Assembly: GCA_964550845.1 (NCBI GenBank)
Contig: CAZKAD010000001.1
Span: 21,342-85,341, forward strand
Length of the DNA stretch: 64,000 bases
Direction: 5' to 3'
From: an uncultured Gammaproteobacteria bacterium
Lineage (GTDB): Bacteria; Patescibacteriota; Patescibacteriia; Magasanikbacterales; UBA922
Both the position numbers and the translations under genes were made by a program. Shown here piece by piece: positions 1 through 64,000 of this stretch; the first letter of the stretch is position 1, and each line of letters opens with the position of its first letter. The notes under the pieces are model-generated. The model saw only the letters and a list, made by a program, of their open reading frames with translations, was not told the origin of the DNA and did not search any database.

Positions 1-53
1 AGAATCCTCTCTCACAGTCATGTATATGGTTAAAAACACTCGCAATTGGTAAG

Positions 54-410
54 ATGATGTCAATAGTCAAATACTTTCGAGAGCAATTTCCCTCGGTGAA
101 GAAAATGAAATCCCATCTCGAGGTCACATACTTTTGGAACGGAAAAATGTTTTGTGTTCATGTACCAATTCGAATGCAATCAAAATTGCTGAATATTAAA
201 AATCAAGCAGATCAAGACATAACTGAAGAAGTTCGAAAATACCTTGGCCCGCATGAAGATTTTCATGGCTCTTTACATCATCTGCAAAAAGTTTTTACCG
301 AGCATGGTATGATTACACTCACTATGCTAAATGGAAAAGTTGAACTTCGGAACTTGGACGATTTTCATAATTACTTTTTTGGTCTTCATAAGACTTATGT
401 CAAAAACTGA
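54..410 (+). CDS. hypothetical protein (118 aa)
   Basis: Intact ATG-to-stop ORF with no recognisable motif. Confidence 0.35.
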   Translation: MMSIVKYFREQFPSVKKMKSHLEVTYFWNGKMFCVHVPIRMQSKLLNIKNQADQDITEEVRKYLGPHEDFHGSLHHLQKVFTEHGMITLTMLNGKVELRNLDDFHNYFFGLHKTYVKN

Positions 411-459
411 TATTTTACTCCATCAAATAAGACTTTATCATTACCATTACAATAGAAAA

Positions 460-1422
460 ATGTCAATTAACTTCGAAATCTGGGAAGATAAAGTCTTATT
501 AGTTGAAGACTTCAATAACGATCTAAATCTTTTCTTGATTGATTTTAATCAATTGACTTTCAGGAATGTAATTTCTTTTTTCTCAATTGCCATTGATGGT
601 TATCTGCTTATTTTAACTCGGAAAAAGGTCTTTTTGCTTGATCGGAATATTCAAAGGGTGCAAAAACTTGATGTATATATTAATCATGCAATTAAATATG
701 AACGAGGAATTGCAATTATTGAACATATAGCAGGTTCAAGTTTGTTCCATTATTTTAGTTTTGATCCAGCAAAAGATAATTTTTTGATTCGAGAGCCTTT
801 CTTCACAGGATCTCTCGACGCAAAAACATACAACATTGTTGCTCGTGGGAACGAACTGATTCATTCTTATAAGCATGGGATCAATAGTATTGCACCAAAC
901 GGAAAGGATTACAAATTCAAGACTCTGTTTCCTTTTTTCGAAATTCTTAATCAACTCTTTGAATATAACGGATATATTTATTCATCTTCGTTTAAGCGCG
1001 ATTTGTTTAAAATAAATGATATCGATCCAAATAAAACTCAGGTAACTTTGTTTCATTCCATCTTGAAACCGGAAACTATTTTTCAAGATCGAAATTGGCT
1101 CATTTTAATCACATACGAAGGAATTCAAATTTTTGATATGGAAACAGAGACAATTTTTTGGCAATCTTCTTACTCACATCTTGATCAAAATATGTTACGT
1201 AATTCGGTCTACAAAAAGGGATTTGTCTGCCATTATGATACACATGGCACAAGTGTTCAAGTTTCGAAGTTAACCAATGCAATTGTCCCGATTGGCTTTC
1301 TTACTTTAATCGCAACAGGTCTAAGTTTTGTTGGAACGTCGGTGTGGTCTTCTTTTCTGATCAAAGATCTGTATGATCCTCGATTATTGGTGTTAATTTG
1401 GAGGATGGCTTTTTCAGATTAA
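460..1422 (+). CDS. LYDPR-box family protein, type I (large N-terminal domain)
   Basis: C-terminus VWSSFLIKDLYDPRLLVLIWRMAF matches the box shared with 11 other ORFs. Start placed at ATG 460 (MSINFEIW) because the 331 extension overlaps the previous ORF. Confidence 0.7.
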   Translation: MSINFEIWEDKVLLVEDFNNDLNLFLIDFNQLTFRNVISFFSIAIDGYLLILTRKKVFLLDRNIQRVQKLDVYINHAIKYERGIAIIEHIAGSSLFHYFSFDPAKDNFLIREPFFTGSLDAKTYNIVARGNELIHSYKHGINSIAPNGKDYKFKTLFPFFEILNQLFEYNGYIYSSSFKRDLFKINDIDPNKTQVTLFHSILKPETIFQDRNWLILITYEGIQIFDMETETIFWQSSYSHLDQNMLRNSVYKKGFVCHYDTHGTSVQVSKLTNAIVPIGFLTLIATGLSFVGTSVWSSFLIKDLYDPRLLVLIWRMAFSD

Positions 1423-1446
1423 TGTTTTCAATCTTTTCGGAGATTA

Positions 1447-1454
1447 AAAATTGA
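1447..1454 (+). promoter_or_regulatory. AAAATTGA promoter-like octamer
   Basis: 10 nt upstream of ATG 1464. Confidence 0.55.
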
Positions 1455-1463
1455 TTACTTGAA

Positions 1464-2471
1464 ATGAAAATGAAAGTGAAAAGGCATCCAATGTACGATA
1501 TTGGTGCAAATTTCTTTATCTCGATTTATGGGGTTTTATTTTATCTTCTTTCGGTACTTTTAGTGAAAAGGGTCGATTTTGTCGAAAATTTGTTTTGGAT
1601 CTTTATAGGCAAACTCACCAATTGGCATTGGTATGCGATCGAACAAGACAAAGTTTATACAATACTCAATATGAGCTCTTACTCTTCAATTAAAGATCCA
1701 AGACTTGAGGCTGATTTCTTTATTTCCATCGGGAAATATTTTGTTCTTTGTGGTGCTCGGATGTTTCGGGATAGTGCTCATTTGTTTATCCATCAATCTC
1801 AATATGAGAAAATTTTTCTAGCTAGATGCTCTGACAAAAAAACAGAGAAAAAACTTGGTTTGATTGAGTTGTTTTATCGAACAGGGACTATTGATCAAAC
1901 AACTTACAAAAAACAATATTTTTCTGTCAAACATAATGAGTATAAATTTCAGACTGAAGTAATTGATCAAGTGTTAAAGATCTACGAACAAAAAGACAAA
2001 TGTGTCTGTGTTTTTAGTGGTCCTCCTCGAGCTTGCAAATCTTACACATCTCTATTGATCAACAAACGTTTTTCGACAAATGGAAATCATTCTTATTTTT
2101 GCGATTCATTTAATCCTACCGATCATGGGGATAATTTTTCTCTGCTATATTCGGTTGTCTCGCCGAAAAAGGAAAGTCCTTTGATTGTGATGCTGGAGGA
2201 ATTTGACGCAATTCTCTTAAACTTAGACAAAGAAAGATCTTTACATCTGAATCAAAGAGTAATGGTGCAGACAAAGAAAGATTGGAATCTCTTTCTCGAT
2301 AAATTTGATCGAGGGATGTATCCCCATGTCATTTTGGTAATGACAACCAACAAATCATTTGTCGAACTTGAACAATTTGACAAATCTTTTCTTCGCGAAG
2401 GGCGCGTAGATTTCAAGCACGAATTTCATCTTGAAGGGAAAAGTGTTGTCAAAATTGATTCCCAATCTTAA
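1464..2471 (+). CDS. AAA+ ATPase (BCS1-like, N-terminal TM helix)
   Basis: Walker A-like SGPPRACKS, Walker B LIVMLEEFD, sensor-1 LVMTTN, Arg-finger region REGRVD. Hydrophobic N-terminal helix FFISIYGVLFYLLSVLLV. Confidence 0.7.
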   Translation: MKMKVKRHPMYDIGANFFISIYGVLFYLLSVLLVKRVDFVENLFWIFIGKLTNWHWYAIEQDKVYTILNMSSYSSIKDPRLEADFFISIGKYFVLCGARMFRDSAHLFIHQSQYEKIFLARCSDKKTEKKLGLIELFYRTGTIDQTTYKKQYFSVKHNEYKFQTEVIDQVLKIYEQKDKCVCVFSGPPRACKSYTSLLINKRFSTNGNHSYFCDSFNPTDHGDNFSLLYSVVSPKKESPLIVMLEEFDAILLNLDKERSLHLNQRVMVQTKKDWNLFLDKFDRGMYPHVILVMTTNKSFVELEQFDKSFLREGRVDFKHEFHLEGKSVVKIDSQS

Positions 2472-2489
2472 GCATCATGAATAATTGTC

Positions 2490-2732
2490 ATGCAGTGCTC
2501 TTCACGACAAGTAGATCGAATCGTACTCAAACGATTAAGAAATCTCGATCGAAGTGTCTGTTGTATTCCAAAAGAATGTTCCTTTTTTCCAGATCGAGTG
2601 TTGTACATTATGACCGATTGGAGGGGAAATATTCGCAAACAAATATGGGTATTTGCAGATAAATTTGAATATCAAAATCGGAGATATCCGACTGTCGATA
2701 AATTACTCAAAGCAATTCATAGGGAATTATAA
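2490..2732 (+). CDS. hypothetical small protein (80 aa)
   Basis: ORF followed directly by hairpin 2741..2765. No motif. Confidence 0.3.
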   Translation: MQCSSRQVDRIVLKRLRNLDRSVCCIPKECSFFPDRVLYIMTDWRGNIRKQIWVFADKFEYQNRRYPTVDKLLKAIHREL

Positions 2733-2740
2733 ACATCTTA

Positions 2741-2765
2741 TTTTTCACTCCAAGGAGTGAAAAAA
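2741..2765 (+). terminator. gene-end hairpin
   Basis: tttttcactcc-aa-ggagtgaaaaa. Confidence 0.55.
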
Positions 2766-2769
2766 TTGA
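2762..2769 (+). promoter_or_regulatory. AAAATTGA promoter-like octamer
   Basis: 55 nt upstream of the polB ATG. Confidence 0.65.
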
Positions 2770-2823
2770 TCATTCTTTTTATTCTCAATTATATAAATAC
2801 CTCCTTCCAATTACCGTTTAAAA

Positions 2824-5781
2824 ATGTCACAGCTCACAACAGGAACTGCGTATATTTTTTCATGGTTTGCGGAAGATGACGGAATGATCCATGCATTCGG
2901 AATGACTCCAGAAAACGAAACTGTTCACTTAATTATTCTCAACTTTACTCGATATTGTTATATTGAATTACCTCCCGAAATTGACTGGGACAATCCAATT
3001 CATCAACGAAGTTTCCAAGAAGCTGTTGGATCAATGAATCAAGAAATTTATCCTCAACAAATGGTCTTTATGAAAAAGCATCGATTGTATCGAGCTCATA
3101 TGGTCAAAACCGATCAAGGTTATCAACGATGTTTATTCCCTTATCTTTTTGTTTGTTTCAAAACGCAAAAGGCAATGATTGATTTCACTCGTCGAGTTAG
3201 TTGGGGAATCTATATTGAATCAATTGGAAGAAAAATTAATTTACGTTCGCATGAACAAGACGCAAGTCCTTTTTTGCAACTCGCAGTTTGTCGCAACATC
3301 CCAATTACCGGTTGGATTGACTTCACTGGAGTGAAGCAATCCGATGACTGGAATAGCTCTTATTGTAAACATGAATATGTACTCAATTGGAATACACTGT
3401 CTGCTTCGAAAGACCAAAAATTGCTCAAGACTTTGCCCAAAGTTAAAATCGTTTCTTTTGATTGGGAGGCAAACTCAACCAATCATAATCGAATGCCAAA
3501 TGAAAAGAAGCCCGGAGATGTCTTGTTTCAATGTTCGATGAGTGTGTTTGAACATGGATCGGATAAAATCGAAAATCATCTTTTGACTCTTGGTTATCCT
3601 GATCCAGCGAAAGTAAGTGAAGGAAGAACCGATCCAGTCAAAATTCATCACTACGCAACTGAAGCTGACATTTTGGAAGGATTTGCCAAAATGATCATTG
3701 AGCTCGATCCACAAGTGATTACCGGATACAATATCATGGGCTGGGATTTCAATTATATGATTGCCCGCGCTAAACTAAACAATGTCTATCAATCATTTTC
3801 CCAATTTGGATACATCAAAGGAATGTCTGCGAAAGAAAAGAACATTACCTGGTCAAGCTCCGCATTTAGCAAACAAAGTTTTTCTTATCCTGCAATTGCC
3901 GGACGAATTATTATTGACATGCTTCCTGTGATTAAAAGAGGGTTTAAGTTTGCCAGTTACACGTTGAGTAATGTTTCAGTTGAAATCCTCGGGCCGAATC
4001 AAACCAAGGATCCTCTCACTCCACAAGGCATTTTCAAATGCTTTCAAATTGGATCACCTGAGACACTATCGATAGTAGGCAAGTATTGTGTGAGAGATTC
4101 CGAAGTCACTTCGTTTCTGTTCCAAAAACTCAAGACTTGGGTTGACAGCTGTCAAATGTCAAGTATTATGGGTGTTCCGATCTTTGATCTTTCGACACAA
4201 GGACAACAAGTTAAGATTTACGCTCAAATTTATCGAGATTGTTTTCTTAAGAATACGGTCGTTGAAAAGAATGGCTATGTCTGTGAAAAAGACGAGAGTT
4301 ATACCGGTGCAATCGTGTTGACACCTATTCCAGGTCTTCATGAAAATGTGGTTACGTTTGATTTCGCCAGTCTGTATCCATCAGTAATTGTGGAAAAGAA
4401 TATTTGTTATTCGACTTGGGTGATTGATCCAAATATTCCAGATGAAGATTGTCACGTACTTGAATGGGAGGATCATATTAATTGTCCTCATGATACCGAA
4501 AAAAGATCCGACAAAAAGAAAGTGATGTGTGCGAAACGTAAATATCGATTTCTTAAGACTCCGCAAGGAATTTTGCCAAATATTCTCACGCGATTGACTG
4601 CTGAAAGAAAGAAAGTGAAGAAAGAGCTCGAGGGGGTTGAAGAAAAGGAGAAGGAAGAAAAAGATCCTATGTTGAAGAAAGATTTGAAGATGTATGCAAC
4701 CATTCTTGACATGACTCAAATTGCAATTAAAACTGTATCCAATAGTATGTATGGTGTGATGGGTGTTACCGAAGGCCGACTGCCTTTTATGCCAGGTGCA
4801 ATGTCGACTACCGCTGGTGGTCGAGCTGCAATTATGAAAGCGAAGAAAATCATCCTTGATCGTCATCCTGGCAAAGTTATTTATGGTGATACCGATTCGT
4901 TGATGTATATCTTCGATGATATGAAGCGTTTCGAAGATGAAAAGGGGAAGATCGATTACAAAGCTCTTGAAAAGTTCTGCAACAAAGTGTCAGAGGAAAT
5001 CTCTTGTCACTTTGCAAAACCGATGAAACTCGAATTTGAAAACATTGCGGAACAATTCTTTATTTTAACCAAGAAAAGATACATTTCAAAACTCAGTAAT
5101 GGAAAAGTTAAAAAGCGAGGTATCATGTTAACTCGACGAGATAACGCCGCTTGCTCGAGAAAAGCTTATGAAGGATTGCTTAATCTTATCTTTCAAAAGG
5201 CACCCCTGGATAAAATTTTTGACTATATTGTTGAAGCTCTCAATCAAATCTATAGCCATTATTACCCAAGCAAAGATTATGCAATCACAAAGAGTATCAA
5301 AGACATCGATACTTACAAAGTCAAAGCTCTTTCAACCGAACTAGTCGCTCGTCAACGACAATTGAAGAATAAGTTTCTTCCTTATGTTGAACCAAACAAT
5401 CCACAGGCCTCGAAGATCGAAGATGAATACAAATTTCGATCTTTGCCAGCCCATGTTCAGTTGGCTGAAACAATGAGATCAAGAGGGTCAATTGTTGAGT
5501 CTGGAAGTCGATTTGCTTATGTAGTGACTACTAAAGGTGGTCCTTCGGGAAAAATGTGGCAAAAGATCGAAAGTCTTGAATATTATTCTCGTCATCAGGG
5601 AATGATCAATTTAGATAGCAATTACTATGGCAAGGCCCTGATTAATCCGTTTGATGAAGTACTTCAAATCATGTTCCAACGACAAAATTTTACTAAACAA
5701 CAACACAAAATTCGTCTGCAAAAATATGAGATGCTCCAAGAGCTGAAGAGATTGATGGCTCCTCAACTTATTGCTGAATAA
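2824..5781 (+). CDS. polB: DNA polymerase, family B
   Basis: Exo I SFDWE, motif A FDFASLYPS, motif B KTVSNSMYG, motif C YGDTDS. 985 aa, uninterrupted. Confidence 0.97.
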   Translation: MSQLTTGTAYIFSWFAEDDGMIHAFGMTPENETVHLIILNFTRYCYIELPPEIDWDNPIHQRSFQEAVGSMNQEIYPQQMVFMKKHRLYRAHMVKTDQGYQRCLFPYLFVCFKTQKAMIDFTRRVSWGIYIESIGRKINLRSHEQDASPFLQLAVCRNIPITGWIDFTGVKQSDDWNSSYCKHEYVLNWNTLSASKDQKLLKTLPKVKIVSFDWEANSTNHNRMPNEKKPGDVLFQCSMSVFEHGSDKIENHLLTLGYPDPAKVSEGRTDPVKIHHYATEADILEGFAKMIIELDPQVITGYNIMGWDFNYMIARAKLNNVYQSFSQFGYIKGMSAKEKNITWSSSAFSKQSFSYPAIAGRIIIDMLPVIKRGFKFASYTLSNVSVEILGPNQTKDPLTPQGIFKCFQIGSPETLSIVGKYCVRDSEVTSFLFQKLKTWVDSCQMSSIMGVPIFDLSTQGQQVKIYAQIYRDCFLKNTVVEKNGYVCEKDESYTGAIVLTPIPGLHENVVTFDFASLYPSVIVEKNICYSTWVIDPNIPDEDCHVLEWEDHINCPHDTEKRSDKKKVMCAKRKYRFLKTPQGILPNILTRLTAERKKVKKELEGVEEKEKEEKDPMLKKDLKMYATILDMTQIAIKTVSNSMYGVMGVTEGRLPFMPGAMSTTAGGRAAIMKAKKIILDRHPGKVIYGDTDSLMYIFDDMKRFEDEKGKIDYKALEKFCNKVSEEISCHFAKPMKLEFENIAEQFFILTKKRYISKLSNGKVKKRGIMLTRRDNAACSRKAYEGLLNLIFQKAPLDKIFDYIVEALNQIYSHYYPSKDYAITKSIKDIDTYKVKALSTELVARQRQLKNKFLPYVEPNNPQASKIEDEYKFRSLPAHVQLAETMRSRGSIVESGSRFAYVVTTKGGPSGKMWQKIESLEYYSRHQGMINLDSNYYGKALINPFDEVLQIMFQRQNFTKQQHKIRLQKYEMLQELKRLMAPQLIAE

Positions 5782-5809
5782 TTTTCTTTTCGAAGAAAGT
5801 TTAACTTTT

Positions 5810-5834
5810 TTCTTTTTCTCGTTCAGAAAAAGAA
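5810..5834 (+). terminator. polypyrimidine/polypurine hairpin ending on the next start codon
   Basis: ttctttttct-cgttc-agaaaaagaa. The last A is the A of ATG 5834. Confidence 0.5.
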
Positions 5835-7060
5835 TGGGTGCAATTACATCAAACAATAAATTGACCGCAGCTGGAGCTCTCGATCTACAACAAAAACTTT
5901 ACGAAGTTCGAGAAAGTCTCAAGCAGAAATTCAAATATTCTGAAATTAAGTATTCAGATCTTGCTACAGATCCAGAAATATTTCGACAATATGAGGGTGG
6001 TCGATTCGAAATACATATTTTAGCCACTGTTAATAAGGGAGGAAAACCTTATGTTCTTCACACCCTTCTTCCCGATTTACGTGACGTTGAAGGATACAAG
6101 AATATTTTTTTGAGTTACATTCAAATTATTGAACAAGTTCAGCCTTATGTTTCGAAAACTTATCTCCCGGTGATGAAAGGATGGACTGTTATGAAGTATA
6201 ACATTGACGATCATGATATTTTTCTCCCTGCAATTGTGTATGAACCATTTGTTATAACTGATTCAGTCGCAAGTTGGGAAAGCGCGGAATTAACACCATA
6301 CAGCTGTCAAGATGTTTATCAATTTGCGATTAAATCATTTCAAACTTTGATTGTAACTAGAAATCTAAAAGCAGGTTGTCATTTCTCTCGATTTGCGACT
6401 TTCTTTGCTCTTAATGGAAAAGGACTTGTTATGCTTCCGGGCAAACCTTGTAACCAAGGAGCCAATAAATGTGATCAGGACTATTTTAATGATAAAAGTC
6501 CGGCTGCAATTGATGAAATTAATGATATTACTTATCTACTTATTCAATTGATGGTTGGAAATGGGGCAAATCAGTTCATCCAAAAAATAAGCTCTAACAC
6601 TAATCAAATCAATCAAGGAAAACAATTTCTCTCGCAACATGTTGGAAAACTTTGTCAATTGCTGCTCGAGCCTCTTCTCCAAACCGACATTTCAAATATC
6701 TATACTCCGGAAGCATATCTCGAGTATCTCCGATCGAAACCAGTTCTAGACATGTTCACCAAAGTCAGTGGAATTGAACAGACAGACGAAGATGTGCAAA
6801 AAATTGCCCAAGATCTCGCGCTAATTAAATCTGTAAATCAAACTGCATTTCAAGAATATTGTGGTTCTCGAGAACCTTTGAGAGAAGTACTCCGATCGAT
6901 GTTGAAATGTCTCGGAGAAGCAGACAAAACTTTATCTGCGGATGAAAAAGTCAAATTGATTAAGCAGATGATTTCAGATTCAAAAGTTAATCTTTTTGCC
7001 GTTTGCTACAAAGGCGAGGAACTCGAACAAGAAATATCCAATTTGGCAAACCAAGAATAA
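5834..7060 (+). CDS. hypothetical protein with MGxxxS (myristoylation-type) N-terminus
   Basis: Start moved to ATG 5834 (MGAITSN). The 5771 extension reads through hairpin 5810..5834. Confidence 0.6.
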   Translation: MGAITSNNKLTAAGALDLQQKLYEVRESLKQKFKYSEIKYSDLATDPEIFRQYEGGRFEIHILATVNKGGKPYVLHTLLPDLRDVEGYKNIFLSYIQIIEQVQPYVSKTYLPVMKGWTVMKYNIDDHDIFLPAIVYEPFVITDSVASWESAELTPYSCQDVYQFAIKSFQTLIVTRNLKAGCHFSRFATFFALNGKGLVMLPGKPCNQGANKCDQDYFNDKSPAAIDEINDITYLLIQLMVGNGANQFIQKISSNTNQINQGKQFLSQHVGKLCQLLLEPLLQTDISNIYTPEAYLEYLRSKPVLDMFTKVSGIEQTDEDVQKIAQDLALIKSVNQTAFQEYCGSREPLREVLRSMLKCLGEADKTLSADEKVKLIKQMISDSKVNLFAVCYKGEELEQEISNLANQE

Positions 7061-7089
7061 TAATCTAGCAAAAAATTCAACTTTTTCTT

Positions 7090-7113
7090 TTTCTTTTCTT
7101 TCCAGAAAAGAAA
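7090..7113 (+). terminator. polypyrimidine/polypurine hairpin 2 nt before the next start codon
   Basis: tttcttttct-ttcc-agaaaagaaa. Confidence 0.5.
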
Positions 7114-7115
7114 TC

Positions 7116-8768
7116 ATGGCGAATGTAAGTATTTACGATCTTTCTTTCAAAGGAAAGGAAAAACAGACCGGATGGTTTGGAGGAGAAACAATCGCAGAAA
7201 TTGACTCTGGACTCCAAATTACAAGCAAACAAGTCCTTCCGAATGAACAAATCTACAAGGCAGTGAAAAAAGTTCCTTCTGATAAGACTCTTCCAGATGA
7301 CTTTGTTGTCCAAGTTTTTTTTACCTTTGATGAACAAAGCTTTATTCGAAACAAGAATGCTGTCCGAATGATGAAGAAAATCAGTGACAATATGGCACCA
7401 AACGGATTTTATTCAATGCCCTCGTTACCTTTTGTCTATTCTTTCTATCCAAATGATCGTCAAGTGAATCAAAGGACCAATACTACCTACGCAATCATGA
7501 AACCTATCCCAATGTGGAGGCATATTCTCGACACTTCAACGCGAAAATTCCACTGGTTTATGTTCAATGCGCTTTCCACTTTGTTCTATCTTCACAAGCT
7601 CGGAATCATTCACCGAAATATCTCTCCCGACAGTGTCTACTTTGTAACTGACTCGAATGATAATCCTTCGATTTTTATTCATAATTTTGCTTCTGCTTGC
7701 TGGATGAATGATCAAACCGATTTAACCCAGATTGTGAAGTGTAATGAAACTGCTCCACTCCTCGACTACATCGATCCAGTCCTTCTTCCGAAGAGTCGAG
7801 TTCAACTTCAAAAGCTGCAACAACAAGCAGCGAGTAATTTGAGTGAGGCAAGAAAAAAGGAACTTATTGGTCAAATTGACCAGGCTCAGGCAGAATTCAA
7901 TAAGAAAAAGAATGATTTCAATGCGGCTGGAAAAGGAAATCAGATCCAGAATGACCCCAGTATGAAAGTGTTAAGGGAAAAAATTGGTAGATTGAGGGGA
8001 GAACTTGGCGGAGCTCCTCCGCGAGATGTACGTGATAATCAGGCGACTTATGCTCCATTCACTGACAAGTCTGATGTCTACGCAATGGGAATGTTATTTT
8101 ACCAAATTGTGACACAAGGAATTGGTTATGAAAACCAAAATCGTGATCCTTGGGATGAAGCTCTCGCTTCAAATATTGATTTTCCTCAAAATCAAGACAA
8201 GATTTATGCCTCAAGAAAATTGAGATTATCGCGATCAAATCTTGATGCCAGACTCCAAAATTTAATTCTCAAGATGATTCACCCAAATCCAGCACAACGC
8301 TGTGATGCTGAAGAGGGTCTTTTACAATTGATTGTTTCCGCGCCTGGTGCAATTGAGGAAAAAGTTGCCCAATTTAGAATCTCAAATATGGAAGGAGAGC
8401 CACAACGAGCAATTATGAGATTTCTTGGATCTCAATCTCATCCAGAAATTCCCAATTCGAACGAAGGTACGTTGGCTAAAAGAATGCAATTAAAATGGTC
8501 AGACATCGATCAACAAATTCAAAACAGTGAAGAGGCTGCGAATAAGTATGGTTCGATTCGAGAGCGAAAATTTAGTCCTGAACAACAAGGATCTTCATGG
8601 GGACAAGGTTTTTATAAGGCCGGTTTGGCTGCTGCACCTCTCGCAGTACCAGCCGCCGTAGCTGTATTTAATCCATTTGCTGCAGGTGCAATGGTTGCCG
8701 GAGCGGGTTTAATCAAAGTTCACGATCGGTTTCAACAGAAATTGTCACAACGATGGAGAAAAGGATAA
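7116..8768 (+). CDS. protein kinase-like protein, probable pseudokinase with hydrophobic C-terminal tail
   Basis: Kinase subdomains LGIIHRNISPDSVYF, IHNFASA, SDVYAMGMLFYQIV, HPNPAQR. HRD and DFG aspartates are both Asn. Gly/Ala-rich tail GLAAAPLAVPAAVAVFNPFAAGAMVAGAGLI. Start at ATG 7116. Confidence 0.75.
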   Translation: MANVSIYDLSFKGKEKQTGWFGGETIAEIDSGLQITSKQVLPNEQIYKAVKKVPSDKTLPDDFVVQVFFTFDEQSFIRNKNAVRMMKKISDNMAPNGFYSMPSLPFVYSFYPNDRQVNQRTNTTYAIMKPIPMWRHILDTSTRKFHWFMFNALSTLFYLHKLGIIHRNISPDSVYFVTDSNDNPSIFIHNFASACWMNDQTDLTQIVKCNETAPLLDYIDPVLLPKSRVQLQKLQQQAASNLSEARKKELIGQIDQAQAEFNKKKNDFNAAGKGNQIQNDPSMKVLREKIGRLRGELGGAPPRDVRDNQATYAPFTDKSDVYAMGMLFYQIVTQGIGYENQNRDPWDEALASNIDFPQNQDKIYASRKLRLSRSNLDARLQNLILKMIHPNPAQRCDAEEGLLQLIVSAPGAIEEKVAQFRISNMEGEPQRAIMRFLGSQSHPEIPNSNEGTLAKRMQLKWSDIDQQIQNSEEAANKYGSIRERKFSPEQQGSSWGQGFYKAGLAAAPLAVPAAVAVFNPFAAGAMVAGAGLIKVHDRFQQKLSQRWRKG

Positions 8769-8770
8769 TG

Positions 8771-8845
8771 TTCCGAAAGACTCTTTGAAGTGGTTAAACG
8801 TCCGAAGAACTCTTTGAAGTGGTTAAACGTCCCATAGACCAATTA
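8771..8845 (+). repeat. TTAAAC-hairpin repeat array (29-bp unit, 2 copies plus partial)
   Basis: tccgaaRRactctttgaagtggttaaacg twice. Confidence 0.85.
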
Positions 8846-8880
8846 AAAGAAAAGTCATCTTTTTAAACGAAAACTAAGTG

Positions 8881-9219
8881 ATGGCCGAGAACGTTGATTT
8901 TACTGAGATTAACAAACATATTGTTGCAATCACATCTCTTCGAAATCAATTGTCAAAATCGGAGAAAATTGATGAGATTACCAAGATCCGTAATCAAATC
9001 CTTGAGATCGAGGTCAAAATTTTGACCGAACGAGAAAAAGGCTTGAAGAATCTTCAAGTTCGAAAGGAACAGTTACTCCAGAAGACTGCACAGCTTCAAA
9101 TCGAACTCGATAATTCAAAGACTGAACTCGACTCATTAAATCTTCAAATTACTGCTCAAACTGACCGATATCGAAACTCGATCATGAAGCGTATGTTTGA
9201 CCTTGAAAATGACAAGTAA
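8881..9219 (+). CDS. coiled-coil protein (112 aa)
   Basis: Heptad-rich, charged sequence. First ATG at 8881. Confidence 0.5.
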   Translation: MAENVDFTEINKHIVAITSLRNQLSKSEKIDEITKIRNQILEIEVKILTEREKGLKNLQVRKEQLLQKTAQLQIELDNSKTELDSLNLQITAQTDRYRNSIMKRMFDLENDK

Positions 9220-9236
9220 AAATTGTGAATGGACGA

Positions 9237-9244
9237 AAAATTGA
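9237..9244 (+). promoter_or_regulatory. AAAATTGA promoter-like octamer
   Basis: 32 nt upstream of the RNR R2 ATG 9276. Confidence 0.65.
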
Positions 9245-9275
9245 GTTCCATTTTTCTTCCTCTCAAAAAGAAACC

Positions 9276-10253
9276 ATGCAACTCCTCGCCGAACCAAAAA
9301 ATAAGTTTGATCTTTTTACCATTAAGTACCCAAAGATTGAAGAGTTTGGTAACAAACAACTTTCAATGATGTGGCTTCCAGGGGAAATTTCATATGATAA
9401 AGATCGTCAGCACTTCGAGGAGTTGAAGGATGAAAGAATTCGTCATATTTTGAAGCGCATTATTGGTTTTTTCTTTACCAGTGATGGAATTGTATTCGCC
9501 AATCTTGATGAAAATTTCACAGAGGAGTTCAAGGCTCCAGAAATGAAATATCTTTTTGCAGCGATTTCAGCAATTGAAAGTATTCATGCAAAGTCGTACG
9601 GATTTCAACTCGATTCTCTAATTACAAATGTTGAAGAGAAACAAGAAATTATGGATGCAATTGTAAATATTCCATCGATTCGGAAGATGGCTGAATTTGC
9701 TATTAAATACATGGACCAGAGTCATCCTCTGGTTAATCGAATGGTTGCTTTTCTTTGTATTGAAGGCATTTTCTTTTCATCGCCATTTGCATTTATCTTT
9801 TGGATTCGAAAGTATATGCCGAAGAAATTCCCTGGAATCGTGGCAGCCAACGATTTTATTTCGAGAGATGAGAATCTCCACTGTGAAGCAAATGCTTACG
9901 TAATTAATCTCTTTGCTGAAGAAGGACAACTTGATTTCAAAAATGCTGAAAAAGTATTCAGAGAAGCGACACAAATTGCAATTGAGTTTGCCGAGGATAC
10001 TTTCCCGAATGATCTTCTCGGAATGACCGCAGCAATGATGATTACTCATATTAAATTTGTTGCCAATCGGTGGGCTCAAATTATCGGTTTGAAACGTCTG
10101 TATGATGAGGCTCAAAAAACTCCTTTTACTTTTATGGATAACATTGCTTTGACCAAGAAAGACAATATGTTTGAATCTCAAACTCTAACTGATTATCAAG
10201 GTGCACCAAATATGGAAGTTCACTTTGATTATTCATCAGCAGAGAACTTCTAA
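9276..10253 (+). CDS. ribonucleotide reductase small subunit (R2)
   Basis: ESIHAKSY (E-x2-H-x3-Y radical site), EGIFFSSPFA, ISRDENLHCE, C-terminal ...ENF. First ATG at 9276, 32 nt after AAAATTGA. Confidence 0.93.
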   Translation: MQLLAEPKNKFDLFTIKYPKIEEFGNKQLSMMWLPGEISYDKDRQHFEELKDERIRHILKRIIGFFFTSDGIVFANLDENFTEEFKAPEMKYLFAAISAIESIHAKSYGFQLDSLITNVEEKQEIMDAIVNIPSIRKMAEFAIKYMDQSHPLVNRMVAFLCIEGIFFSSPFAFIFWIRKYMPKKFPGIVAANDFISRDENLHCEANAYVINLFAEEGQLDFKNAEKVFREATQIAIEFAEDTFPNDLLGMTAAMMITHIKFVANRWAQIIGLKRLYDEAQKTPFTFMDNIALTKKDNMFESQTLTDYQGAPNMEVHFDYSSAENF

Positions 10254-10317
10254 GATTCGTGAATAAGAAATTACAATCTTTTCGAAAAAAAATAAAATCT
10301 TCCTCATACAAAATCTC

Positions 10318-10518
10318 ATGCATACCCCGATCGCTCTCGTTCTCGCTGTTGCTGCTGCAATCTCGTTGGTGATCAATCTCTATTATGTTGAGAAGGATCC
10401 CGCCAAAGCTAGAAAAGCTTTGATTGCTGCCGTAGTTTTGCTCGCCGTCTTGGCTCTTGTGTTGGTTCACAAGAAGTTCGGTAAGATGATGATGGGTCCT
10501 AGCTATGACATTATGTAA
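10318..10518 (+). CDS. small two-helix membrane protein (66 aa)
   Basis: Two hydrophobic helices, IALVLAVAAAISLVINLYYV and ALIAAVVLLAVLALVLV. Confidence 0.45.
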   Translation: MHTPIALVLAVAAAISLVINLYYVEKDPAKARKALIAAVVLLAVLALVLVHKKFGKMMMGPSYDIM

Positions 10519-10555
10519 TTAGATATTGAATATTGGATATTGAATATAAATTTCG

Positions 10556-10563
10556 AAAATTGA
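10556..10563 (+). promoter_or_regulatory. AAAATTGA promoter-like octamer
   Basis: 65 nt upstream of ATG 10628. Confidence 0.6.
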
Positions 10564-10627
10564 TTTCTTAATCAATCAATAATCAAACTTATTAGGAGTT
10601 TGATTATCTTTTCAAAAAGTAAAGGTT

Positions 10628-11158
10628 ATGAATGATGCAGCCAATGATATTTGTATTATTTGTCTGTCTCGCAAAGGTATAGCTAAATATTGTACACATT
10701 TCTATTGTGATATTTGTCTGAGAGAAATGTGCACAATTCGTCTTCAACATCATCAAAAATGTGGATGTGCAATTCCAGGTTGTATTGAATACGACCAAAA
10801 ACAAATTGATGCTATTCTTGACAATGAAGGCAAAACTGCACAAATTGAAGCTTATCTTCGACAACATGGACAAAAATGTACAAAGTGTCACGAATGGGTA
10901 ACCAAAGGTGATGGATGTAACTTTGTTAATTGTCGCTGTGGGTTATCATGGGATTGGCGTCATGGACCTCCAGATTTTGTTAATCAGACTTCTCCCTCTT
11001 CTTGGTGTTTTCGATGGTTTCGAGATGATACAAAAATTTTACTCGGGCAATTAAGTACGACTACGCTCAAAATGATTGAGCAAGAACTTACATTGCATAC
11101 ATCGAATAGAAGAGAATATTCAACTCGAAATATTCTTGAACATCTTAAGAAGTTGTAA
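10628..11158 (+). CDS. RING-between-RING (RBR)-type E3 ubiquitin ligase, minimal
   Basis: RING1 CIICLS...CTHFYCDICL, IBR-like CGCAIPGC, RING2-like CTKCHEWVTKGDGCNFVNCRCG. Confidence 0.65.
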   Translation: MNDAANDICIICLSRKGIAKYCTHFYCDICLREMCTIRLQHHQKCGCAIPGCIEYDQKQIDAILDNEGKTAQIEAYLRQHGQKCTKCHEWVTKGDGCNFVNCRCGLSWDWRHGPPDFVNQTSPSSWCFRWFRDDTKILLGQLSTTTLKMIEQELTLHTSNRREYSTRNILEHLKKL

Positions 11159-11160
11159 TT

Positions 11161-11190
11161 CACAAAGTCACCTTCTGAGGTGACTTTGTG
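11161..11190 (+). terminator. gene-end hairpin (12-bp stem)
   Basis: cacaaagtcacc-ttctga-ggtgactttgtg. Confidence 0.6.
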
Positions 11191-11265
11191 AAACTCTTTT
11201 TTGAGAAAAATGAGTTTTTTCTTTATCGAGAAGGGAAAATTTGCTCATCAACTTTTCAATCAGAA

Positions 11266-11715
11266 ATGAATCGAAATTTAGAGGCACTCCATCTAAAACC
11301 AACCTCGGCAGGCGTTCTTCTTGTTGCAAAGCATCACATTTTATTCGTCAAAGAAAAATCTTCAGACAAATGGGGACTTCCAAAAGGAAGTATTCAAAAA
11401 GATGAGTCAAAAGTCGATTGCTGGAAAAGAGAATTGAAAGAAGAAACTCAAATCGACATCGATCTTTATAAATATCGTGTTATCTGGAACAAAAGGATTA
11501 ATAGATACATTATTTACACTGTCATTCTATCAATTGACAATGAGACGTTCAACAAAATGAAAGCTCAAGAGTCGAAAAGCGAGGAGATTAACCAAGTTGA
11601 ATGGATCAAGATTGGTGAAATCCCTACTAACGTATACGATTCATTGAATTCAACGGCGAGGACTGCTATTTTTAGTATAAATCATCCATCATCACGCTCT
11701 TTTCGAAGAGAATGA
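11266..11715 (+). CDS. Nudix hydrolase
   Basis: Nudix box GLPKGSIQKDESKVDCWKRELKEETQI. Start at ATG 11266, because the 11188 GTG lies inside hairpin 11161..11190. Confidence 0.85.
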   Translation: MNRNLEALHLKPTSAGVLLVAKHHILFVKEKSSDKWGLPKGSIQKDESKVDCWKRELKEETQIDIDLYKYRVIWNKRINRYIIYTVILSIDNETFNKMKAQESKSEEINQVEWIKIGEIPTNVYDSLNSTARTAIFSINHPSSRSFRRE

Positions 11716-11731
11716 ATCTATCAATTTGAAG

Positions 11732-11739
11732 AAAATTGA
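11732..11739 (+). promoter_or_regulatory. AAAATTGA promoter-like octamer
   Basis: 91 nt upstream of ATG 11830. Confidence 0.55.
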
Positions 11740-11829
11740 TCTGCAAAAATTAACTTAATATAAAAACCTACCCGAAGGGATCTCGTTTTTCGGTTAAAGA
11801 GTTTTTCACTATTTGTACAGAGTTAAAGA

Positions 11830-12678
11830 ATGGTTCCCGCTCCCTTCAAAAGGTACACCATTACTTTTACTGTGGCAACCAACTGGACTATTAATCATGT
11901 TCTTTTCTTCTGGAAACATGACTTTCCAAAAATACAAGACATGTCAAATGTTCCTCTTGGTACAATTCTTTCATTGAAATACAAAGATGAAAATGGCCAT
12001 GTTCATCATCGAGGTCATGGAAAGAGCAATGATAAATGTTTTTCTAATACTACTTCTGTGAATGTTTTTGTTGGAAAAGTTATCAATGTTAAACTTCCAT
12101 CATTCGGTAAGATTCAAATTACCGGATGTCTCGAGGAGAGTCAAGCATATAAGGGAGTTCATGCAATTTGGAAAGCAATTCAAGCAATCGAAGAAAAGAA
12201 TCCTGGTTTTTGTAAATTACCTCCAGATGAACCACCAAAAATTATTTTCAATCCCGTGATGAACAATGTGAGTGTAAATATTGGTTTTGAAGTGAATCGA
12301 CAAAAGTTACAGACATTCTTGTATAGATGCAAAGAAATGGATTTCATTCTTCCGACCAAAGATGAGAGATATGCAGGAACAAAAGTAGAGACAAAAATTC
12401 AAGACATTTCTCATATTCCGCTGGTTAAACAAAGATTTCTCCAAGGAAAATGGTATTCTTCAAATGCGACCATGAATGACTTTCTAGCTCTCTTGAATGC
12501 AAAAAGTCGAAAAGAAGAGAGTCGAAAGACTCATCAACATGTCATTCTTATTTTTCATTCAGGTAAATTGATTTATATTGCTCCTCGATTTGAACTAATG
12601 CCGAAATTCTATGACTTTTTCCTCAAGCTCCTTCATGAGCATCGAAATGAAATTGAAGAAACTTGTCAAGCGCATTAA
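11830..12678 (+). CDS. hypothetical protein, possible TATA-box-binding-protein-like fold
   Basis: Two TBP-repeat-like segments, SFGKIQITGCLEESQAYKGV and LIFHSGKLIYIAPR. Fold assignment is weak. Confidence 0.6.
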   Translation: MVPAPFKRYTITFTVATNWTINHVLFFWKHDFPKIQDMSNVPLGTILSLKYKDENGHVHHRGHGKSNDKCFSNTTSVNVFVGKVINVKLPSFGKIQITGCLEESQAYKGVHAIWKAIQAIEEKNPGFCKLPPDEPPKIIFNPVMNNVSVNIGFEVNRQKLQTFLYRCKEMDFILPTKDERYAGTKVETKIQDISHIPLVKQRFLQGKWYSSNATMNDFLALLNAKSRKEESRKTHQHVILIFHSGKLIYIAPRFELMPKFYDFFLKLLHEHRNEIEETCQAH

Positions 12679-12754
12679 ACTTTAAACCTTAAACTTTAAA
12701 TTCTCCTCAAGATTGATTAAATGTAAAGGATTCTTCTCCTCAAAAGGAAAAGAA

Positions 12755-12850
12755 TTAAACGTCTCTTCAAGACTGGTTAAACGTCTCTTCAAGACTGGTT
12801 AAACGTCTCTTCAAGACTGGTTAAACGTCTCTTCAAGACTGGTTAAACAT
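12755..12850 (+). repeat. TTAAAC-hairpin repeat array (22-bp unit, 4.4 copies)
   Basis: ttaaacgtctcttcaagactgg with TTAAAC at 12755, 12777, 12799, 12821, 12843. Three more TTAAAC at 12675..12700. Confidence 0.95.
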
Positions 12851-13553
12851 TCCCATTCAATTGATTAAACGGAAATTCAATTTCAATCTTCAAGTTCAAT
12901 GTAAGATCAGAAAGATACCATGCTTCTCCTCGTCGATGAATATACGGAGTTTTGAATCTTGGTGTTTCAAATTGGTCGAGAAGATACATATCATGGAATG
13001 GCACTTTTTTCAGTTTAAATAGACTATAATCTTCATTTTGGATCATAAAGATAAATTCTTTGGTTCGTGGAAAGAACCACAAAACTGTCTCTTTGTACTT
13101 ATCAAAAAACTTCCGAGTTTCTTGATCGCAGAGCTTAAATTGAATTGCGCGCGGATTATTTTGAATCCAGTCGGCGACAGAATCGAAGTTTTCGAATTCT
13201 ATCTGAAAACTTTTCGATCCAAGAAATGTCCATCGATTATTCCTCTTTTGGAATGATGGTGCAGGACAATCTGGAAAATTACTACTTGAGATTTGTGCAC
13301 TATAGATTAAATTATCATCACTCGATTCTCGAAGTTTAAACAAAGCTTTATTTTCGGTTCTCTTTTGATCAATCATTAAAATTTGATGCTCATTTTTCGA
13401 CCAGTAAATCTTGAGTGGAGTATAATACCCCTCGACTTTACTCACTTTAAGTTCAATCATTTTAATCATTTCGGAAGGCTTAGCCATCGGGGATGGTTGA
13501 AAGTTGTTCAAATTCCAAATCGAATCAATAAAATTAATCAATTTCTTATTCAT
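12843..13553 (-). CDS. hypothetical protein
   Basis: Start taken at MNKKLINF (13553). The longer extension would overlap the divergent promoter and gene at 13598. Confidence 0.55.
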   Translation of the reverse strand: MNKKLINFIDSIWNLNNFQPSPMAKPSEMIKMIELKVSKVEGYYTPLKIYWSKNEHQILMIDQKRTENKALFKLRESSDDNLIYSAQISSSNFPDCPAPSFQKRNNRWTFLGSKSFQIEFENFDSVADWIQNNPRAIQFKLCDQETRKFFDKYKETVLWFFPRTKEFIFMIQNEDYSLFKLKKVPFHDMYLLDQFETPRFKTPYIHRRGEAWYLSDLTLNLKIEIEFPFNQLNGNV

Positions 13554-13557
13554 CTTA

Positions 13558-13565
13558 AAAATTGA
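13558..13565 (+). promoter_or_regulatory. AAAATTGA promoter-like octamer
   Basis: 33 nt upstream of ATG 13598. Confidence 0.6.
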
Positions 13566-13597
13566 TTGCTTCCGAAGTGTCAAAGAGTAAAAACAAG

Positions 13598-13963
13598 ATG
13601 TGGGGGTTTTATGTTTTGATTGCAAGTATAACTTGTTGTATTCCAACGGCGTTTTGTTGCCTTTCATCAGAAAAAATGAAAAAAATGGAAGACCCGGTTT
13701 TACATGGAGAAGAATGGCGACCAAAATTTTCATCAACTCATGTCGAACAAAGATTATCGCCAATTGCGAATGAGGAAACAGATCGCCAAGAAATTTCATC
13801 AGAAGATGAAATTGAAGTCAAAATTTCAAATCCAACTCCTCCTTCATCACCGGTTCCCCCTTCATCACCGGTTCCCCCTTCATCACCGGTTCCGAGAAAT
13901 CGAACTGATATCAATTGGACGCCAGTCTTCGACGAAGATGATGATTATGAATATCTCGTTTAA
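13598..13963 (+). CDS. Cys-rich N-terminal anchor protein with PPSSPV repeats and acidic tail
   Basis: MWGFYVLIASITCCIPTAFCCL, then 3x PPSSPV. AAAATTGA lies 33 nt upstream. Confidence 0.55.
   Translation: MWGFYVLIASITCCIPTAFCCLSSEKMKKMEDPVLHGEEWRPKFSSTHVEQRLSPIANEETDRQEISSEDEIEVKISNPTPPSSPVPPSSPVPPSSPVPRNRTDINWTPVFDEDDDYEYLV
13841..13894 (+). repeat. 18-bp coding tandem repeat x3 (PPSSPV)
   Basis: ccttcatcaccggttccc x3. Confidence 0.9.
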
Positions 13964-13980
13964 CCAATCCGTCAGGATGT

Positions 13981-14454
13981 TTAATTCTTCCATTCATTAA
14001 TATGTTTCTTACAATATCGATTTGGAAAGGGTAAATAAGAATTGTAGAGACCAAGCTTTTCCGCTTTGGCTAAAAGGCGATTGTTTATCTTTTCAAATTC
14101 AGGAGGATGTTCAGGATCGTCAGGAGGACCAACGAATTGTGAAGGAGTTAAAACGTGAGCTATTTCATGAAGATATGCATAAACAAGAAAATTCTCAAAA
14201 TAAGGAGAATTTTCTTCATTGCCGAGACAAAGATGTATTTCTGATTTACCAAGAGTGTAAGTATCAGATTTACTTGGGTAAACATCAATTTCAGCAATAA
14301 TTGGGTGAACAGGAGAAAGCTTTTCCTTCAATCTTTGAATACGAAGTTTATCATCTGGATGATGTGACTGGAACCGAATCGGCAACACATATTTCTCCTT
14401 CCATTTGTACCAAATTATGAACAACAAAATTACAAAAACGACGATCTCCTTCAT
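13981..14454 (-). CDS. putative Zn-metallopeptidase (HExxH) with N-terminal TM anchor
   Basis: YAYLHEIAHVL motif and N-terminal helix IVVFVILLFIIWY. Confidence 0.55.
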   Translation of the reverse strand: MKEIVVFVILLFIIWYKWKEKYVLPIRFQSHHPDDKLRIQRLKEKLSPVHPIIAEIDVYPSKSDTYTLGKSEIHLCLGNEENSPYFENFLVYAYLHEIAHVLTPSQFVGPPDDPEHPPEFEKINNRLLAKAEKLGLYNSYLPFPNRYCKKHINEWKN

Positions 14455-14497
14455 CGCTAATCCCTAAGCTCTAATCTTTATCAAGCTGAGAAAAATT

Positions 14498-14716
14498 TCA
14501 ACCCGAAGGTTGTAATTTTGATTCTTTTTCCTTTTCTTTTAACGATTTCTTATTTTGATCGCTCTTACATTTACACTGTCGATTGATGATCACCGATTGA
14601 CATGTAATACAATATTTTGCAGGTGATGCAAGGCTTCCTTTTCTTGCACAAGTTGAACAAACTTGTGAATGATACGGAATTTCAGTGTCACAACTCGGAC
14701 AGATATTGGGATCCAT
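14498..14716 (-). CDS. zinc-ribbon protein (72 aa)
   Basis: CPSC...CSTC and CITC...CKC cysteine pairs. Confidence 0.5.
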   Translation of the reverse strand: MDPNICPSCDTEIPYHSQVCSTCARKGSLASPAKYCITCQSVIINRQCKCKSDQNKKSLKEKEKESKLQPSG

Positions 14717-14764
14717 TTTATTTTTCTTCCTTTCTTAGGAAGAAAAATCATTTTTGTTATTGAT

Positions 14765-15553
14765 TTATCCATAGCGCAAACAGACATTTTTTATTTCATC
14801 TCCGTTCGATTCGACGACTAGAACATTGTCCCACAATCCAGGAAAGAAAATTATCTCTTTTTGCATTGAGCTATACCATACTGGCCGACTCGTTTCTATA
14901 AGAATAAGAGTAACGTCTTTCTTTTCTTTTGACAAGATTGGCCCAGATTTTGTAATGATATTTTCTGGTATGTGATCATAATTTGCCTGTTTCCGAAGAG
15001 CTTCTTCAAGCTGACTTACTTTCCATGTGGACATTTCAGAAATAAGTTCCATTCGAAATGAAGGATGTTGCTCGCTTTTTGGCTTAGGAATAACGTAATG
15101 GTCGTAAATTCCAGGAATTGCCACTCTCAAAATAAAATTAACTTCCTTTTTATCTACAAATTTGACAATTTTATTCAACCATGATCTATTGATTAATCCT
15201 CCAAAATACTTTTTGTTTGGCTCTCCTATAAACTGTTGGGCTTTATCTTGATGATAAATACTGTAAATACACTGTTTGTCACAGTAGATAAAATCATATT
15301 GTTTATATTTATTACACTCTCGACATTTCCCACATTGCTGGCAACTTTGATCAAATGAAAAAGTAACGCCAAATACACATGAATTTGAATAAAAATTAAA
15401 TGCCCTTGCTTCATGCATATACTGACCAATTGAACCTTTGTTGTCATAGAGTTCCTTCAATTCTGCATAACCAAGCTTGTTTAAAGCAATGAGATTCCGG
15501 TCAGAAAAATATTCATAATCATCAATATCAAATTGATGAAGTGTCACTAACAT
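14765..15553 (-). CDS. hypothetical protein with Cys cluster
   Basis: 262-aa ORF containing CQQCGKCRECNKY...YCDKQC. Terminal hairpin about 14721..14744. Confidence 0.6.
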   Translation of the reverse strand: MLVTLHQFDIDDYEYFSDRNLIALNKLGYAELKELYDNKGSIGQYMHEARAFNFYSNSCVFGVTFSFDQSCQQCGKCRECNKYKQYDFIYCDKQCIYSIYHQDKAQQFIGEPNKKYFGGLINRSWLNKIVKFVDKKEVNFILRVAIPGIYDHYVIPKPKSEQHPSFRMELISEMSTWKVSQLEEALRKQANYDHIPENIITKSGPILSKEKKDVTLILIETSRPVWYSSMQKEIIFFPGLWDNVLVVESNGDEIKNVCLRYG

Positions 15554-15576
15554 ATTTTGTATAGTTAAATCGCGGT

Positions 15577-16212
15577 TTAATTATCATTTACACCAGATAG
15601 TTGAACATCAGGCATAAAGATCCATCGTCCCGGTTTGAGAAAAGGAAACGCGTCAACACAAACATTATAGTACGAGGCTGATTTTTGAGGATGAAAGTCA
15701 TTAAATTGGTCATTATTTCCAATAATGTTCAATGCAAAATCGTTACTGGCCACTTCAATCCCGATATAAAATAGCGAAGACACTTCTTTTCCCATTATTC
15801 GATGAAGCATTGGATACAACCCAGAATAAACCGGTTCAACTAAGAGCAGCTTCGAAATGGAATTTTTGCCATGAAAACGATGGAGAGATTGTTCAACTAA
15901 CTTTTGGAATTCCGGATGATCCAATTTGTCAAGATCTTCAAACTGATCTTCGGGATCAACGGTTTGTCCGATTTTTTCTGCAAGTTGGGGGCAAAGTTTT
16001 GTCTCAGGGAAAAGATGCGACTTTGGAACATATCGTGTTCCATACAATTGATTGAATCGATAATAATCTTGTTCGAATAGACTACTTAGATCTCGATCAT
16101 TAATTTTTGTCCAATCCACATCAAGCTTTGCATCTTGTTCGAGAAATTTGATCAGTTCATCCCGAGAGACAACTGAGCCGTAGAGTAAATACGCACCAGC
16201 AATTGTAGCCAT
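15577..16212 (-). CDS. hypothetical protein
   Basis: 211-aa ORF with no motif. Confidence 0.6.
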   Translation of the reverse strand: MATIAGAYLLYGSVVSRDELIKFLEQDAKLDVDWTKINDRDLSSLFEQDYYRFNQLYGTRYVPKSHLFPETKLCPQLAEKIGQTVDPEDQFEDLDKLDHPEFQKLVEQSLHRFHGKNSISKLLLVEPVYSGLYPMLHRIMGKEVSSLFYIGIEVASNDFALNIIGNNDQFNDFHPQKSASYYNVCVDAFPFLKPGRWIFMPDVQLSGVNDN

Positions 16213-16274
16213 GTTTTGTTTATTGGAATGTTTTTAAGTTTGTTAAGCTAATTAAAGTGCTTCACAAAGTCTTC

Positions 16275-18800
16275 TCAAAATTCATTTTGAATTGGTATCA
16301 CAATCACGGGATCTTTGATTGCAGCCATCTTTAGAATCCGAAGTTGAGACTCAAGATCCTTAATCTTCTTTTCATAATCAAGTTGACGTCGTTTGAAATC
16401 ACTGGTTGTTTCTTGGAGTTTAAGTTGATTATTTTTCAAACCGTCTTCAAGTGTCTTAACATGTTGTTTCTTTCCTTCAAGTTGAGACTTCAGTTCTTCT
16501 TCGACAATCGATAATTTTGAATACTTTTCATGGAGTTGAAGGAGTTCTTCTTTTGTCTTTGTATCTTCCTCGGTTGGTTTCCACGTTTTACTCATATTCT
16601 CACGAAGAGTATTGTTTTCATCACACAAGTTAGCCACTTTACCTCGAAGTCCAATATTTTCTTCTTCTAAAGTTTGAGTTCGAACATTTGCAAATTTAAT
16701 TGCTTGTTCGGCAGTCTCATCTTTCTCTTTTAGCAATAAATCGACTTTACTCAATTGTCCTTCGAGTTGAGCAATTTTATCGAGATAATTTGTTTGATTC
16801 GCTCGAAGAGATTCAATTTCGATTATCTTTTGATTCAAATCATCCTGGCAATGTCGAAGATCATCTCGTGAACGATCCGCAACAGATCGAATATTTTCAA
16901 TTTCATTTTTCACTAATGAAATACTTTTCTGAAGTTCAGTGACTAACGCAGTTTTACTGTCAAGTTCTTCAGCCATCTTTTGGAATTGATCAAGTGATTC
17001 TTCATAATTAGCTGGCGTGAGAGTCGGTTGAACAATCAAATTGTATTCTTTCTTAAAGTCTTTCACATCGATACCTTTCTTTTCACAAAGTTCAATTAGC
17101 TTATTAAGATCTTTAGTCAAAGCTGAAATAATGATTTGTTGAGTAGCAAGTTTTTCATTCGCTTCAAAGAGAAGACGTTTGTATTCTTCAACATTCATTT
17201 CAAGATTAACCACCGGTTTGTTCAAAATGGTTTGAGTAATAGCACCAAATCTCAGCGTTGAAAGAGTTTCTTCATAATTGAATTTCGCAGGTGAACAAGT
17301 AATTACCAAATGAGTTTTACTGTTTCCACCGAGGGAATCGGTCAAAAGACGAGTCAATTTTGAATCTCGATATGGAATGAAACTCTTTTTTTCAGCCAAA
17401 CTTCGAATCACCAATCCAAGAGTCAATAATGATTTGTTAGTTGAACTGGCTTGCTTCAACAGCAATCCTTCAGCCTTTGTTTTCGCTACCTTTTCAGATC
17501 CGGCCAAATCGACAAACACTATTCGCGAGATAATTTTCTTTCCAGTCTTCAGTTCATTTTGTTGAAGATGCATCACCAGTACTGAATGACTTCTCGACGA
17601 ATGAGCGTTCATCGCCGTTTCAGCAACTGTTCGATTCAATTCTCCCTTTCTCATTACACGGACAGCATCTTCAAAACAATTGACATAAGTTTCAGTCACA
17701 TCTTCAATCCATAATCCTCGGAAACGATCCTCACGAATCTTTAGGTCATCGCGAAGAGGTGAGAGCAGATCTCGAATTCGCTCGAGATAAATTTCAACAT
17801 ATGACATGCTAACCAAAAATTCATATCCTTTTTTCCCACGAATCGCGGTAAATAAATCTTTGATTAACCGTGGAACTACACCCATCTCAGTTTCGGTTTT
17901 CCAGAGTTCTCCCTCCTGAGACAGAGCATCGGGATTGTCTACCGATGCAGCGTATCCAGTCATTGTAGTAGTTTTTCCTGAATTATGTGTAATAGTTCCA
18001 TCGGCAAGCAAAAATCGTTCAGGACGATCTTTAATCGGTTCAAGTTGAAATCCTGAATACAACCCCATTCCAACATCTTCAATTTCGAATGAATAAGTTT
18101 CAAGGCCCTTCGAGGCCGGTTCAAGGCCCTTCGGGGTTGGTCCAATTTTCTTATCCTCTTTTCCGATCATTCGAACTCCAAGATAATCTTGTTTATTCTT
18201 TTGTTTCAATAGTTCCTTGACTGACATATCAATCAGCTTTGACTCAAATTGGAGTGTCAAAACGTGATCAAGATTCACCGTGTAAAAACTTTTCTTTTTC
18301 ACATCTCGAATTTTAAACATATGTGAAATTCCAGTAAACAACTTGATCACTTCTCGAACATTTCCTTTTTCGTCAACAAGTTTGTCACCGACTTGAACAT
18401 CTCGTGCTTGAATAATAGATCCATCGATCAGTAAGATTAGTGTCTCAGGAGAAAGGCATCCAGACTGACCATAAGCAAAGATAGTTGCATTGTATCCTTG
18501 AAGAATCTCATCAAGTAAAGGTTTACCAACAGCTTGATATACTTGTTCTTGAGTTGCTTTTTCTTCAAACACTTTGTCGTAATAATATCGATTATCTTTT
18601 ACCTCTTGTGGAAGATTAACAACGTTCCCATTCACCACAATCATTCGATTACCTCCATTTTTTAATTCCGTTTCATTACAAGGGCGAAATCGACAAAAAA
18701 CTTTAACATTTCGATCATCTCTTGGCTCTGTCTCATCCGATTTTTTAGACTCTGGTTTAGACTCTCGGGGAGAAAATGGTTTTGATTTTGCTTTCATCAA
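16275..18800 (-). CDS. kinesin motor protein (N-terminal motor, C-terminal coiled coil) interrupted by a mini-intein
   Basis: Switch I SSRSHSV, switch II DLAGSEK, NKSLLTLG, IPYRDSKLTRLL. P-loop split GQSG/SGKTTTM. Long heptad-rich tail. Confidence 0.93.
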   Translation of the reverse strand: MMKAKSKPFSPRESKPESKKSDETEPRDDRNVKVFCRFRPCNETELKNGGNRMIVVNGNVVNLPQEVKDNRYYYDKVFEEKATQEQVYQAVGKPLLDEILQGYNATIFAYGQSGCLSPETLILLIDGSIIQARDVQVGDKLVDEKGNVREVIKLFTGISHMFKIRDVKKKSFYTVNLDHVLTLQFESKLIDMSVKELLKQKNKQDYLGVRMIGKEDKKIGPTPKGLEPASKGLETYSFEIEDVGMGLYSGFQLEPIKDRPERFLLADGTITHNSGKTTTMTGYAASVDNPDALSQEGELWKTETEMGVVPRLIKDLFTAIRGKKGYEFLVSMSYVEIYLERIRDLLSPLRDDLKIREDRFRGLWIEDVTETYVNCFEDAVRVMRKGELNRTVAETAMNAHSSRSHSVLVMHLQQNELKTGKKIISRIVFVDLAGSEKVAKTKAEGLLLKQASSTNKSLLTLGLVIRSLAEKKSFIPYRDSKLTRLLTDSLGGNSKTHLVITCSPAKFNYEETLSTLRFGAITQTILNKPVVNLEMNVEEYKRLLFEANEKLATQQIIISALTKDLNKLIELCEKKGIDVKDFKKEYNLIVQPTLTPANYEESLDQFQKMAEELDSKTALVTELQKSISLVKNEIENIRSVADRSRDDLRHCQDDLNQKIIEIESLRANQTNYLDKIAQLEGQLSKVDLLLKEKDETAEQAIKFANVRTQTLEEENIGLRGKVANLCDENNTLRENMSKTWKPTEEDTKTKEELLQLHEKYSKLSIVEEELKSQLEGKKQHVKTLEDGLKNNQLKLQETTSDFKRRQLDYEKKIKDLESQLRILKMAAIKDPVIVIPIQNEF
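17982..18458 (-). other. mini-intein (159 aa, Hint domain, no endonuclease) inside the kinesin P-loop
   Basis: Begins CLSPETLILLIDGS (block A), has internal TVNLDHVLTL (block B-like), ends FLLADGTITHN followed by +1 Ser. Excision restores GQSGSGKT. Confidence 0.85.
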
Positions 18801-18855
18801 AAGCGATTTCTTTTCTTTTCTTTTCTTTCAGTGGAAAAAAGCTTTCTTTTTCTTG

Positions 18856-18863
18856 AAAATTGA
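18856..18863 (+). promoter_or_regulatory. AAAATTGA promoter-like octamer
   Basis: 86 nt upstream of the ATG8 start, with the TTAAAC array in between. Confidence 0.6.
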
Positions 18864-18880
18864 TAATTTTTCCAGATAAA

Positions 18881-18947
18881 TTAAACATCCTAAAGAACCG
18901 GTTAAACATTCGAAAGACCGGTTAAACATTCGAAAGGAAAATTAAAC
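18881..18947 (+). repeat. TTAAAC-hairpin repeat array (20-21 bp unit, about 3 copies)
   Basis: ttaaacattcgaaagaccgg. Lies between AAAATTGA (18856) and the ATG8 start codon. Confidence 0.9.
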
Positions 18948-18948
18948 A

Positions 18949-19383
18949 ATGAGTTGGGCCGATATGTTTCGTAAAGGGGGTCGATTTTCCGAGGCTCTTC
19001 AAAAGCTCGAACAAAAAAGTCTTGAACAAAGACGAGTCGAAATCAAAAAAATTACCTTTCGATCTCCAGATTCTACTCCAGTAATCGTGATTCCTGAAAA
19101 TGGAATTCGGTTAGACAAAATGAAATATGTTTGTCCATCTGATGTTGACGTTGGACGATTGAATTACATTGTGACAAAGAAAATTCAATCAGCAACTCCA
19201 AATACCGAAAGGGCCTACTTCTTCTTTACTGAAGGAAAGCAAATTCCTCCGACAAGTCAATTGATCAAGGATCTATGCGCAAAAAATAAAAATGAAGATT
19301 TTTCTCTCCATCTTTATTTAACAGCTGAAGAAACGTTTGGATTTTCTTTTCCCATCCAAAATGAACATCCAGAAAGTCTTTGA
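18949..19383 (+). CDS. ATG8: ATG8/LC3/GABARAP-family ubiquitin-like protein
   Basis: Aligns by eye along GABARAP: PDSTPVIVIP, LDKMKYVCPSDVDVG, AYFFFTEGKQIPPTS, EDFSLHLYLTAEETFG followed by a 13-aa tail. Confidence 0.85.
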   Translation: MSWADMFRKGGRFSEALQKLEQKSLEQRRVEIKKITFRSPDSTPVIVIPENGIRLDKMKYVCPSDVDVGRLNYIVTKKIQSATPNTERAYFFFTEGKQIPPTSQLIKDLCAKNKNEDFSLHLYLTAEETFGFSFPIQNEHPESL

Positions 19384-20113
19384 TGATTTCCGTCAAAAGC
19401 CCGGCCGATATCAAAAATTTCTGACTAAATTTGGTCGCGATTTGAAGGGTATTCAAATTGAGACCCTTGAACAATTTCGAAATGTAATTGATCAAATTCA
19501 AGTCAAAGATGATGGTAAAGACGATGGTATTGTTGCTCGAGGTAATGCAAGAGCTCGAGAAATTGATGAAGCGAGTCGAAGAAAAAAATTCCATGATCAT
19601 CTTTATTTTGATTTTGGGTGCTCTGATGGTAAATTGACCCTTGAGATTGCCAAACAGCTTAAGATTCCAACTGAAAATGTATATGGTGCTGATATGGCGT
19701 CGTTTACTGGAGTTAGAATTAACCCTGTGCTCCGTAAACAAAATTTTGAACTAATTGAAAAAGAGGGACAAAAATTGCCCTACAACGATCAAACTTTTGG
19801 TCTCGTGACATGTTTTCAAGTTTTGCATCATCTTCAATTTCCAGAATTGGCAATTGCCGAATTTCATCGAATCCTTCGAAAAGATGGAATGTTGATTATC
19901 CGTGAACATGATGCAAGAGAAGAGGATAAAAGATTGATTGATTTTGAACACTTGATTTATCCTCATGAAAACATCGAACAAACTTATATTGGCAATTATC
20001 ATCAAGCTTCTGAATGGGATCGAATGATGCTTAAACATGGATTTGTTGCATTTGGATTTACGATGACCAAAGGAGAAACTTTTTACTACACTCAATCTTA
20101 CTTGAAGATGTAA
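19361..20113 (+). CDS. class I SAM-dependent methyltransferase
   Basis: Motif I YFDFGCSDG, FGLVTCFQVLHHL, LRKDGMLIIRE. Start uncertain (19337 or 19361) and overlaps the ATG8 3' end. Confidence 0.72.
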   Translation: MNIQKVFDDFRQKPGRYQKFLTKFGRDLKGIQIETLEQFRNVIDQIQVKDDGKDDGIVARGNARAREIDEASRRKKFHDHLYFDFGCSDGKLTLEIAKQLKIPTENVYGADMASFTGVRINPVLRKQNFELIEKEGQKLPYNDQTFGLVTCFQVLHHLQFPELAIAEFHRILRKDGMLIIREHDAREEDKRLIDFEHLIYPHENIEQTYIGNYHQASEWDRMMLKHGFVAFGFTMTKGETFYYTQSYLKM

Positions 20114-20125
20114 GATAGTAAAGAC

Positions 20126-20153
20126 TTTTGTATTTCTTTCGAGAAATACAAAA
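20126..20153. terminator. hairpin between convergent genes
   Basis: ttttgtatttc-tttcga-gaaatacaaaa. Confidence 0.6.
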
Positions 20154-20196
20154 TATATGAAATAATTGAAGTAAAGTATTCGGAGTAAAAACATAA

Positions 20197-20985
20197 TTAT
20201 ACCGATTGATAACTTTTCAACTTATCTCGAATTATTTTCCAATAAGGTTCTACACGGATGAGTGCTGATGTATGTCCTCCTCGGAAACAAAGGATTTGAC
20301 TCATTTTCGCTTCGGTACTTCCAAATGCGGGAGGAACTTGAAAGTCATCTTGAGCAACGACAAATAAATATAGATGTTTTGACAGTTGAATCATCTCAGC
20401 TAGTCCGGAGAGAAAAGAAGATTCCGGATGCATCGGTTGATAACGCTTTGCTCTCAGGGGAAGAAATCGAAGTGCTGGTGCTCCACGAAAAGGAGTATTA
20501 ATCGTAATTACTTGAGTTGAATATGGAATTGATTTTTCTGCAATCCAGGCTGCCAATAATCCTCCCATTGAAGTTCCAATTATGGCGCTGATTCTAATAC
20601 GTTCTCCATTCAAATCACACACAAGCTTATCGAGAAAGGAAAAATAATCATTAAACGAAAGATCTTTTCGAGAAAAATTCGGTAAAATAATTGAATGATG
20701 TGGGTAAATCTTTCTCAATTCGGGAAGAGTATAACTCCATTGAAGTGGACAACTTGAACTTCCGTGGATACAAATAATCACTTGCTCTTCAATTGATTTT
20801 TCCGGAAATTCGTGATAAGTTTGATCGGATACTTCAATAACATCATGTTGATCGGAGAAATCATGCCCAAAGCATCGTTTGAATAGATACACAATTTTTG
20901 CTGGAAGATCAAGCAATTCGTAGATCAATCCAGTTAAAGTAATGTATTGAACTGAAAATTGAAATAATTCTTTGAGAAAACCCAT
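20197..20985 (-). CDS. alpha/beta hydrolase (lipase/esterase-like)
   Basis: ICIHGSSS and nucleophile elbow GTSMGG. Confidence 0.7.
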   Translation of the reverse strand: MGFLKELFQFSVQYITLTGLIYELLDLPAKIVYLFKRCFGHDFSDQHDVIEVSDQTYHEFPEKSIEEQVIICIHGSSSCPLQWSYTLPELRKIYPHHSIILPNFSRKDLSFNDYFSFLDKLVCDLNGERIRISAIIGTSMGGLLAAWIAEKSIPYSTQVITINTPFRGAPALRFLPLRAKRYQPMHPESSFLSGLAEMIQLSKHLYLFVVAQDDFQVPPAFGSTEAKMSQILCFRGGHTSALIRVEPYWKIIRDKLKSYQSV

Positions 20986-21062
20986 AAAAAATAATTATCT
21001 ACTCTTGAAAAGGACTTTTTATCTTATAAAGAAGAAGTCCGATCAATTTATCCGATAACGAT

Positions 21063-22580
21063 ATGCAAGCTCTTCTTGATCAAATTGACGACTCAGTTCG
21101 TTCAATGGACGATGATATTCGAGTTTTGGTCGACAACCTTAAACAACTTAATACCGAAGATATTTTAGAAATACATCTTGATATCCTTTCGAAAAAGCTT
21201 TCCAACGTCCCAGACACTTTTGAGTCTCGAGATCAAGTGATTGAAGTTATTCTCGATTCATGTAAATATGCTGAAAAAATGCGGATTTTTAACGGTCATT
21301 CAAACGGAATTTACAACAACGTTTCGTATCCTTATGCAGTCGCAATTCAAACGATATGTTATTTTGACGTCTACGGAGAAATGACCAAACAAAGTTTGCT
21401 TGAATGCATTTCTTTTGTTGCTTTGTTGGAAGAACCTTCTTGTAGTGATGACTTGATCTCTGAATGGTATGAAGATAAAAAAGATATTCATCTCGAACAA
21501 TTTCAATATGCACTTCAATTTGCGTCGAAGATTCGAGACATTTATCTTCCTACACCAGATAGAGAGATTGGTTTATTCACTGGAGATTATCTCTCAGTTG
21601 AAGTTCACCAAAAAATAATCGAATTTCTGAAAAAGAATCGGTTTACTGACCGAGGATCTTATCTTGAATTACTTCCAGAAAAAGATCGTCAGGCATTTCT
21701 TGCTTTTTCGAGGATTACTCCACAATGGATAGCAAAAAGAGCTTTTGTACCTCATCAAGAAGATAAAAGTATGGAACAAGGTTCTCACGCACTTGTTCGA
21801 AGATGGATTGATCCTGAAACTCATGAATATTACGTTGTTAAAACATACGGAATTAATTCTGAATACAACGCTGGTCTTCGAGAACTTCTCGCATTTCATA
21901 TCTTTTCACATCCGAATATTATTCGATGTCATAGCTGGGCAGTGAATGAAGATTTTACTGCACTTCAATTTTTCCTCGAAGATGGAGGTGAAGAAGTGAA
22001 CAATAAATATACCAGTGTAAGATGGATCAAAAAATATGTTCCACAAATTCTTCGTGCTCTTCGTCACATTCATACTCGAGGTTTTGCTTATCGTGACTTA
22101 AAAATGTGTAATCTTGTCTTTCAGAGGGGAAAAGTGAAACTGATTGATCTTGGAATGATGAGAAGAACAGTTACTTTTGGAGGATCGAATGAAATGATGG
22201 CTTTCGGAGTCGGTCCAGCCGAAGTATTTGAAGGCAGAACCATTTATCCTGGTTCGGTTGATATTTGGTCACTTGGAATACTCATGTGTGTGCTGTACAA
22301 AAAGAATCTCGCTATTGGCTATGGTAAATGTAAGATTATGCCTCCTTGGAATAAAAGATCACGAATTCGAGTCTTGTGTATCAAGGATTTTCTTGAGATA
22401 CTGACCAAAGATGAATCCGAAGAACTTGAATCTTTTCAAGAGAAATATCCGGGCTATGGTAATGTCGCCTTTACCATTTCAGAAGTTCGTCATCAAAAAC
22501 TTCTCGCGTTGATTCGAAGATGCTTTCAAAAAGATTCCCCCACTGCTGGAGAACTACTTCGAGATCGATTCTTTCATTAA
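21063..22580 (+). CDS. Ser/Thr protein kinase with about 230-aa unknown N-terminal domain
   Basis: YYVVKTY, FAYRDLKMCNLVF, KLIDLGMM, VDIWSLGILMCVL. Confidence 0.85.
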   Translation: MQALLDQIDDSVRSMDDDIRVLVDNLKQLNTEDILEIHLDILSKKLSNVPDTFESRDQVIEVILDSCKYAEKMRIFNGHSNGIYNNVSYPYAVAIQTICYFDVYGEMTKQSLLECISFVALLEEPSCSDDLISEWYEDKKDIHLEQFQYALQFASKIRDIYLPTPDREIGLFTGDYLSVEVHQKIIEFLKKNRFTDRGSYLELLPEKDRQAFLAFSRITPQWIAKRAFVPHQEDKSMEQGSHALVRRWIDPETHEYYVVKTYGINSEYNAGLRELLAFHIFSHPNIIRCHSWAVNEDFTALQFFLEDGGEEVNNKYTSVRWIKKYVPQILRALRHIHTRGFAYRDLKMCNLVFQRGKVKLIDLGMMRRTVTFGGSNEMMAFGVGPAEVFEGRTIYPGSVDIWSLGILMCVLYKKNLAIGYGKCKIMPPWNKRSRIRVLCIKDFLEILTKDESEELESFQEKYPGYGNVAFTISEVRHQKLLALIRRCFQKDSPTAGELLRDRFFH

Positions 22581-22621
22581 ACGTTCCCGAAGAACTGGTT
22601 AAAAGACTTTCAAAAATAAAG

Positions 22622-22647
22622 TAAACATTCCTCTCGAGGAATGTTTA
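22622..22647. terminator. hairpin between convergent genes
   Basis: taaacattcctc-tc-gaggaatgttta. Confidence 0.6.
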
Positions 22648-22655
22648 AGAGATAA

Positions 22656-23144
22656 TTAAGCTTTCTCAATTCTTAACCTCAGCATATAAACAAATGGATT
22701 GCGTAAATCTTGAACTATTTCAAGCAGATCTTTTCGCCGCTGTTCAAATTCTGATATCTTGAAATTTGTATACTTCGAATCGAGAAAGTTGTCAAGAAAA
22801 TCGGCAAGTTTAATTAACAGTGCATCTTCAGAAAGAGATGGTATTTTCTTTTTCATGTAGGCAAGTTTACCTACTTGAGCAATTTCGATTGGATTGTTGG
22901 TCAATTCTTTCACCAGCTTCATTACACGTTCAGAAAATTTCTTCTGGAGTTCCTCTGGTGTTGTTTTAGTATCTTCAAGTGTATCATGGAGCAAGGCAGC
23001 AACTAAAACTTCTTCGTCTTGTATCCCTTCTTGTCGTAGAATTGATGCAACACTACAACAATGAATCTGATAAGACATTCCATTTCCTTTTCTTTTTTGA
23101 CCATCATGCTTTTCGACAATGAATTGCAAAGCTTTTTGAATCAT
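22656..23144 (-). CDS. HD-domain hydrolase of the RelA/SpoT (MESH1-like) type
   Basis: HCCSVASIL...VLVAALLHDTLEDTKTTPEEL...VMKLVKELT. Confidence 0.78.
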   Translation of the reverse strand: MIQKALQFIVEKHDGQKRKGNGMSYQIHCCSVASILRQEGIQDEEVLVAALLHDTLEDTKTTPEELQKKFSERVMKLVKELTNNPIEIAQVGKLAYMKKKIPSLSEDALLIKLADFLDNFLDSKYTNFKISEFEQRRKDLLEIVQDLRNPFVYMLRLRIEKA

Positions 23145-23216
23145 TTTGATTAGTTTGAGATAAATTGATTTTTATTTCCGAGAGAAAGAAGGGTAAATCA
23201 ATTTATTTCATCAGCG

Positions 23217-24566
23217 ATGAAAGCTCGATTTTTAAAGTTGACTCTTATTCCAAATCCGGCAAACTATCGAACAAAATATATCAGTTACATGAGTCAAATC
23301 GCCGTTAAACTGAATATTGAAGATAATATTTTGATTGGTGCAATTGAACTTTTTGATCGACTGCCGTATATTTCCGAAGAATGTTCATTTTTGTTTGCGT
23401 TTGGATGTTTTTATTTAGCTGTACTTCTTTACGAAGGGGGCAACGACATTCGAGAAAAATTGCCTCGATGTTGCAAAGGTGTTTATGAAATTGGTGATTT
23501 GACCAAGATAGTAGATACTTTGGTGGTTGAAATCATGACATGGTTACCTGCACCTATTTATCCAAATAGCTTTTCAAGAGCCTATCATATCGTTACTGGA
23601 AAGCATTTAACGAAAGAAGAAGAACGCTCACTCGTTTTGATTTATCTTAAACAATCAAGTACTCTTGAATCAACTGAATTGAAAACTTTAGCTCTTCCTG
23701 AAAATCAACAAAAGAGAATCAAAGAATTTATGAATCAACCAAGTAAAAATTCTTTGTTTCAAGAGTATCATCCGGATTTTCAAAAAGGCAATTTGCTTGG
23801 ATCAGGTGAATGGGGTCGTGTTGTTGCTCATCCAAATGAATGGGGGAAAGTGATTAAAAAATCACTCAACAAAGAAGAAGCATATGAAACTTTTGTCCGA
23901 GAGATTGCACTGCTCTCTTCAATTAGTCACCCTCACATTATTAAAATGCACGGATGGAGTTACAATGAAGGCAAATTTTATCTCATTCTCGATAAAGGAA
24001 TACCAATTAAATTAACTTCAAGAACAATTCAACAAGAGGGATCTAAACTTCTTCGAGCTCTTGATCATCTTCATTCACAAGGATTTATTCATCGCGACTT
24101 GAAACCAGATAATATATTGTATGTGAATGAAAATATTACTCTTTGTGATTTCGGGATTACTAGAACTCAAGCAAGACGAGGATTGACTGGTATGAGAGTG
24201 CCAGCTGCAAATATCCCTCCCGAAATGCTTAAACAAAGAAAATACAATTACGATTCTGCAGTCGATATTTGGGCTTTCGGATTGTTAGTTGCCTGGATGG
24301 TTAAAGATTTTATTTTTAGTGATATTGTCGAAGATAAGGATAGTCATCATAAAATTCAAATGCAAATAATTGGATTCAAGACTGGTTACAAATTTCCAGA
24401 TAAACAACACACTCCGAGATATTCCCTTCATGACATTGAGAACGAAGACGCAAGAGACTTAATTGAAAGATGTCTGACTGATTGTCCACAACAAAGACCG
24501 AAAGCGAAAGATTTAATTAATCATCCTTTTTTAACCAGTCCCGAAGGGACGTTTAAGGCAAAGTAA
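23217..24566 (+). CDS. Ser/Thr protein kinase with cyclin-box-like N-terminal domain
   Basis: LLGSGEWGRVV, KVIKK, FIHRDLKPDNILY, LCDFGITR, VDIWAFGLLVAW. N-terminus YISYMSQIAVKLNIEDNILIGAIELFDRL...FAFGCFYLAVLLYEG. Confidence 0.85.
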   Translation: MKARFLKLTLIPNPANYRTKYISYMSQIAVKLNIEDNILIGAIELFDRLPYISEECSFLFAFGCFYLAVLLYEGGNDIREKLPRCCKGVYEIGDLTKIVDTLVVEIMTWLPAPIYPNSFSRAYHIVTGKHLTKEEERSLVLIYLKQSSTLESTELKTLALPENQQKRIKEFMNQPSKNSLFQEYHPDFQKGNLLGSGEWGRVVAHPNEWGKVIKKSLNKEEAYETFVREIALLSSISHPHIIKMHGWSYNEGKFYLILDKGIPIKLTSRTIQQEGSKLLRALDHLHSQGFIHRDLKPDNILYVNENITLCDFGITRTQARRGLTGMRVPAANIPPEMLKQRKYNYDSAVDIWAFGLLVAWMVKDFIFSDIVEDKDSHHKIQMQIIGFKTGYKFPDKQHTPRYSLHDIENEDARDLIERCLTDCPQQRPKAKDLINHPFLTSPEGTFKAK

Positions 24567-24609
24567 GTAAAACTGATTTCCTTTTCTCTCGAGAAATGGA
24601 AAAAATAAA

Positions 24610-25014
24610 ATGTCAGTTCAAACTCAAATCGAAACTGAATGGCAATCGATTTGTCAATCAATTCCTTCTTTGTTGAAGAAGAAATCAACCTGGATTTTAT
24701 TGGATCATGTGAAAGGTCCAATTGAATACTTTCTCTTTACCAACACGGAAAGACTTTGTTTTTGGAAAATTTGGTTTGCTCATTCTCTTGATTTAATCGG
24801 AACATCTTATTACCTGGATCAAGAAAATCCGATTGATATTTGTGAATCATTACTGAGAAATTTTAACAATTCTGAAGAGATGATTGAGAAAATGGAGATT
24901 AACTTTGAACAATATATGCAACAACGAAAAGACAGACACGAATATCTTCAATTAAAGAAGAGAGAATATGGTCAACGTCGAAGAGAACGTCTTCGTGAGA
25001 TGACGCTGGTCTAA
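24610..25014 (+). CDS. hypothetical protein
   Basis: 134-aa ORF followed by hairpin 25032..25055. Confidence 0.55.
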   Translation: MSVQTQIETEWQSICQSIPSLLKKKSTWILLDHVKGPIEYFLFTNTERLCFWKIWFAHSLDLIGTSYYLDQENPIDICESLLRNFNNSEEMIEKMEINFEQYMQQRKDRHEYLQLKKREYGQRRRERLREMTLV

Positions 25015-25031
25015 TTACTTTTCATCAAACA

Positions 25032-25055
25032 TTTTATTCTTTTTGAAGAATAAAA
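25032..25055. terminator. hairpin between convergent genes
   Basis: ttttattctt-tttg-aagaataaaa. Confidence 0.55.
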
Positions 25056-25076
25056 ATATTTTTCCGTTTCACATCT

Positions 25077-25547
25077 TTACATAAATTGGCGGAGATTCTT
25101 CTTTGCAATTTGATCTTCAATATTGACTCGAATATCATCATCGGGAGGAACAAAGTTCGGCGGTTTGTTCCATTTACCTCGTTCATCTTGGAATCCACCT
25201 GGACCGAACTTTGTCATATTGGCTTGATGAACTAGATCCCAAATTGGTTGAGGATTAATTCCAGTGTTACTCAAATGTTGAGCTGCGTAATAAATAATAT
25301 CAATGAGAGCATCAACTTCCTCAGTCAAATCTTTTGCCTCGGCAAGTTCTTGCAATTCATCTTGAATCATCTGTGTAATAAACTTTCGATCAATGGTTGC
25401 ACATCCGGTTGGCTGATTGATACAATTGTTGCGAGTTTGTGTAAATTCGAGACAATCTTGGAAAATTGACTTTCTTTGAAGACGAATTTCTCGTCTCAAT
25501 TTTCGACGTTGATTTTTCGAGATATGCTTTGGAGGACGATAAGGCAT
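25077..25547 (-). CDS. all-alpha NTP pyrophosphohydrolase (MazG-like)
   Basis: IQDELQELAEA...EEVDALIDIIYYA...VHQANMTKF...ERGKWNKPPNFVPPD. Confidence 0.65.
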   Translation of the reverse strand: MPYRPPKHISKNQRRKLRREIRLQRKSIFQDCLEFTQTRNNCINQPTGCATIDRKFITQMIQDELQELAEAKDLTEEVDALIDIIYYAAQHLSNTGINPQPIWDLVHQANMTKFGPGGFQDERGKWNKPPNFVPPDDDIRVNIEDQIAKKNLRQFM

Positions 25548-25585
25548 TATTCGGCAGGTTTCTTTCTAATCAAAAATTGTTCAAA

Positions 25586-25593
25586 TCAATTTT
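25586..25593 (-). promoter_or_regulatory. AAAATTGA promoter-like octamer (minus strand)
   Basis: 39 nt upstream of minus-strand ATG 25547. Confidence 0.6.
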
Positions 25594-25604
25594 TATGTCT
25601 GCGA

Positions 25605-25612
25605 AAAATTGA
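25605..25612 (+). promoter_or_regulatory. AAAATTGA promoter-like octamer
   Basis: 50 nt upstream of ATG 25662. Divergent partner of 25586..25593. Confidence 0.65.
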
Positions 25613-25661
25613 TTTGGAAAGTCGGCGTCCATTTAACAAGATTCTTTCTTTGGAAAGGAAA

Positions 25662-27386
25662 ATGGACTACAAATCGGACGACCAGATCGAACTCGATAAA
25701 ATCATTGCTGATTGGAAAAGATTCCTTGAGAATGGAAAGATTCGCCCGACCTTAAATGAACTGGAAAATTTTCCCGATGGAATTGTGATTAGCAACCTTG
25801 TAAAACATGCTGGTGCCTACGGTGCGATTGGTATTTTTGAATTTTCAACTCGACCAAACATTCCATTTGTTTACAAAATTTCAACTGAACCAGGATTTAA
25901 TCTTCGCCATGAAATGGCCAATCTCGATATTCTTCGTGGATCACGAGAATGGTGTCCACATTTCTGTGAGAGTTATGGAATGGTCAATGTCAAAGTTGAT
26001 CCAGAAGGAGGATCTTTGTTCAAAGATAGCGACACTGCAATCAAGAGTGATGTTGCATTGATGGAATTTATCCCTGGTGATGCATTTAGTAAATCGATTG
26101 CGGATCTCTCTCATGATCAAATTGTTTCGGTACTTCAACAAACTCTGTTAGCAGTTGATATTATGCAAACAAAATTTCAAATGACGCATTACGATTTGCA
26201 TACTTCGAATGTAATGTTGATTTGTTGTCATCCCGATACTGTGTTCGTCTACAAATGGAAGGGTCGAACATTTGTAATTCCAACCAGAGGAGTTGTACCT
26301 GTGATTATTGATTTTGGTTTTGCTTATTCGAACTTGCTCGAAGGTCGATTTTATGGACTGATGTCGTTTACCAACGACGGATGTCTTGGTTGTCAGACTG
26401 ATGAAGGCTATGACGCTCGTGTCTTTCTAATTGACACTGTTGATGAGCTCGAAAGACTCGATAAATATCGAAGTCTTCAAACTCTGCTCCGAGATATTTA
26501 CCCGGCCAAGAGTTTTGATCCTCGAACTGGAGAAGAAATGCTCGATTTTGATCCAAAGTCTGGACGTGGTAATGATAAGTTTAATCCTGCCACCAAACGT
26601 GTCGAAGATTTGATTCTTGACATCGAAGAGGAGAAAAAGATTTCCAACTTTCTAGTTGATTTTGTTGAAGCGGACAGTGATTCTGGTAATTCAAGTGATT
26701 CAGAATCGAAGAGTCGTTCTCGATCAAGAAGTCGTTCTTCGCGAAGTTCTGAAAGTTCCGATCGGGACGTTTACTACAATTGTACTTATCTAGTTGAATT
26801 GATTCAAAGCCTTCAAGAATATCCACTCAAATTAACCGGCACACTCAAGACTCATTACAAAGATTTCCGTGCTGCTTACATTGCTTTTGCGAAACAATTT
26901 GTTCACTACGAAAAAACAGTCAAAACCAATTTCCTTCGGTTCCTCATTTTGCGTAATATTGTTGATGCTGCTCATCGAGCTTTGCAAGAAGAAAAAGGAG
27001 TGAATGAAACTTTCCGAAAAACATTCTTCATGCTCATGAATGAAAGTTGTAAGTTTTACACTCCTCCTTCGGAAGTCGATGTTGATATTTTATTGAAATC
27101 AATGGTTGATATGTCAAAGATTATTGTCAATGGAATTAGTCAAGATCTCAAAATGATTAATCGTAAACGAACAAATCGATATCGAATTCAAACCCTTGAA
27201 ATTTTTGATCGAGTTGAAACACGTGTCGACCAGAATTTCAATGTTGAAGGTCCAATTTACATTTGGGATATCGATCAAAAGAAAAAGTCTTCTTTTCAAC
27301 TCACCAATGAACAGCTTATCGAGATAAAGAAAATGAAAAGAAAGAGTGCAGGTCTGATTCGAATTCTTGAAAAACATGCCAGTTAA
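25662..27386 (+). CDS. protein-kinase-like fold protein with Ser/Arg-rich acidic insert
   Basis: MTHYDLHTSNVML, VIIDFGFAY. Insert DSDSGNSSDSESKSRSRSRSRSSRSSESSD. Start at ATG 25662, 50 nt after AAAATTGA. Confidence 0.7.
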   Translation: MDYKSDDQIELDKIIADWKRFLENGKIRPTLNELENFPDGIVISNLVKHAGAYGAIGIFEFSTRPNIPFVYKISTEPGFNLRHEMANLDILRGSREWCPHFCESYGMVNVKVDPEGGSLFKDSDTAIKSDVALMEFIPGDAFSKSIADLSHDQIVSVLQQTLLAVDIMQTKFQMTHYDLHTSNVMLICCHPDTVFVYKWKGRTFVIPTRGVVPVIIDFGFAYSNLLEGRFYGLMSFTNDGCLGCQTDEGYDARVFLIDTVDELERLDKYRSLQTLLRDIYPAKSFDPRTGEEMLDFDPKSGRGNDKFNPATKRVEDLILDIEEEKKISNFLVDFVEADSDSGNSSDSESKSRSRSRSRSSRSSESSDRDVYYNCTYLVELIQSLQEYPLKLTGTLKTHYKDFRAAYIAFAKQFVHYEKTVKTNFLRFLILRNIVDAAHRALQEEKGVNETFRKTFFMLMNESCKFYTPPSEVDVDILLKSMVDMSKIIVNGISQDLKMINRKRTNRYRIQTLEIFDRVETRVDQNFNVEGPIYIWDIDQKKKSSFQLTNEQLIEIKKMKRKSAGLIRILEKHAS

Positions 27387-27588
27387 ATTGGCTCCATTAC
27401 AAGAAATGTTATTGTATTATGTGCCTCAAAAAATTGCATGGGTAGTCAATCAGAAATCGCAAAATTTCACATCTTGACTGCTTAAAGTGCCTACTGTCTA
27501 GGTTCAATTAAGCATATGTTTTTGAATTTTCTATGGAAAATTCAATCGATTTCCCTTCGATTTTCCTCATTTCCGTCAAAAAATTTCA

Positions 27589-27861
27589 TCAAAGAGTCAT
27601 CCATTTAATAAGTAACCATCGTGGCTTTTCGGGAGGCCATTCTTGATAGTCAAAGTAGAGAGATGGAATATGAGATGTCACTACATAAAGCTCTTTCCGA
27701 GTATAAATATCCTTTGCATTCAAATACCATTTTACTCCATCATCAAATTGCACCGCAAAATCTTCCATCACAATACAAGCATTCCATCTTAAATTTAAGC
27801 GGAAATAATTGTAGGTCATCTTGAATAAAACAATCCATCCGCAAACAGCTTGATAGATCAT
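27589..27861 (-). CDS. hypothetical protein (90 aa)
   Basis: ORF only. Confidence 0.35.
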   Translation of the reverse strand: MIYQAVCGWIVLFKMTYNYFRLNLRWNACIVMEDFAVQFDDGVKWYLNAKDIYTRKELYVVTSHIPSLYFDYQEWPPEKPRWLLIKWMTL

Positions 27862-27906
27862 AGATCATAAAGATTACTTTTTCTAAGTAATCTTTTTTTA
27901 ATTTCA

Positions 27907-28128
27907 TTACAATGAACTGAATGGGTATGGGAGACGAGTATTATTCCAAAATCCGTTGGGATCGAGAGAACCTCTCGATTTTCGGGGAGTATATACCGTT
28001 CTACTTACATTATTGTAATTTTGTTTTCGATGAACTCCAGCTTTCATCATCACTGATCTCATCATCAATCCAAGTAACACTACCGAAAGCAAAATTATTG
28101 CAATTGCGACAAGCCAACCCGGATCCAT
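27907..28128 (-). CDS. small N-terminally anchored membrane protein
   Basis: WLVAIAIILLSVVLLGLMM. Confidence 0.45.
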   Translation of the reverse strand: MDPGWLVAIAIILLSVVLLGLMMRSVMMKAGVHRKQNYNNVSRTVYTPRKSRGSLDPNGFWNNTRLPYPFSSL

Positions 28129-28175
28129 TGCGGTTTCTAAAAGGAAGAAAAAATTATTACAAATCGATGAACATT

Positions 28176-28841
28176 TTATCGCGGAATTAATGTATAAGTC
28201 AAAAGGAAAATTCTTGCTGCAAGTTGGTTATAAGTATGCGCATCAATTTGTGGAACAGAACCTATCTCTGTGTGTGATGGATCGGACAATCCTTGAACAA
28301 CAGTATTTACTGGCTGTTTAGTTCGAAGAGTTGTATGCAATGGAAAGTACCCAGTTCCAAGTTTAAGGAAAATTCGTTGGGTATCATTCGGTCCAAGGTA
28401 TTGATAGAGATCTCCTTCAATTACAGATTGATCAAGATCAATTGCAGAAAACATTCCAATTCGAATCAGCATAGCAGGTCCGTATCCATCAACTAAATGA
28501 TTAGCTGAAACGTATCTGTACATTGTGGTTGATCTTCCTGCAACTGGTTGAACACTGTTATTTAGGTACACCACTTCTTGGTTATTATATTTCTCAGAGC
28601 GATTTGATATTGTTCCATCGCTGTAGACAACTAAAATTGGCCATTCTCCATCAGTCGGCTGAGAGTTGAATGCGGCTTTGAGTGTATACACATCTTCAGC
28701 GAGAAGATATCCAACAATTTGCTTCTTTGCTACTTGATTTGATCCTTTTGCTCTTAATTTTGGGCTGTTGATTACTCCATATACAATTGCAAGGAGGAGT
28801 AACAAAATTGCAAGAAAGACAATTCCAATTTTGAGCGGCAT
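28176..28841 (-). CDS. N-terminally anchored membrane protein
   Basis: IGIVFLAILLLLLAIVYGV, then about 190 aa. Confidence 0.65.
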   Translation of the reverse strand: MPLKIGIVFLAILLLLLAIVYGVINSPKLRAKGSNQVAKKQIVGYLLAEDVYTLKAAFNSQPTDGEWPILVVYSDGTISNRSEKYNNQEVVYLNNSVQPVAGRSTTMYRYVSANHLVDGYGPAMLIRIGMFSAIDLDQSVIEGDLYQYLGPNDTQRIFLKLGTGYFPLHTTLRTKQPVNTVVQGLSDPSHTEIGSVPQIDAHTYNQLAARIFLLTYTLIPR

Positions 28842-28872
28842 TTTATGGATTAAAGAAAATTAAAATTGGAAA

Positions 28873-29415
28873 TTACATCATCAAATATTGGAAATCAGAA
28901 TCGCGAGTCACACTAAAAGCACCTAGACTCTCTTTACCAGGAATAACAAATGTATCTCCATCTCGAAGTTTTTTGCCATATTGAGCAGGAAGATTAATAA
29001 TGATATCCTTATAAGTATCAACTACCCGGTATTCGAATGATTCATCGGTGAAAGGAGGTACATAACGTTGCTCAAGTGAGTAAACGGTATCATCACTGGT
29101 CGAAACTGAGCTTAAAATACCGACGCGTTCCCAGTTTCGAGACAAGTTTCTCGGTGCTGCCCCATAAAAACGAAGAGGTCCTTCAAGGCCCTTGGTGATT
29201 GGAATCGCATGAACATTTGCTCCAGTCAAGATTTCTCCCATCGGAGGTTGCTCAAAAGTTTGATAATATGGCGGTGAGGTGTATTGAGATCTTCGAGGAG
29301 GGCGAGGCGCCGATGTGTCGAGATTGTGAGCAATTTGCAATCCTTTTGTATAGAGGTAGATAAAAGTGAATGCAACAATAGTCATCAATCCGGCGATGAT
29401 AGCGAGTAAGATCAT
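28873..29415 (-). CDS. N-terminally anchored membrane protein
   Basis: MILLAIIAGLMTIVAFTFIYLY, then a Pro-rich linker. Confidence 0.65.
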   Translation of the reverse strand: MILLAIIAGLMTIVAFTFIYLYTKGLQIAHNLDTSAPRPPRRSQYTSPPYYQTFEQPPMGEILTGANVHAIPITKGLEGPLRFYGAAPRNLSRNWERVGILSSVSTSDDTVYSLEQRYVPPFTDESFEYRVVDTYKDIIINLPAQYGKKLRDGDTFVIPGKESLGAFSVTRDSDFQYLMM

Positions 29416-29446
29416 TTCTTTTCCTTTGTTCAGAAAAAGAAAAAGA

Positions 29447-29454
29447 AAAATTGA
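29447..29454 (+). promoter_or_regulatory. AAAATTGA promoter-like octamer
   Basis: 33 nt upstream of the FEN1 ATG. Confidence 0.65.
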
Positions 29455-29486
29455 TTTCTTTGAAATTGCTCAATTAGAGATCAAAC

Positions 29487-30521
29487 ATGGGTGTTGACGG
29501 ATTGTTTGATTTTTTCCGGAAGAAATATCCAGATGTGTTTCGGACAGTTTATTTCCACCAATTTCGAGGAAAGAGTTTTGCCATCGATGTTTCGGGCTTA
29601 ATTTGGAAGTTCAAAGTGACAAATCCAAGTAATTGGCTAACAACATTTGCCAATTTTATTTTTGCACTTCGTCGAAATCAAATCCATCCGATCTTTGTTT
29701 TTGATGGTAAACCTCCGGCTGAAAAAGAAACTGAACGCGCTTCAAGAGAACAACAGAGAATTCAATTGAAAGAAAAAACAGCTCAACTTCGTGAAGATCT
29801 CGATAAATATTATGCTGAAGGTGAAGCTTCACAGCTCTTGCTTGAAAAATCCCTCGAACTCCGACCAAATACTCTTGCCAATGTTGTACATGCTCCATTG
29901 CTTGAACAAAAATATCACAAGATGAATGCTCAGATTAATAATTTCACTGATGAAGATAAACAAAAGTTACTGACATTATTTAATCTTTCTGGTGTAAGAG
30001 TACTTAAAGCTCCATCTGAAGCTGAGACTTTGTGTGCTTCTTTGTATCACGAAGGTAAAGTCGCAGCGGTTGTAAGCGGCGATTCTGATGTTTGTGTTTA
30101 TCAAGTCGGAACTTTTCTTTACGACATCAGCCATTTTTCCGAAACCGCCACCGAAGTTGATTTTCAAAGGATTCTTCGTCTAACTGGATTAACTGCCGCT
30201 CAATTTGTTGATTTTTGTATTATGTGCAAGGTTGATTACAATTCACGTATACCTGGCATAGGTCCTGTTAAAGCATTTGCTTTGGTTAAAGAACATGGAT
30301 CAATTGAAGCTATTGGAGCTCTTGGTACTTATGATATCACTGTGTTGAACCATATTAAAGCAAGAGAAATCTTCAATACTCGACAATCGGTAATGACTGA
30401 AGTAATCTGCGGTCCGCCGAATAAAATCGAACTGTACAATTTTCTTATTATGAACAATTCTCGAATTCAATATGAGGCAATTGAAGAGGCATACGCACCT
30501 CCAAAAATCGTATTTGAATGA
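29487..30521 (+). CDS. FEN1: FEN1/XPG-family flap endonuclease
   Basis: MGVDGLFDF, FVFDGKPPAEK, EAETLCASL...VVSGDSDVCVY, H3TH GIGPVKAFALV. Confidence 0.9.
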   Translation: MGVDGLFDFFRKKYPDVFRTVYFHQFRGKSFAIDVSGLIWKFKVTNPSNWLTTFANFIFALRRNQIHPIFVFDGKPPAEKETERASREQQRIQLKEKTAQLREDLDKYYAEGEASQLLLEKSLELRPNTLANVVHAPLLEQKYHKMNAQINNFTDEDKQKLLTLFNLSGVRVLKAPSEAETLCASLYHEGKVAAVVSGDSDVCVYQVGTFLYDISHFSETATEVDFQRILRLTGLTAAQFVDFCIMCKVDYNSRIPGIGPVKAFALVKEHGSIEAIGALGTYDITVLNHIKAREIFNTRQSVMTEVICGPPNKIELYNFLIMNNSRIQYEAIEEAYAPPKIVFE

Positions 30522-30600
30522 TTTGAATTTCTTCGGAAGTTCAAAAAATTGATTTTTACAATTAATCAAATTGACAGAAAACAATAACTCCTTTTTCGAG

Positions 30601-30608
30601 AAAATTGA
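30601..30608 (+). promoter_or_regulatory. AAAATTGA promoter-like octamer
   Basis: 42 nt upstream of ATG 30650. A second copy lies at 30545..30552. Confidence 0.6.
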
Positions 30609-30649
30609 TTAATCTATCATCAATTAATTGTTAAAATCAACTCATTGCA

Positions 30650-31519
30650 ATGTCAGTCAATACTCCTCAACTCGGAATGCCTCAACTCGGAATGCCCGGA
30701 ATGCCTCAACTCGGAATGCCTCAACTCGGCGTTCCAGCTGGTCTCCCACAACAAATGCCCGCTCAAGTTCAAGGAGATTTCGCTGAAAGTCTGAGTAAGA
30801 CTTTGAGCAAGACGATTCTTGATCAAGCAACTGCACGTATTCGAGACCAGCTCACCTCTTTTGCAAACATTGTTTGCTCTTTTCCAGAGGCGACTGCAAA
30901 GGGAATCACAGCTCAGTACATCCTCGATTTGTGGAACTCAGTTGCTCCCGAATTGGCTATTTCTACGACCGCTCCAGTTCAAGCTGTGGCAGGAGTTACT
31001 TGTGCTGCAAAATTGCTCAAGGGAAAGAATGCCAATGAGACCTGTAAAAACAAGCCAACCGCCGGTTCTGCTTATTGCTCTCGGCATAAGAATCATGCTG
31101 TACCTCCAATGGTTGGCGCACCTCCTCAAGGTGTTCCTGGAGTTGTTCAAGGCGTTCCTGGAATGCCTCCTCAAGGAATGCCCGGAATGATGCCTCAAGG
31201 AATTGTTCAATTGAATGTTCCTGCCGCTCATGTCGCTCCTGTTGCTCCGCAAGCCGCGGCCCCTCAAACCTGTCAAGTAACTCTAAAGAGTGGTGCTCGC
31301 AAAGATCAACAATGTGGAGGAAAACTCGTTGCCGGAGGTACCACTTGTAGCAGACATGCTCCAAAGTCCGCGGCTCCAGTTGTACCTCAGCTTGGAATGC
31401 CTGCAGCGCAACCCATTGGAGTTCCAGCGGCTAATTTGCCTCAATATGGAATTCCTCAACCAATCGCAATGCCATCTGGAATTCCCATGCTGGCAATGCC
31501 TCCGCCCCCTCATCAATAA
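30650..31519 (+). CDS. Pro/Gln/Met/Gly-rich protein with two C-x13-C-x10-C-x2-H motifs
   Basis: PQLGMP repeats. CAAKLLKGKNANETCKNKPTAGSAYCSRH and CQVTLKSGARKDQQCGGKLVAGGTTCSRH. Confidence 0.7.
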   Translation: MSVNTPQLGMPQLGMPGMPQLGMPQLGVPAGLPQQMPAQVQGDFAESLSKTLSKTILDQATARIRDQLTSFANIVCSFPEATAKGITAQYILDLWNSVAPELAISTTAPVQAVAGVTCAAKLLKGKNANETCKNKPTAGSAYCSRHKNHAVPPMVGAPPQGVPGVVQGVPGMPPQGMPGMMPQGIVQLNVPAAHVAPVAPQAAAPQTCQVTLKSGARKDQQCGGKLVAGGTTCSRHAPKSAAPVVPQLGMPAAQPIGVPAANLPQYGIPQPIAMPSGIPMLAMPPPPHQ

Positions 31520-31628
31520 AGAATGATAACTTTTCGAAGTTTGATTAACTTTTCATTACGGATTATTTATGTTTTACATCTTTTGAAAGATGTAAATAAT
31601 AAGTTTCTTACCTCTTATCTCTTAACTC

Positions 31629-32033
31629 TTAAAATTCAGGAATCGATTTCGGTTTGGACAATTCGGATGGCCAGATCCACAGGCCTGAATTTTCTTTGTC
31701 AACATAAGTATTCCATCCTTTTGTCTTCAATTCTTGTTCGGCTACTTTAACCAAACCAACAAATTCTTCGACACGAATATCTCTCTTCTTTCGAAAGTCG
31801 GCCAATGAAAATGGATCTTCGAATGGAAGCATAACCGAATTTGATAGTTCGATTGTCGACAGATTGATCGGTTTATCGGCAAATTTTTCCTCTTTGGTGG
31901 CTGTCTTCGCTTGACGAACCTTTAAGAAATGTTCATAAATCGCTTCTCGAAGATATTGTTGATTTCGATTCAAATCGGTTGTCGCGAAAGTTTTCCAATT
32001 CGCGGGAATAAATGTTGCTGGAAATTCTTTCAT
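31629..32033 (-). CDS. hypothetical protein
   Basis: 134-aa ORF. Confidence 0.6.
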   Translation of the reverse strand: MKEFPATFIPANWKTFATTDLNRNQQYLREAIYEHFLKVRQAKTATKEEKFADKPINLSTIELSNSVMLPFEDPFSLADFRKKRDIRVEEFVGLVKVAEQELKTKGWNTYVDKENSGLWIWPSELSKPKSIPEF

Positions 32034-32061
32034 TTTGTATGACGAAAGAGCGTTTAATTGA

Positions 32062-32165
32062 ATTACTTCGTCTTCCGAGAAACATTTTGGCGTTTCTCGG
32101 ATTACTTCGTCTTCCGAGAAACATTTTGGCGTTTCTCGGATTATATCGTCTTCCGAGAAACATTT
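32062..32165. repeat. 39-bp tandem repeat, about 2.7 copies, each with a 9-bp-stem hairpin
   Basis: attacttcgtcttccgagaaacattttggcgtttctcgg, with stem ccgagaaac/gtttctcgg. Confidence 0.92.
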
Positions 32166-32214
32166 AAAATGAAATAAACCTTGGCAGATCTTTGAAAAAG
32201 AAAGTTCTATTTTA

Positions 32215-32222
32215 AAAATTGA
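32215..32222 (+). promoter_or_regulatory. AAAATTGA promoter-like octamer
   Basis: 36 nt upstream of ATG 32258. Confidence 0.65.
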
Positions 32223-32257
32223 ACTGAAAAGATTTCCAGCTTAGAAATATATGGCTC

Positions 32258-33235
32258 ATGAGTTCGAAGTTAACAAGGCAAGATCTGATTGAACGACTCA
32301 AAAATGTTGGTTATACTTCATTAAGCAGATTAAGAAAGGGAGAACTTGAACAGCTTTATCTGAAGATGCAAAAACAAGAGGAGAAGAAAGAAGAGAAAAA
32401 CGTGACGTTCCGAGAAACTGTAAGTATGAACATTATTACACAAAATATATCGACTCCCTCGAGTATATCAAATCATTCGACTTCCTCGAACATAACAACT
32501 CTTTCGGAACGTCCTTCGAATCCTTCAACACGCTTACCCACATCAGAACGTTTAACAACCAGACGAAATAAAAAGCCTGATCCAGTGTATTTTGAAGAAG
32601 AATTTGAGAAACTTCGAAATACAGAGATATCAAAATATACCAAAATTGTTCAGCTTGGGCAACCAGGAAAAGAAGGCACTACTTATTTAGTGATGGATCC
32701 AGTTCGTCCTGAAAAACGATATGCAATGAAATGTTTCCGGAGAACAAAATCAGAAAATCGCCTTGCCGAAGAGGCTCATTATCAATGGATTGTTTCAAAA
32801 GCTGGGTTAGCACCAAAAGTATATGAATTTAATCCGAGAGAAAAGTACATTTTAATGGAAGCTCTTGATCGAACACTCCTTAATATTCTTCATGAAAATC
32901 ATGGAAAATTTCCCGAATCACTTCAACAGAAAGTGATTGATTTGTACAAACAACTTGACGAAACTGGTGTAGCAGTCAATGATGGAAATCCAAGGAATAT
33001 TATGGAGAAAAATGGGAAACTTTATATGATTGATTATGGACTAGCTAAATTTTCGAATTCTTCTTCATTTCGCAAGTATCCAACACCAAATATGACGTTA
33101 CTTCCAAATGCCCTCTTTTTCTATATCAAAGAGAAGTTCGATACACGCGATTGGACATTACTTCGAAAATTGGTTCCAGCTGAAGCACTTCGAGAATACG
33201 ATCGATCATATTTACTCAAACATCAAAAGAGATAA
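32258..33235 (+). CDS. HeH/SAP-like motif plus atypical protein kinase
   Basis: N-terminus LTRQDLIERLKNVGYTSLSRLRKGELEQLYLKM. Kinase GKEGTTYLV, YAMKCF, NDGNPRNIM, MIDYGLAKF. Confidence 0.7.
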   Translation: MSSKLTRQDLIERLKNVGYTSLSRLRKGELEQLYLKMQKQEEKKEEKNVTFRETVSMNIITQNISTPSSISNHSTSSNITTLSERPSNPSTRLPTSERLTTRRNKKPDPVYFEEEFEKLRNTEISKYTKIVQLGQPGKEGTTYLVMDPVRPEKRYAMKCFRRTKSENRLAEEAHYQWIVSKAGLAPKVYEFNPREKYILMEALDRTLLNILHENHGKFPESLQQKVIDLYKQLDETGVAVNDGNPRNIMEKNGKLYMIDYGLAKFSNSSSFRKYPTPNMTLLPNALFFYIKEKFDTRDWTLLRKLVPAEALREYDRSYLLKHQKR

Positions 33236-33275
33236 AATTGATATTCGATGTTTGAGTAAAACATCAAAAGAGATA

Positions 33276-33283
33276 AAAATTGA
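33276..33283 (+). promoter_or_regulatory. AAAATTGA promoter-like octamer
   Basis: 27 nt upstream of ATG 33310. A duplicated copy lies at 33234..33241. Confidence 0.6.
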
Positions 33284-33309
33284 TCTCCCATTTTATTCTA
33301 CAATTCAAA

Positions 33310-34415
33310 ATGAACTTCCTCATTACACACGGTCCTTGTCTTGATGGTGAAACTTGCGCTTTGTTTCTCAAACAATGGGCAGATGAGCAAAAAGAAACAT
33401 TGCAAACGGTATTTTGTTTCGCTGGGCAACTTTCAGTTGATTTGATTAAGAGGAAAATGCCTGAGAATACATGTCGAATCTTTATTTGCGATTTGACTGT
33501 GAATCAAGAAACACTCGAATATCTTAATAATCTGAACAAAGAAGTCTGGATCATCGATCATCATCGATCATCATCGATCATCATCAAAAACTTTCCAATG
33601 TTCCTGAAAAAATTACTTATCTTCATCGAGATCGTTGTGCGGCGTGGATTGTTTGGGAAAAATTTCGATCGAATTCTGAAGCAGTCACTCCAATTCTTCG
33701 GGGAGTTCAGCCTGAACTTCTTCAATATATCGACGAACAAGACCGAGGTCTTCATCACCGTCCTTATTTGAAAGAAATCATTTCTGCAGTTCATTTTGAG
33801 AAGAAGAGGATTGGACTTGAAAGAGTGTTTCAAGAATTTTCTGTCGATCGATATATTCAAATCGGAACGATTCTTGCTGAATATCGAAAAACCCAGGTCG
33901 ATGAGATGATTAAATATGGCTACAAACGAAAGTTTAATTGGAAGGGAAAAGAATATAACGTCTTGTTGATGAGTGGAGATCGAACTCTCCGAAGTGAGGG
34001 TCTCGAAGAATCAAAGGCTGACATTACCATGTTTTACACTTACGATGCAGCAACGAATGAATTTTGGGTTGCTTGTCGAAGTCAAGAACTTGATCTTTTG
34101 CCTATCATTTCAAATATCACCTGGTGTAGCGGGAATGAATTTCGAAAAGGTGGAGGGCATCCTAAAGCTTGCGGTTTTACCGTCAATCAAGCAACCACCT
34201 TCGAATTCATCACAATGATGGAAGGATCGGTGTCGCCTGCAAGTTATCATCAACCGAGTCAGACAGGATATAAAATTGAGCTACAGGGACTTGTCCCGCA
34301 AAAGTTTTGCTTTCCAATTTTCTTCCATAGTTGGATTAACGATTTGCTCAAAGCAATTGAGAAATTTGATCAAGTAATTTCTGAAGGGACTTCGAGGGTT
34401 GACGAAATTTATTAA
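33310..34415 (+). pseudogene. DHH/DHHA1 phosphoesterase disrupted by a frameshift in a 3x 10-bp repeat
   Basis: Motif I THGPCLDGETCA and motif III IIDHH lie in frame 1. Continuation ...QKLSNVPEKITYLHRDRCAAW... and DHHA1 GGGHPKACGF lie in the frame of ORF 33768..34415. The junction is at GATCATCATC x3. Confidence 0.75.
33556..33585 (+). repeat. 10-bp tandem repeat x3 (GATCATCATC, encodes DHH)
   Basis: Exact copies at 33556, 33566, 33576. Confidence 0.95.
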
Positions 34416-34525
34416 ACGTCTCTTCGAGACTAGTTAAACATCGAGACGATTGGTTAAACGTTCCGGAGGAACTGATTAAACGTTCCGGAGGAACTGATTA
34501 AACATTCCGGAGGAACTGATTAAAA
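34412..34525 (+). repeat. TTAAAC-hairpin repeat array (22-bp unit, 5 copies)
   Basis: TTAAAC at 34412, 34434, 34454, 34476, 34498. Units ttaaacgttccggaggaactga. Confidence 0.95.
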
Positions 34526-34528
34526 ATC

Positions 34529-34558
34529 TTTTTTCTTTCCTCGAAAGGAAAGAAAAAA
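34529..34558. terminator. hairpin between convergent genes (12-bp stem)
   Basis: ttttttctttcc-tcgaaa-ggaaagaaaaaa. Confidence 0.6.
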
Positions 34559-34567
34559 TAATGAAAA

Positions 34568-34798
34568 TTATCCCGAGACATTCAAAATGACTCTCAATTG
34601 GTGCCATCGTCGAGAACACTCTTCTTGATCTTTGATATTTTCAAAAAGATAAGAGTCTCCATTGGCTACAGTTCGAATTGTAATTTGACATTCATTATTA
34701 GTGTCTTCTTTCGACACTTTGATAATCTTATGAGAATTTAAAAGCTGGCCGTCGAAAACGAAAAATTTATCACTCCAAATACTTGACTTATCCGACAT
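34568..34798 (-). CDS. hypothetical protein (76 aa)
   Basis: ORF with minus-strand AAAATTGA 42 nt upstream. Confidence 0.5.
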   Translation of the reverse strand: MSDKSSIWSDKFFVFDGQLLNSHKIIKVSKEDTNNECQITIRTVANGDSYLFENIKDQEECSRRWHQLRVILNVSG

Positions 34799-34839
34799 TG
34801 ATAATTAGGATAATTATATTTTTCGTCTGGTAAGAAAAT

Positions 34840-34847
34840 TCAATTTT
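34840..34847 (-). promoter_or_regulatory. AAAATTGA promoter-like octamer (minus strand)
   Basis: 42 nt upstream of minus-strand ATG 34798. Confidence 0.6.
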
Positions 34848-34864
34848 CATACTCAATCGAGAGG

Positions 34865-35998
34865 TTAATTTACCCTCAATCCGTATCGAGCTGCAAAGAC
34901 GTTTTCCAACCGCTTCTCTTCTTTTACGGTCATAAATTGTCCATTTTGAAAATAAACCAACCAGAGAGAAGCTTCATTGTACGACAAAGTTTGAATCATT
35001 TGATCAGGAAAGAAATTAATGATTAATTCCTCTCTCAGTCGATAATCCTTGACCAATTTGTCGGCTAATGTCTTCAATGACGATCCGAGTGAAGAAGGAA
35101 AAGATGAGATTAGTCCGTCTTCTTTCAGGCAAGCATAATCAATCATTGCAATCTCTTGTGGAGCTGGTCCATCAAAACATAATGCCAAATCAAAGTCAAT
35201 GATTGCAAATCCAGATCCTGAACGAACCAAGTTTCGAATGTAGAGATCATTGTGAACAATACCAATATGATGAAGTTTTTCAACCAAGGCCACAATCTTC
35301 TTTTGCTCGGCAGATGAAAATTTTCGAGCATGATCAAACGGGGTACATTGGGCAAGAATCGCCAAACCATATTGAACCTGACCAACTTGACAAACTTGAT
35401 AAGCGAGTAATTTCGCTCCAACTCCTGCCTTCCCAGCTCGCTGGAGCATTGTCAGCTCCCATTTAAATGCATCAAATCCTCGTTCACGAAGATCGGTCAG
35501 TTTGAATACAACATTTTTACCTCCATAAACTCCCTTGAAGACAACTCCTCCAGATCCTCTTCCAATCTCATCACCTTGTCCAAAATCTGTAAGACATTTA
35601 TCCATTGATGAATACATCTTGACCTGAATTTTTTGTCCAATTTCTTGGTAATCTTCAAGAGGAGAAGTTAGCAAAGCTTCTTCAGCTTCGGTACATTCAT
35701 TAATTGAAATATTACCTCCGGTTATAAGTCGATGCAAGAGTTCTGCAACTACATCAGCTTTATTTCCTGCAATTGGAGGATTGGCTTGTTTAGCAAGTTC
35801 TTGAATCTTTTTCGCTGAAGCATGAATAATTTCGATTGCACTTGGAGTCTGCAAAGCCCGATTTCTCTTTAAGAGCCGTTCGCGAATTTCACTAATTGAA
35901 TCTGACGAATAAAACGAAACCGGATATGCCAACTTCATATTCAACTCGAGGAGAGCCTTTTTTGTCTCGGCTCGGCGGATTTTTGCTTCAAGATCCAT
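34865..35998 (-). CDS. HeH/SAP-like motifs plus protein kinase
   Basis: AKKIQELAKQANPPIAGNKADVVAELLHRL. Kinase IGRGSGGVVFKG, VVFKL, IVHNDLYIRNLV, IIDFDLA. Confidence 0.8.
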   Translation of the reverse strand: MDLEAKIRRAETKKALLELNMKLAYPVSFYSSDSISEIRERLLKRNRALQTPSAIEIIHASAKKIQELAKQANPPIAGNKADVVAELLHRLITGGNISINECTEAEEALLTSPLEDYQEIGQKIQVKMYSSMDKCLTDFGQGDEIGRGSGGVVFKGVYGGKNVVFKLTDLRERGFDAFKWELTMLQRAGKAGVGAKLLAYQVCQVGQVQYGLAILAQCTPFDHARKFSSAEQKKIVALVEKLHHIGIVHNDLYIRNLVRSGSGFAIIDFDLALCFDGPAPQEIAMIDYACLKEDGLISSFPSSLGSSLKTLADKLVKDYRLREELIINFFPDQMIQTLSYNEASLWLVYFQNGQFMTVKEEKRLENVFAARYGLRVN

Positions 35999-36038
35999 TC
36001 TTTTAAGATGAAAAAATTCCCGTAATCAAAAAAAGAAG

Positions 36039-36581
36039 ATGGATGTTCTTGAACTTTTGTCTGATTGGTGGAACGAAAAAGGTGGATATTTTGTGATTGG
36101 GTTTTTTATTTTGTTTATTTTTTGGAGATTACTTTTTCATCGGCGGAGTCTTCAAACTTCCTTTTCCGATTACCTCGACAAACAAACCGGGATCCAACGG
36201 AAATATCAACGGGGAAGTCAACCAGAAAGAGAGGCTCGAAGATTACTTGAAGAAATGTTTCAACGACCCTTTCCGTGTAGGAGACCAGACTTTTTGAAAA
36301 ATCCAGCCACTGGACGCAATCTTGAATGTGATATGTTAAATGATGAGCTGAAATTGTGTGTTGAATATCAAGGACGTCAACATGCCGTTCATACGCCTCA
36401 TTTTCATACCGCAGGACAATTTGAAGATCAGCAAGCACGAGATATTTTGAAGAAACGATTATTGAAGGAAAATGGATACAATTTAATTGAAATTCCTCAT
36501 ACGGTAAAAGGTAAGGATTTATATCCGTTCCTGAAGGTGAATTTAGCTCATTATCCTGAGTATTCGGGGTATTATACATAA
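36039..36581 (+). CDS. TM-anchored PD-(D/E)xK-like nuclease-fold protein
   Basis: GYFVIGFFILFIFWRLLF, then NLECDM...LCVEYQGRQH...ARDILKKRLLKENGYNLIEIPH. Fold call is tentative. Confidence 0.5.
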   Translation: MDVLELLSDWWNEKGGYFVIGFFILFIFWRLLFHRRSLQTSFSDYLDKQTGIQRKYQRGSQPEREARRLLEEMFQRPFPCRRPDFLKNPATGRNLECDMLNDELKLCVEYQGRQHAVHTPHFHTAGQFEDQQARDILKKRLLKENGYNLIEIPHTVKGKDLYPFLKVNLAHYPEYSGYYT

Positions 36582-36595
36582 GATGATAAGGATGC

Positions 36596-36603
36596 AAAAT
36601 TGA
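36596..36603 (+). promoter_or_regulatory. AAAATTGA promoter-like octamer
   Basis: 58 nt upstream of the recombinase ATG 36661. Confidence 0.6.
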
Positions 36604-36660
36604 AAATAATTTTGGCATTTACAAGCGAAACATGGAACGCAACTCATTTCGAAACTTGAA

Positions 36661-37644
36661 ATGACATATCGAAAAGCAATCATTTATCGACGTGTGTCGA
36701 CTGCAGCCCAGCTTAATGGAAATGCATTGTTGACACAACAATTGCAATGTGAAGAATGGATTCAAGCTAGATATCCCGAATTAGAAATCAAAACTCGAAC
36801 TGACGTCGGAAGTGGCTGGAATAAAAATAAACGAGAGCCATATCAATTGCTTGAGAAAATGCAGAATATAGTTGATTCATGCACGAAGACATTGATTGTC
36901 ATTTATTGTATCGATCGATTCCTTCGAGATGTTAAAACGGCAGAAGAAATCTTACCTAAACTCAAGGAGAATAAAAATCGAATCGTGTTTTTGCTTGAAA
37001 ATCTTGACTATCACAATTTTTCTGGCAAGGATGTCTACTTGAAAATTATTAGGGGAGTCGAATCTGCTCAAACAGAATCAGATGTTAAATCCAAACGCAT
37101 GAAAGATGCCTGGAAAACAAAATGTATGCTGGAAAACAGCCCTGAACTTGAAGATGAGGAATGGAAACTTGAATATGATTCAGAATCTGAATCTGATGAT
37201 GAAAACAAAAGTGCTTTGAATCGAAGGAAAATTGAACCTGTAAAAGTTCAAGAAACTAAACTCGTTCAAGCTCCTGCTTATCGTTTGGCTAATCGACCTC
37301 AAGCGTCGATTCAACCTCCTCAAGCGTCGATTCAACCTCCTCAAGCGTCGATTTATCAATGGCCTCCCCAATTATTGATTGACAATCACTTCGACGATCC
37401 TCTCTTTTCAAAGAAAGAGAAAATTAAAAGGTTAATTCAGACTTGTTCAGAAGGACGTTATACTATCAAATCATTGAATCAACATCTTCTTCAACTTTCT
37501 TCAGTCGCCTTTTCTCTTCAAGTCGAAGAAGTTCCAACCTCGTGGGATGGAATGGCAACTTTACTAAATCTTTTTGAGATCTGCTGGGTGCCAGAAATTC
37601 CGAAAGGAGAATGGACTGCCGAGAAAGCAAAGGCTTTTAATTAA
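36661..37644 (+). CDS. serine recombinase (resolvase/invertase catalytic domain)
   Basis: AIIYRRVSTAAQ (nucleophile Ser), IYCIDRFLRD. Internal 3x PQASIQP repeat. Confidence 0.75.
   Translation: MTYRKAIIYRRVSTAAQLNGNALLTQQLQCEEWIQARYPELEIKTRTDVGSGWNKNKREPYQLLEKMQNIVDSCTKTLIVIYCIDRFLRDVKTAEEILPKLKENKNRIVFLLENLDYHNFSGKDVYLKIIRGVESAQTESDVKSKRMKDAWKTKCMLENSPELEDEEWKLEYDSESESDDENKSALNRRKIEPVKVQETKLVQAPAYRLANRPQASIQPPQASIQPPQASIYQWPPQLLIDNHFDDPLFSKKEKIKRLIQTCSEGRYTIKSLNQHLLQLSSVAFSLQVEEVPTSWDGMATLLNLFEICWVPEIPKGEWTAEKAKAFN
37297..37356 (+). repeat. 21-bp coding tandem repeat, about 2.8 copies (PQASIQP)
   Basis: cctcaagcgtcgattcaacct at 37297, 37318, 37339. Confidence 0.9.
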
Positions 37645-37684
37645 AAGCCTTTTTATAATAACCCAAAAAACTTAAAAAAATAAT

Positions 37685-37710
37685 TTTCTTGACTCTTCGG
37701 AGTCAAGAAA
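37685..37710 (+). terminator. gene-end hairpin (11-bp stem, TTCG loop)
   Basis: tttcttgactc-ttcg-gagtcaagaaa. Confidence 0.6.
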
Positions 37711-37713
37711 TGT

Positions 37714-37721
37714 AAAATTGA
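37714..37721 (+). promoter_or_regulatory. AAAATTGA promoter-like octamer
   Basis: 36 nt upstream of ATG 37757. Confidence 0.65.
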
Positions 37722-37756
37722 TTTATATTCACTCTCTGACTTGAGTAAAGATATCA

Positions 37757-39193
37757 ATGAGTATTCGAGCTGGCTGCCGAATTCCATCAAAAGGGTTATT
37801 AATTAATTTAGATACCAAAGAGATTCTTAATTTCTCAGATCATCTTAACTTGAACATAGGAGGCATCTATGATTACTCACCTCAACGGAAATGCGGATCT
37901 CTTGATTTCCCGTCCGATGATGAAATAAAAGGATACAATATGGTTTGTTACAATGGCAAACTTGATAAGTTTGCCACAATGACTAGAAAATATATTTATT
38001 TCTGGGATCTTTCCACAATTAGAGAAAAGGTTCCTTATCAGAGATGCAAACGTCCATCCTCACCATGTGTGAATTTCGGATATCTTGATAATGAATGTGT
38101 AATTGTGCTTGAAGACGAATCTTACAAAGATATTTATACCTTATACACTTACAAAACAAATTTTGTTGGACAAAAGCTTGAATTAATTGCCAAGATTCCA
38201 ACCGAATGTGATAATATTGTGACAGATGGAAATCAAATTATAGTCGGTGACGAACATTCTTCGGTTTACTCAATTTTTGAATTTGATGAAAAACAGAGAT
38301 TGATATTTAGTGACGTCATTCAAGTTGAACAACCTGACCATTTAATAACTAGTATTTGTACGCCGAAGTTTCAGGTATTTCTATCAAATTTTCAAATGCA
38401 GATTCGCTGTAAAATCGGTAACTTTTCTACTCGAACAAGTAGCACCGTCCAAGATGCTGATCCAACTACATTATATGTTATTCGAACATATAATGTAGTT
38501 GGATCAGCATCTTCAATAATCCATTTCAACTCGTTCAATCACGATAATTTCGACTTTATTATCATCGCCAATGATTACGGTTTTGACGACGAATCTAATT
38601 TCGAGGATATTGATGAATTTTGGGATAATTATACTCCTTTGAATATCTATCGAATAAATCTCCCAAATAAAGAGATTATTCAAATCGACGAAGAAGTCGA
38701 TTACTGGGAAAATAATGATCAATTTCGAGCAGCTAGACAAATAGTTCATTATCCGGCTCATGATTTTTTAATCCTCCAAAGAGATGTTATCGAAATATGG
38801 AATCTTTTTCCTATGTTTAAGCTGTGGGCATCTGATCAAATGTTCGATAAATGGGAAAAGATTGCAATTACCAATAAACTCGAAGCAACTGGAATCACCC
38901 ATGGTGTTCAAAAAACAACCATCTTTCTTGCACCATGCATTTTTGCAAATCTGATTGCATCAGGGTTATTTGAATTAAACAAGGAGGAAATTTTAACTTC
39001 CTTTTTACAAAAAGATTTGTATGATCCTCGTTTGTTAATGACGATTTGGTCTTTTGTTTACGAGCCAAGATTGGCAAGTGGAGATTACCAGATTAATGAA
39101 ATCTCTTCAGATGATGATTCCTTAAATGAAGATGAAGATTCGTTCTTCCGTCTACGATCCATGATTGTCGAATGGAGATTACCAGATCAATAA
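37757..39193 (+). CDS. LYDPR-box family protein, type I (large), with acidic C-terminal extension
   Basis: ILTSFLQKDLYDPRLLMTIWSFVY. N-terminal region resembles ORF 460..1422. Confidence 0.8.
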   Translation: MSIRAGCRIPSKGLLINLDTKEILNFSDHLNLNIGGIYDYSPQRKCGSLDFPSDDEIKGYNMVCYNGKLDKFATMTRKYIYFWDLSTIREKVPYQRCKRPSSPCVNFGYLDNECVIVLEDESYKDIYTLYTYKTNFVGQKLELIAKIPTECDNIVTDGNQIIVGDEHSSVYSIFEFDEKQRLIFSDVIQVEQPDHLITSICTPKFQVFLSNFQMQIRCKIGNFSTRTSSTVQDADPTTLYVIRTYNVVGSASSIIHFNSFNHDNFDFIIIANDYGFDDESNFEDIDEFWDNYTPLNIYRINLPNKEIIQIDEEVDYWENNDQFRAARQIVHYPAHDFLILQRDVIEIWNLFPMFKLWASDQMFDKWEKIAITNKLEATGITHGVQKTTIFLAPCIFANLIASGLFELNKEEILTSFLQKDLYDPRLLMTIWSFVYEPRLASGDYQINEISSDDDSLNEDEDSFFRLRSMIVEWRLPDQ

Positions 39194-39319
39194 AATCTCT
39201 TTAAATGCCGATTCTCTAAACGATAATGAAGATTGACATCATCTTTTAGTATTATTTATCTCTCGAGATAGATAAAATGATTTTATTATGCGTTCTCAAA
39301 AGTAAAGACGTTCCATCCC

Positions 39320-39982
39320 ATGAATATCGATTTGTTTGACAAATTTCCTTTATCATGTCTAAAATTTAGCGGATCAATTCGGGCCCGTTATGAAAACTTT
39401 GATCAATTTGTTCAGCTTTGTTCCATTATTGCTGAGAAAAAACAGTATCACACTATACATTTCAATCAAGAAGATGCCCGAAAAACTAATTTTACTGATA
39501 TTTCAATTCAATATCATTCGATAAAGAGGATTAATGAAGTTTGTTATTCATCTGAGATGAACGTATTAAAAATAAAGAAAACAATTTTAGGCATTCGATA
39601 CATCAACATCGATAATCTTGATGTACTGCAAAAATTACTTCAGTCACCTACGTTGTATCCTGGAGCTACATTGGACATTGATATTGATTTAGATTATGAA
39701 TCAAGCAACGAAACGAAAAATATAAGCACTAAAAATGAATTGGCTGTATTGGACATGATGATTCAGTCAGAATCACCATTGAGGAATCTTGATATTAAAT
39801 ATTATGTTGGCAATCTTGGTGGAATGAGAGAATTGAATATCAGTAGCTTACTCCGATTGATGCAGTTTGTTTGCTGCGGGTTGAATCTACGTGATTATTC
39901 TACATGGTCTTCCTTTCTAACTCGAGAATTATATGATCCGAGAATACTTAGTTTAATTGCGAAATTTGCATTTTGCATGTAA
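39320..39982 (+). CDS. LYDPR-box family protein, type II
   Basis: ESPLRNL...LMQFVCCGLN...WSSFLTRELYDPRILSLIAKFAF. Confidence 0.8.
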   Translation: MNIDLFDKFPLSCLKFSGSIRARYENFDQFVQLCSIIAEKKQYHTIHFNQEDARKTNFTDISIQYHSIKRINEVCYSSEMNVLKIKKTILGIRYINIDNLDVLQKLLQSPTLYPGATLDIDIDLDYESSNETKNISTKNELAVLDMMIQSESPLRNLDIKYYVGNLGGMRELNISSLLRLMQFVCCGLNLRDYSTWSSFLTRELYDPRILSLIAKFAFCM

Positions 39983-39988
39983 AATTGA
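39981..39988 (+). promoter_or_regulatory. AAAATTGA promoter-like octamer
   Basis: 43 nt upstream of ATG 40031. Confidence 0.65.
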
Positions 39989-40030
39989 TTTCTCTTCGAG
40001 ATAAAAACAATTTATATTATAATTATAGTA

Positions 40031-40693
40031 ATGTTTTCAAACTTACATGAAATAAAATCAGAATTAGTTGGTACAATTAAAACTATTTCTCGATCAGGTG
40101 AAGAGTTTGTCAAACTTTGCGATCAACTTCAACATCTAAATCGTCATACTATTTATTTTTCGACTAATTTTCGATGGTATGCTAATGTTGATGAAAAATT
40201 GGAAGATTTTGAGGACTACGATAGCATTTTTTCTCTTACGATCATTGAATTTGGGACTCAAAATCAATTTGAATTTGAAGCTAAAACTGCCATCTTCAGA
40301 AATAAATGTGTTGAACAAATTCCCCGAATTAACCATATTGATCTCTGGCATGCAGAAGAAATGAATTATCAACTTAATTGCCCTGGTGCAACAGTCGAAC
40401 ATCATTATCGTTCGGGACATAAGAAGGAGATTCATAAAAATTATTTCATACTGCTTCATGATCTCCTCAAATCAGAATCGATGTTGCGCAATTTGAACAA
40501 TGTGGTAACCACGAAAAATGCCATTCGAATCACAGAACTTCTCTCTTTAATGAAAATCATTTGTCTTGGGCTTGTAGATGAGAGCGATTTGAATTCTTTT
40601 TTAACTCGAGAATTGTATGATCCTCGATTGTTAATTACGATTGCCGAATTTACAGATCAACATTCGATTTTAATCAGCGTCAGCCCTTTTTGA
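40031..40693 (+). CDS. LYDPR-box family protein, type II
   Basis: ESMLRNL...LMKIICLGL...NSFLTRELYDPRLLITIAEF. Confidence 0.8.
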   Translation: MFSNLHEIKSELVGTIKTISRSGEEFVKLCDQLQHLNRHTIYFSTNFRWYANVDEKLEDFEDYDSIFSLTIIEFGTQNQFEFEAKTAIFRNKCVEQIPRINHIDLWHAEEMNYQLNCPGATVEHHYRSGHKKEIHKNYFILLHDLLKSESMLRNLNNVVTTKNAIRITELLSLMKIICLGLVDESDLNSFLTRELYDPRLLITIAEFTDQHSILISVSPF

Positions 40694-40710
40694 TGTTTAA
40701 AAACAAAAAT

Positions 40711-40737
40711 GATTTCTCTCTTCTCGAAGAGAGGAAA
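40711..40737 (+). repeat. family-associated intergenic palindrome GATTTCTCTCTTCTCGAAGAGAGGAAA
   Basis: Near-identical copies at about 41457..41485, 42244..42273 and 42901..42929, each just upstream of a type II start codon. Confidence 0.85.
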
Positions 40738-40749
40738 AATAACAATCTC

Positions 40750-41460
40750 ATGTTATCTTCTCTAAAAGAATCGGGACTTGAACTCGTCGGAACATTAAAA
40801 ATTGTTTCACGCAGTTGTGATGATTTTGTCAAACTGTGCCAACAATTTGACAATCTTTATTTTCATCGCCTCTCTTTTTCGGACAATTTCGAATCATATG
40901 TACAAGAGGACAGTAGATTGATCGATTTTGAAGATCAAGACGAAATCTTTGCTCTCACGGTCGTTCAGTTCTTATCAGAATCGGAATATAAATTTAAGGT
41001 AAATAGTTATATTTTCGGAAATGAATGTAATTATCAGATTCCGAATGTTTCTGAAGTTGAACTTTGGGAAGAAAAAGAAATTGATTGTGACTTTGATTGC
41101 CCGAATGCGAGAGTTATTCACAATTATTTTCCTCGATTTGGATTGGAAGTAAATTCTGGAAAAATCTCAAGAAGTCAGGAGGTTTGTAAAAATTATTTAG
41201 TGATGCTTCAACGACTACTCACTTCGGAATCGAGATTGAGAAACTTAGACAATGTAGTGGACCGTTTTAATCATCGAATAAGAGAATTACTGCAATTAAT
41301 GAGACTTATTTGTCTTGGGCTGAATGAAGAGAATTCAAATTCGTCCTTTCGGGACTCGAATATTTTGTCTACCTTTTTGGTCAAAGATTTGTATGATCCT
41401 CGATTGCTGATTCTTATTGCACAATTTGTTGACCAATATTCAATTGTCTTTCAAAACTGA
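40750..41460 (+). CDS. LYDPR-box family protein, type II
   Basis: ESRLRNL...LMRLICLGL...STFLVKDLYDPRLLILIAQF. Start moved to ATG 40750 downstream of the palindrome. Confidence 0.8.
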   Translation: MLSSLKESGLELVGTLKIVSRSCDDFVKLCQQFDNLYFHRLSFSDNFESYVQEDSRLIDFEDQDEIFALTVVQFLSESEYKFKVNSYIFGNECNYQIPNVSEVELWEEKEIDCDFDCPNARVIHNYFPRFGLEVNSGKISRSQEVCKNYLVMLQRLLTSESRLRNLDNVVDRFNHRIRELLQLMRLICLGLNEENSNSSFRDSNILSTFLVKDLYDPRLLILIAQFVDQYSIVFQN

Positions 41461-41500
41461 TTTCTCTCTTCTCGAAGAGAGGAAAATTATTATTTCAGTT

Positions 41501-42187
41501 ATGTTCCCTGCTCTCAGCGAATTAAATCCCGAATTAATCGGAACATTTAAAATCGTCTCCCGATCAAGTGAAGATTTTATTAAACTTTGTCACAAGCTGC
41601 AGAATCAATCTCATCATATAATCTCCTTTTCGGAGAATTTTCAATCATGTATTGAAGATGACGAAAGATTGATCAATTTTGAAAACCAAAATGAAATTTT
41701 CGCCCTTACGGTGCTTGAATTCAGATCAGAAAATCAATTTCAATTAGATGTTGAGACCTTTATTTTCCGTCAGCAATGCGATTCACAAATTCCTGGTGTT
41801 TCCACGATTGAACTTTGGAGTGAAATGGAAATTAATTACCAATTTGATTGTCCCGGTGCAACGGTGGTTCATCGTTACTTTCCTTCACGTCAGAAAAATA
41901 GAATGACTGGTAAAACTACATTGATACCGCAAAGTAAAAAGTATTTCCAAATGTTGCAAAGGTTTCTTCTTTCTGAGTCGCCTTTCCGTAACTTGAATAA
42001 TGTAATTCCTCCTTATGATAGTGTTTCAGTCTCAGAACTCCTTCATTTAATGAGAATTACTTGTCTCGGTCTTGTGGATGATGGGATAATGAACTACTTT
42101 TTAACTCGTGAATTGTACGATCCTCGATTGCTATATTTGATTGCGAAGTTTGGAGATACTTATTCAATTGTGGGGGAATTGGAGTAA
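41501..42187 (+). CDS. LYDPR-box family protein, type II
   Basis: ESPFRNL...LMRITCLGL...NYFLTRELYDPRLLYLIAKF. Start at ATG 41501. Confidence 0.8.
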   Translation: MFPALSELNPELIGTFKIVSRSSEDFIKLCHKLQNQSHHIISFSENFQSCIEDDERLINFENQNEIFALTVLEFRSENQFQLDVETFIFRQQCDSQIPGVSTIELWSEMEINYQFDCPGATVVHRYFPSRQKNRMTGKTTLIPQSKKYFQMLQRFLLSESPFRNLNNVIPPYDSVSVSELLHLMRITCLGLVDDGIMNYFLTRELYDPRLLYLIAKFGDTYSIVGELE

Positions 42188-42245
42188 TCAGAGCAATAGA
42201 AGTAATCGGAGTAATCGGAGTAATCGGAGTAATCAGAGTAAAACT
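42183..42245 (+). repeat. 9-bp tandem repeat, 7 copies (AGTAATCRG)
   Basis: Starts at the stop codon of gene 41501..42187. Confidence 0.85.
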
Positions 42246-42277
42246 GATTTTCTCTCTTCTCGAAGAGAGGAAAAGTA

Positions 42278-42904
42278 ATGTCTTTTTTCAAAGATATAGA
42301 TCCATCAGAGTTTACATCTCTTACAGCAGAGTTAAAGTTTAGTACATTTGAAAGATTAGTTCATTTCATTCAACAAAGTAAAACTGAAAACTCTTATATC
42401 ACCTTAACTTTTAACCGGAGTATCACTGATACATTTGAGGCTAATGCTGAAGTTTGTAGATATTCAGATTCATCTTTCGTCATTCATATACATGTCGAAT
42501 TGAAAGAAGGTCAATCCTTAACTATTCCAAATATAGACGAAGTAAACATCGATCTTAAATATTTATCCACTAAACCCGACATTGATTTTCCGCAAGCAAT
42601 AGTAAAATTACTTTGTGATAGTTCAAGTAGAAATCAACTTGAACCAAAAGCTTTATCCATTTTACTTAATTCAACTTCAAAGCTAAGAAATCTTCCTTTC
42701 TTCTATACTTCATTACATGATAATAATGATGAAGAGCTCAAACTCAACTTTTTGATTCGATTGATGAGACTGGTTTGTTGTGGAATGAGCGAAGAGAATT
42801 CAAACATTTGGTCTACCTTTCTCACAAAAGAATTGTATGATCCTCGATTAATGATTCTGATTGCGCGATTCATCGATCAATGTTCAGATGTCTTACAAAA
42901 CTGA
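42278..42904 (+). CDS. LYDPR-box family protein, type II
   Basis: TSKLRNL...LMRLVCCGM...WSTFLTKELYDPRLMILIARF. Confidence 0.8.
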   Translation: MSFFKDIDPSEFTSLTAELKFSTFERLVHFIQQSKTENSYITLTFNRSITDTFEANAEVCRYSDSSFVIHIHVELKEGQSLTIPNIDEVNIDLKYLSTKPDIDFPQAIVKLLCDSSSRNQLEPKALSILLNSTSKLRNLPFFYTSLHDNNDEELKLNFLIRLMRLVCCGMSEENSNIWSTFLTKELYDPRLMILIARFIDQCSDVLQN

Positions 42905-42936
42905 TTTCCTCTCTTTTCGAAGAGAGGAAAGTAATA

Positions 42937-43571
42937 ATGTCACTCATTAAAGATGTCGATCTTTCAGAGATTATATCTTTGAAAATGGAACTTAAATTTG
43001 GTACCCCTGAAAAATTAATCCGTTTCATTCAACAAAATAAAGGCCAAAATTTTCAATGCAAATTGACCTTTAGCCGTAGTAAAACTGACACATTTGAGGC
43101 TGCTGTCGAAGTTCGCAAACTTTCGAAAATTTTCGTTGTTGATATGCATGTCGAGATGAAAGAAGATCAATCTATAACCATTCCGGATATAGATGAAATC
43201 AACATTAATTTTTCATATTTATCCGAAAAACCAGATATCGATTGCCCGGGAGCAAAAGTATATTTATACTGCGGTGGTTCAATTACTGATCAAATCGAGA
43301 TAGAAACTTTAACTATTTTACTTAATTCAACTTCAAAGCTGAGAAATCTTCCTTTCTTTTGCGTTCCATGGAACAGTATTGACAGAGAAATCTTCCTTTC
43401 TTTTGCGTTCCATGGAACAGTATTGACAGAGAGCTCAAACTCAACTTTCTGATTCGATTGATGAGACTTGTTTGTTGTGGTGTTTGTGAAGAGGATAATG
43501 TATGGCAATTCTTTTTGACTCAAGAATTGTATGATCCGAGATTACTTAGTGGCATTGCAGCGTTTAATTAA
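42937..43571 (+). pseudogene. LYDPR-box family member, type II, frameshifted by a 44-bp tandem duplication
   Basis: Reads ...TSKLRNLPFFCVPWNSIDRE, then duplicated unit 43341..43384 / 43385..43428. Removing one copy restores ...LKLNFLIRLMRLVCCGVCEEDNVWQFFLTQELYDPRLLSGIAAFN, with stop at 43569..43571. Confidence 0.75.
43341..43428 (+). repeat. 44-bp exact tandem duplication
   Basis: gagaaatcttcctttcttttgcgttccatggaacagtattgaca x2. Confidence 0.95.
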
Positions 43572-43620
43572 TTTAGAGAGTCTCGAAGAGACGTTTAACT
43601 AATTCAGAGAGTCAAGAGAA
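43562..43620 (-). repeat. TTAAAC-hairpin repeat, reverse orientation (about 31-bp unit, 2 copies)
   Basis: gtttaaYtaattYagagagtc twice, with gtctc-gaa-gagac stem. Confidence 0.7.
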
Positions 43621-43719
43621 AGTAGCTAATTCAAAATATTCATCTCCTTTCGAAGAGATAAAAAGTGATTAATTCTTTTGCGTATAAAAGAATTAAAATA
43701 AAAGAATTAAAATTAAAAG

Positions 43720-44403
43720 ATGGACAAACCTTTTAACCAGTCTCAAGAGACGTTTAATCCAATTGAGATTTTTCGTATTGAATCTGACACTTTGATTAAG
43801 AAGCTGGGAAAAGGTCCACGTGGAAATATATTGAATGAATATTTTGAAGTGCCTAAAAAATTTACTCAAGGAATGTTGTACTTCTATTTTTCGCATCATG
43901 TATTTGACCACTTTGAAGAAAAGCTCGACACAAAAATTATCTTCCCTCGAAATCAGATAAAAAATTTTCAACTCTTTCTTAAGCAAAATTACCCGGATAC
44001 TTCATCATTTCGATTTCTCTATTATTTACATCAAATACATCCAGAACATTGTATTATTGGTATCGAAAATGGACAAGGTGTCCATCATTTTTTCAAACAT
44101 GACTATGGATTGTACGGAGATATGTATGAAAACTACTATCATTTTCTCGAAATCATTGTTCGATTGATTGGTGAAAAAGTTGATCATGGTTATGATCCAC
44201 TTGGAGAATTGGTTGCCAATGGATTGATCGACAATGGACAATTTTATGCCTTTCTCACAAAAGAATTGTATGATCCTCGTGTTTTAATTATGATTCATCA
44301 ATTTGCCTTCGATCCAAATAAAACTCGATATTTGTCTGCTTCCGGAGAAGTTATGGAAGAAGAAATTAAACAGCTTCAACAAGATGAAAATAATGAAGAT
44401 TAA
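43720..44403 (+). CDS. LYDPR-box family protein, type III
   Basis: FNPIEIFRI...YFYFS...NYPDT...GEKVDHGYDPLGELVANGL...FLTKELYDPRVLIMIHQFAFDP. Confidence 0.8.
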   Translation: MDKPFNQSQETFNPIEIFRIESDTLIKKLGKGPRGNILNEYFEVPKKFTQGMLYFYFSHHVFDHFEEKLDTKIIFPRNQIKNFQLFLKQNYPDTSSFRFLYYLHQIHPEHCIIGIENGQGVHHFFKHDYGLYGDMYENYYHFLEIIVRLIGEKVDHGYDPLGELVANGLIDNGQFYAFLTKELYDPRVLIMIHQFAFDPNKTRYLSASGEVMEEEIKQLQQDENNED

Positions 44404-44487
44404 ATTCTTTTATCTCCTCTCGGGGAGATATAAAAAATGAATTTCCGACGAAACTCAAAGGTATAAAAGAAAGATAGAATAAAAGAA

Positions 44488-45189
44488 ATGACTCAATTTA
44501 CACCAATTGATATCTTTCGAATTGATGCCCAGATTCTAAGTGAGAAAATTGATAATATTAAAAAATATGTCCAGCTCGATGAAAAATTTTCTCGAGGTAT
44601 ATTATACTTTTATTTTTCATGGGAAATAGAAATGGTAAAAGTTTCTCAAAAAGACTGCTTTCACAAGTTCAAGGAATTTCTTCGGCAAAATTATCCAGAT
44701 ACTTTTCCTTTCCATTTTCTCTATCATCTTCATCGGAAAGCAAACAGATCTTACACTTTAGCCGAAAATAACCGAGGAGTTATATATACATATATACATG
44801 ATTATGGTTTGTATGGGAATGAAGTTAGTAATCGTGATAGCTTTTTTGAAACTACTATTCGAACATTTGGTGAAAAAGTTGATCATGGTTATGATCCCCT
44901 TGGCGAATTAGTTGCTTCAGGATTAAACAGTGAAGGCATTTTTCATGCCTTTCTCACAAAAGAATTGTATGATCCTCGTGTTTTGATTTTGATTCATCGA
45001 TTCGCCTTTGATCCAGATAAAGAAAAATTCTACAATGTATATGGAAAGATTGTCGAAGAAGACCTCGACGAGAACGATTCGATGTCATTTGACATAGCAT
45101 CAGACGAAGAGATATTCGATGAAAGTGATGAGGAGATATTCGATGAAAGTGACGATGAAAGTGACGATGAAAGTGATGAAGAGAATTAA
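44488..45189 (+). CDS. LYDPR-box family protein, type III, acidic repeat tail
   Basis: Same architecture, FLTKELYDPRVLILIHRFAFDP, with tail SDEEIFDESDEEIFDESDDESDDE. Confidence 0.8.
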   Translation: MTQFTPIDIFRIDAQILSEKIDNIKKYVQLDEKFSRGILYFYFSWEIEMVKVSQKDCFHKFKEFLRQNYPDTFPFHFLYHLHRKANRSYTLAENNRGVIYTYIHDYGLYGNEVSNRDSFFETTIRTFGEKVDHGYDPLGELVASGLNSEGIFHAFLTKELYDPRVLILIHRFAFDPDKEKFYNVYGKIVEEDLDENDSMSFDIASDEEIFDESDEEIFDESDDESDDESDEEN

Positions 45190-45248
45190 TTATGTTTGTT
45201 TCCTCAAGAGGAAGCAAAAAATTTTAGTTTGTAATCAACACCCGTTGT

Positions 45249-45992
45249 TTAGTCTTCATTATCACTATTATCACTATTCGCCATGGCCAAAATAGCCGCG
45301 TACTCTGGACCAGGGGCGAGATGCTCATCACGATAATTATTAAAATCTTCTTCAAATTCCTCACCAAAGGCATCAAAATCTTTGATTTTGTTCGGATCGA
45401 AGGCAAATTGATGAATCAAAATCAGAATTCTCGGGTCATACAATTCTCGAGTCAAAAATGTATGAAAACAACTATTTCCTTCCGAATCATTCAGTCCTGA
45501 AGCAACCAATTCTCCAAGTGGATCGTAGCCGTGATCAACTTTTTCACCGAGCAAGCGAACAAAAATTTCAAGAAGATGATGATGACAGTCTACTGTATCT
45601 CCATACATTCCATAGTCATGAGTGTAATATCTCGTAATTCCTTGATTATTTTCAAGTAAAATAAGACAATATTTTGGATTATCACCATGAAGACGTATCA
45701 AATAACGAAATGCTGAAGTATCAGGGTAATTCTGTTGAAGAAAAAGTTTAAAATTTTCATACTGGCTTTGAGTGAAGACTATTTCACTATTTTCGGATTT
45801 GTGTTTGCTACGCTTAAATATATGATGAGAAAAATAAAAGTACAATGTCCCTTGAGAAATCTTTTTTGATAATTCGAAATGTTCATTTAGCGCATTACCA
45901 CGATGACATTTCCCCAGCTTTTCAATCAAGATTTGCGCGTCAATTCGAAAGATTTCAATTGGATTAAATGTCGCAAGGGACTGGTTAAACAT
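45249..45992 (-). CDS. LYDPR-box family protein, type III
   Basis: FNPIEIFRI...GEKVDHGYDPLGELVASGL...FLTRELYDPRILILIHQFAFDP. Start at ATG 45992, because the GTG at 46055 lies in hairpin 46051..46078. Confidence 0.8.
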   Translation of the reverse strand: MFNQSLATFNPIEIFRIDAQILIEKLGKCHRGNALNEHFELSKKISQGTLYFYFSHHIFKRSKHKSENSEIVFTQSQYENFKLFLQQNYPDTSAFRYLIRLHGDNPKYCLILLENNQGITRYYTHDYGMYGDTVDCHHHLLEIFVRLLGEKVDHGYDPLGELVASGLNDSEGNSCFHTFLTRELYDPRILILIHQFAFDPNKIKDFDAFGEEFEEDFNNYRDEHLAPGPEYAAILAMANSDNSDNED

Positions 45993-46050
45993 CTCTTTAG
46001 TTTGACTATCTAATGATATCTTTACAATTTGATCAATGGACAAAGGTAAA

Positions 46051-46078
46051 ATCACTTTTCCTCTTGAGGAAAAGTGAT
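46051..46078 (-). terminator. gene-end hairpin
   Basis: atcacttttcctc-tt-gaggaaaagtgat. Confidence 0.55.
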
Positions 46079-46082
46079 AGAT

Positions 46083-46448
46083 TTATTGCTTAGCTCCTTC
46101 TTCGAAACGCTTATTGAGTTCTTCGAAACGCTTATTGAGTTCTTCGAAACGCTCATTGAGTTCTTCGAAACGCTTATTGAGTTCTTCGAAACGTGTGTCC
46201 TTTGAATTTATTTGCAAACTTCCTTTGAATTTTGTTAAAGCATTTCGAAATGAGTCTGGATCATCTATATTGAACATATACGAAGTCTCCGAACAATTTG
46301 ACGAAATGGTACCTCGAAATAAATTCAAATGTACAATCACATTTCTGCTATGAATTGAAACAGTTTCACGATTTGGAGATATCCGGATAATTGGACTTTC
46401 CAATTTAAGTTCGTTGGCAACTATTTCTGCCATCTCTAAAGCAGACAT
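46083..46448 (-). CDS. hypothetical protein with C-terminal RFEELNK heptad repeats
   Basis: Paralogue of 46547..46891 (MAEIVANELKLESPII / MAEMIAKELKLANPII). About 4.6 x 21-bp repeat. Confidence 0.6.
   Translation of the reverse strand: MSALEMAEIVANELKLESPIIRISPNRETVSIHSRNVIVHLNLFRGTISSNCSETSYMFNIDDPDSFRNALTKFKGSLQINSKDTRFEELNKRFEELNERFEELNKRFEELNKRFEEGAKQ
46100..46196 (-). repeat. 21-bp coding tandem repeat, about 4.6 copies (RFEELNK)
   Basis: cttcgaaacgcttattgagtt at 46100, 46121, 46142, 46163, 46184. Confidence 0.9.
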
Positions 46449-46546
46449 TTTAGATGTCTTTCGGGAGTTATTGAATGGTTTGATTTATTAACGATTAACT
46501 AATAACTTAAAAATCATTTTTCCTCGAGAGGAACAATGATACATTT

Positions 46547-46891
46547 TTATTGCTTGATTCCCTCAACTGGATTCTTATTGACTTCTTCGGGGCTTTTAAC
46601 TTCTGAATTCACTTTCAAACTCTCTTTAATCCCTAACAACGCGCCTTGCAACGAAGATGGACTATCGAACATGTACATGTTCGAAGTGTTCGATGAAATC
46701 GTGCCAAGAAATCGATCCAGTTCAATAATTACATTCCCACTTTGAATTGAGACACAATCCGAATTATTTGGATGTACCTGAATAATCGGGTTTGCCAATT
46801 TGAGTTCTTTGGCGATCATTTCTGCCATTTTCACGGTAGACATTTCGGATGTTTTTCGGGTGCTTTTTGAGTGCTTTTGAATATTTTCCAT
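46547..46891 (-). CDS. hypothetical protein, paralogue of 46083..46448
   Basis: Shared LGTISSNxS..YMF and LKL.xPII segments. Minus-strand AAAATTGA 17 nt upstream. Confidence 0.6.
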   Translation of the reverse strand: MENIQKHSKSTRKTSEMSTVKMAEMIAKELKLANPIIQVHPNNSDCVSIQSGNVIIELDRFLGTISSNTSNMYMFDSPSSLQGALLGIKESLKVNSEVKSPEEVNKNPVEGIKQ

Positions 46892-46907
46892 TCGCCGAAC
46901 AAGAAAA

Positions 46908-46915
46908 TCAATTTT
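46908..46915 (-). promoter_or_regulatory. AAAATTGA promoter-like octamer (minus strand)
   Basis: 17 nt upstream of minus-strand ATG 46891. Confidence 0.5.
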
Positions 46916-46916
46916 G

Positions 46917-46972
46917 GAATCGAATGAATTGAATGAATTAAATGAATTGAATGAATTGAATGAATTGAATTC
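46917..46972. repeat. 9-bp satellite (GAATGAATT-like), block 1
   Basis: gaatcgaatgaattgaatgaattaaatgaattgaatgaattgaatgaattgaattc. Confidence 0.9.
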
Positions 46973-47030
46973 AATAAAGTCGAATTCAAAAGTCTATAAA
47001 TTTCAAATCGAAAATGGAAAAGTTTTGAAA

Positions 47031-47077
47031 TCGAATGAATTGAATGAATCGAATGAATTGAATCGAATGAATTGAAT
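47031..47077. repeat. 9-bp satellite (GAATGAATT-like), block 2
   Basis: tcgaatgaattgaatgaatcgaatgaattgaatcgaatgaattgaat. Confidence 0.9.
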
Positions 47078-47100
47078 TTTATTCCCCAAAGGGAATAAAA
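47077..47100 (-). terminator. hairpin after the capping-enzyme gene
   Basis: ttttattccc-caaa-gggaataaaa. Confidence 0.6.
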
Positions 47101-47116
47101 TGCCTGTCAATAGACG

Positions 47117-50100
47117 TTAACAGATCTTGTTTCGAATTCCTTTAACCAAGGGATCATTTGGACCGAAAATTCGGTGAATCACGTTTCCTTGACCAACTCT
47201 TCCGACTGTTTCGTAGTGATTATTGTCTCGATAAGAAACTAACACAATGCTTGGTCTTCCTTCGGTATAACTACAATCAACTGGAATTGGTTTTCCATCT
47301 TCATCAAGCAAATAGATATCATGGCGAATAAATTCAGACAAAATTTCAAGTACTTCGAGACCAACTTCATTGCCACTCGTTCCAAGATTATCAATGAAAT
47401 TTGCATACGCTTCTTGTTCGGCGAGCTCAAAGATTTTCTTCAAATCAAGCAAACCTCCAGCAGACAAATCTTTTCGAAGAGCTTGTAGTTGAAATGTATT
47501 TTCGAGTTCTTTTTTGTAAACTTCGATCATCTTTGATTGAAGAACTTTATCTTGTTCAAGACGAAGTAAATATTTTTCAAGCTGATATTGATTTCCCATC
47601 ATTGCAACCAAATTGGCTCGACGGCCAAGAAAACCTTCGTTTTTATTGGTCAAATAATAGTGAACAATTGAGTCAAAGCCTGGAACTTTTCTTCCAAATC
47701 CCATTCGTGCAATTCTTCCTTCTCCAACTTTCTTCCATTGGGCAATTGGAATGTTGACTGTTTTTCTCCAATTTTTGACGAACTCTTTCTTCTCATCGTC
47801 TTTCATTTTACGATAATCGATACTTAATGCTGTCTGTAAGGCATGGAAGAAATCATTTCCATCTACAAGAGTACCTGTACGAACCAATCCTTTCTCTTCA
47901 AGAACGATACTGTATACTTTATTCTTTCCAGGGTCAATTGGTTGAAGCGCAAGATCTTCTTGGATATTTACTCCACGAGCAAATCCGGTCAACGGATAGT
48001 AACTTTCTCGAACAAAGAGGAAAGATCGATACAGTCGAGCAAGTTGTTGTTCTTCAGGATCGAGCCATATCGGAGGTGAAAAGATCTCACTCTTTTCAAG
48101 TTTGAATCCGATTGTTTTCATTTTGTCGACGAAGTAATCCCAGTCAACAAGATATTCAATTTGCGTCTCAGCGACTGTCTGACTTCCTTTGTATTGATAT
48201 TCAAGTCCCTTGTTAAATAGAATATTTCCGGAAAATGGTTGATACAATCTCTTCAAAGTCACATTTCCAAGCTGGACAATCCCCTTTTCAAGTATTCGCC
48301 GAGTCGCTTGTCCATCAATGGTGGTTCCAAGGAAATATCCATTTTTCTCAACACTTTCATCAAGTGTTTGAAGAAGACCGTTGAGTGGATCTTCGTTTTC
48401 AAAGAAGAATGACAGCACAAAGAATGAAGTGGCAACTTGGACACGAGATCCGCGCAAAGCTTTCACAATTGTTTCAGTATCTTGCGCTCGAGCTTGAATA
48501 TCAATCAAATTTAGTCGTTGATTGCGAAATTCCATTTCGCTTGCTCTTTGTTTCAATTCGAGGAGAAACTCCGGATTTGGTTCAATTGCAATCAGTCTCG
48601 CTACATGAGCAGTGTAATATTTCATCAAATCTCCTCCTTTTCCAGAACCCAGATCAAGGATAGTTCTTTCGGGGCAGTACAGATTAATCAATTCTCGTTT
48701 AATCGTATTGCTAAACTTACGGAAAGCATCTCGATCTGAACTTTGTTTCAAGGCATTAATTAGTTCTTGTTCGGTGAGAGGATTTTGAATATCAATCCAA
48801 ACGTCTTTTGCAATGTCAACGTAATTTGGTTCAGTTTTATCTGGACGTGCCTTCACCAGTTCAAAAGTTCCGTTGTGCCAACGATATTCTCCAATCTTTG
48901 GAGGATAAAATTTGCTGCGAATGGTACCACGAAAGCCAGGAGGTGTAAAATGAATCAAACCATTTTTACCACCAACCATCAAATTGTACATTTCACCATA
49001 GACTTTCACTGCTGCAAAATCAATGGTCAATTCGTGGACTGGTTTCCACTTATAAGTATGGAAATTTAAATAAGGTTCTGCAATTGGAGTGAGAATTAAA
49101 CCATCATAATTAGGATTATTTCGAATCTCGTTCAACAATTGTTCAGTGTCTTCGGCAATTTGATAAGTCATGAAAAATTGTTTCTTAATGATATCAACAT
49201 CACGCAGACTATTGACCAATTGCTCAATGTATTCAAATCTCTTATCAAGAGTCAATTGACGGACATCTCGATCATGAAGGCAAATCATATCAAAGATATG
49301 AACTTGATTCTTAAAGAATTCACAATCAAAGATTGTTCCATCAAGATCTTCACGAATCTTACTTCGAAAGAGTTCGATGTTACCTTTCATTCCAGCCAGA
49401 AAAAGTTTTTGATCTGTAATAATCCCAATCATCCGCACTCCATTTAATTTTTTAGTCACTGCGTAGGCAGAGAGGTTTAAATTCCATCGTTTCAAATTGA
49501 TCGGTTGAGGAAGACCACGTTTGAACAAAACTGATTCGTCGAACTTTGCGCCATCTTGTTGTTTGAAAAAATTATTAAAGAAGCGAAGTGCGACTTTTGT
49601 ATCAACATTAATCTTCTCTTTGAGAGCATCAAAAGAAGCCCAGATCAACTTAAGTGGCATAAAGAAGGTTTTCAAATCAATATTCTTTGAAAAATATTCA
49701 ACTTCAACTTCATAACTCTCTTGAGTTGAAGTCATCTCAATTGAATGTGAAGCATCCTTAGCAAAGAAAGTAACTCGAGATTTTTCACGAGTCATTTGAA
49801 TTGATCCTGGTTCATCTTGAGTAGGTATTTCCTCTGAAGTGACTAAGTCGATCTTAATAGTATATTCTCCTTGAACTCGATCAAACAAAGTGAATCTCGA
49901 CTTCATCATTTTCCTCACTTTGGTTATTGGTACGTTATCAGTTAAAACTTCTTCAATTCGGATATTATTATCTGACAATTGTGCAAATGTCTTGGAAAAT
50001 TTCCCCTGTTGATAGAGATCAGAATCAGTAATAATTTTGAGTAGCCACATCCATCTCTTTTGATCAGCATTCGGAAATCCAGCCTGAGCTTTACCTTGAT

Positions 50101-50239
50101 AAATAAACCCAAGTCGAGCTTCAATCTCGGTATTTGGTTTACCGAGACTTTCTTTCAACACCGATTGAATTCGATTACAAACATCCGGTTGGATGCCAAT
50201 CTTCGAATTCCCGAGGATCTCTGCAGCACATTGATCCAT
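47117..50239 (-). CDS. mRNA capping enzyme (TTM triphosphatase, guanylyltransferase, cap N7-methyltransferase) with C-terminal OTU-like domain
   Basis: EIEARLG and EVEVEY (TTM), KKLNGVR (KxDG-like), ILDLGSGKGGDL (SAM site). C-terminus LVDGNDFFHAL ... GLEVLEILSEFIRHDIYLL ... NNHYETV. Confidence 0.92.
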   Translation of the reverse strand: MDQCAAEILGNSKIGIQPDVCNRIQSVLKESLGKPNTEIEARLGFIYQGKAQAGFPNADQKRWMWLLKIITDSDLYQQGKFSKTFAQLSDNNIRIEEVLTDNVPITKVRKMMKSRFTLFDRVQGEYTIKIDLVTSEEIPTQDEPGSIQMTREKSRVTFFAKDASHSIEMTSTQESYEVEVEYFSKNIDLKTFFMPLKLIWASFDALKEKINVDTKVALRFFNNFFKQQDGAKFDESVLFKRGLPQPINLKRWNLNLSAYAVTKKLNGVRMIGIITDQKLFLAGMKGNIELFRSKIREDLDGTIFDCEFFKNQVHIFDMICLHDRDVRQLTLDKRFEYIEQLVNSLRDVDIIKKQFFMTYQIAEDTEQLLNEIRNNPNYDGLILTPIAEPYLNFHTYKWKPVHELTIDFAAVKVYGEMYNLMVGGKNGLIHFTPPGFRGTIRSKFYPPKIGEYRWHNGTFELVKARPDKTEPNYVDIAKDVWIDIQNPLTEQELINALKQSSDRDAFRKFSNTIKRELINLYCPERTILDLGSGKGGDLMKYYTAHVARLIAIEPNPEFLLELKQRASEMEFRNQRLNLIDIQARAQDTETIVKALRGSRVQVATSFFVLSFFFENEDPLNGLLQTLDESVEKNGYFLGTTIDGQATRRILEKGIVQLGNVTLKRLYQPFSGNILFNKGLEYQYKGSQTVAETQIEYLVDWDYFVDKMKTIGFKLEKSEIFSPPIWLDPEEQQLARLYRSFLFVRESYYPLTGFARGVNIQEDLALQPIDPGKNKVYSIVLEEKGLVRTGTLVDGNDFFHALQTALSIDYRKMKDDEKKEFVKNWRKTVNIPIAQWKKVGEGRIARMGFGRKVPGFDSIVHYYLTNKNEGFLGRRANLVAMMGNQYQLEKYLLRLEQDKVLQSKMIEVYKKELENTFQLQALRKDLSAGGLLDLKKIFELAEQEAYANFIDNLGTSGNEVGLEVLEILSEFIRHDIYLLDEDGKPIPVDCSYTEGRPSIVLVSYRDNNHYETVGRVGQGNVIHRIFGPNDPLVKGIRNKIC

Positions 50240-50271
50240 TGCTTTTATTTCGAGAAAGAAAAAGGAAGATT

Positions 50272-50279
50272 TCAATTTT
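50272..50279 (-). promoter_or_regulatory. AAAATTGA promoter-like octamer (minus strand)
   Basis: 33 nt upstream of the capping-enzyme ATG 50239. Confidence 0.65.
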
Positions 50280-50354
50280 CTTTGGAAAAGTGAAAATGGA
50301 TCTTATTTTAGTCTTAATCCTTGAACAGACTTTATATCGAGATTAAGACTAAGA

Positions 50355-50747
50355 TTAAAATAAAAGGGTTGGATTTTGTGGCTGTTGAGCAGGAACTTTA
50401 TCCATAAAAATTTTGATTAGTTTAATTAAGTCTGGATGCAATTTGGCTAAGTCAAAACTGACCATTTTTGGTTTGACAGTCAGTTGCAGAAAATCATTTA
50501 GTCCAAACAAATGACTATGAATTCGGATCAGCATATAAATATTATTTTGTATGTCTGGTCCAAGAGTCTTTTCTTTTGATCGAGTTTTAACATCTTCATA
50601 CAATTGTTCCATTTCTTTTTCATTTAATGGAGCTCGTTGAGCAATCAACGGGGCCAGATTTGCATAAAGAGGATATTGATTTGTGTATGGAGTAATCGAA
50701 GTAATCGAAGTACTTGTTACGGTTGTTTTGGAGTCGTTGACTGACAT
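50355..50747 (-). CDS. hypothetical protein
   Basis: 130-aa ORF. May be the 3' part of a longer gene (see findings). Confidence 0.5.
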   Translation of the reverse strand: MSVNDSKTTVTSTSITSITPYTNQYPLYANLAPLIAQRAPLNEKEMEQLYEDVKTRSKEKTLGPDIQNNIYMLIRIHSHLFGLNDFLQLTVKPKMVSFDLAKLHPDLIKLIKIFMDKVPAQQPQNPTLLF

Positions 50748-50887
50748 TGCGGTGAAATGGTGAGTTTTTCAAACTGAGCTGCAAGTACAACTTCTTGAGT
50801 AGCTGAATACGTAGAGGGAATAATTACTGAGTTTGGAATAGAAGGAAGAGATGTTGTTCCCGGATAAATCCGAATCGGTTGGCTCAT

Positions 50888-50895
50888 AAAATTGA
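50888..50895 (+). promoter_or_regulatory. AAAATTGA promoter-like octamer
   Basis: 66 nt upstream of the RNase H ATG 50961. Confidence 0.6.
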
Positions 50896-50960
50896 TTTTA
50901 CTTTCTGGATTGAGAGATCAAATCAATTTATTTGTTTATTTATTCAAGTGAAAAAAGGAG

Positions 50961-51533
50961 ATGAAATTCTATGCAGTTGCAGTCGGTCGTGTACCAGGGA
51001 TTTATACATCTTGGCCTGAAGCGCAAAAACAAATTCATGGCTATTCAGGAGCGAAATATAAGTCTTTTTCTGAGAAATCTCAAGCCGAGACCTATATGAA
51101 ACTTTTTGTTCATCGAGATGAAGAGAAAAAAGAAGATCGCCACATTATCTACACCGATGGTAGCGCGGTAAATGGAACTGCTGGAGCTGCTGCTGTTTCG
51201 CTGGAGAAGAAATTGGTTTACTACGGAAGACCATCCGGTGAACAGACGAATAATCGAGGAGAACTTTCCGGCATTCGTCTTGCTCTTTGTTTTGAAGGTT
51301 CTTTATTGATCTATTCTGACTCAGAATATGCAATTGGTGTAATCACTGGAAGTCTTGCTGCAAAGAAGAATCTTGATTTAATCGAGATTATTCGAAAGGA
51401 AATGGCCGGTCGAGATATCGTTTTTCGCAAAGTGCTTGCTCATTCTGGAGTTGAAGGGAATGAATTGGCCGATCATTACGCGGATAAAGGACGATCTTTA
51501 TCTGAAGGTACAATTGTACAAGAAAAACTTTAA
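50961..51533 (+). CDS. RNase H1 with N-terminal hybrid-binding domain
   Basis: FYAVAVGRVPGIYTSWPEAQKQIHGYSGAKYKSF. Catalytic IYTDGS, NNRGELSGI, IYSDSEY, GNELADHYA. Confidence 0.9.
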   Translation: MKFYAVAVGRVPGIYTSWPEAQKQIHGYSGAKYKSFSEKSQAETYMKLFVHRDEEKKEDRHIIYTDGSAVNGTAGAAAVSLEKKLVYYGRPSGEQTNNRGELSGIRLALCFEGSLLIYSDSEYAIGVITGSLAAKKNLDLIEIIRKEMAGRDIVFRKVLAHSGVEGNELADHYADKGRSLSEGTIVQEKL

Positions 51534-51573
51534 CCAACCCTTTAGACGTTCAAACGTCTCTCGGACTGGTTAA
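51529..51573. repeat. nested palindrome of the TTAAAC family between convergent genes
   Basis: ttaaccaaccc...agacgttcaaacgtct...ggactggttaa. Confidence 0.7.
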
Positions 51574-52055
51574 ATACGATTATCTTTTCGAAGATCTTGT
51601 TCGAACTTTTCGAGTTGTCGGCAAAAATATAAATTCGGAGAAGCAACTTCGCGCTTAGATTTAATTGATTTTAATATCTCCTGAAATGGTTTCTTTTCCG
51701 ACCACATTAAATAACCTGCTAATATTGATGCAGATCGAGAAATTCCTTGTGCACAATGAATTAATACCGCTTCTCCATTTTTAAGATGTTGATCAATAAT
51801 TGGAATAATTTTTGGAAGAATAGTTAGAATGTCTTGTTGATGATCATCATTCATACTCAGAAAGTAATGAGTAAGATTTTGATGGCCAAAAAGTTTTGAT
51901 TCTACTTCAATGGCACAATTAACTACAACTGTAATGTTCAACTGTTGCAAGAGCCAAATTGAATTTGCCATCTTGGCATTACCAAGGAAAAGATTTTTTC
52001 TTATTTCTGCACCAGCAAATCTTGCCGGTTGAGCAAATACTGCGCGGTTGAGCAT
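51570..52055 (-). CDS. dual-specificity protein phosphatase
   Basis: VLIHCAQGISRSASILAGYLM. Start at MLNRAVF (52055), because the 52166 extension reads through repeat 52113..52152. Confidence 0.88.
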   Translation of the reverse strand: MLNRAVFAQPARFAGAEIRKNLFLGNAKMANSIWLLQQLNITVVVNCAIEVESKLFGHQNLTHYFLSMNDDHQQDILTILPKIIPIIDQHLKNGEAVLIHCAQGISRSASILAGYLMWSEKKPFQEILKSIKSKREVASPNLYFCRQLEKFEQDLRKDNRI

Positions 52056-52112
52056 ATTTTTCTTTCTTCGAGAAGAAAGAAAATGTTTTAAATATGACAA
52101 CGAGTTTTTAAG

Positions 52113-52152
52113 GACGTTTAACCACTTCAGAGAGTCCTTCGGGACGTTTAAA
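52113..52152 (-). repeat. TTAAAC-hairpin repeat, reverse orientation (2 copies)
   Basis: gacgtttaac...gtccttcgggacgtttaaa. The second copy contains the stop of gene 52148..53866. Confidence 0.8.
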
Positions 52153-53866
52153 GAAATGAGGCGCAATGTTGCAACTGATCGGCGTTTATTTTTCTTCCAA
52201 CCGCTGCATTTGGAATAGTTTGGAGGTCCATTGGAGGTGCGCTTGGAATTTGAAGTGCTCGAGGGATAAGCTGATCGACTACAGGAGCTGATGTCGGAGT
52301 TGGAGCCATGCTCAGTTGTGGTACACCCGATTGTGATGGAGCCATACTCAACCGACCAGCTTGAGCTGAAGTCATCAAAGGAAAGCCTGGGACACTTCTT
52401 CCGGAACCTTGTGAGACTGACATTGCCCGAACTGAAGATTTGTTCAAACCAAAAGTGGCCTGAAGAGCGGGAGAAACTGAGCTTCTTGCTTTTCTTCGAA
52501 TCGATCGAACCAATGAATCCTTTTTCTTCTTTGAGATATTTTCAATCCCCATTTGCTGAGCAATTTCTTTCAAGTCAGCCACCTTCAATTCTCGAAGCTC
52601 AGTCGTTGAAGGAATCTCCATTGATCGATCGTCAACAATTTTTGGTTGATCGACTACTCCAGCTACACCAATATCCTTGTTGAGCAAAATTCGTCTCAAA
52701 GAGCGAGGAGAATATCTTGAATATCCCCTGACACCTTCAGCCTTGGCGAGCTCTCGAAGGTCACCCACGCTCAGATCTTGAACCACAGATTCGTAATCTC
52801 GGACGTTGTATTTACGTGGTGAAATAGCTCTTACTGATTTCTGTTTGATCTTTTCAATTAAATCAATTTTCTTCAAATCCTTCTCATCGATAACGTTGAG
52901 ATCTTTTGCAATTTTGTGTAGGGCTTTTGCACTCTTCAAACTCAAGTTAACTTCTCCACTTTCATTTCCAATCAACAAAGGTCGTCGAGGGCTCTTCAAT
53001 CCGTAAGGAACATCCGCCTCGGGCAATGATTTGGCGATATCAAGAAACATCTCACGCATGATGGCCAATGCTTCTTTGCGAGATGATCCACTTGGAACCT
53101 TGACACCAATCTTTTTTCCGAAACTCACCATTTCTTTGACCTTCATATCGAGAACATCTTGCCAAGCAATTCCGTCAAGAGACAGATCTTCAACTCTTGG
53201 AGCAACTTTTGATCCTCGCAATTGAGGCAAACTGTTCGGGTCGACTTTGATTCGTTGAGCGAAAGAATTCAAAGCTGCTTGAGAACCATAGACCGGACGA
53301 GAATTGATTTCAACGCGAGCTGAGTCTTTAGGCAAACCTCGAGGAATGTCACAGTCTTGTTTATCAAGATTGCAAATGAGTTCATCACGACATCCGACAA
53401 AGTCACCTTCCGAACTCACATTCAAATTACATTTTTCACTGTCGAGGAAAGCCAACAGAGCACTTCTCAACAATTTCAGATCTCTATCACTGTCACGAAA
53501 TTGGGAATATCCAGGCATATTCACTTTCTTCGCAATTTCCTTCAGGCCTGAGATATAAGGTTCTTCGATAATTTTTTGTCTCATCACTGCACGTCGACCT
53601 TGTTTGGTTCGGCTTTCTTTTTGTTCTGCGCGTCCAGAAACAAACGATTTGGCTGCGAGAAGAGTTTCACGCATCACTTCTCTTTTTTGAGATGGAGTTC
53701 GATATTTCCGATTCAATTCAGCCAAGCAGCTTTCATCACAACTTTCGATTGCGAGGAGAAATTGTTTCCAAATTTGATCTACTTCCTCTGATTCGAGGTA
53801 AAGAATATCGTTCGGGGTTGCGACTTTAGCAAATCTTGATTCAGGATCTAAGCGAATGTTCGACAT
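52148..53866 (-). CDS. protein with about five HeH/SAP (Rho_N-like) motifs and Pro/Ala/Ser-rich tail
   Basis: LKEIAKKVNMPGYSQF, MVSFGKKIGVKVPSGSSRKEALAIM, LHKIAKDLNVIDEKDLKKIDLIEKI, VGDLRELAKAEGVRGYSRYSPRSLRRIL, VADLKEIAQQMGIENISKKKKDSLVRSI. Confidence 0.7.
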   Translation of the reverse strand: MSNIRLDPESRFAKVATPNDILYLESEEVDQIWKQFLLAIESCDESCLAELNRKYRTPSQKREVMRETLLAAKSFVSGRAEQKESRTKQGRRAVMRQKIIEEPYISGLKEIAKKVNMPGYSQFRDSDRDLKLLRSALLAFLDSEKCNLNVSSEGDFVGCRDELICNLDKQDCDIPRGLPKDSARVEINSRPVYGSQAALNSFAQRIKVDPNSLPQLRGSKVAPRVEDLSLDGIAWQDVLDMKVKEMVSFGKKIGVKVPSGSSRKEALAIMREMFLDIAKSLPEADVPYGLKSPRRPLLIGNESGEVNLSLKSAKALHKIAKDLNVIDEKDLKKIDLIEKIKQKSVRAISPRKYNVRDYESVVQDLSVGDLRELAKAEGVRGYSRYSPRSLRRILLNKDIGVAGVVDQPKIVDDRSMEIPSTTELRELKVADLKEIAQQMGIENISKKKKDSLVRSIRRKARSSVSPALQATFGLNKSSVRAMSVSQGSGRSVPGFPLMTSAQAGRLSMAPSQSGVPQLSMAPTPTSAPVVDQLIPRALQIPSAPPMDLQTIPNAAVGRKINADQLQHCASFL

Positions 53867-53934
53867 CGTCTTTTGGGTAGCGATTTAATTTCTAGAAATA
53901 ATTTTTGAAGATTTGAATTTTTCTTCGGGGGAGA

Positions 53935-53998
53935 TTAAACGTCCCGAAGGACTGATTAAACGTCCAAAGGACTGATTAAACGTCCCGAAGGACTGATT
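53935..53998 (+). repeat. TTAAAC-hairpin repeat array (20-21 bp unit, 3 copies)
   Basis: ttaaacgtcccgaaggactga x3, immediately upstream of AAAATTGA 54001 and the RPB1 start. Confidence 0.95.
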
Positions 53999-54000
53999 AA

Positions 54001-54008
54001 AAAATTGA
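54001..54008 (+). promoter_or_regulatory. AAAATTGA promoter-like octamer
   Basis: 43 nt upstream of the RPB1 ATG 54051. Confidence 0.65.
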
Positions 54009-54050
54009 TGAAACTTTTCAATCTCTCTTTGAAAAAGATATAGATATCCA

Positions 54051-56987
54051 ATGCAGATTGGAGAGGTGGTTGTACGTCTCCTATCACCAGAAGAAATATG
54101 TGCCTTTTCTGTTTGTGAGGTAAAGTATGAGAAGATTCGAAAGAACGATGATAATACTGAAACTCCAGCTGATCCAAGACTTGGAACTCTTGATGAAACA
54201 CCATGCAAAACATGTGGATGTGAATTTCGAGACTGTCCAGGGCACTTTGGTCATATTGTACTTGCAACGCCTATCATTCATCCTCTTGATCGATTTCCGA
54301 TTATTACGGCCGAACTTCTTTCTTGTTTTTGTAGCAATTGTTGTAGATTGCTAGTAACCCGAGAGATGTTAATGATTGAGCGAATAGGTAAATTGCAGAA
54401 AAATAAACGTCTCGCTAAAATCGTAGCTCTTTGTACGAAAATGGGTATTTGTTATCACTGTAATCAAAAAACATTGAAATATAAGCTTGATACCAGCTCG
54501 GGAAGAGCCAAAATCTATTCTCAAATAAAAACGATCACCGGAAACGATGATACCCCAGTTGAGATTCCCGTTGAACAAATTTACAACATTTTCTCCAGAG
54601 TCTTAGATGATGATCTTAAATTGCTTGGAATCAATCCAAAACAATTTCATCCCAAGAATTTGATTATACGTATCTTACCTGTATTGCCATTGAAAACAAT
54701 GCCTTATATTGTTACAGATAATGAAAAGAGAGAAGATGATTTAATGACTTTCTATCGAAATATCCTTAAGGTTAATTCAAGAATTCTTTCTCATTCATAT
54801 GTTGATCTTGACAAAGAGATTAGCAGTCTTGTCTTTTACATCAGTAATTTTATGGATAATTCAAAAAAGAAAGTTCGCCAACCGAACGGAAGAGCACATA
54901 AATCACTTCGTGAACTTCTTTCAAGTAAAAAAGGTCTACCCCGTATGTGCCTCCTTGGTAAAAGAGTGCACTATTCAAGTCGTACTGTAATTGGAGGTGA
55001 TCCAACTCTTGCGACTGACGAAATCTTTATTCCAAATTGCATTGCTTCAACTGTTTCTGTTCCAGAAACAGTCACTTCGTTCTCAAAAACCAAGCTTGAA
55101 GCACTGTTGAATAAGGGAGAGATTAATTTTATCTCTCGAATCGAGAATGGAACGAAGCGTGTACTCAATCCAAGAATTGCAACCAAAACACAAGGAACAA
55201 TCTTACTTCCGGGTGACAGAGTCTTTCGAAATGAGGTTGAAGTTAAACTTCAACGGAGCGGAGATTTACGCCAAGGAGATCGAATTGTCCGAAAAGTGCT
55301 TAAAAATGGTCAAACAATTGAAGAAACTCTACACGCCGAAGAACCAAAGAAAAGATCTTTCCTTCTTCATGATGGAGATATTGCCCATCGATGGTTACAG
55401 AATGGAGACTGGGTGATTGTCAATCGACAGCCTTCTCTTCATGCTCAATCAATGCTTGGACTCAAAGTAAAACGAACCAATCAGAAACCTGGGAAATATA
55501 CATTTGAAGAACGATCAATTCGTCTTCCTCCAGATGCAATTACTCCTTTGAATGCAGATTTTGATGGTGATGAAAGTAATGTTCACAATCCACAAAATTT
55601 AATGGCAAAATCAGAATATGCAGTTTTAATTAACATTGCTAACAACATTATTGCGAATCAATCTTCAAGACCTTTGATTGGATTGGTGCAAGATGCTCTG
55701 ATTGGATGTTGGAAAATGACACAAGGATGGGTCCCAATTCCAGTCAGCTTGTTTCAAGATATGATTGTCACTGCAAATATCAGTCTTGAGAGAATTGATC
55801 AAGTCCGGCAAGTATATCAAAGGATTTTCGGCGATGGAGATAAATATCTCTATACTGGAAGAGGTATATTGTCGACTGCATTGCCAATTACTTTCAATTA
55901 TAGCTCAAAGAGCAAATCTTATAACTCAGAATCTCTTCAAATTGAAAGAGGTGTAATAATTTCTGGAGCTTATGGAAAAAGCTCGGTTGGAAATCGAAAC
56001 GGAGCAATCCATCATTTTCTCCGAGAAAAAGAAGCGATTCAATTTCTGACTAAAACTCATACTCTTGCTTACGCGTGGGTAGTTCAAAATGCAATCGGTG
56101 TTGGATTATCTGATTGTATTCCTCCGATTGTAGATAACTTCGGAATGATTCCACAAGCGCGCGAACATATTGAAGCAAGTTATCTGAATGCTGTCATTTC
56201 AGAAGAAATTATTTCAGGACGAATCGCGGAACTCTCAGTTTGTCGCGTCTTGAATAATGCTCGTAATGTTGGTCACAAGATTGCCAGTGAATTGATCGGA
56301 AATTCAAATCGAATCAAGCAAATGATTGATGCCGGGTCAAAAGGATCAATGAACAATTTGACTCAAATCATGGTAGCACTTGGACAAAACACCGTGTACA
56401 ACAGACGAATTCCAATGACAAATATTGATGGACTTCGTACATTGCCACATTTTTCAGCCAATAAAGATAATCTGGCTAAAAAATATGAAGAAAGAGGTTT
56501 TATTGATACTTCGTTCTTCAATGGATTGAATCCAATCCAATTCTTTAATCACGCCCAAACCGGCCGTGAAGGTATTGTTAATACCGGTGTCACTACTCGA
56601 GGTTTCGGATACATTCAGAGAAAACTCACTGCATTGTTGAAGAATATCACTATTGCTCAAGATTTTACTGTTCGAGATTGTGGAACAAATCAAATTGTTC
56701 AATTCATTTATGGAGAATTTGGTTTTGCTCCTTCGAAACAAAATCGAGATAAAGGTCAACTTTATGTTGATATCACGACAGCAATTGATAAAATTACAAT
56801 CGAATATGAACTTAAGCATCAGATTGAAGAAATTTCACTCTCAGAACAACAGAAGAGAGATGCTCAAGAAGAAATTGAAGCTGATCGAATCTCGATTGCA
56901 TCAGGTGCAAGTGATAATGATGGTTCTGCCTCAGAAGATTCTATCTCCAACGCAAGTGGAGATGAAAATGATTTTGATGACTTTTAA
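54051..56987 (+). CDS. RPB1: DNA-directed RNA polymerase largest subunit, N-terminal portion only (A'-like)
   Basis: LSPEEICAFSV, zinc sites CKTCGCEFRDCPGHFGH, NRQPSLH, NADFDGDE, bridge helix GREGIVNTGVTTRGFGYIQRKL, QFIYGEFG. Then an acidic non-homologous tail and stop. No trigger-loop region. Confidence 0.93.
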   Translation: MQIGEVVVRLLSPEEICAFSVCEVKYEKIRKNDDNTETPADPRLGTLDETPCKTCGCEFRDCPGHFGHIVLATPIIHPLDRFPIITAELLSCFCSNCCRLLVTREMLMIERIGKLQKNKRLAKIVALCTKMGICYHCNQKTLKYKLDTSSGRAKIYSQIKTITGNDDTPVEIPVEQIYNIFSRVLDDDLKLLGINPKQFHPKNLIIRILPVLPLKTMPYIVTDNEKREDDLMTFYRNILKVNSRILSHSYVDLDKEISSLVFYISNFMDNSKKKVRQPNGRAHKSLRELLSSKKGLPRMCLLGKRVHYSSRTVIGGDPTLATDEIFIPNCIASTVSVPETVTSFSKTKLEALLNKGEINFISRIENGTKRVLNPRIATKTQGTILLPGDRVFRNEVEVKLQRSGDLRQGDRIVRKVLKNGQTIEETLHAEEPKKRSFLLHDGDIAHRWLQNGDWVIVNRQPSLHAQSMLGLKVKRTNQKPGKYTFEERSIRLPPDAITPLNADFDGDESNVHNPQNLMAKSEYAVLINIANNIIANQSSRPLIGLVQDALIGCWKMTQGWVPIPVSLFQDMIVTANISLERIDQVRQVYQRIFGDGDKYLYTGRGILSTALPITFNYSSKSKSYNSESLQIERGVIISGAYGKSSVGNRNGAIHHFLREKEAIQFLTKTHTLAYAWVVQNAIGVGLSDCIPPIVDNFGMIPQAREHIEASYLNAVISEEIISGRIAELSVCRVLNNARNVGHKIASELIGNSNRIKQMIDAGSKGSMNNLTQIMVALGQNTVYNRRIPMTNIDGLRTLPHFSANKDNLAKKYEERGFIDTSFFNGLNPIQFFNHAQTGREGIVNTGVTTRGFGYIQRKLTALLKNITIAQDFTVRDCGTNQIVQFIYGEFGFAPSKQNRDKGQLYVDITTAIDKITIEYELKHQIEEISLSEQQKRDAQEEIEADRISIASGASDNDGSASEDSISNASGDENDFDDF

Positions 56988-56995
56988 CAAATTTT

Positions 56996-57019
56996 TTATT
57001 TACTCCGAGGAGTAAATAA
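56996..57019. terminator. hairpin between convergent genes
   Basis: ttatttactcc-ga-ggagtaaataa. Confidence 0.6.
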
Positions 57020-57048
57020 TTAATAATTATCGGATATCGATTATTAGC

Positions 57049-57642
57049 CTATACCGAGTTCTTTGGTTGGTAAAATTCATAGAACTGATCTACAATTCGA
57101 TCAGGAAGATATCCATAATTTTCTTCCCAGTAATAGAGTAAGATAGCAATATCATCACTATCTTTGACAGCATAAAGGGGAGCAATATGACTTACTGCGA
57201 GCTCACCTCCGAAATATTCTTCAGTCAATTGCAAAATTTTCTTGTGTTCTGGTGAAAGAAGTTTGCGTGGCATTTCTAAGAGATCTTTTCGATCGGCGCC
57301 GGAAGGTTGTTCAAATGCTTTATTGAACAAAGAGATATCAATTGGTTGGAGACTAAAAAAGGAAATAAATTCCATCAACTTGGCAATAAATTTCTTCTTC
57401 GAGACTCCATAGGCTTCAGGCGTTTGAAGCATGGCATCGACAAGTTGGGTGGAATCTTTGTTCTCCTTCCATTGTTCAAGAAGAATCTTTCGAATTGTAT
57501 CTTCTCGTTCACCACATTTGAGTTTGGTCGCGATTTTCTCGGAGAGAATTCGGTCACCTTGATGAATCAATTCTTCAACCATTAGCTTGCGGATCCGTTT
57601 TTTTGCCTCATATTCTTCGAGAGATTCCTCGGCCTCGGACAT
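57049..57642 (-). CDS. hypothetical protein
   Basis: 197-aa ORF. Confidence 0.6.
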   Translation of the reverse strand: MSEAEESLEEYEAKKRIRKLMVEELIHQGDRILSEKIATKLKCGEREDTIRKILLEQWKENKDSTQLVDAMLQTPEAYGVSKKKFIAKLMEFISFFSLQPIDISLFNKAFEQPSGADRKDLLEMPRKLLSPEHKKILQLTEEYFGGELAVSHIAPLYAVKDSDDIAILLYYWEENYGYLPDRIVDQFYEFYQPKNSV

Positions 57643-57695
57643 TTTGTTTTCTTTCCAACCTATCGAGAAAAAATCATTTTTGATACTTCGTCACG

Positions 57696-57703
57696 AAAAT
57701 TGA
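57696..57703 (+). promoter_or_regulatory. AAAATTGA promoter-like octamer
   Basis: 44 nt upstream of the SNF2 ATG 57747. Confidence 0.65.
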
Positions 57704-57746
57704 TTTTTCAATCTTAAAAAATCTATCACTGCATCACAGTTCAAAA

Positions 57747-59537
57747 ATGGAACAAAAATATTCCCTTGAGGCTAAATATTCATTTGAAGGTGTTTCTCGT
57801 GATGAAATTTTGAAGGCGTACAAAGATAAGCTGGCCGAACAGCCAGCTGAATCGAAGATACCTCTCTTTTATCATCAATTGTACAATATCCGACAAATGC
57901 GCGAGCGAGAAAAGTCACTCTGCATCCCACTGAGTAATGATGACACTGTTCAATCGAGAGTTGGAATTTTGGGAGATCCTCCTGGAACCGGCAAGACGAA
58001 GACTGCAATTTTTGCAATCAAACAGTCTGGTCTCGATTGGCCAAAAACACCCTTCTACACGCAAACAATCCAAGTTTGTTCAAATATTGATGGCAACATC
58101 CGCATTGAACGAAAAGAAAGTTTCATTCGAACTCAGACGACCTGTATTATTACCAATGCGAGTATTTTGAATCAGTGGTTGGAAGAGTTGGTTCTTGCGA
58201 ATATCTCTTACAAAGCGATTCGCAATCATGCTGATTTTCAAACAGATGAAGTGTTTCGATATGAAGTGGTTGTCTGCGTTGATACGATGTATAACGATTT
58301 TGCTGCAAAGTTTCACACTCATGCTTTCAAAGCAATGTACTTCGATGAAATGGATAGCACCTATATTCCAAACATGGAAAGAATGGTGGCTGGATTTTAC
58401 TGGCTCATTTCAGCAACTTTTTCAACTGTGCTTGAGAAGGTCCTTCGTTCGAGAAATCTTCATTTTATGAAGCGATTGTTCAATGAAATTTTGAGCGATA
58501 CTTATTCACAAGAAGATTTGCTAAATGCAATTACGATTCTCTCTCCCGAAGATCTTCGAGATTTGAATCCATTGCCAGATTGTGCATACGTTTTTAACTA
58601 TGAAAATGAAGGATATCATCTTACTCAAGCTCTTTATCCTTTCTTGGACAAAGAGATCATTTCTATGATTGAAAGTGGGGATGTTTGGAATGTACCACAA
58701 AAAATTATTCGAGATACCGAACTTGAAAACTTGTATTCGGTATTGGTCGAAAAAATCGGTCAACAACTTCTTGAAACTGAAGAGAAGATGGCAAAGTATG
58801 CTGGTAAGAGCCTTGCCAAAAAGACCTACGAAGAATGGGTCAAACGAAATCAAATTGTAATCCGAAAGAGAAATCTTCTCTCCGAACTTATCCAGAAAGC
58901 AATGGAAAAACCATGCCCGACTTGTGGTGGGATTATGATTGAACCTCAATTGGCTCTTTGTTGCTATGCCAATGTTTGCTTGAAATGTGCAAAAGGAATG
59001 CACAAAGAAGACTGTAAGATGTGCAAGAAGAAATTCGTTCCCATCCCATTTTTTGAAGCAAAAGAAGATAAAGAAAAATATTGCCCATGTCAAGAAGGTG
59101 TATCAGAGGATGCAAATCTATCGACCAATATTCACCAACCGAAAACCAAGTTGGATCAGGTTCGAGAAATCTTAAAGCAAGGACAGAAAATTTTAATTTT
59201 TGCTTCCTCCAATGGATCGTTTGAAACTTTGACCAAGACGATTGTAGAGATTGGAAAGAAATCTCTTCTCTTCACTGGATCAAATGCAACTCGTGAAAAG
59301 TTACTCTCACAATTTAAATCTGGTAAAGTCGATTGTCTGATCATGAAAGATCAGAAAAATAGTGCTGGAATGAATCTCCAGTGTACGACAGATATTATCA
59401 TTTGGAATTACATGCCACCAGCGTTTGAAAGACAAGCTATCGGTCGAGCTGTTCGACCTGGTCTTGATCATGATGTCAAAATTCACCGATTCAGTCTCCA
59501 AGTCAAGTTCTTTAACGAGTCCCTTGAGGACGTTTAA
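57747..59537 (+). CDS. SNF2-family helicase with embedded RING finger (RAD5/RAD16-like architecture)
   Basis: GDPPGTGKT, MYFDEMDS, RING CPTCGG...CCYANVCLKC...CKMCKK, motif V/VI AGMNLQ...ERQAIGRAVRPG. Confidence 0.85.
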   Translation: MEQKYSLEAKYSFEGVSRDEILKAYKDKLAEQPAESKIPLFYHQLYNIRQMREREKSLCIPLSNDDTVQSRVGILGDPPGTGKTKTAIFAIKQSGLDWPKTPFYTQTIQVCSNIDGNIRIERKESFIRTQTTCIITNASILNQWLEELVLANISYKAIRNHADFQTDEVFRYEVVVCVDTMYNDFAAKFHTHAFKAMYFDEMDSTYIPNMERMVAGFYWLISATFSTVLEKVLRSRNLHFMKRLFNEILSDTYSQEDLLNAITILSPEDLRDLNPLPDCAYVFNYENEGYHLTQALYPFLDKEIISMIESGDVWNVPQKIIRDTELENLYSVLVEKIGQQLLETEEKMAKYAGKSLAKKTYEEWVKRNQIVIRKRNLLSELIQKAMEKPCPTCGGIMIEPQLALCCYANVCLKCAKGMHKEDCKMCKKKFVPIPFFEAKEDKEKYCPCQEGVSEDANLSTNIHQPKTKLDQVREILKQGQKILIFASSNGSFETLTKTIVEIGKKSLLFTGSNATREKLLSQFKSGKVDCLIMKDQKNSAGMNLQCTTDIIIWNYMPPAFERQAIGRAVRPGLDHDVKIHRFSLQVKFFNESLEDV

Positions 59538-59576
59538 CGAGTCCCTTGAGGACGTTTAACGAGTCCCTCGAGGACG
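59511..59576 (-). repeat. TTAAAC-hairpin repeat array, reverse orientation (22-bp unit, 3 copies)
   Basis: tttaacgagtcccttgaggacg x3. Overlaps the last codons and stop of the SNF2 gene. Confidence 0.95.
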
Positions 59577-59589
59577 TAGAAAGAAACTC

Positions 59590-59615
59590 AATAAATTCTC
59601 CTCGGAGAATTTATT
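59590..59615. terminator. hairpin between convergent genes (12-bp stem)
   Basis: aataaattctcc-tc-ggagaatttatt. Confidence 0.6.
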
Positions 59616-59622
59616 ATTCTTA

Positions 59623-62600
59623 TTATCCAAGAATTGCATTATAATACAACACATTATCTTGTTTCCAGACAAGGATGTTCGGCTTACCTTCAGAAAGCAG
59701 TTCAAGTTTATCAGGATTGATAAATACCATAATCACAATTGGCGCTTGGTCGTCCTTCCATTGTCGATAAATTGCAATCGCATTTTCATAAGAGTATGCT
59801 GGCTGACAGAGAAATTTACCCACATTTGTTTCAAGAAGATACACACCTCCGAGATATTTTGGAAAGTTAGACATCTTAATTTTTGATGACTCCGAATCGG
59901 ACCAGTCAAGTAGCTCGGAACCATCTGAAAAAAGAACCGCATTAACATCAACGTTTGTTTTCAAAAAGTCCGATTTTTCAAGGAAAAAATTCTTAAAGAA
60001 GACTTGGTGTCTGTAATTAATCACATTCGACATATTTCGAAGCATGCACAAATAGAGATGGTAGCGAATACCAGGAATTAAGTTTTCAGAATTCAAGATA
60101 AGTTTTCCATCTTTTAGCCAAGAAGATTTCTCAAACTTTCTCTGGAGTGGAGGGTAAGTAAAAGGAAGTTTCTCAGGGATGATAATCTTCTCGGCGAAAA
60201 ATCGATCAAGAGCTTTTTCATCATATGACAACTTCTGTTCAAAACAAAACTTGCTAAAAGTGTATAAAGCGTGTTCAGAGAGAAGTCTTGCTGTTCTCTT
60301 TGCTTGAATAGTTGACATATAATTACTTCGTTGATCAATCTTAATTGGAAAGTAATAAATATAACCTTCCTTTGTTTCGATGTAAATATAGCCATTTTCT
60401 TCGCGAAGAATTTTCCATCCTTTTTCCGAGATATATTCTCGGATCAATTCAATTTCATTATTTGAATATGAAGTTAATCTGGGAACATGGAGAATAGGCA
60501 TTGGCCCGCAGAGCATGTTAATTTTTTTATTCTTATATTGAATCTGCACTCCTCTCATCTTTCCAAAATCATCAATGAACTGGCCAATAATTCCAGATGG
60601 AAGTTGATCTTCACTTGAAGGCAATTTGTAGGGATTATCAATCAAATGGAAAGAGACAATCTTTCGTTGGGCATTTTCGAGAATTGCTGTAATTTCCTTT
60701 GAAAATAAAGCCATCTGGGAAGATTTATCTCCAGCAACAATCAATTCGCATTGGGGATATTCGGCCACATCAGATTCAGTGCCTGAATGTTCAAGAATTA
60801 CCACAGCAGGTTTGGTTTTTGGAAATGATGTATAGAAGTGTTCGTAATAAGGTAGAACAAGCTTAGCTTCGTTTCCTTCACGAGTAAAGATAAAAATCGA
60901 ACAATCGAACAATTCTTCGGCCGAACGGAGATATTTTCTTGGATCAAGATAAGTTTTCGAATCAATCTCTTGTTGTAATTCTGGAATAGTCTGTCGAAAA
61001 TTTGACTGACGATCAAACAATAAAATTTGATCAGTTAACATTGATCGAGAAAAATTCTTTTGTGTCGCCTTTGCCACAGCATGGAAAAAGACATGATGAG
61101 AACGTGTTACTCCTTTACGGAAAAACGATATCTCAACTGGAATAGTCAGCTTGAAGAAATTTGCAATTTCATTCGGTAGATATCCAAGCTCATTTTCAAG
61201 TAAAATTTTCGGTGTCTTCAAAATGTGTGTAAATACTTTCTCATCTTCACGAGTGATATTTTGATAGTATGCAATCATATTCTTTTTTCCAATCTGAGAA
61301 GTTTTGTAACAACAAGGTAAATAAGGAAAATCATTCGAGTTGGCAAGATTACTCTTTTTCAACCCTGGATAGCCTTCTTCACAAACGAACCAATTTTGAG
61401 GCCCTTCTTCTTTTGACTTTGGAAATAAGATTGCTTCTCTATACGTTGGATGTCCGACAATATAGCTGCCTTGATATGGCTCAGGTGGTAAATCTTTAAG
61501 TAGAATAGGTGGATGTTGACAGCTACGAGGATATCCAGATTGGAAAATTGAAGGTAATAAATCTTGTAGACGATTTCCACCAACTTTAACAGTATCAAGT
61601 TCCTTTTTGAATTCGAATGATTCTGGAAGATATTTCTGATAAAATGCAACCATCCCTGGCTCTTCTTGATTGTAGATAGTAAACATTTTACCAATAAATC
61701 TCATCAGATCTTCTGCGATTTTTTGATTTGGCGCATGATTAACTCTTACCTTAACATAAATCGAATTGACTGGAAAATTGAGCTGATCTTTTTGGAAATC
61801 TTTCGCATCTGAAATACCCTCAATCATACTGACGGTAATTTTCTGAGGTAAATTTAAAGGATGGTAGAAAAAACTCAGTCCAGTACGGAATCTTCCAAGT
61901 CTTGCCGATTCATCTGAATAACACATACTCGACAAAAGAGGATTGTTCATAATCAAATCACGGAACAAGACTGAAGAAAATCTTTGTGATGGAACATAGA
62001 ATACAGAGTTGAGACTTTTCTCTTTGATTTGTTTAAAGTCGGGAGGAGTTAAATTGAAACATTCAAAAATTCGCTTGATCAAGAATTGGCTATTTGATTG
62101 AGCTTCAATTGGAGTCTCTAAAGAGATTTTGTAAACTCCATCCTCAATGTTAATAATACCTTCTGAATAATGTTTATCGTAATCATTTCCACTTTCTGTG
62201 TGACGTATGAAAAATCTTAACATATCAGGTAAACTCCCAGTCCATTCTTCCGGAATATTTTTTAGACTTTGATGAGCCTTATGGAAATTTTGAATATTCA
62301 AGTAGGGGATAAAATTGGATACTTTACAGAGATCAAAAAGTTCCATCAGATCATAGTCTGTCGAAAATGGAACTTCAACAGTAATTTTAGTGATTGCGAA
62401 TCGAGTGGTGATGACTGATTTCATTTGATTGAAATCATCAAACTTTGCTTCTAATATTGACTGTTCTTGAAGAAAAGAAGTAATTTCATTCTTAATTGGT
62501 TTTCCTTCACGGAGAAATTCTTCAATCGAATAATTTCCTAGCAAGTCAGCGTATACAATATTAATTACATCTTCAAAATCTCTTTCAAATCCTCCTTTGA

Positions 62601-62892
62601 GTGAAATCAGTCGGAGCCATTCACGAAAAATTTCTTCTCTTGAATAACCAAGCTGAACCCGTAATGAACTTGGAAGTGTATCATAAAATGCGAACTTTGA
62701 TGTTTCAACTCCTTGAAGAATTGATTGATAAAAGTCGACTGCATTAATATCGGTTTTCTCGTCAAGTTCCAGCCCAGATGGAAATAAGAGTAGTTTTGGA
62801 TGAGTCTTGAGTCGAAGGGCAATTCGAGCAAGAATCATTTCCTTGGTATCATCTGCTCGAAGCTGAAATGGTTGACCATTCAAAAGGACCAT
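59623..62892 (-). CDS. large hypothetical protein (about 1089 aa)
   Basis: Uninterrupted ORF. Start at MVLLNGQP (62892), downstream of hairpin 62939..62954. No motif recognised. Confidence 0.8.
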   Translation of the reverse strand: MVLLNGQPFQLRADDTKEMILARIALRLKTHPKLLLFPSGLELDEKTDINAVDFYQSILQGVETSKFAFYDTLPSSLRVQLGYSREEIFREWLRLISLKGGFERDFEDVINIVYADLLGNYSIEEFLREGKPIKNEITSFLQEQSILEAKFDDFNQMKSVITTRFAITKITVEVPFSTDYDLMELFDLCKVSNFIPYLNIQNFHKAHQSLKNIPEEWTGSLPDMLRFFIRHTESGNDYDKHYSEGIINIEDGVYKISLETPIEAQSNSQFLIKRIFECFNLTPPDFKQIKEKSLNSVFYVPSQRFSSVLFRDLIMNNPLLSSMCYSDESARLGRFRTGLSFFYHPLNLPQKITVSMIEGISDAKDFQKDQLNFPVNSIYVKVRVNHAPNQKIAEDLMRFIGKMFTIYNQEEPGMVAFYQKYLPESFEFKKELDTVKVGGNRLQDLLPSIFQSGYPRSCQHPPILLKDLPPEPYQGSYIVGHPTYREAILFPKSKEEGPQNWFVCEEGYPGLKKSNLANSNDFPYLPCCYKTSQIGKKNMIAYYQNITREDEKVFTHILKTPKILLENELGYLPNEIANFFKLTIPVEISFFRKGVTRSHHVFFHAVAKATQKNFSRSMLTDQILLFDRQSNFRQTIPELQQEIDSKTYLDPRKYLRSAEELFDCSIFIFTREGNEAKLVLPYYEHFYTSFPKTKPAVVILEHSGTESDVAEYPQCELIVAGDKSSQMALFSKEITAILENAQRKIVSFHLIDNPYKLPSSEDQLPSGIIGQFIDDFGKMRGVQIQYKNKKINMLCGPMPILHVPRLTSYSNNEIELIREYISEKGWKILREENGYIYIETKEGYIYYFPIKIDQRSNYMSTIQAKRTARLLSEHALYTFSKFCFEQKLSYDEKALDRFFAEKIIIPEKLPFTYPPLQRKFEKSSWLKDGKLILNSENLIPGIRYHLYLCMLRNMSNVINYRHQVFFKNFFLEKSDFLKTNVDVNAVLFSDGSELLDWSDSESSKIKMSNFPKYLGGVYLLETNVGKFLCQPAYSYENAIAIYRQWKDDQAPIVIMVFINPDKLELLSEGKPNILVWKQDNVLYYNAILG

Positions 62893-62975
62893 TTGACTTT
62901 TTGTGGAAGGAAAAAAGAGAAAAAGATAAATCAATTTCATTCTTCGAGAAGAATCAAAAAGTGGAATTATTTCGC

Positions 62976-63821
62976 TCAAACCAATTCTGGTTGTGAAAAA
63001 GACCAAATTAAACCGAGCAATCTTGGATCATATAGATCAGTTAACAAAAAATTGTACCACGGCGAAGCTGGTTTCAAACCATAAAAAATAAGAATTAAGA
63101 AAGTCTGGGAAAGCTCATACACGCCGTAATTCCGAATTGGTATCAACAAATTTGGCGCTGGATTTTTTCTATGAATTAAAAAGTAGAATAGATGACGTAA
63201 AGTTTTATATCTTCTTTCATATCGTTTACACTTTAGACAAGAATAATTCCATTGTATGAGTGTATATATAACGGTTTTAACATTATACTTTGTAGATGAA
63301 TTAAAAAAGTTAAATAATTGGCAATATCCATTAATATGATAAAAATTAACTTTACATTGATCAAGTGGGATTCGATTAATAACACAATGTACCTGGAAAT
63401 TTCCCTCGGCTTGAGTAAAATGATTTATTGGAACTTGATCCAAGACCTGTAATCGATGATAGATTTTTCGAGGTGTATTCAAATTGATTGTAAATTTGTG
63501 ATGGTTTGCGATAAGTTGCAATTTTTTTGCAATCTCCCGTTCAAGTTGAATAAGTTTTCGAGACGGAGCAGTCGGTAATCGAATATATATGCTACATACT
63601 TTTGGTTTGACATTGCTAATAAAAGTATTAAACGGAGAAGATGGTACAAAACCTTCATAATCATAAAAAATATTTATTACAAGTGGCATATAGGGATCAA
63701 ATTTTCTTTCATCAATTTGAGGGACAAAAAGATTCCATTTCGAAATTAATTCATCATCGTCGTTCATAACGAATATATTTCTATCTCTTCGATTAAATGA
63801 GAGATCATTTTTATTGCTCAA
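62976..63821 (-). CDS. LYDPR-box family protein, type IV
   Basis: C-terminus PWYNFLLTDLYDPRLLGLIWSF. N-terminus unrelated to types I-III. Confidence 0.75.
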   Translation of the reverse strand: MSNKNDLSFNRRDRNIFVMNDDDELISKWNLFVPQIDERKFDPYMPLVINIFYDYEGFVPSSPFNTFISNVKPKVCSIYIRLPTAPSRKLIQLEREIAKKLQLIANHHKFTINLNTPRKIYHRLQVLDQVPINHFTQAEGNFQVHCVINRIPLDQCKVNFYHINGYCQLFNFFNSSTKYNVKTVIYTLIQWNYSCLKCKRYERRYKTLRHLFYFLIHRKNPAPNLLIPIRNYGVYELSQTFLILIFYGLKPASPWYNFLLTDLYDPRLLGLIWSFSQPELV

Positions 63822-64000
63822 GTTTAAGAGTGAGAAGTTGAGGCAATTGAACTAACGCAGTCCATGAATAACTTTGTTGACAATGAATGGTTCGTTGACG
63901 TTGTTTCATCTTTTGATCCCGCGCAATAATTAATTCAGCCCATTCTTGGGTAATATTCATATCTTCAATTAAATCAAAGGTTGGAATCAGACCCAAATGA
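63811..64000 (-). CDS. hypothetical protein, 5'-truncated by window edge
   Basis: Reading frame open to position 64000. Confidence 0.3.
   Translation of the reverse strand, partial: HLGLIPTFDLIEDMNITQEWAELIIARDQKMKQRQRTIHCQQSYSWTALVQLPQLLTLKLEQ

Follow-up and report, generated by a model that had tools for sequence, protein, structure and literature searches.

The largest subunit of an NCLDV RNA polymerase encoded as separate N- and C-terminal ORFs, RP1n and RP1c, has been described from Physcomitrella patens (Maumus et al. 2014, PMC4083422), where both ORFs are under purifying selection and the authors likened the split to the archaeal one. In the moss, these genes are endogenous copies of viral origin within the plant's own genome, and an affinity to the Iridoviridae and Poxviridae was reported for them (PMC4083422). 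Stand-alone RPB1 halves of metagenomic Imitervirales are furthermore handled by ncldv_markersearch (PMC7136201). The largest subunit is also made as two polypeptides in the split β' of cyanobacteria and plastids (rpoC1/rpoC2), in the split β/β' of jumbo phages (PMC7598289), and in the archaeal pair Rpo1N/Rpo1C (RpoA1/RpoA2, or A'/A''). In Archaea the first of the two polypeptides terminates beyond the bridge helix, and the C-terminal one starts 60-70 residues ahead of the trigger-loop motif, both as in the viral proteins considered here. In the cyanobacterial, plastid and jumbo-phage cases, which concern enzymes of the bacterial type, the break lies elsewhere (in cyanobacteria, ahead of the bridge helix).

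Here we describe a gene for the N-terminal half of RPB1 in a 64-kb stretch of DNA, the whole of which was analysed and is referred to below as the window (Table 1). We consider it very probable (roughly 85%) that the window belongs to a Mimivirus-like (Imitervirales-type) giant virus whose RNA polymerase has its largest subunit naturally divided between two genes. Both a split NCLDV RPB1 and the archaeal analogy were already published in 2014, and the window gene adds one more case. Compared by description, it differs from moss RP1n/RP1c in residing on a free viral contig with a Mimiviridae-type promoter and hairpin, and the acidic DFDDF tail with which its product ends is not mentioned in the moss paper (PMC4083422).

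Table 1. Features of the RPB1 N-half locus (positions are those of the window).
Feature	Position	Strand	Remarks
Promoter octamer AAAATTGA, Mimivirus-type early element	54001..54008	+	43 nt upstream of ATG
RPB1 N-terminal-half gene (A'-like subunit)	54051..56987	+	ATG-started ORF, 978 aa plus stop
Zinc-binding clamp motif CKTCGCEFRDCPGHFGH, residues 52-68	54204..54254	+	Direct reading; inside Pfam Rpb1_1 match
Catalytic metal-binding loop NADFDGDE, residues 501-508	55551..55574	+	Direct reading; inside Pfam Rpb1_2 match
Bridge helix GREGIVNTGVTTRGFGYIQRKL, residues 838-859	56562..56627	+	Located by direct reading
Last homologous segment QFIYGEFG...ITIEYELKHQ, residues 884-924	56700..56822	+	Fission point at segment end (junction alignment)
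Clade-specific Ser/Asp/Glu-rich tail ending NDFDDF, residues 925-978	56823..56984	+	No RPB1 counterpart
Gene-end palindrome/hairpin	56996..57019	.	9 nt past stop; shared with convergent gene 57049..57642 (-)

Pfam searches placed Rpb1 domain 1 (PF04997, E 1.5e-50) and domain 2 (PF00623, E 5e-34) in this ORF, domains 3 (PF04983) and 4 (PF05000) were likewise matched, and domain 5 (PF04998) was represented by positions 1-64 of its 267-position model only. The homology scores are well above chance, and the protein can be aligned to solved Rpb1 and A' chains. The Cys/His columns of the clamp motif and the NADFDGDE loop are invariant in an alignment of the clade N-halves, and the bridge helix lines up with its counterparts in RPB1 of fungi, in fused viral RPB1 and in A' of Archaea. 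QFIYGEFG occupies residues 884-891, and Rpb1 homology stops approximately 35 residues beyond it, to be followed by a 54-residue tail, the stop codon and the hairpin. A preliminary description of this DNA had read the ORF as running from the clamp and zinc sites through the catalytic loop and bridge helix to QFIYGEFG, and from there into an unrelated acidic tail and a stop; the Pfam matches and residue positions agree with the first part of this account, and the composition of the tail (Asp/Glu at 15 and Ser at 10 of the final 51 residues, with the terminus ...SGDENDFDDF), together with its lack of an RPB1 counterpart, with the second. The genes it had named as next in line, a minus-strand hypothetical gene and an SNF2 helicase, were recovered from the ORF list and Pfam as the convergent neighbour, which has no Pfam match, and an SNF2/Helicase_C protein at 57747..59537.

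The transcription signals on either side of the gene are those of a Mimiviridae-type unit, with the octamer upstream and a hairpin-forming palindrome at the 3' end. The octamer is a listed hallmark of the Mimiviridae (PMC6163669). Our counts gave 40 copies in the 64-kb window versus 25.9 expected, 23 of which are sense-oriented and lie no more than 120 nt upstream of a start codon, where 2.2 would be expected (a 10-fold enrichment), and it is kept upstream of the RPB1 N-half gene in the related loci L389, L003, L169 and L168. At the other end, the hairpin reported in the preliminary description is a perfect 11-bp palindrome whose fold, at -11.3 kcal/mol, comprises 10 pairs and a 4-nt loop (z = -4.9 versus shuffles). 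Perfect hairpins in the window are found predominantly between genes (20 out of 27), although intergenic DNA makes up 11% of the sequence, and relatives possess other hairpin sequences at the same place after their N-half gene.

Several lines of comparison establish that this is a real, functional and self-contained gene. Against strain L389, which is 86.5% identical at the nucleotide level, dN/dS was 0.03 (dS 0.88) over the 978 codons, and the position of the stop codon and the hairpin are identical in the two. The same protein occurs unchanged in an NCBI contig and in two independent Logan assemblies, the stop is shared by a strain whose protein is 96% identical, and the gene ends alike in relatives from ENA and JGI that are 68% and 40% identical. 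All 11 clusters of the clade (35-96% identity), which come from independent assemblies at NCBI, ENA, JGI and Logan, consist of proteins of 978-1072 aa with the N-half alone and have conserved synteny, and in some 75 further N-only relatives the stop falls 40-50 residues after QFxYG. The suggestion that an error of assembly or sequencing cut the gene short, or that it became a pseudogene recently, has nothing in its favour beyond the truncation itself, and is effectively refuted by the identical protein in independent assemblies, by the shared end in near and distant relatives, and by the low dN/dS.

The position of the break was compared with related viruses and with archaeal A'/A'', as the preliminary description had proposed. 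In a junction alignment the viral N-halves end, and stand-alone viral C-halves begin, at a point that is contiguous in the fused viral proteins P0025 and P0061. Tail-less viral N-halves and archaeal A' end together at the segment around residue 924, with the A' ends of Thermococcus and AR15 at most about 5 alignment columns from the viral cut. By PDB coordinates, residues 428-897 of the window protein align to residues 390-860 of the 880 in Sulfolobus A'. The cut falls at one point in the split viruses compared and within about 5 columns of the end of A', which upholds the earlier estimate that it lies roughly at the natural RpoA'/RpoA'' split.

This correspondence should be read as likeness only. 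In Archaea the two genes sit side by side in a single operon (L286, L292), unlike the dispersed viral halves, and the viral protein clusters with Rpb1 of NCLDV and eukaryotes rather than with Archaea; the window gene thus shows neither the one-operon adjacency nor the archaeal descent of the A'/A'' pair. Because its nearest homologues are viral and eukaryotic, and no C-half is adjacent, the resemblance to the archaeal split is one of analogy and not of membership. The grouping with NCLDV and eukaryotic Rpb1, taken together with the existence of fused viral relatives, likewise indicates that the split is convergent and not inherited.

The preliminary description had also stated that the trigger-loop, jaw and cleft half is missing from the window, and two types of search bear this out: tblastn with four C-halves found it nowhere in the 64 kb on either strand, and unfiltered hmmsearch with two C-half profiles found none in the six-frame ORFs of the window. 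None was present in the 5.4 kb past the right edge, and the protein at the left edge of the window is not on record. Among clade relatives no C-half was found within 10 kb of the N-half, nor in stretches of approximately 23 kb that surround the N-half in five relatives and PolB in two; in all, the searches covered about 150 kb of DNA from the virus and its clade, and the partner turned up in none of it. In a profile search of a 50%-identity representative library the best 150 matches were all from the sister group (E < 1e-132), the 120 matches listed from a DNA-pattern scan of genome contigs for TQxxLN[TS]FHxAG were from Woesearchaeota and Methanosarcinales, and scans of IMG/VR found the window clade to be absent from it. 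Separately, we noted a PolB relative on a mis-binned 'Pelagibacteraceae TMED237' contig.

Taken at face value, the empty 150 kb might mean that the C-half is truly missing, either because the genome is defective or incomplete or because this part of the enzyme is borrowed from elsewhere. Of this virus's own genome, however, only about a quarter was covered. The trigger loop is required for catalysis in all multisubunit polymerases, and the strong purifying selection seen on the N-half, both among strains and across a deep clade, would serve no purpose unless a functional enzyme were made. Moreover, the sister group, which has the same break, does possess partner genes, and in the cases open to checking they share a contig with the N-half. 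We give a missing C-half only a slim chance, and infer instead that a partner gene is present in this virus's own genome.

The sister group, by far the larger of the two, consists of metagenomic Imitervirales whose N-halves are 33-35% identical to the window protein and break at the same point. Stand-alone C-halves of 430-520 aa dominate among the 120 matches listed from a 90%-identity database, as they do the best 150 matches in the 50%-identity representative library, and approximately 45 of the best 80 C-half loci in IMG/VR are stand-alone ORFs. The sister-group C-halves begin with M-x-K, from an ATG of their own, exactly at the junction. As a rule a wide distance separates the two halves: on the 162-kb IMGVR_UViG_3300046168_000052 the N-half lies at 51.6-54.3 kb on the minus strand and the C-half at 140.0-141.3 kb on the plus strand, a distance of 86 kb, and in L008 the order is reversed, the C-half ORF preceding that of the N-half. 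Fused viral RPB1 also exists among the relatives (P0025 and P0061 being examples), and in a rough neighbour-joining tree, which is indicative only, the fused and the split state are intermixed among the Mimivirus-like viruses. Such a pattern would mean that fission, or re-fusion, took place several times independently at exactly the archaeal point. Iridoviruses were considered as a further group of gene splitters and rejected, as the gene is a single full-length ORF in each of three IMG/VR genomes, tentatively ATV, IIV-3 and IIV-9.

These relatives also bear on the two ways in which the halves might be joined into one chain. In the first, the ORF would be a first exon, connected to a distant trigger-loop exon by a very long cis-intron or by trans-splicing of the mRNA. 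The lineage can indeed splice RPB1, given that group I introns lie inside the same gene in two clade relatives (L393, 97-493, 97 bits; L171, 3043-4042, 66 bits), and the partner, be it exon or gene, was not found in the part of this genome that was covered. The same introns, detected at another site, serve as a positive control that our method is able to find them, yet no Rfam intron reached the gathering score in the window and nothing relevant appeared around the stop at E values up to 1. There is no downstream exon on the same strand in the window, the 54-residue tail and its stop are under purifying selection (dN/dS 0.023), and a conserved 3'-end hairpin follows 9 nt beyond. In relatives, the opposite-strand or reversed arrangement of the halves and the separate ATG of the C-halves argue against splicing as well, making it highly improbable here. 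Of the two options left by the preliminary description, separate genes or a very long intron or trans-splicing, the first is supported by the junction, the gene's own promoter and hairpin, the selection on its tail and stop and the dispersed halves of relatives, and the second is made unlikely by the lack of an intron or intein signature at the break.

In the second, a split intein would ligate the two halves at the protein level. The virus group is rich in inteins, which many RPB1 and PolB homologues carry, and the window itself contains a Hint insert in its kinesin. On the other hand, Pfam detected no Hint/intein domain in the N-half, and the tail is low-complexity, acidic, free of Cys and variable in length across the clade. 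Sister-group N-halves without any extension, and C-halves that start with M-x-K at the junction, leave no room for intein halves, and we regard protein trans-splicing as scarcely credible for this gene.

Our favoured reading, two separate genes, can be put in mechanistic terms. The N-half gene is an independent transcription unit, with AAAATTGA at -43 and a putative termination/polyadenylation-type hairpin shortly after the stop. Its predicted product is an A'-like polypeptide of about 112 kDa that would supply the clamp, zinc sites, NADFDGDE loop, pore, funnel and bridge helix, while the trigger-loop, jaw and cleft part would come from a second gene elsewhere in a genome of at least 259 kb. 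By analogy with archaeal Rpo1N/Rpo1C, the two polypeptides probably assemble non-covalently in the viral polymerase. The cut falls at a surface-exposed, indel-prone spot, the site of the foot insertion in eukaryotic Rpb1, and although only a few residues from the archaeal cut it is independent in origin.

In the window clade the new C-terminus created in this way bears the conserved Ser-rich acidic tail ending in DFDDF. Sister-group N-halves usually lack a tail and end at the break, whereas the window clade adds 50-75 residues, the length differing among its members, and the terminal D[YF]DFDD(F) is kept throughout. Only 2 nonsynonymous against 15 synonymous differences separate the tail from that of strain L389, and the selection on tail and stop codon indicates that the tail is translated. 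Although speculative, and on balance doubtful, one combined interpretation is that the A'/A'' junction is a seam that has been reused repeatedly, and that the tail of the window clade is a docking element gained there. As a docking element the tail could recruit the C-half; alternatively, it could stand in for the missing CTD and recruit mRNA-processing enzymes. Either way, it offers a concrete and cheap target for mutagenesis.

The finding leaves the current understanding of RNA polymerase evolution unchanged. What it shows is that the RNA polymerase of a virus tolerates division at a surface seam that Archaea use as well, and that among these viruses the divided form is the rule and not a curiosity. 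For annotation and for phylogenetic markers this means that both halves must be found and joined, as the RNAPL marker will otherwise be truncated. For the viruses themselves, it provides a natural setting in which to ask how the parts of a divided catalytic subunit meet in a cytoplasmic virus factory.

RNA polymerase is represented in the window by a gene for the front part of its largest subunit, Rpb1 (RPB1-N; see table). Pfam matches were obtained for Rpb1 domain 1 (E 1.5e-50), domain 2 (E 5e-34) and domains 3 and 4, while domain 5 is represented by only positions 1-64 of the 267-position model. The clamp, zinc sites, catalytic loop, bridge helix and QFIYGEFG named in the preliminary description were each located, and so was the acidic tail: past ...ITIEYELKHQ (residue 924) the protein runs through a Ser/Asp/Glu-rich stretch up to NDFDDF and then stops. 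The gene-end hairpin proposed there does fold, and the neighbouring genes are as described, namely a hypothetical minus-strand ORF lacking a Pfam match and then an SNF2/Helicase_C protein. This minus-strand ORF (57049-57642, 197 aa) is convergent with RPB1-N, and its position is taken by four consecutive minus-strand ORFs of 175-205 aa in a 68%-identical relative (L003:13033-15549).

Coordinates of RPB1-N, its motifs and its gene-end hairpin
Feature	Position	Strand	Remarks
RPB1-N ORF	54051..56987	+	ATG start, 978 residues
Zinc/clamp motif	RPB1-N residues 52-68		
NADFDGDE catalytic loop	RPB1-N residues 501-508		
Bridge helix	RPB1-N residues 838-859		
QFIYGEFG	RPB1-N residues 884-891		
Palindrome/hairpin	56996..57019		Starts 9 nt 3' of RPB1-N stop; -11.3 kcal/mol, z = -4.9

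[quoted passage not shown] Among its genes are those for a family B DNA polymerase (PolB), ribonucleotide reductase (RNR) small chain, a NUDIX hydrolase, an XPG nuclease, several protein kinases, a kinesin with an intein, a three-domain capping enzyme, RNase H and a dual-specificity phosphatase. A protein identical to RPB1-N was found in Logan assemblies of SRR10036081/82 and on a 259,314-bp NCBI contig, so that the window amounts to roughly one quarter of the genome. Two transcription signals, an octamer and gene-end hairpins, mark the virus as Mimivirus-like, both being listed as hallmarks of the Mimiviridae (PMC6163669). The octamer AAAATTGA occurs 40 times in the window versus 25.9 expected, and 23 of these copies stand in sense orientation no more than 120 nt before a start codon (2.2 expected), preceding 21 of the 58 genes, including those of PolB, the capping enzyme, RNase H, the RNR small chain, RPB1-N and SNF2. 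Perfect hairpins with a stem of at least 9 bp, counted over the whole window, are intergenic in 20 of 27 cases although intergenic DNA makes up only 11%; most lie within 150 nt past a gene 3' end, and the apex of the gene-end palindromes is often CTCNGAG or TTCGAA. At RPB1-N the octamer lies at -43; four relatives have retained it ahead of the orthologue despite otherwise divergent flanks, and each relative carries a hairpin directly 3' of the stop, with a different sequence each time. Differing hairpins at one place are the outcome that would be expected of selection on structure rather than on sequence.

Several other features of the window deserve mention. A 21-bp tandem repeat, GATTAAACGTCCCGAAGGACT, abuts the RPB1-N promoter octamer on its upstream side (53933-54001, 3.3 copies); it is missing in the close strain L389 (86.5% nucleotide identity), and a 19/21 copy lies on the minus strand at 52133-52153, between the phosphatase and Rho_N genes. 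The kinesin motor gene (16275-18800, minus strand) is interrupted by a Hint/homing-endonuclease intein, an arrangement kept at L393:19523-21904 in a relative whose PolB is 52% identical. A perfect hairpin with a 29-bp stem and 5-nt loop (38451-38513) lies within ORF 37757-39193, just downstream of a serine-recombinase (resolvase) ORF (36661-37644), and may be a mobile-element end or recombination site. Finally, 39320-45189 (plus strand) holds a tandem array of eight paralogous ORFs of ~190-256 aa, none of the eight with a Pfam match; pairs that align over most of the ORF are ~30% to 56% identical, and the more distant members share short local matches only.

RPB1-N is a self-contained, functional unit. 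Relative to the strain in SRR24742824 it shows 86.5% nucleotide and 95.5% protein identity with zero indels, a dN/dS of 0.03 (0.023 in the tail), and the same stop position and 3' hairpin. The architecture consisting of this N-half alone was found in 11 of 11 protein clusters of the clade formed by the window virus and its immediate relatives (35-96% identity, 978-1072 aa; NCBI, ENA, JGI and Logan assemblies), and clade relatives keep the gene order of capping enzyme ... RPB1-N, minus-strand ORF and SNF2 helicase. Assembly error and pseudogenisation are excluded by the low dN/dS, the shared stop, the clade-wide architecture and the conserved synteny.

To locate the break we aligned the region from bridge helix to trigger loop of one fungal and three viral fused RPB1 proteins with the C-termini of 12 N-halves, two of them archaeal A', and the N-termini of 8 C-halves (the trigger-loop, jaw and cleft remainder), including the archaeal A'' matching these A' proteins. 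Viral N-halves without a tail stop at ...LN.xYE.., where the RPB1 homology of the window clade also stops, and viral C-halves start with M-x-K-(R/K)-x-L-(T/S)-x-x-E-I. This places the break at a single point: end and start are consecutive residues of the fused viral protein P0025 (...INIQYKKTN directly followed by KKKRLLNQKEIED...), so the fission is clean, with no residue lost or duplicated. The correspondence with the archaeal A'/A'' split proved accurate, archaeal A' ending ~5 columns or less from the viral break; fungal RPB1 has an insertion of ~100 residues here, the foot region. Solved structures agree, window residues 428-897 aligning with Sulfolobus A' 390-860 of 880 and 442-893 with yeast Rpb1 429-874, and a C-half profile aligns with yeast Rpb1 from ~1028 on and also with archaeal A''.

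In the neighbouring lineage, a large sister group of metagenomic Imitervirales, split RPB1 is the norm and partner genes exist. Roughly 75 of the best 120 homologues are N-halves from outside the clade that end 40-50 residues past QFxYG, and stand-alone proteins of 430-520 aa with only the domain 5 signature dominate the 120 matches listed for a profile of C-halves taken from fused relatives. An exhaustive representative-library search returned 4371 proteins at E <= 1e-30, the best 150 all being stand-alone C-halves or intein-bearing versions, and ~45 of the best 80 IMG/VR C-half loci are stand-alone ORFs lacking an N-half nearer than 3 kb. The two halves are neighbouring but separate ORFs at one locus (L211); in IMGVR_UViG_3300046168_000052 (161,868 bp) they lie at ~51.6-54.3 kb (N-half, minus) and ~140.0-141.3 kb (C-half, plus), and in GVMAG-S-3300010158-109 one strand carries both ORFs, the C-half lying 1.5 kb upstream of the N-half. 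Cis-splicing cannot be reconciled with such opposite-strand or reversed-order halves. In a rough neighbour-joining tree lacking support values the two forms are patchily distributed, fused P0025 standing beside split P0027 and fused P0089 beside split P0067. At IMG/VR loci L228, L229, L255, L257-L259, L262 and L263, RPB1 of other giant viruses is apparently cut elsewhere (introns or a second fission site), with ORFs of 850-1075 aa running from about N-half residue 476-500 through the C-half.

Absence of the C-half from the window, as first described, was borne out by tblastn with four C-halves and by a profile search run without filters over the ORFs of all six frames. None was found in the 5.4 kb past the right edge, or within 10 kb of either the N-half (five relatives) or PolB (two relatives); IMG/VR yielded no clade members, and the matches listed from larger collections, filled by the sister group or archaea, held no clade C-half. 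Since no C-half of the window virus or its clade was found, the separate partner gene is one we infer, and it very probably exists in the genome. That it is truly missing would fit these empty searches but is hard to reconcile with how strongly, and how deep into the clade, the N-half is selected, and is quite unlikely.

Our preferred reading, to which we give a probability of about 0.85, is that RPB1-N would be transcribed and translated independently to give an A'-like subunit, to which an A''-like subunit from a separate gene would bind non-covalently. The 'two separate genes' option of the preliminary description is supported by the separate C-halves of relatives, the clean fission point and the selected tail and stop. 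Its other option, a long intron or trans-splicing to a remote C-half exon, fared poorly. The lineage does have introns in RPB1-N: group I introns (Rfam RF00028; 97 and 66 bits) lie just past NADFDGDE in clade relatives at L393:97-493 and L171:3043-4042, the latter with a 297-aa ORF. These are not at the A'/A''-like break, however, and the window gene has no intron. Rfam, sensitive enough to detect them, gave no family at gathering score across the window and, near the stop with E relaxed to 1, only a chance-level snoRNA match within the neighbouring ORF; as tail and stop are under selection, translation ends there, and splicing appears highly improbable. Joining of the halves after translation by a split intein merits even less credence, given that RPB1-N has no Hint domain (Pfam), its tail lacks Cys and varies in length, and sister-group halves have no extension at all.

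The tail itself (56823-56984) is conserved in the clade (C-termini of P0002-P0011); Ser, Thr, Pro and acidic residues abound in it, and its last residues are D[YF]DFDD(F). Some fused relatives (...FVDYDEY in P0086/88/100/104) and some stand-alone C-halves have a comparable acidic-aromatic C-terminus, a recurrence that hints at a putative short linear motif.

The likeness to the archaeal split is convergent, because the nearest homologues of the viral protein are viral and eukaryotic Rpb1, fused relatives exist among viruses, and the viral genes are dispersed whereas those of archaea are adjacent in an operon. Split viral largest subunits were already known, and the window gene adds one case: in NCLDV-like regions of a moss genome, Maumus et al. 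2014 (PMC4083422) reported RP1n and RP1c as ORFs that are both under purifying selection and called this structure analogous to archaeal gene fission, and Moniruzzaman et al. provided a script to join such pieces when markers are extracted. A split RPB1 in iridoviruses was considered and rejected, three IMG/VR genomes (putative ATV, IIV-3 and IIV-9) each having a single full-length ORF. Three points may go beyond the literature: how common the split form is, how patchily fused and split genes are distributed, and the conserved clade-specific tail.
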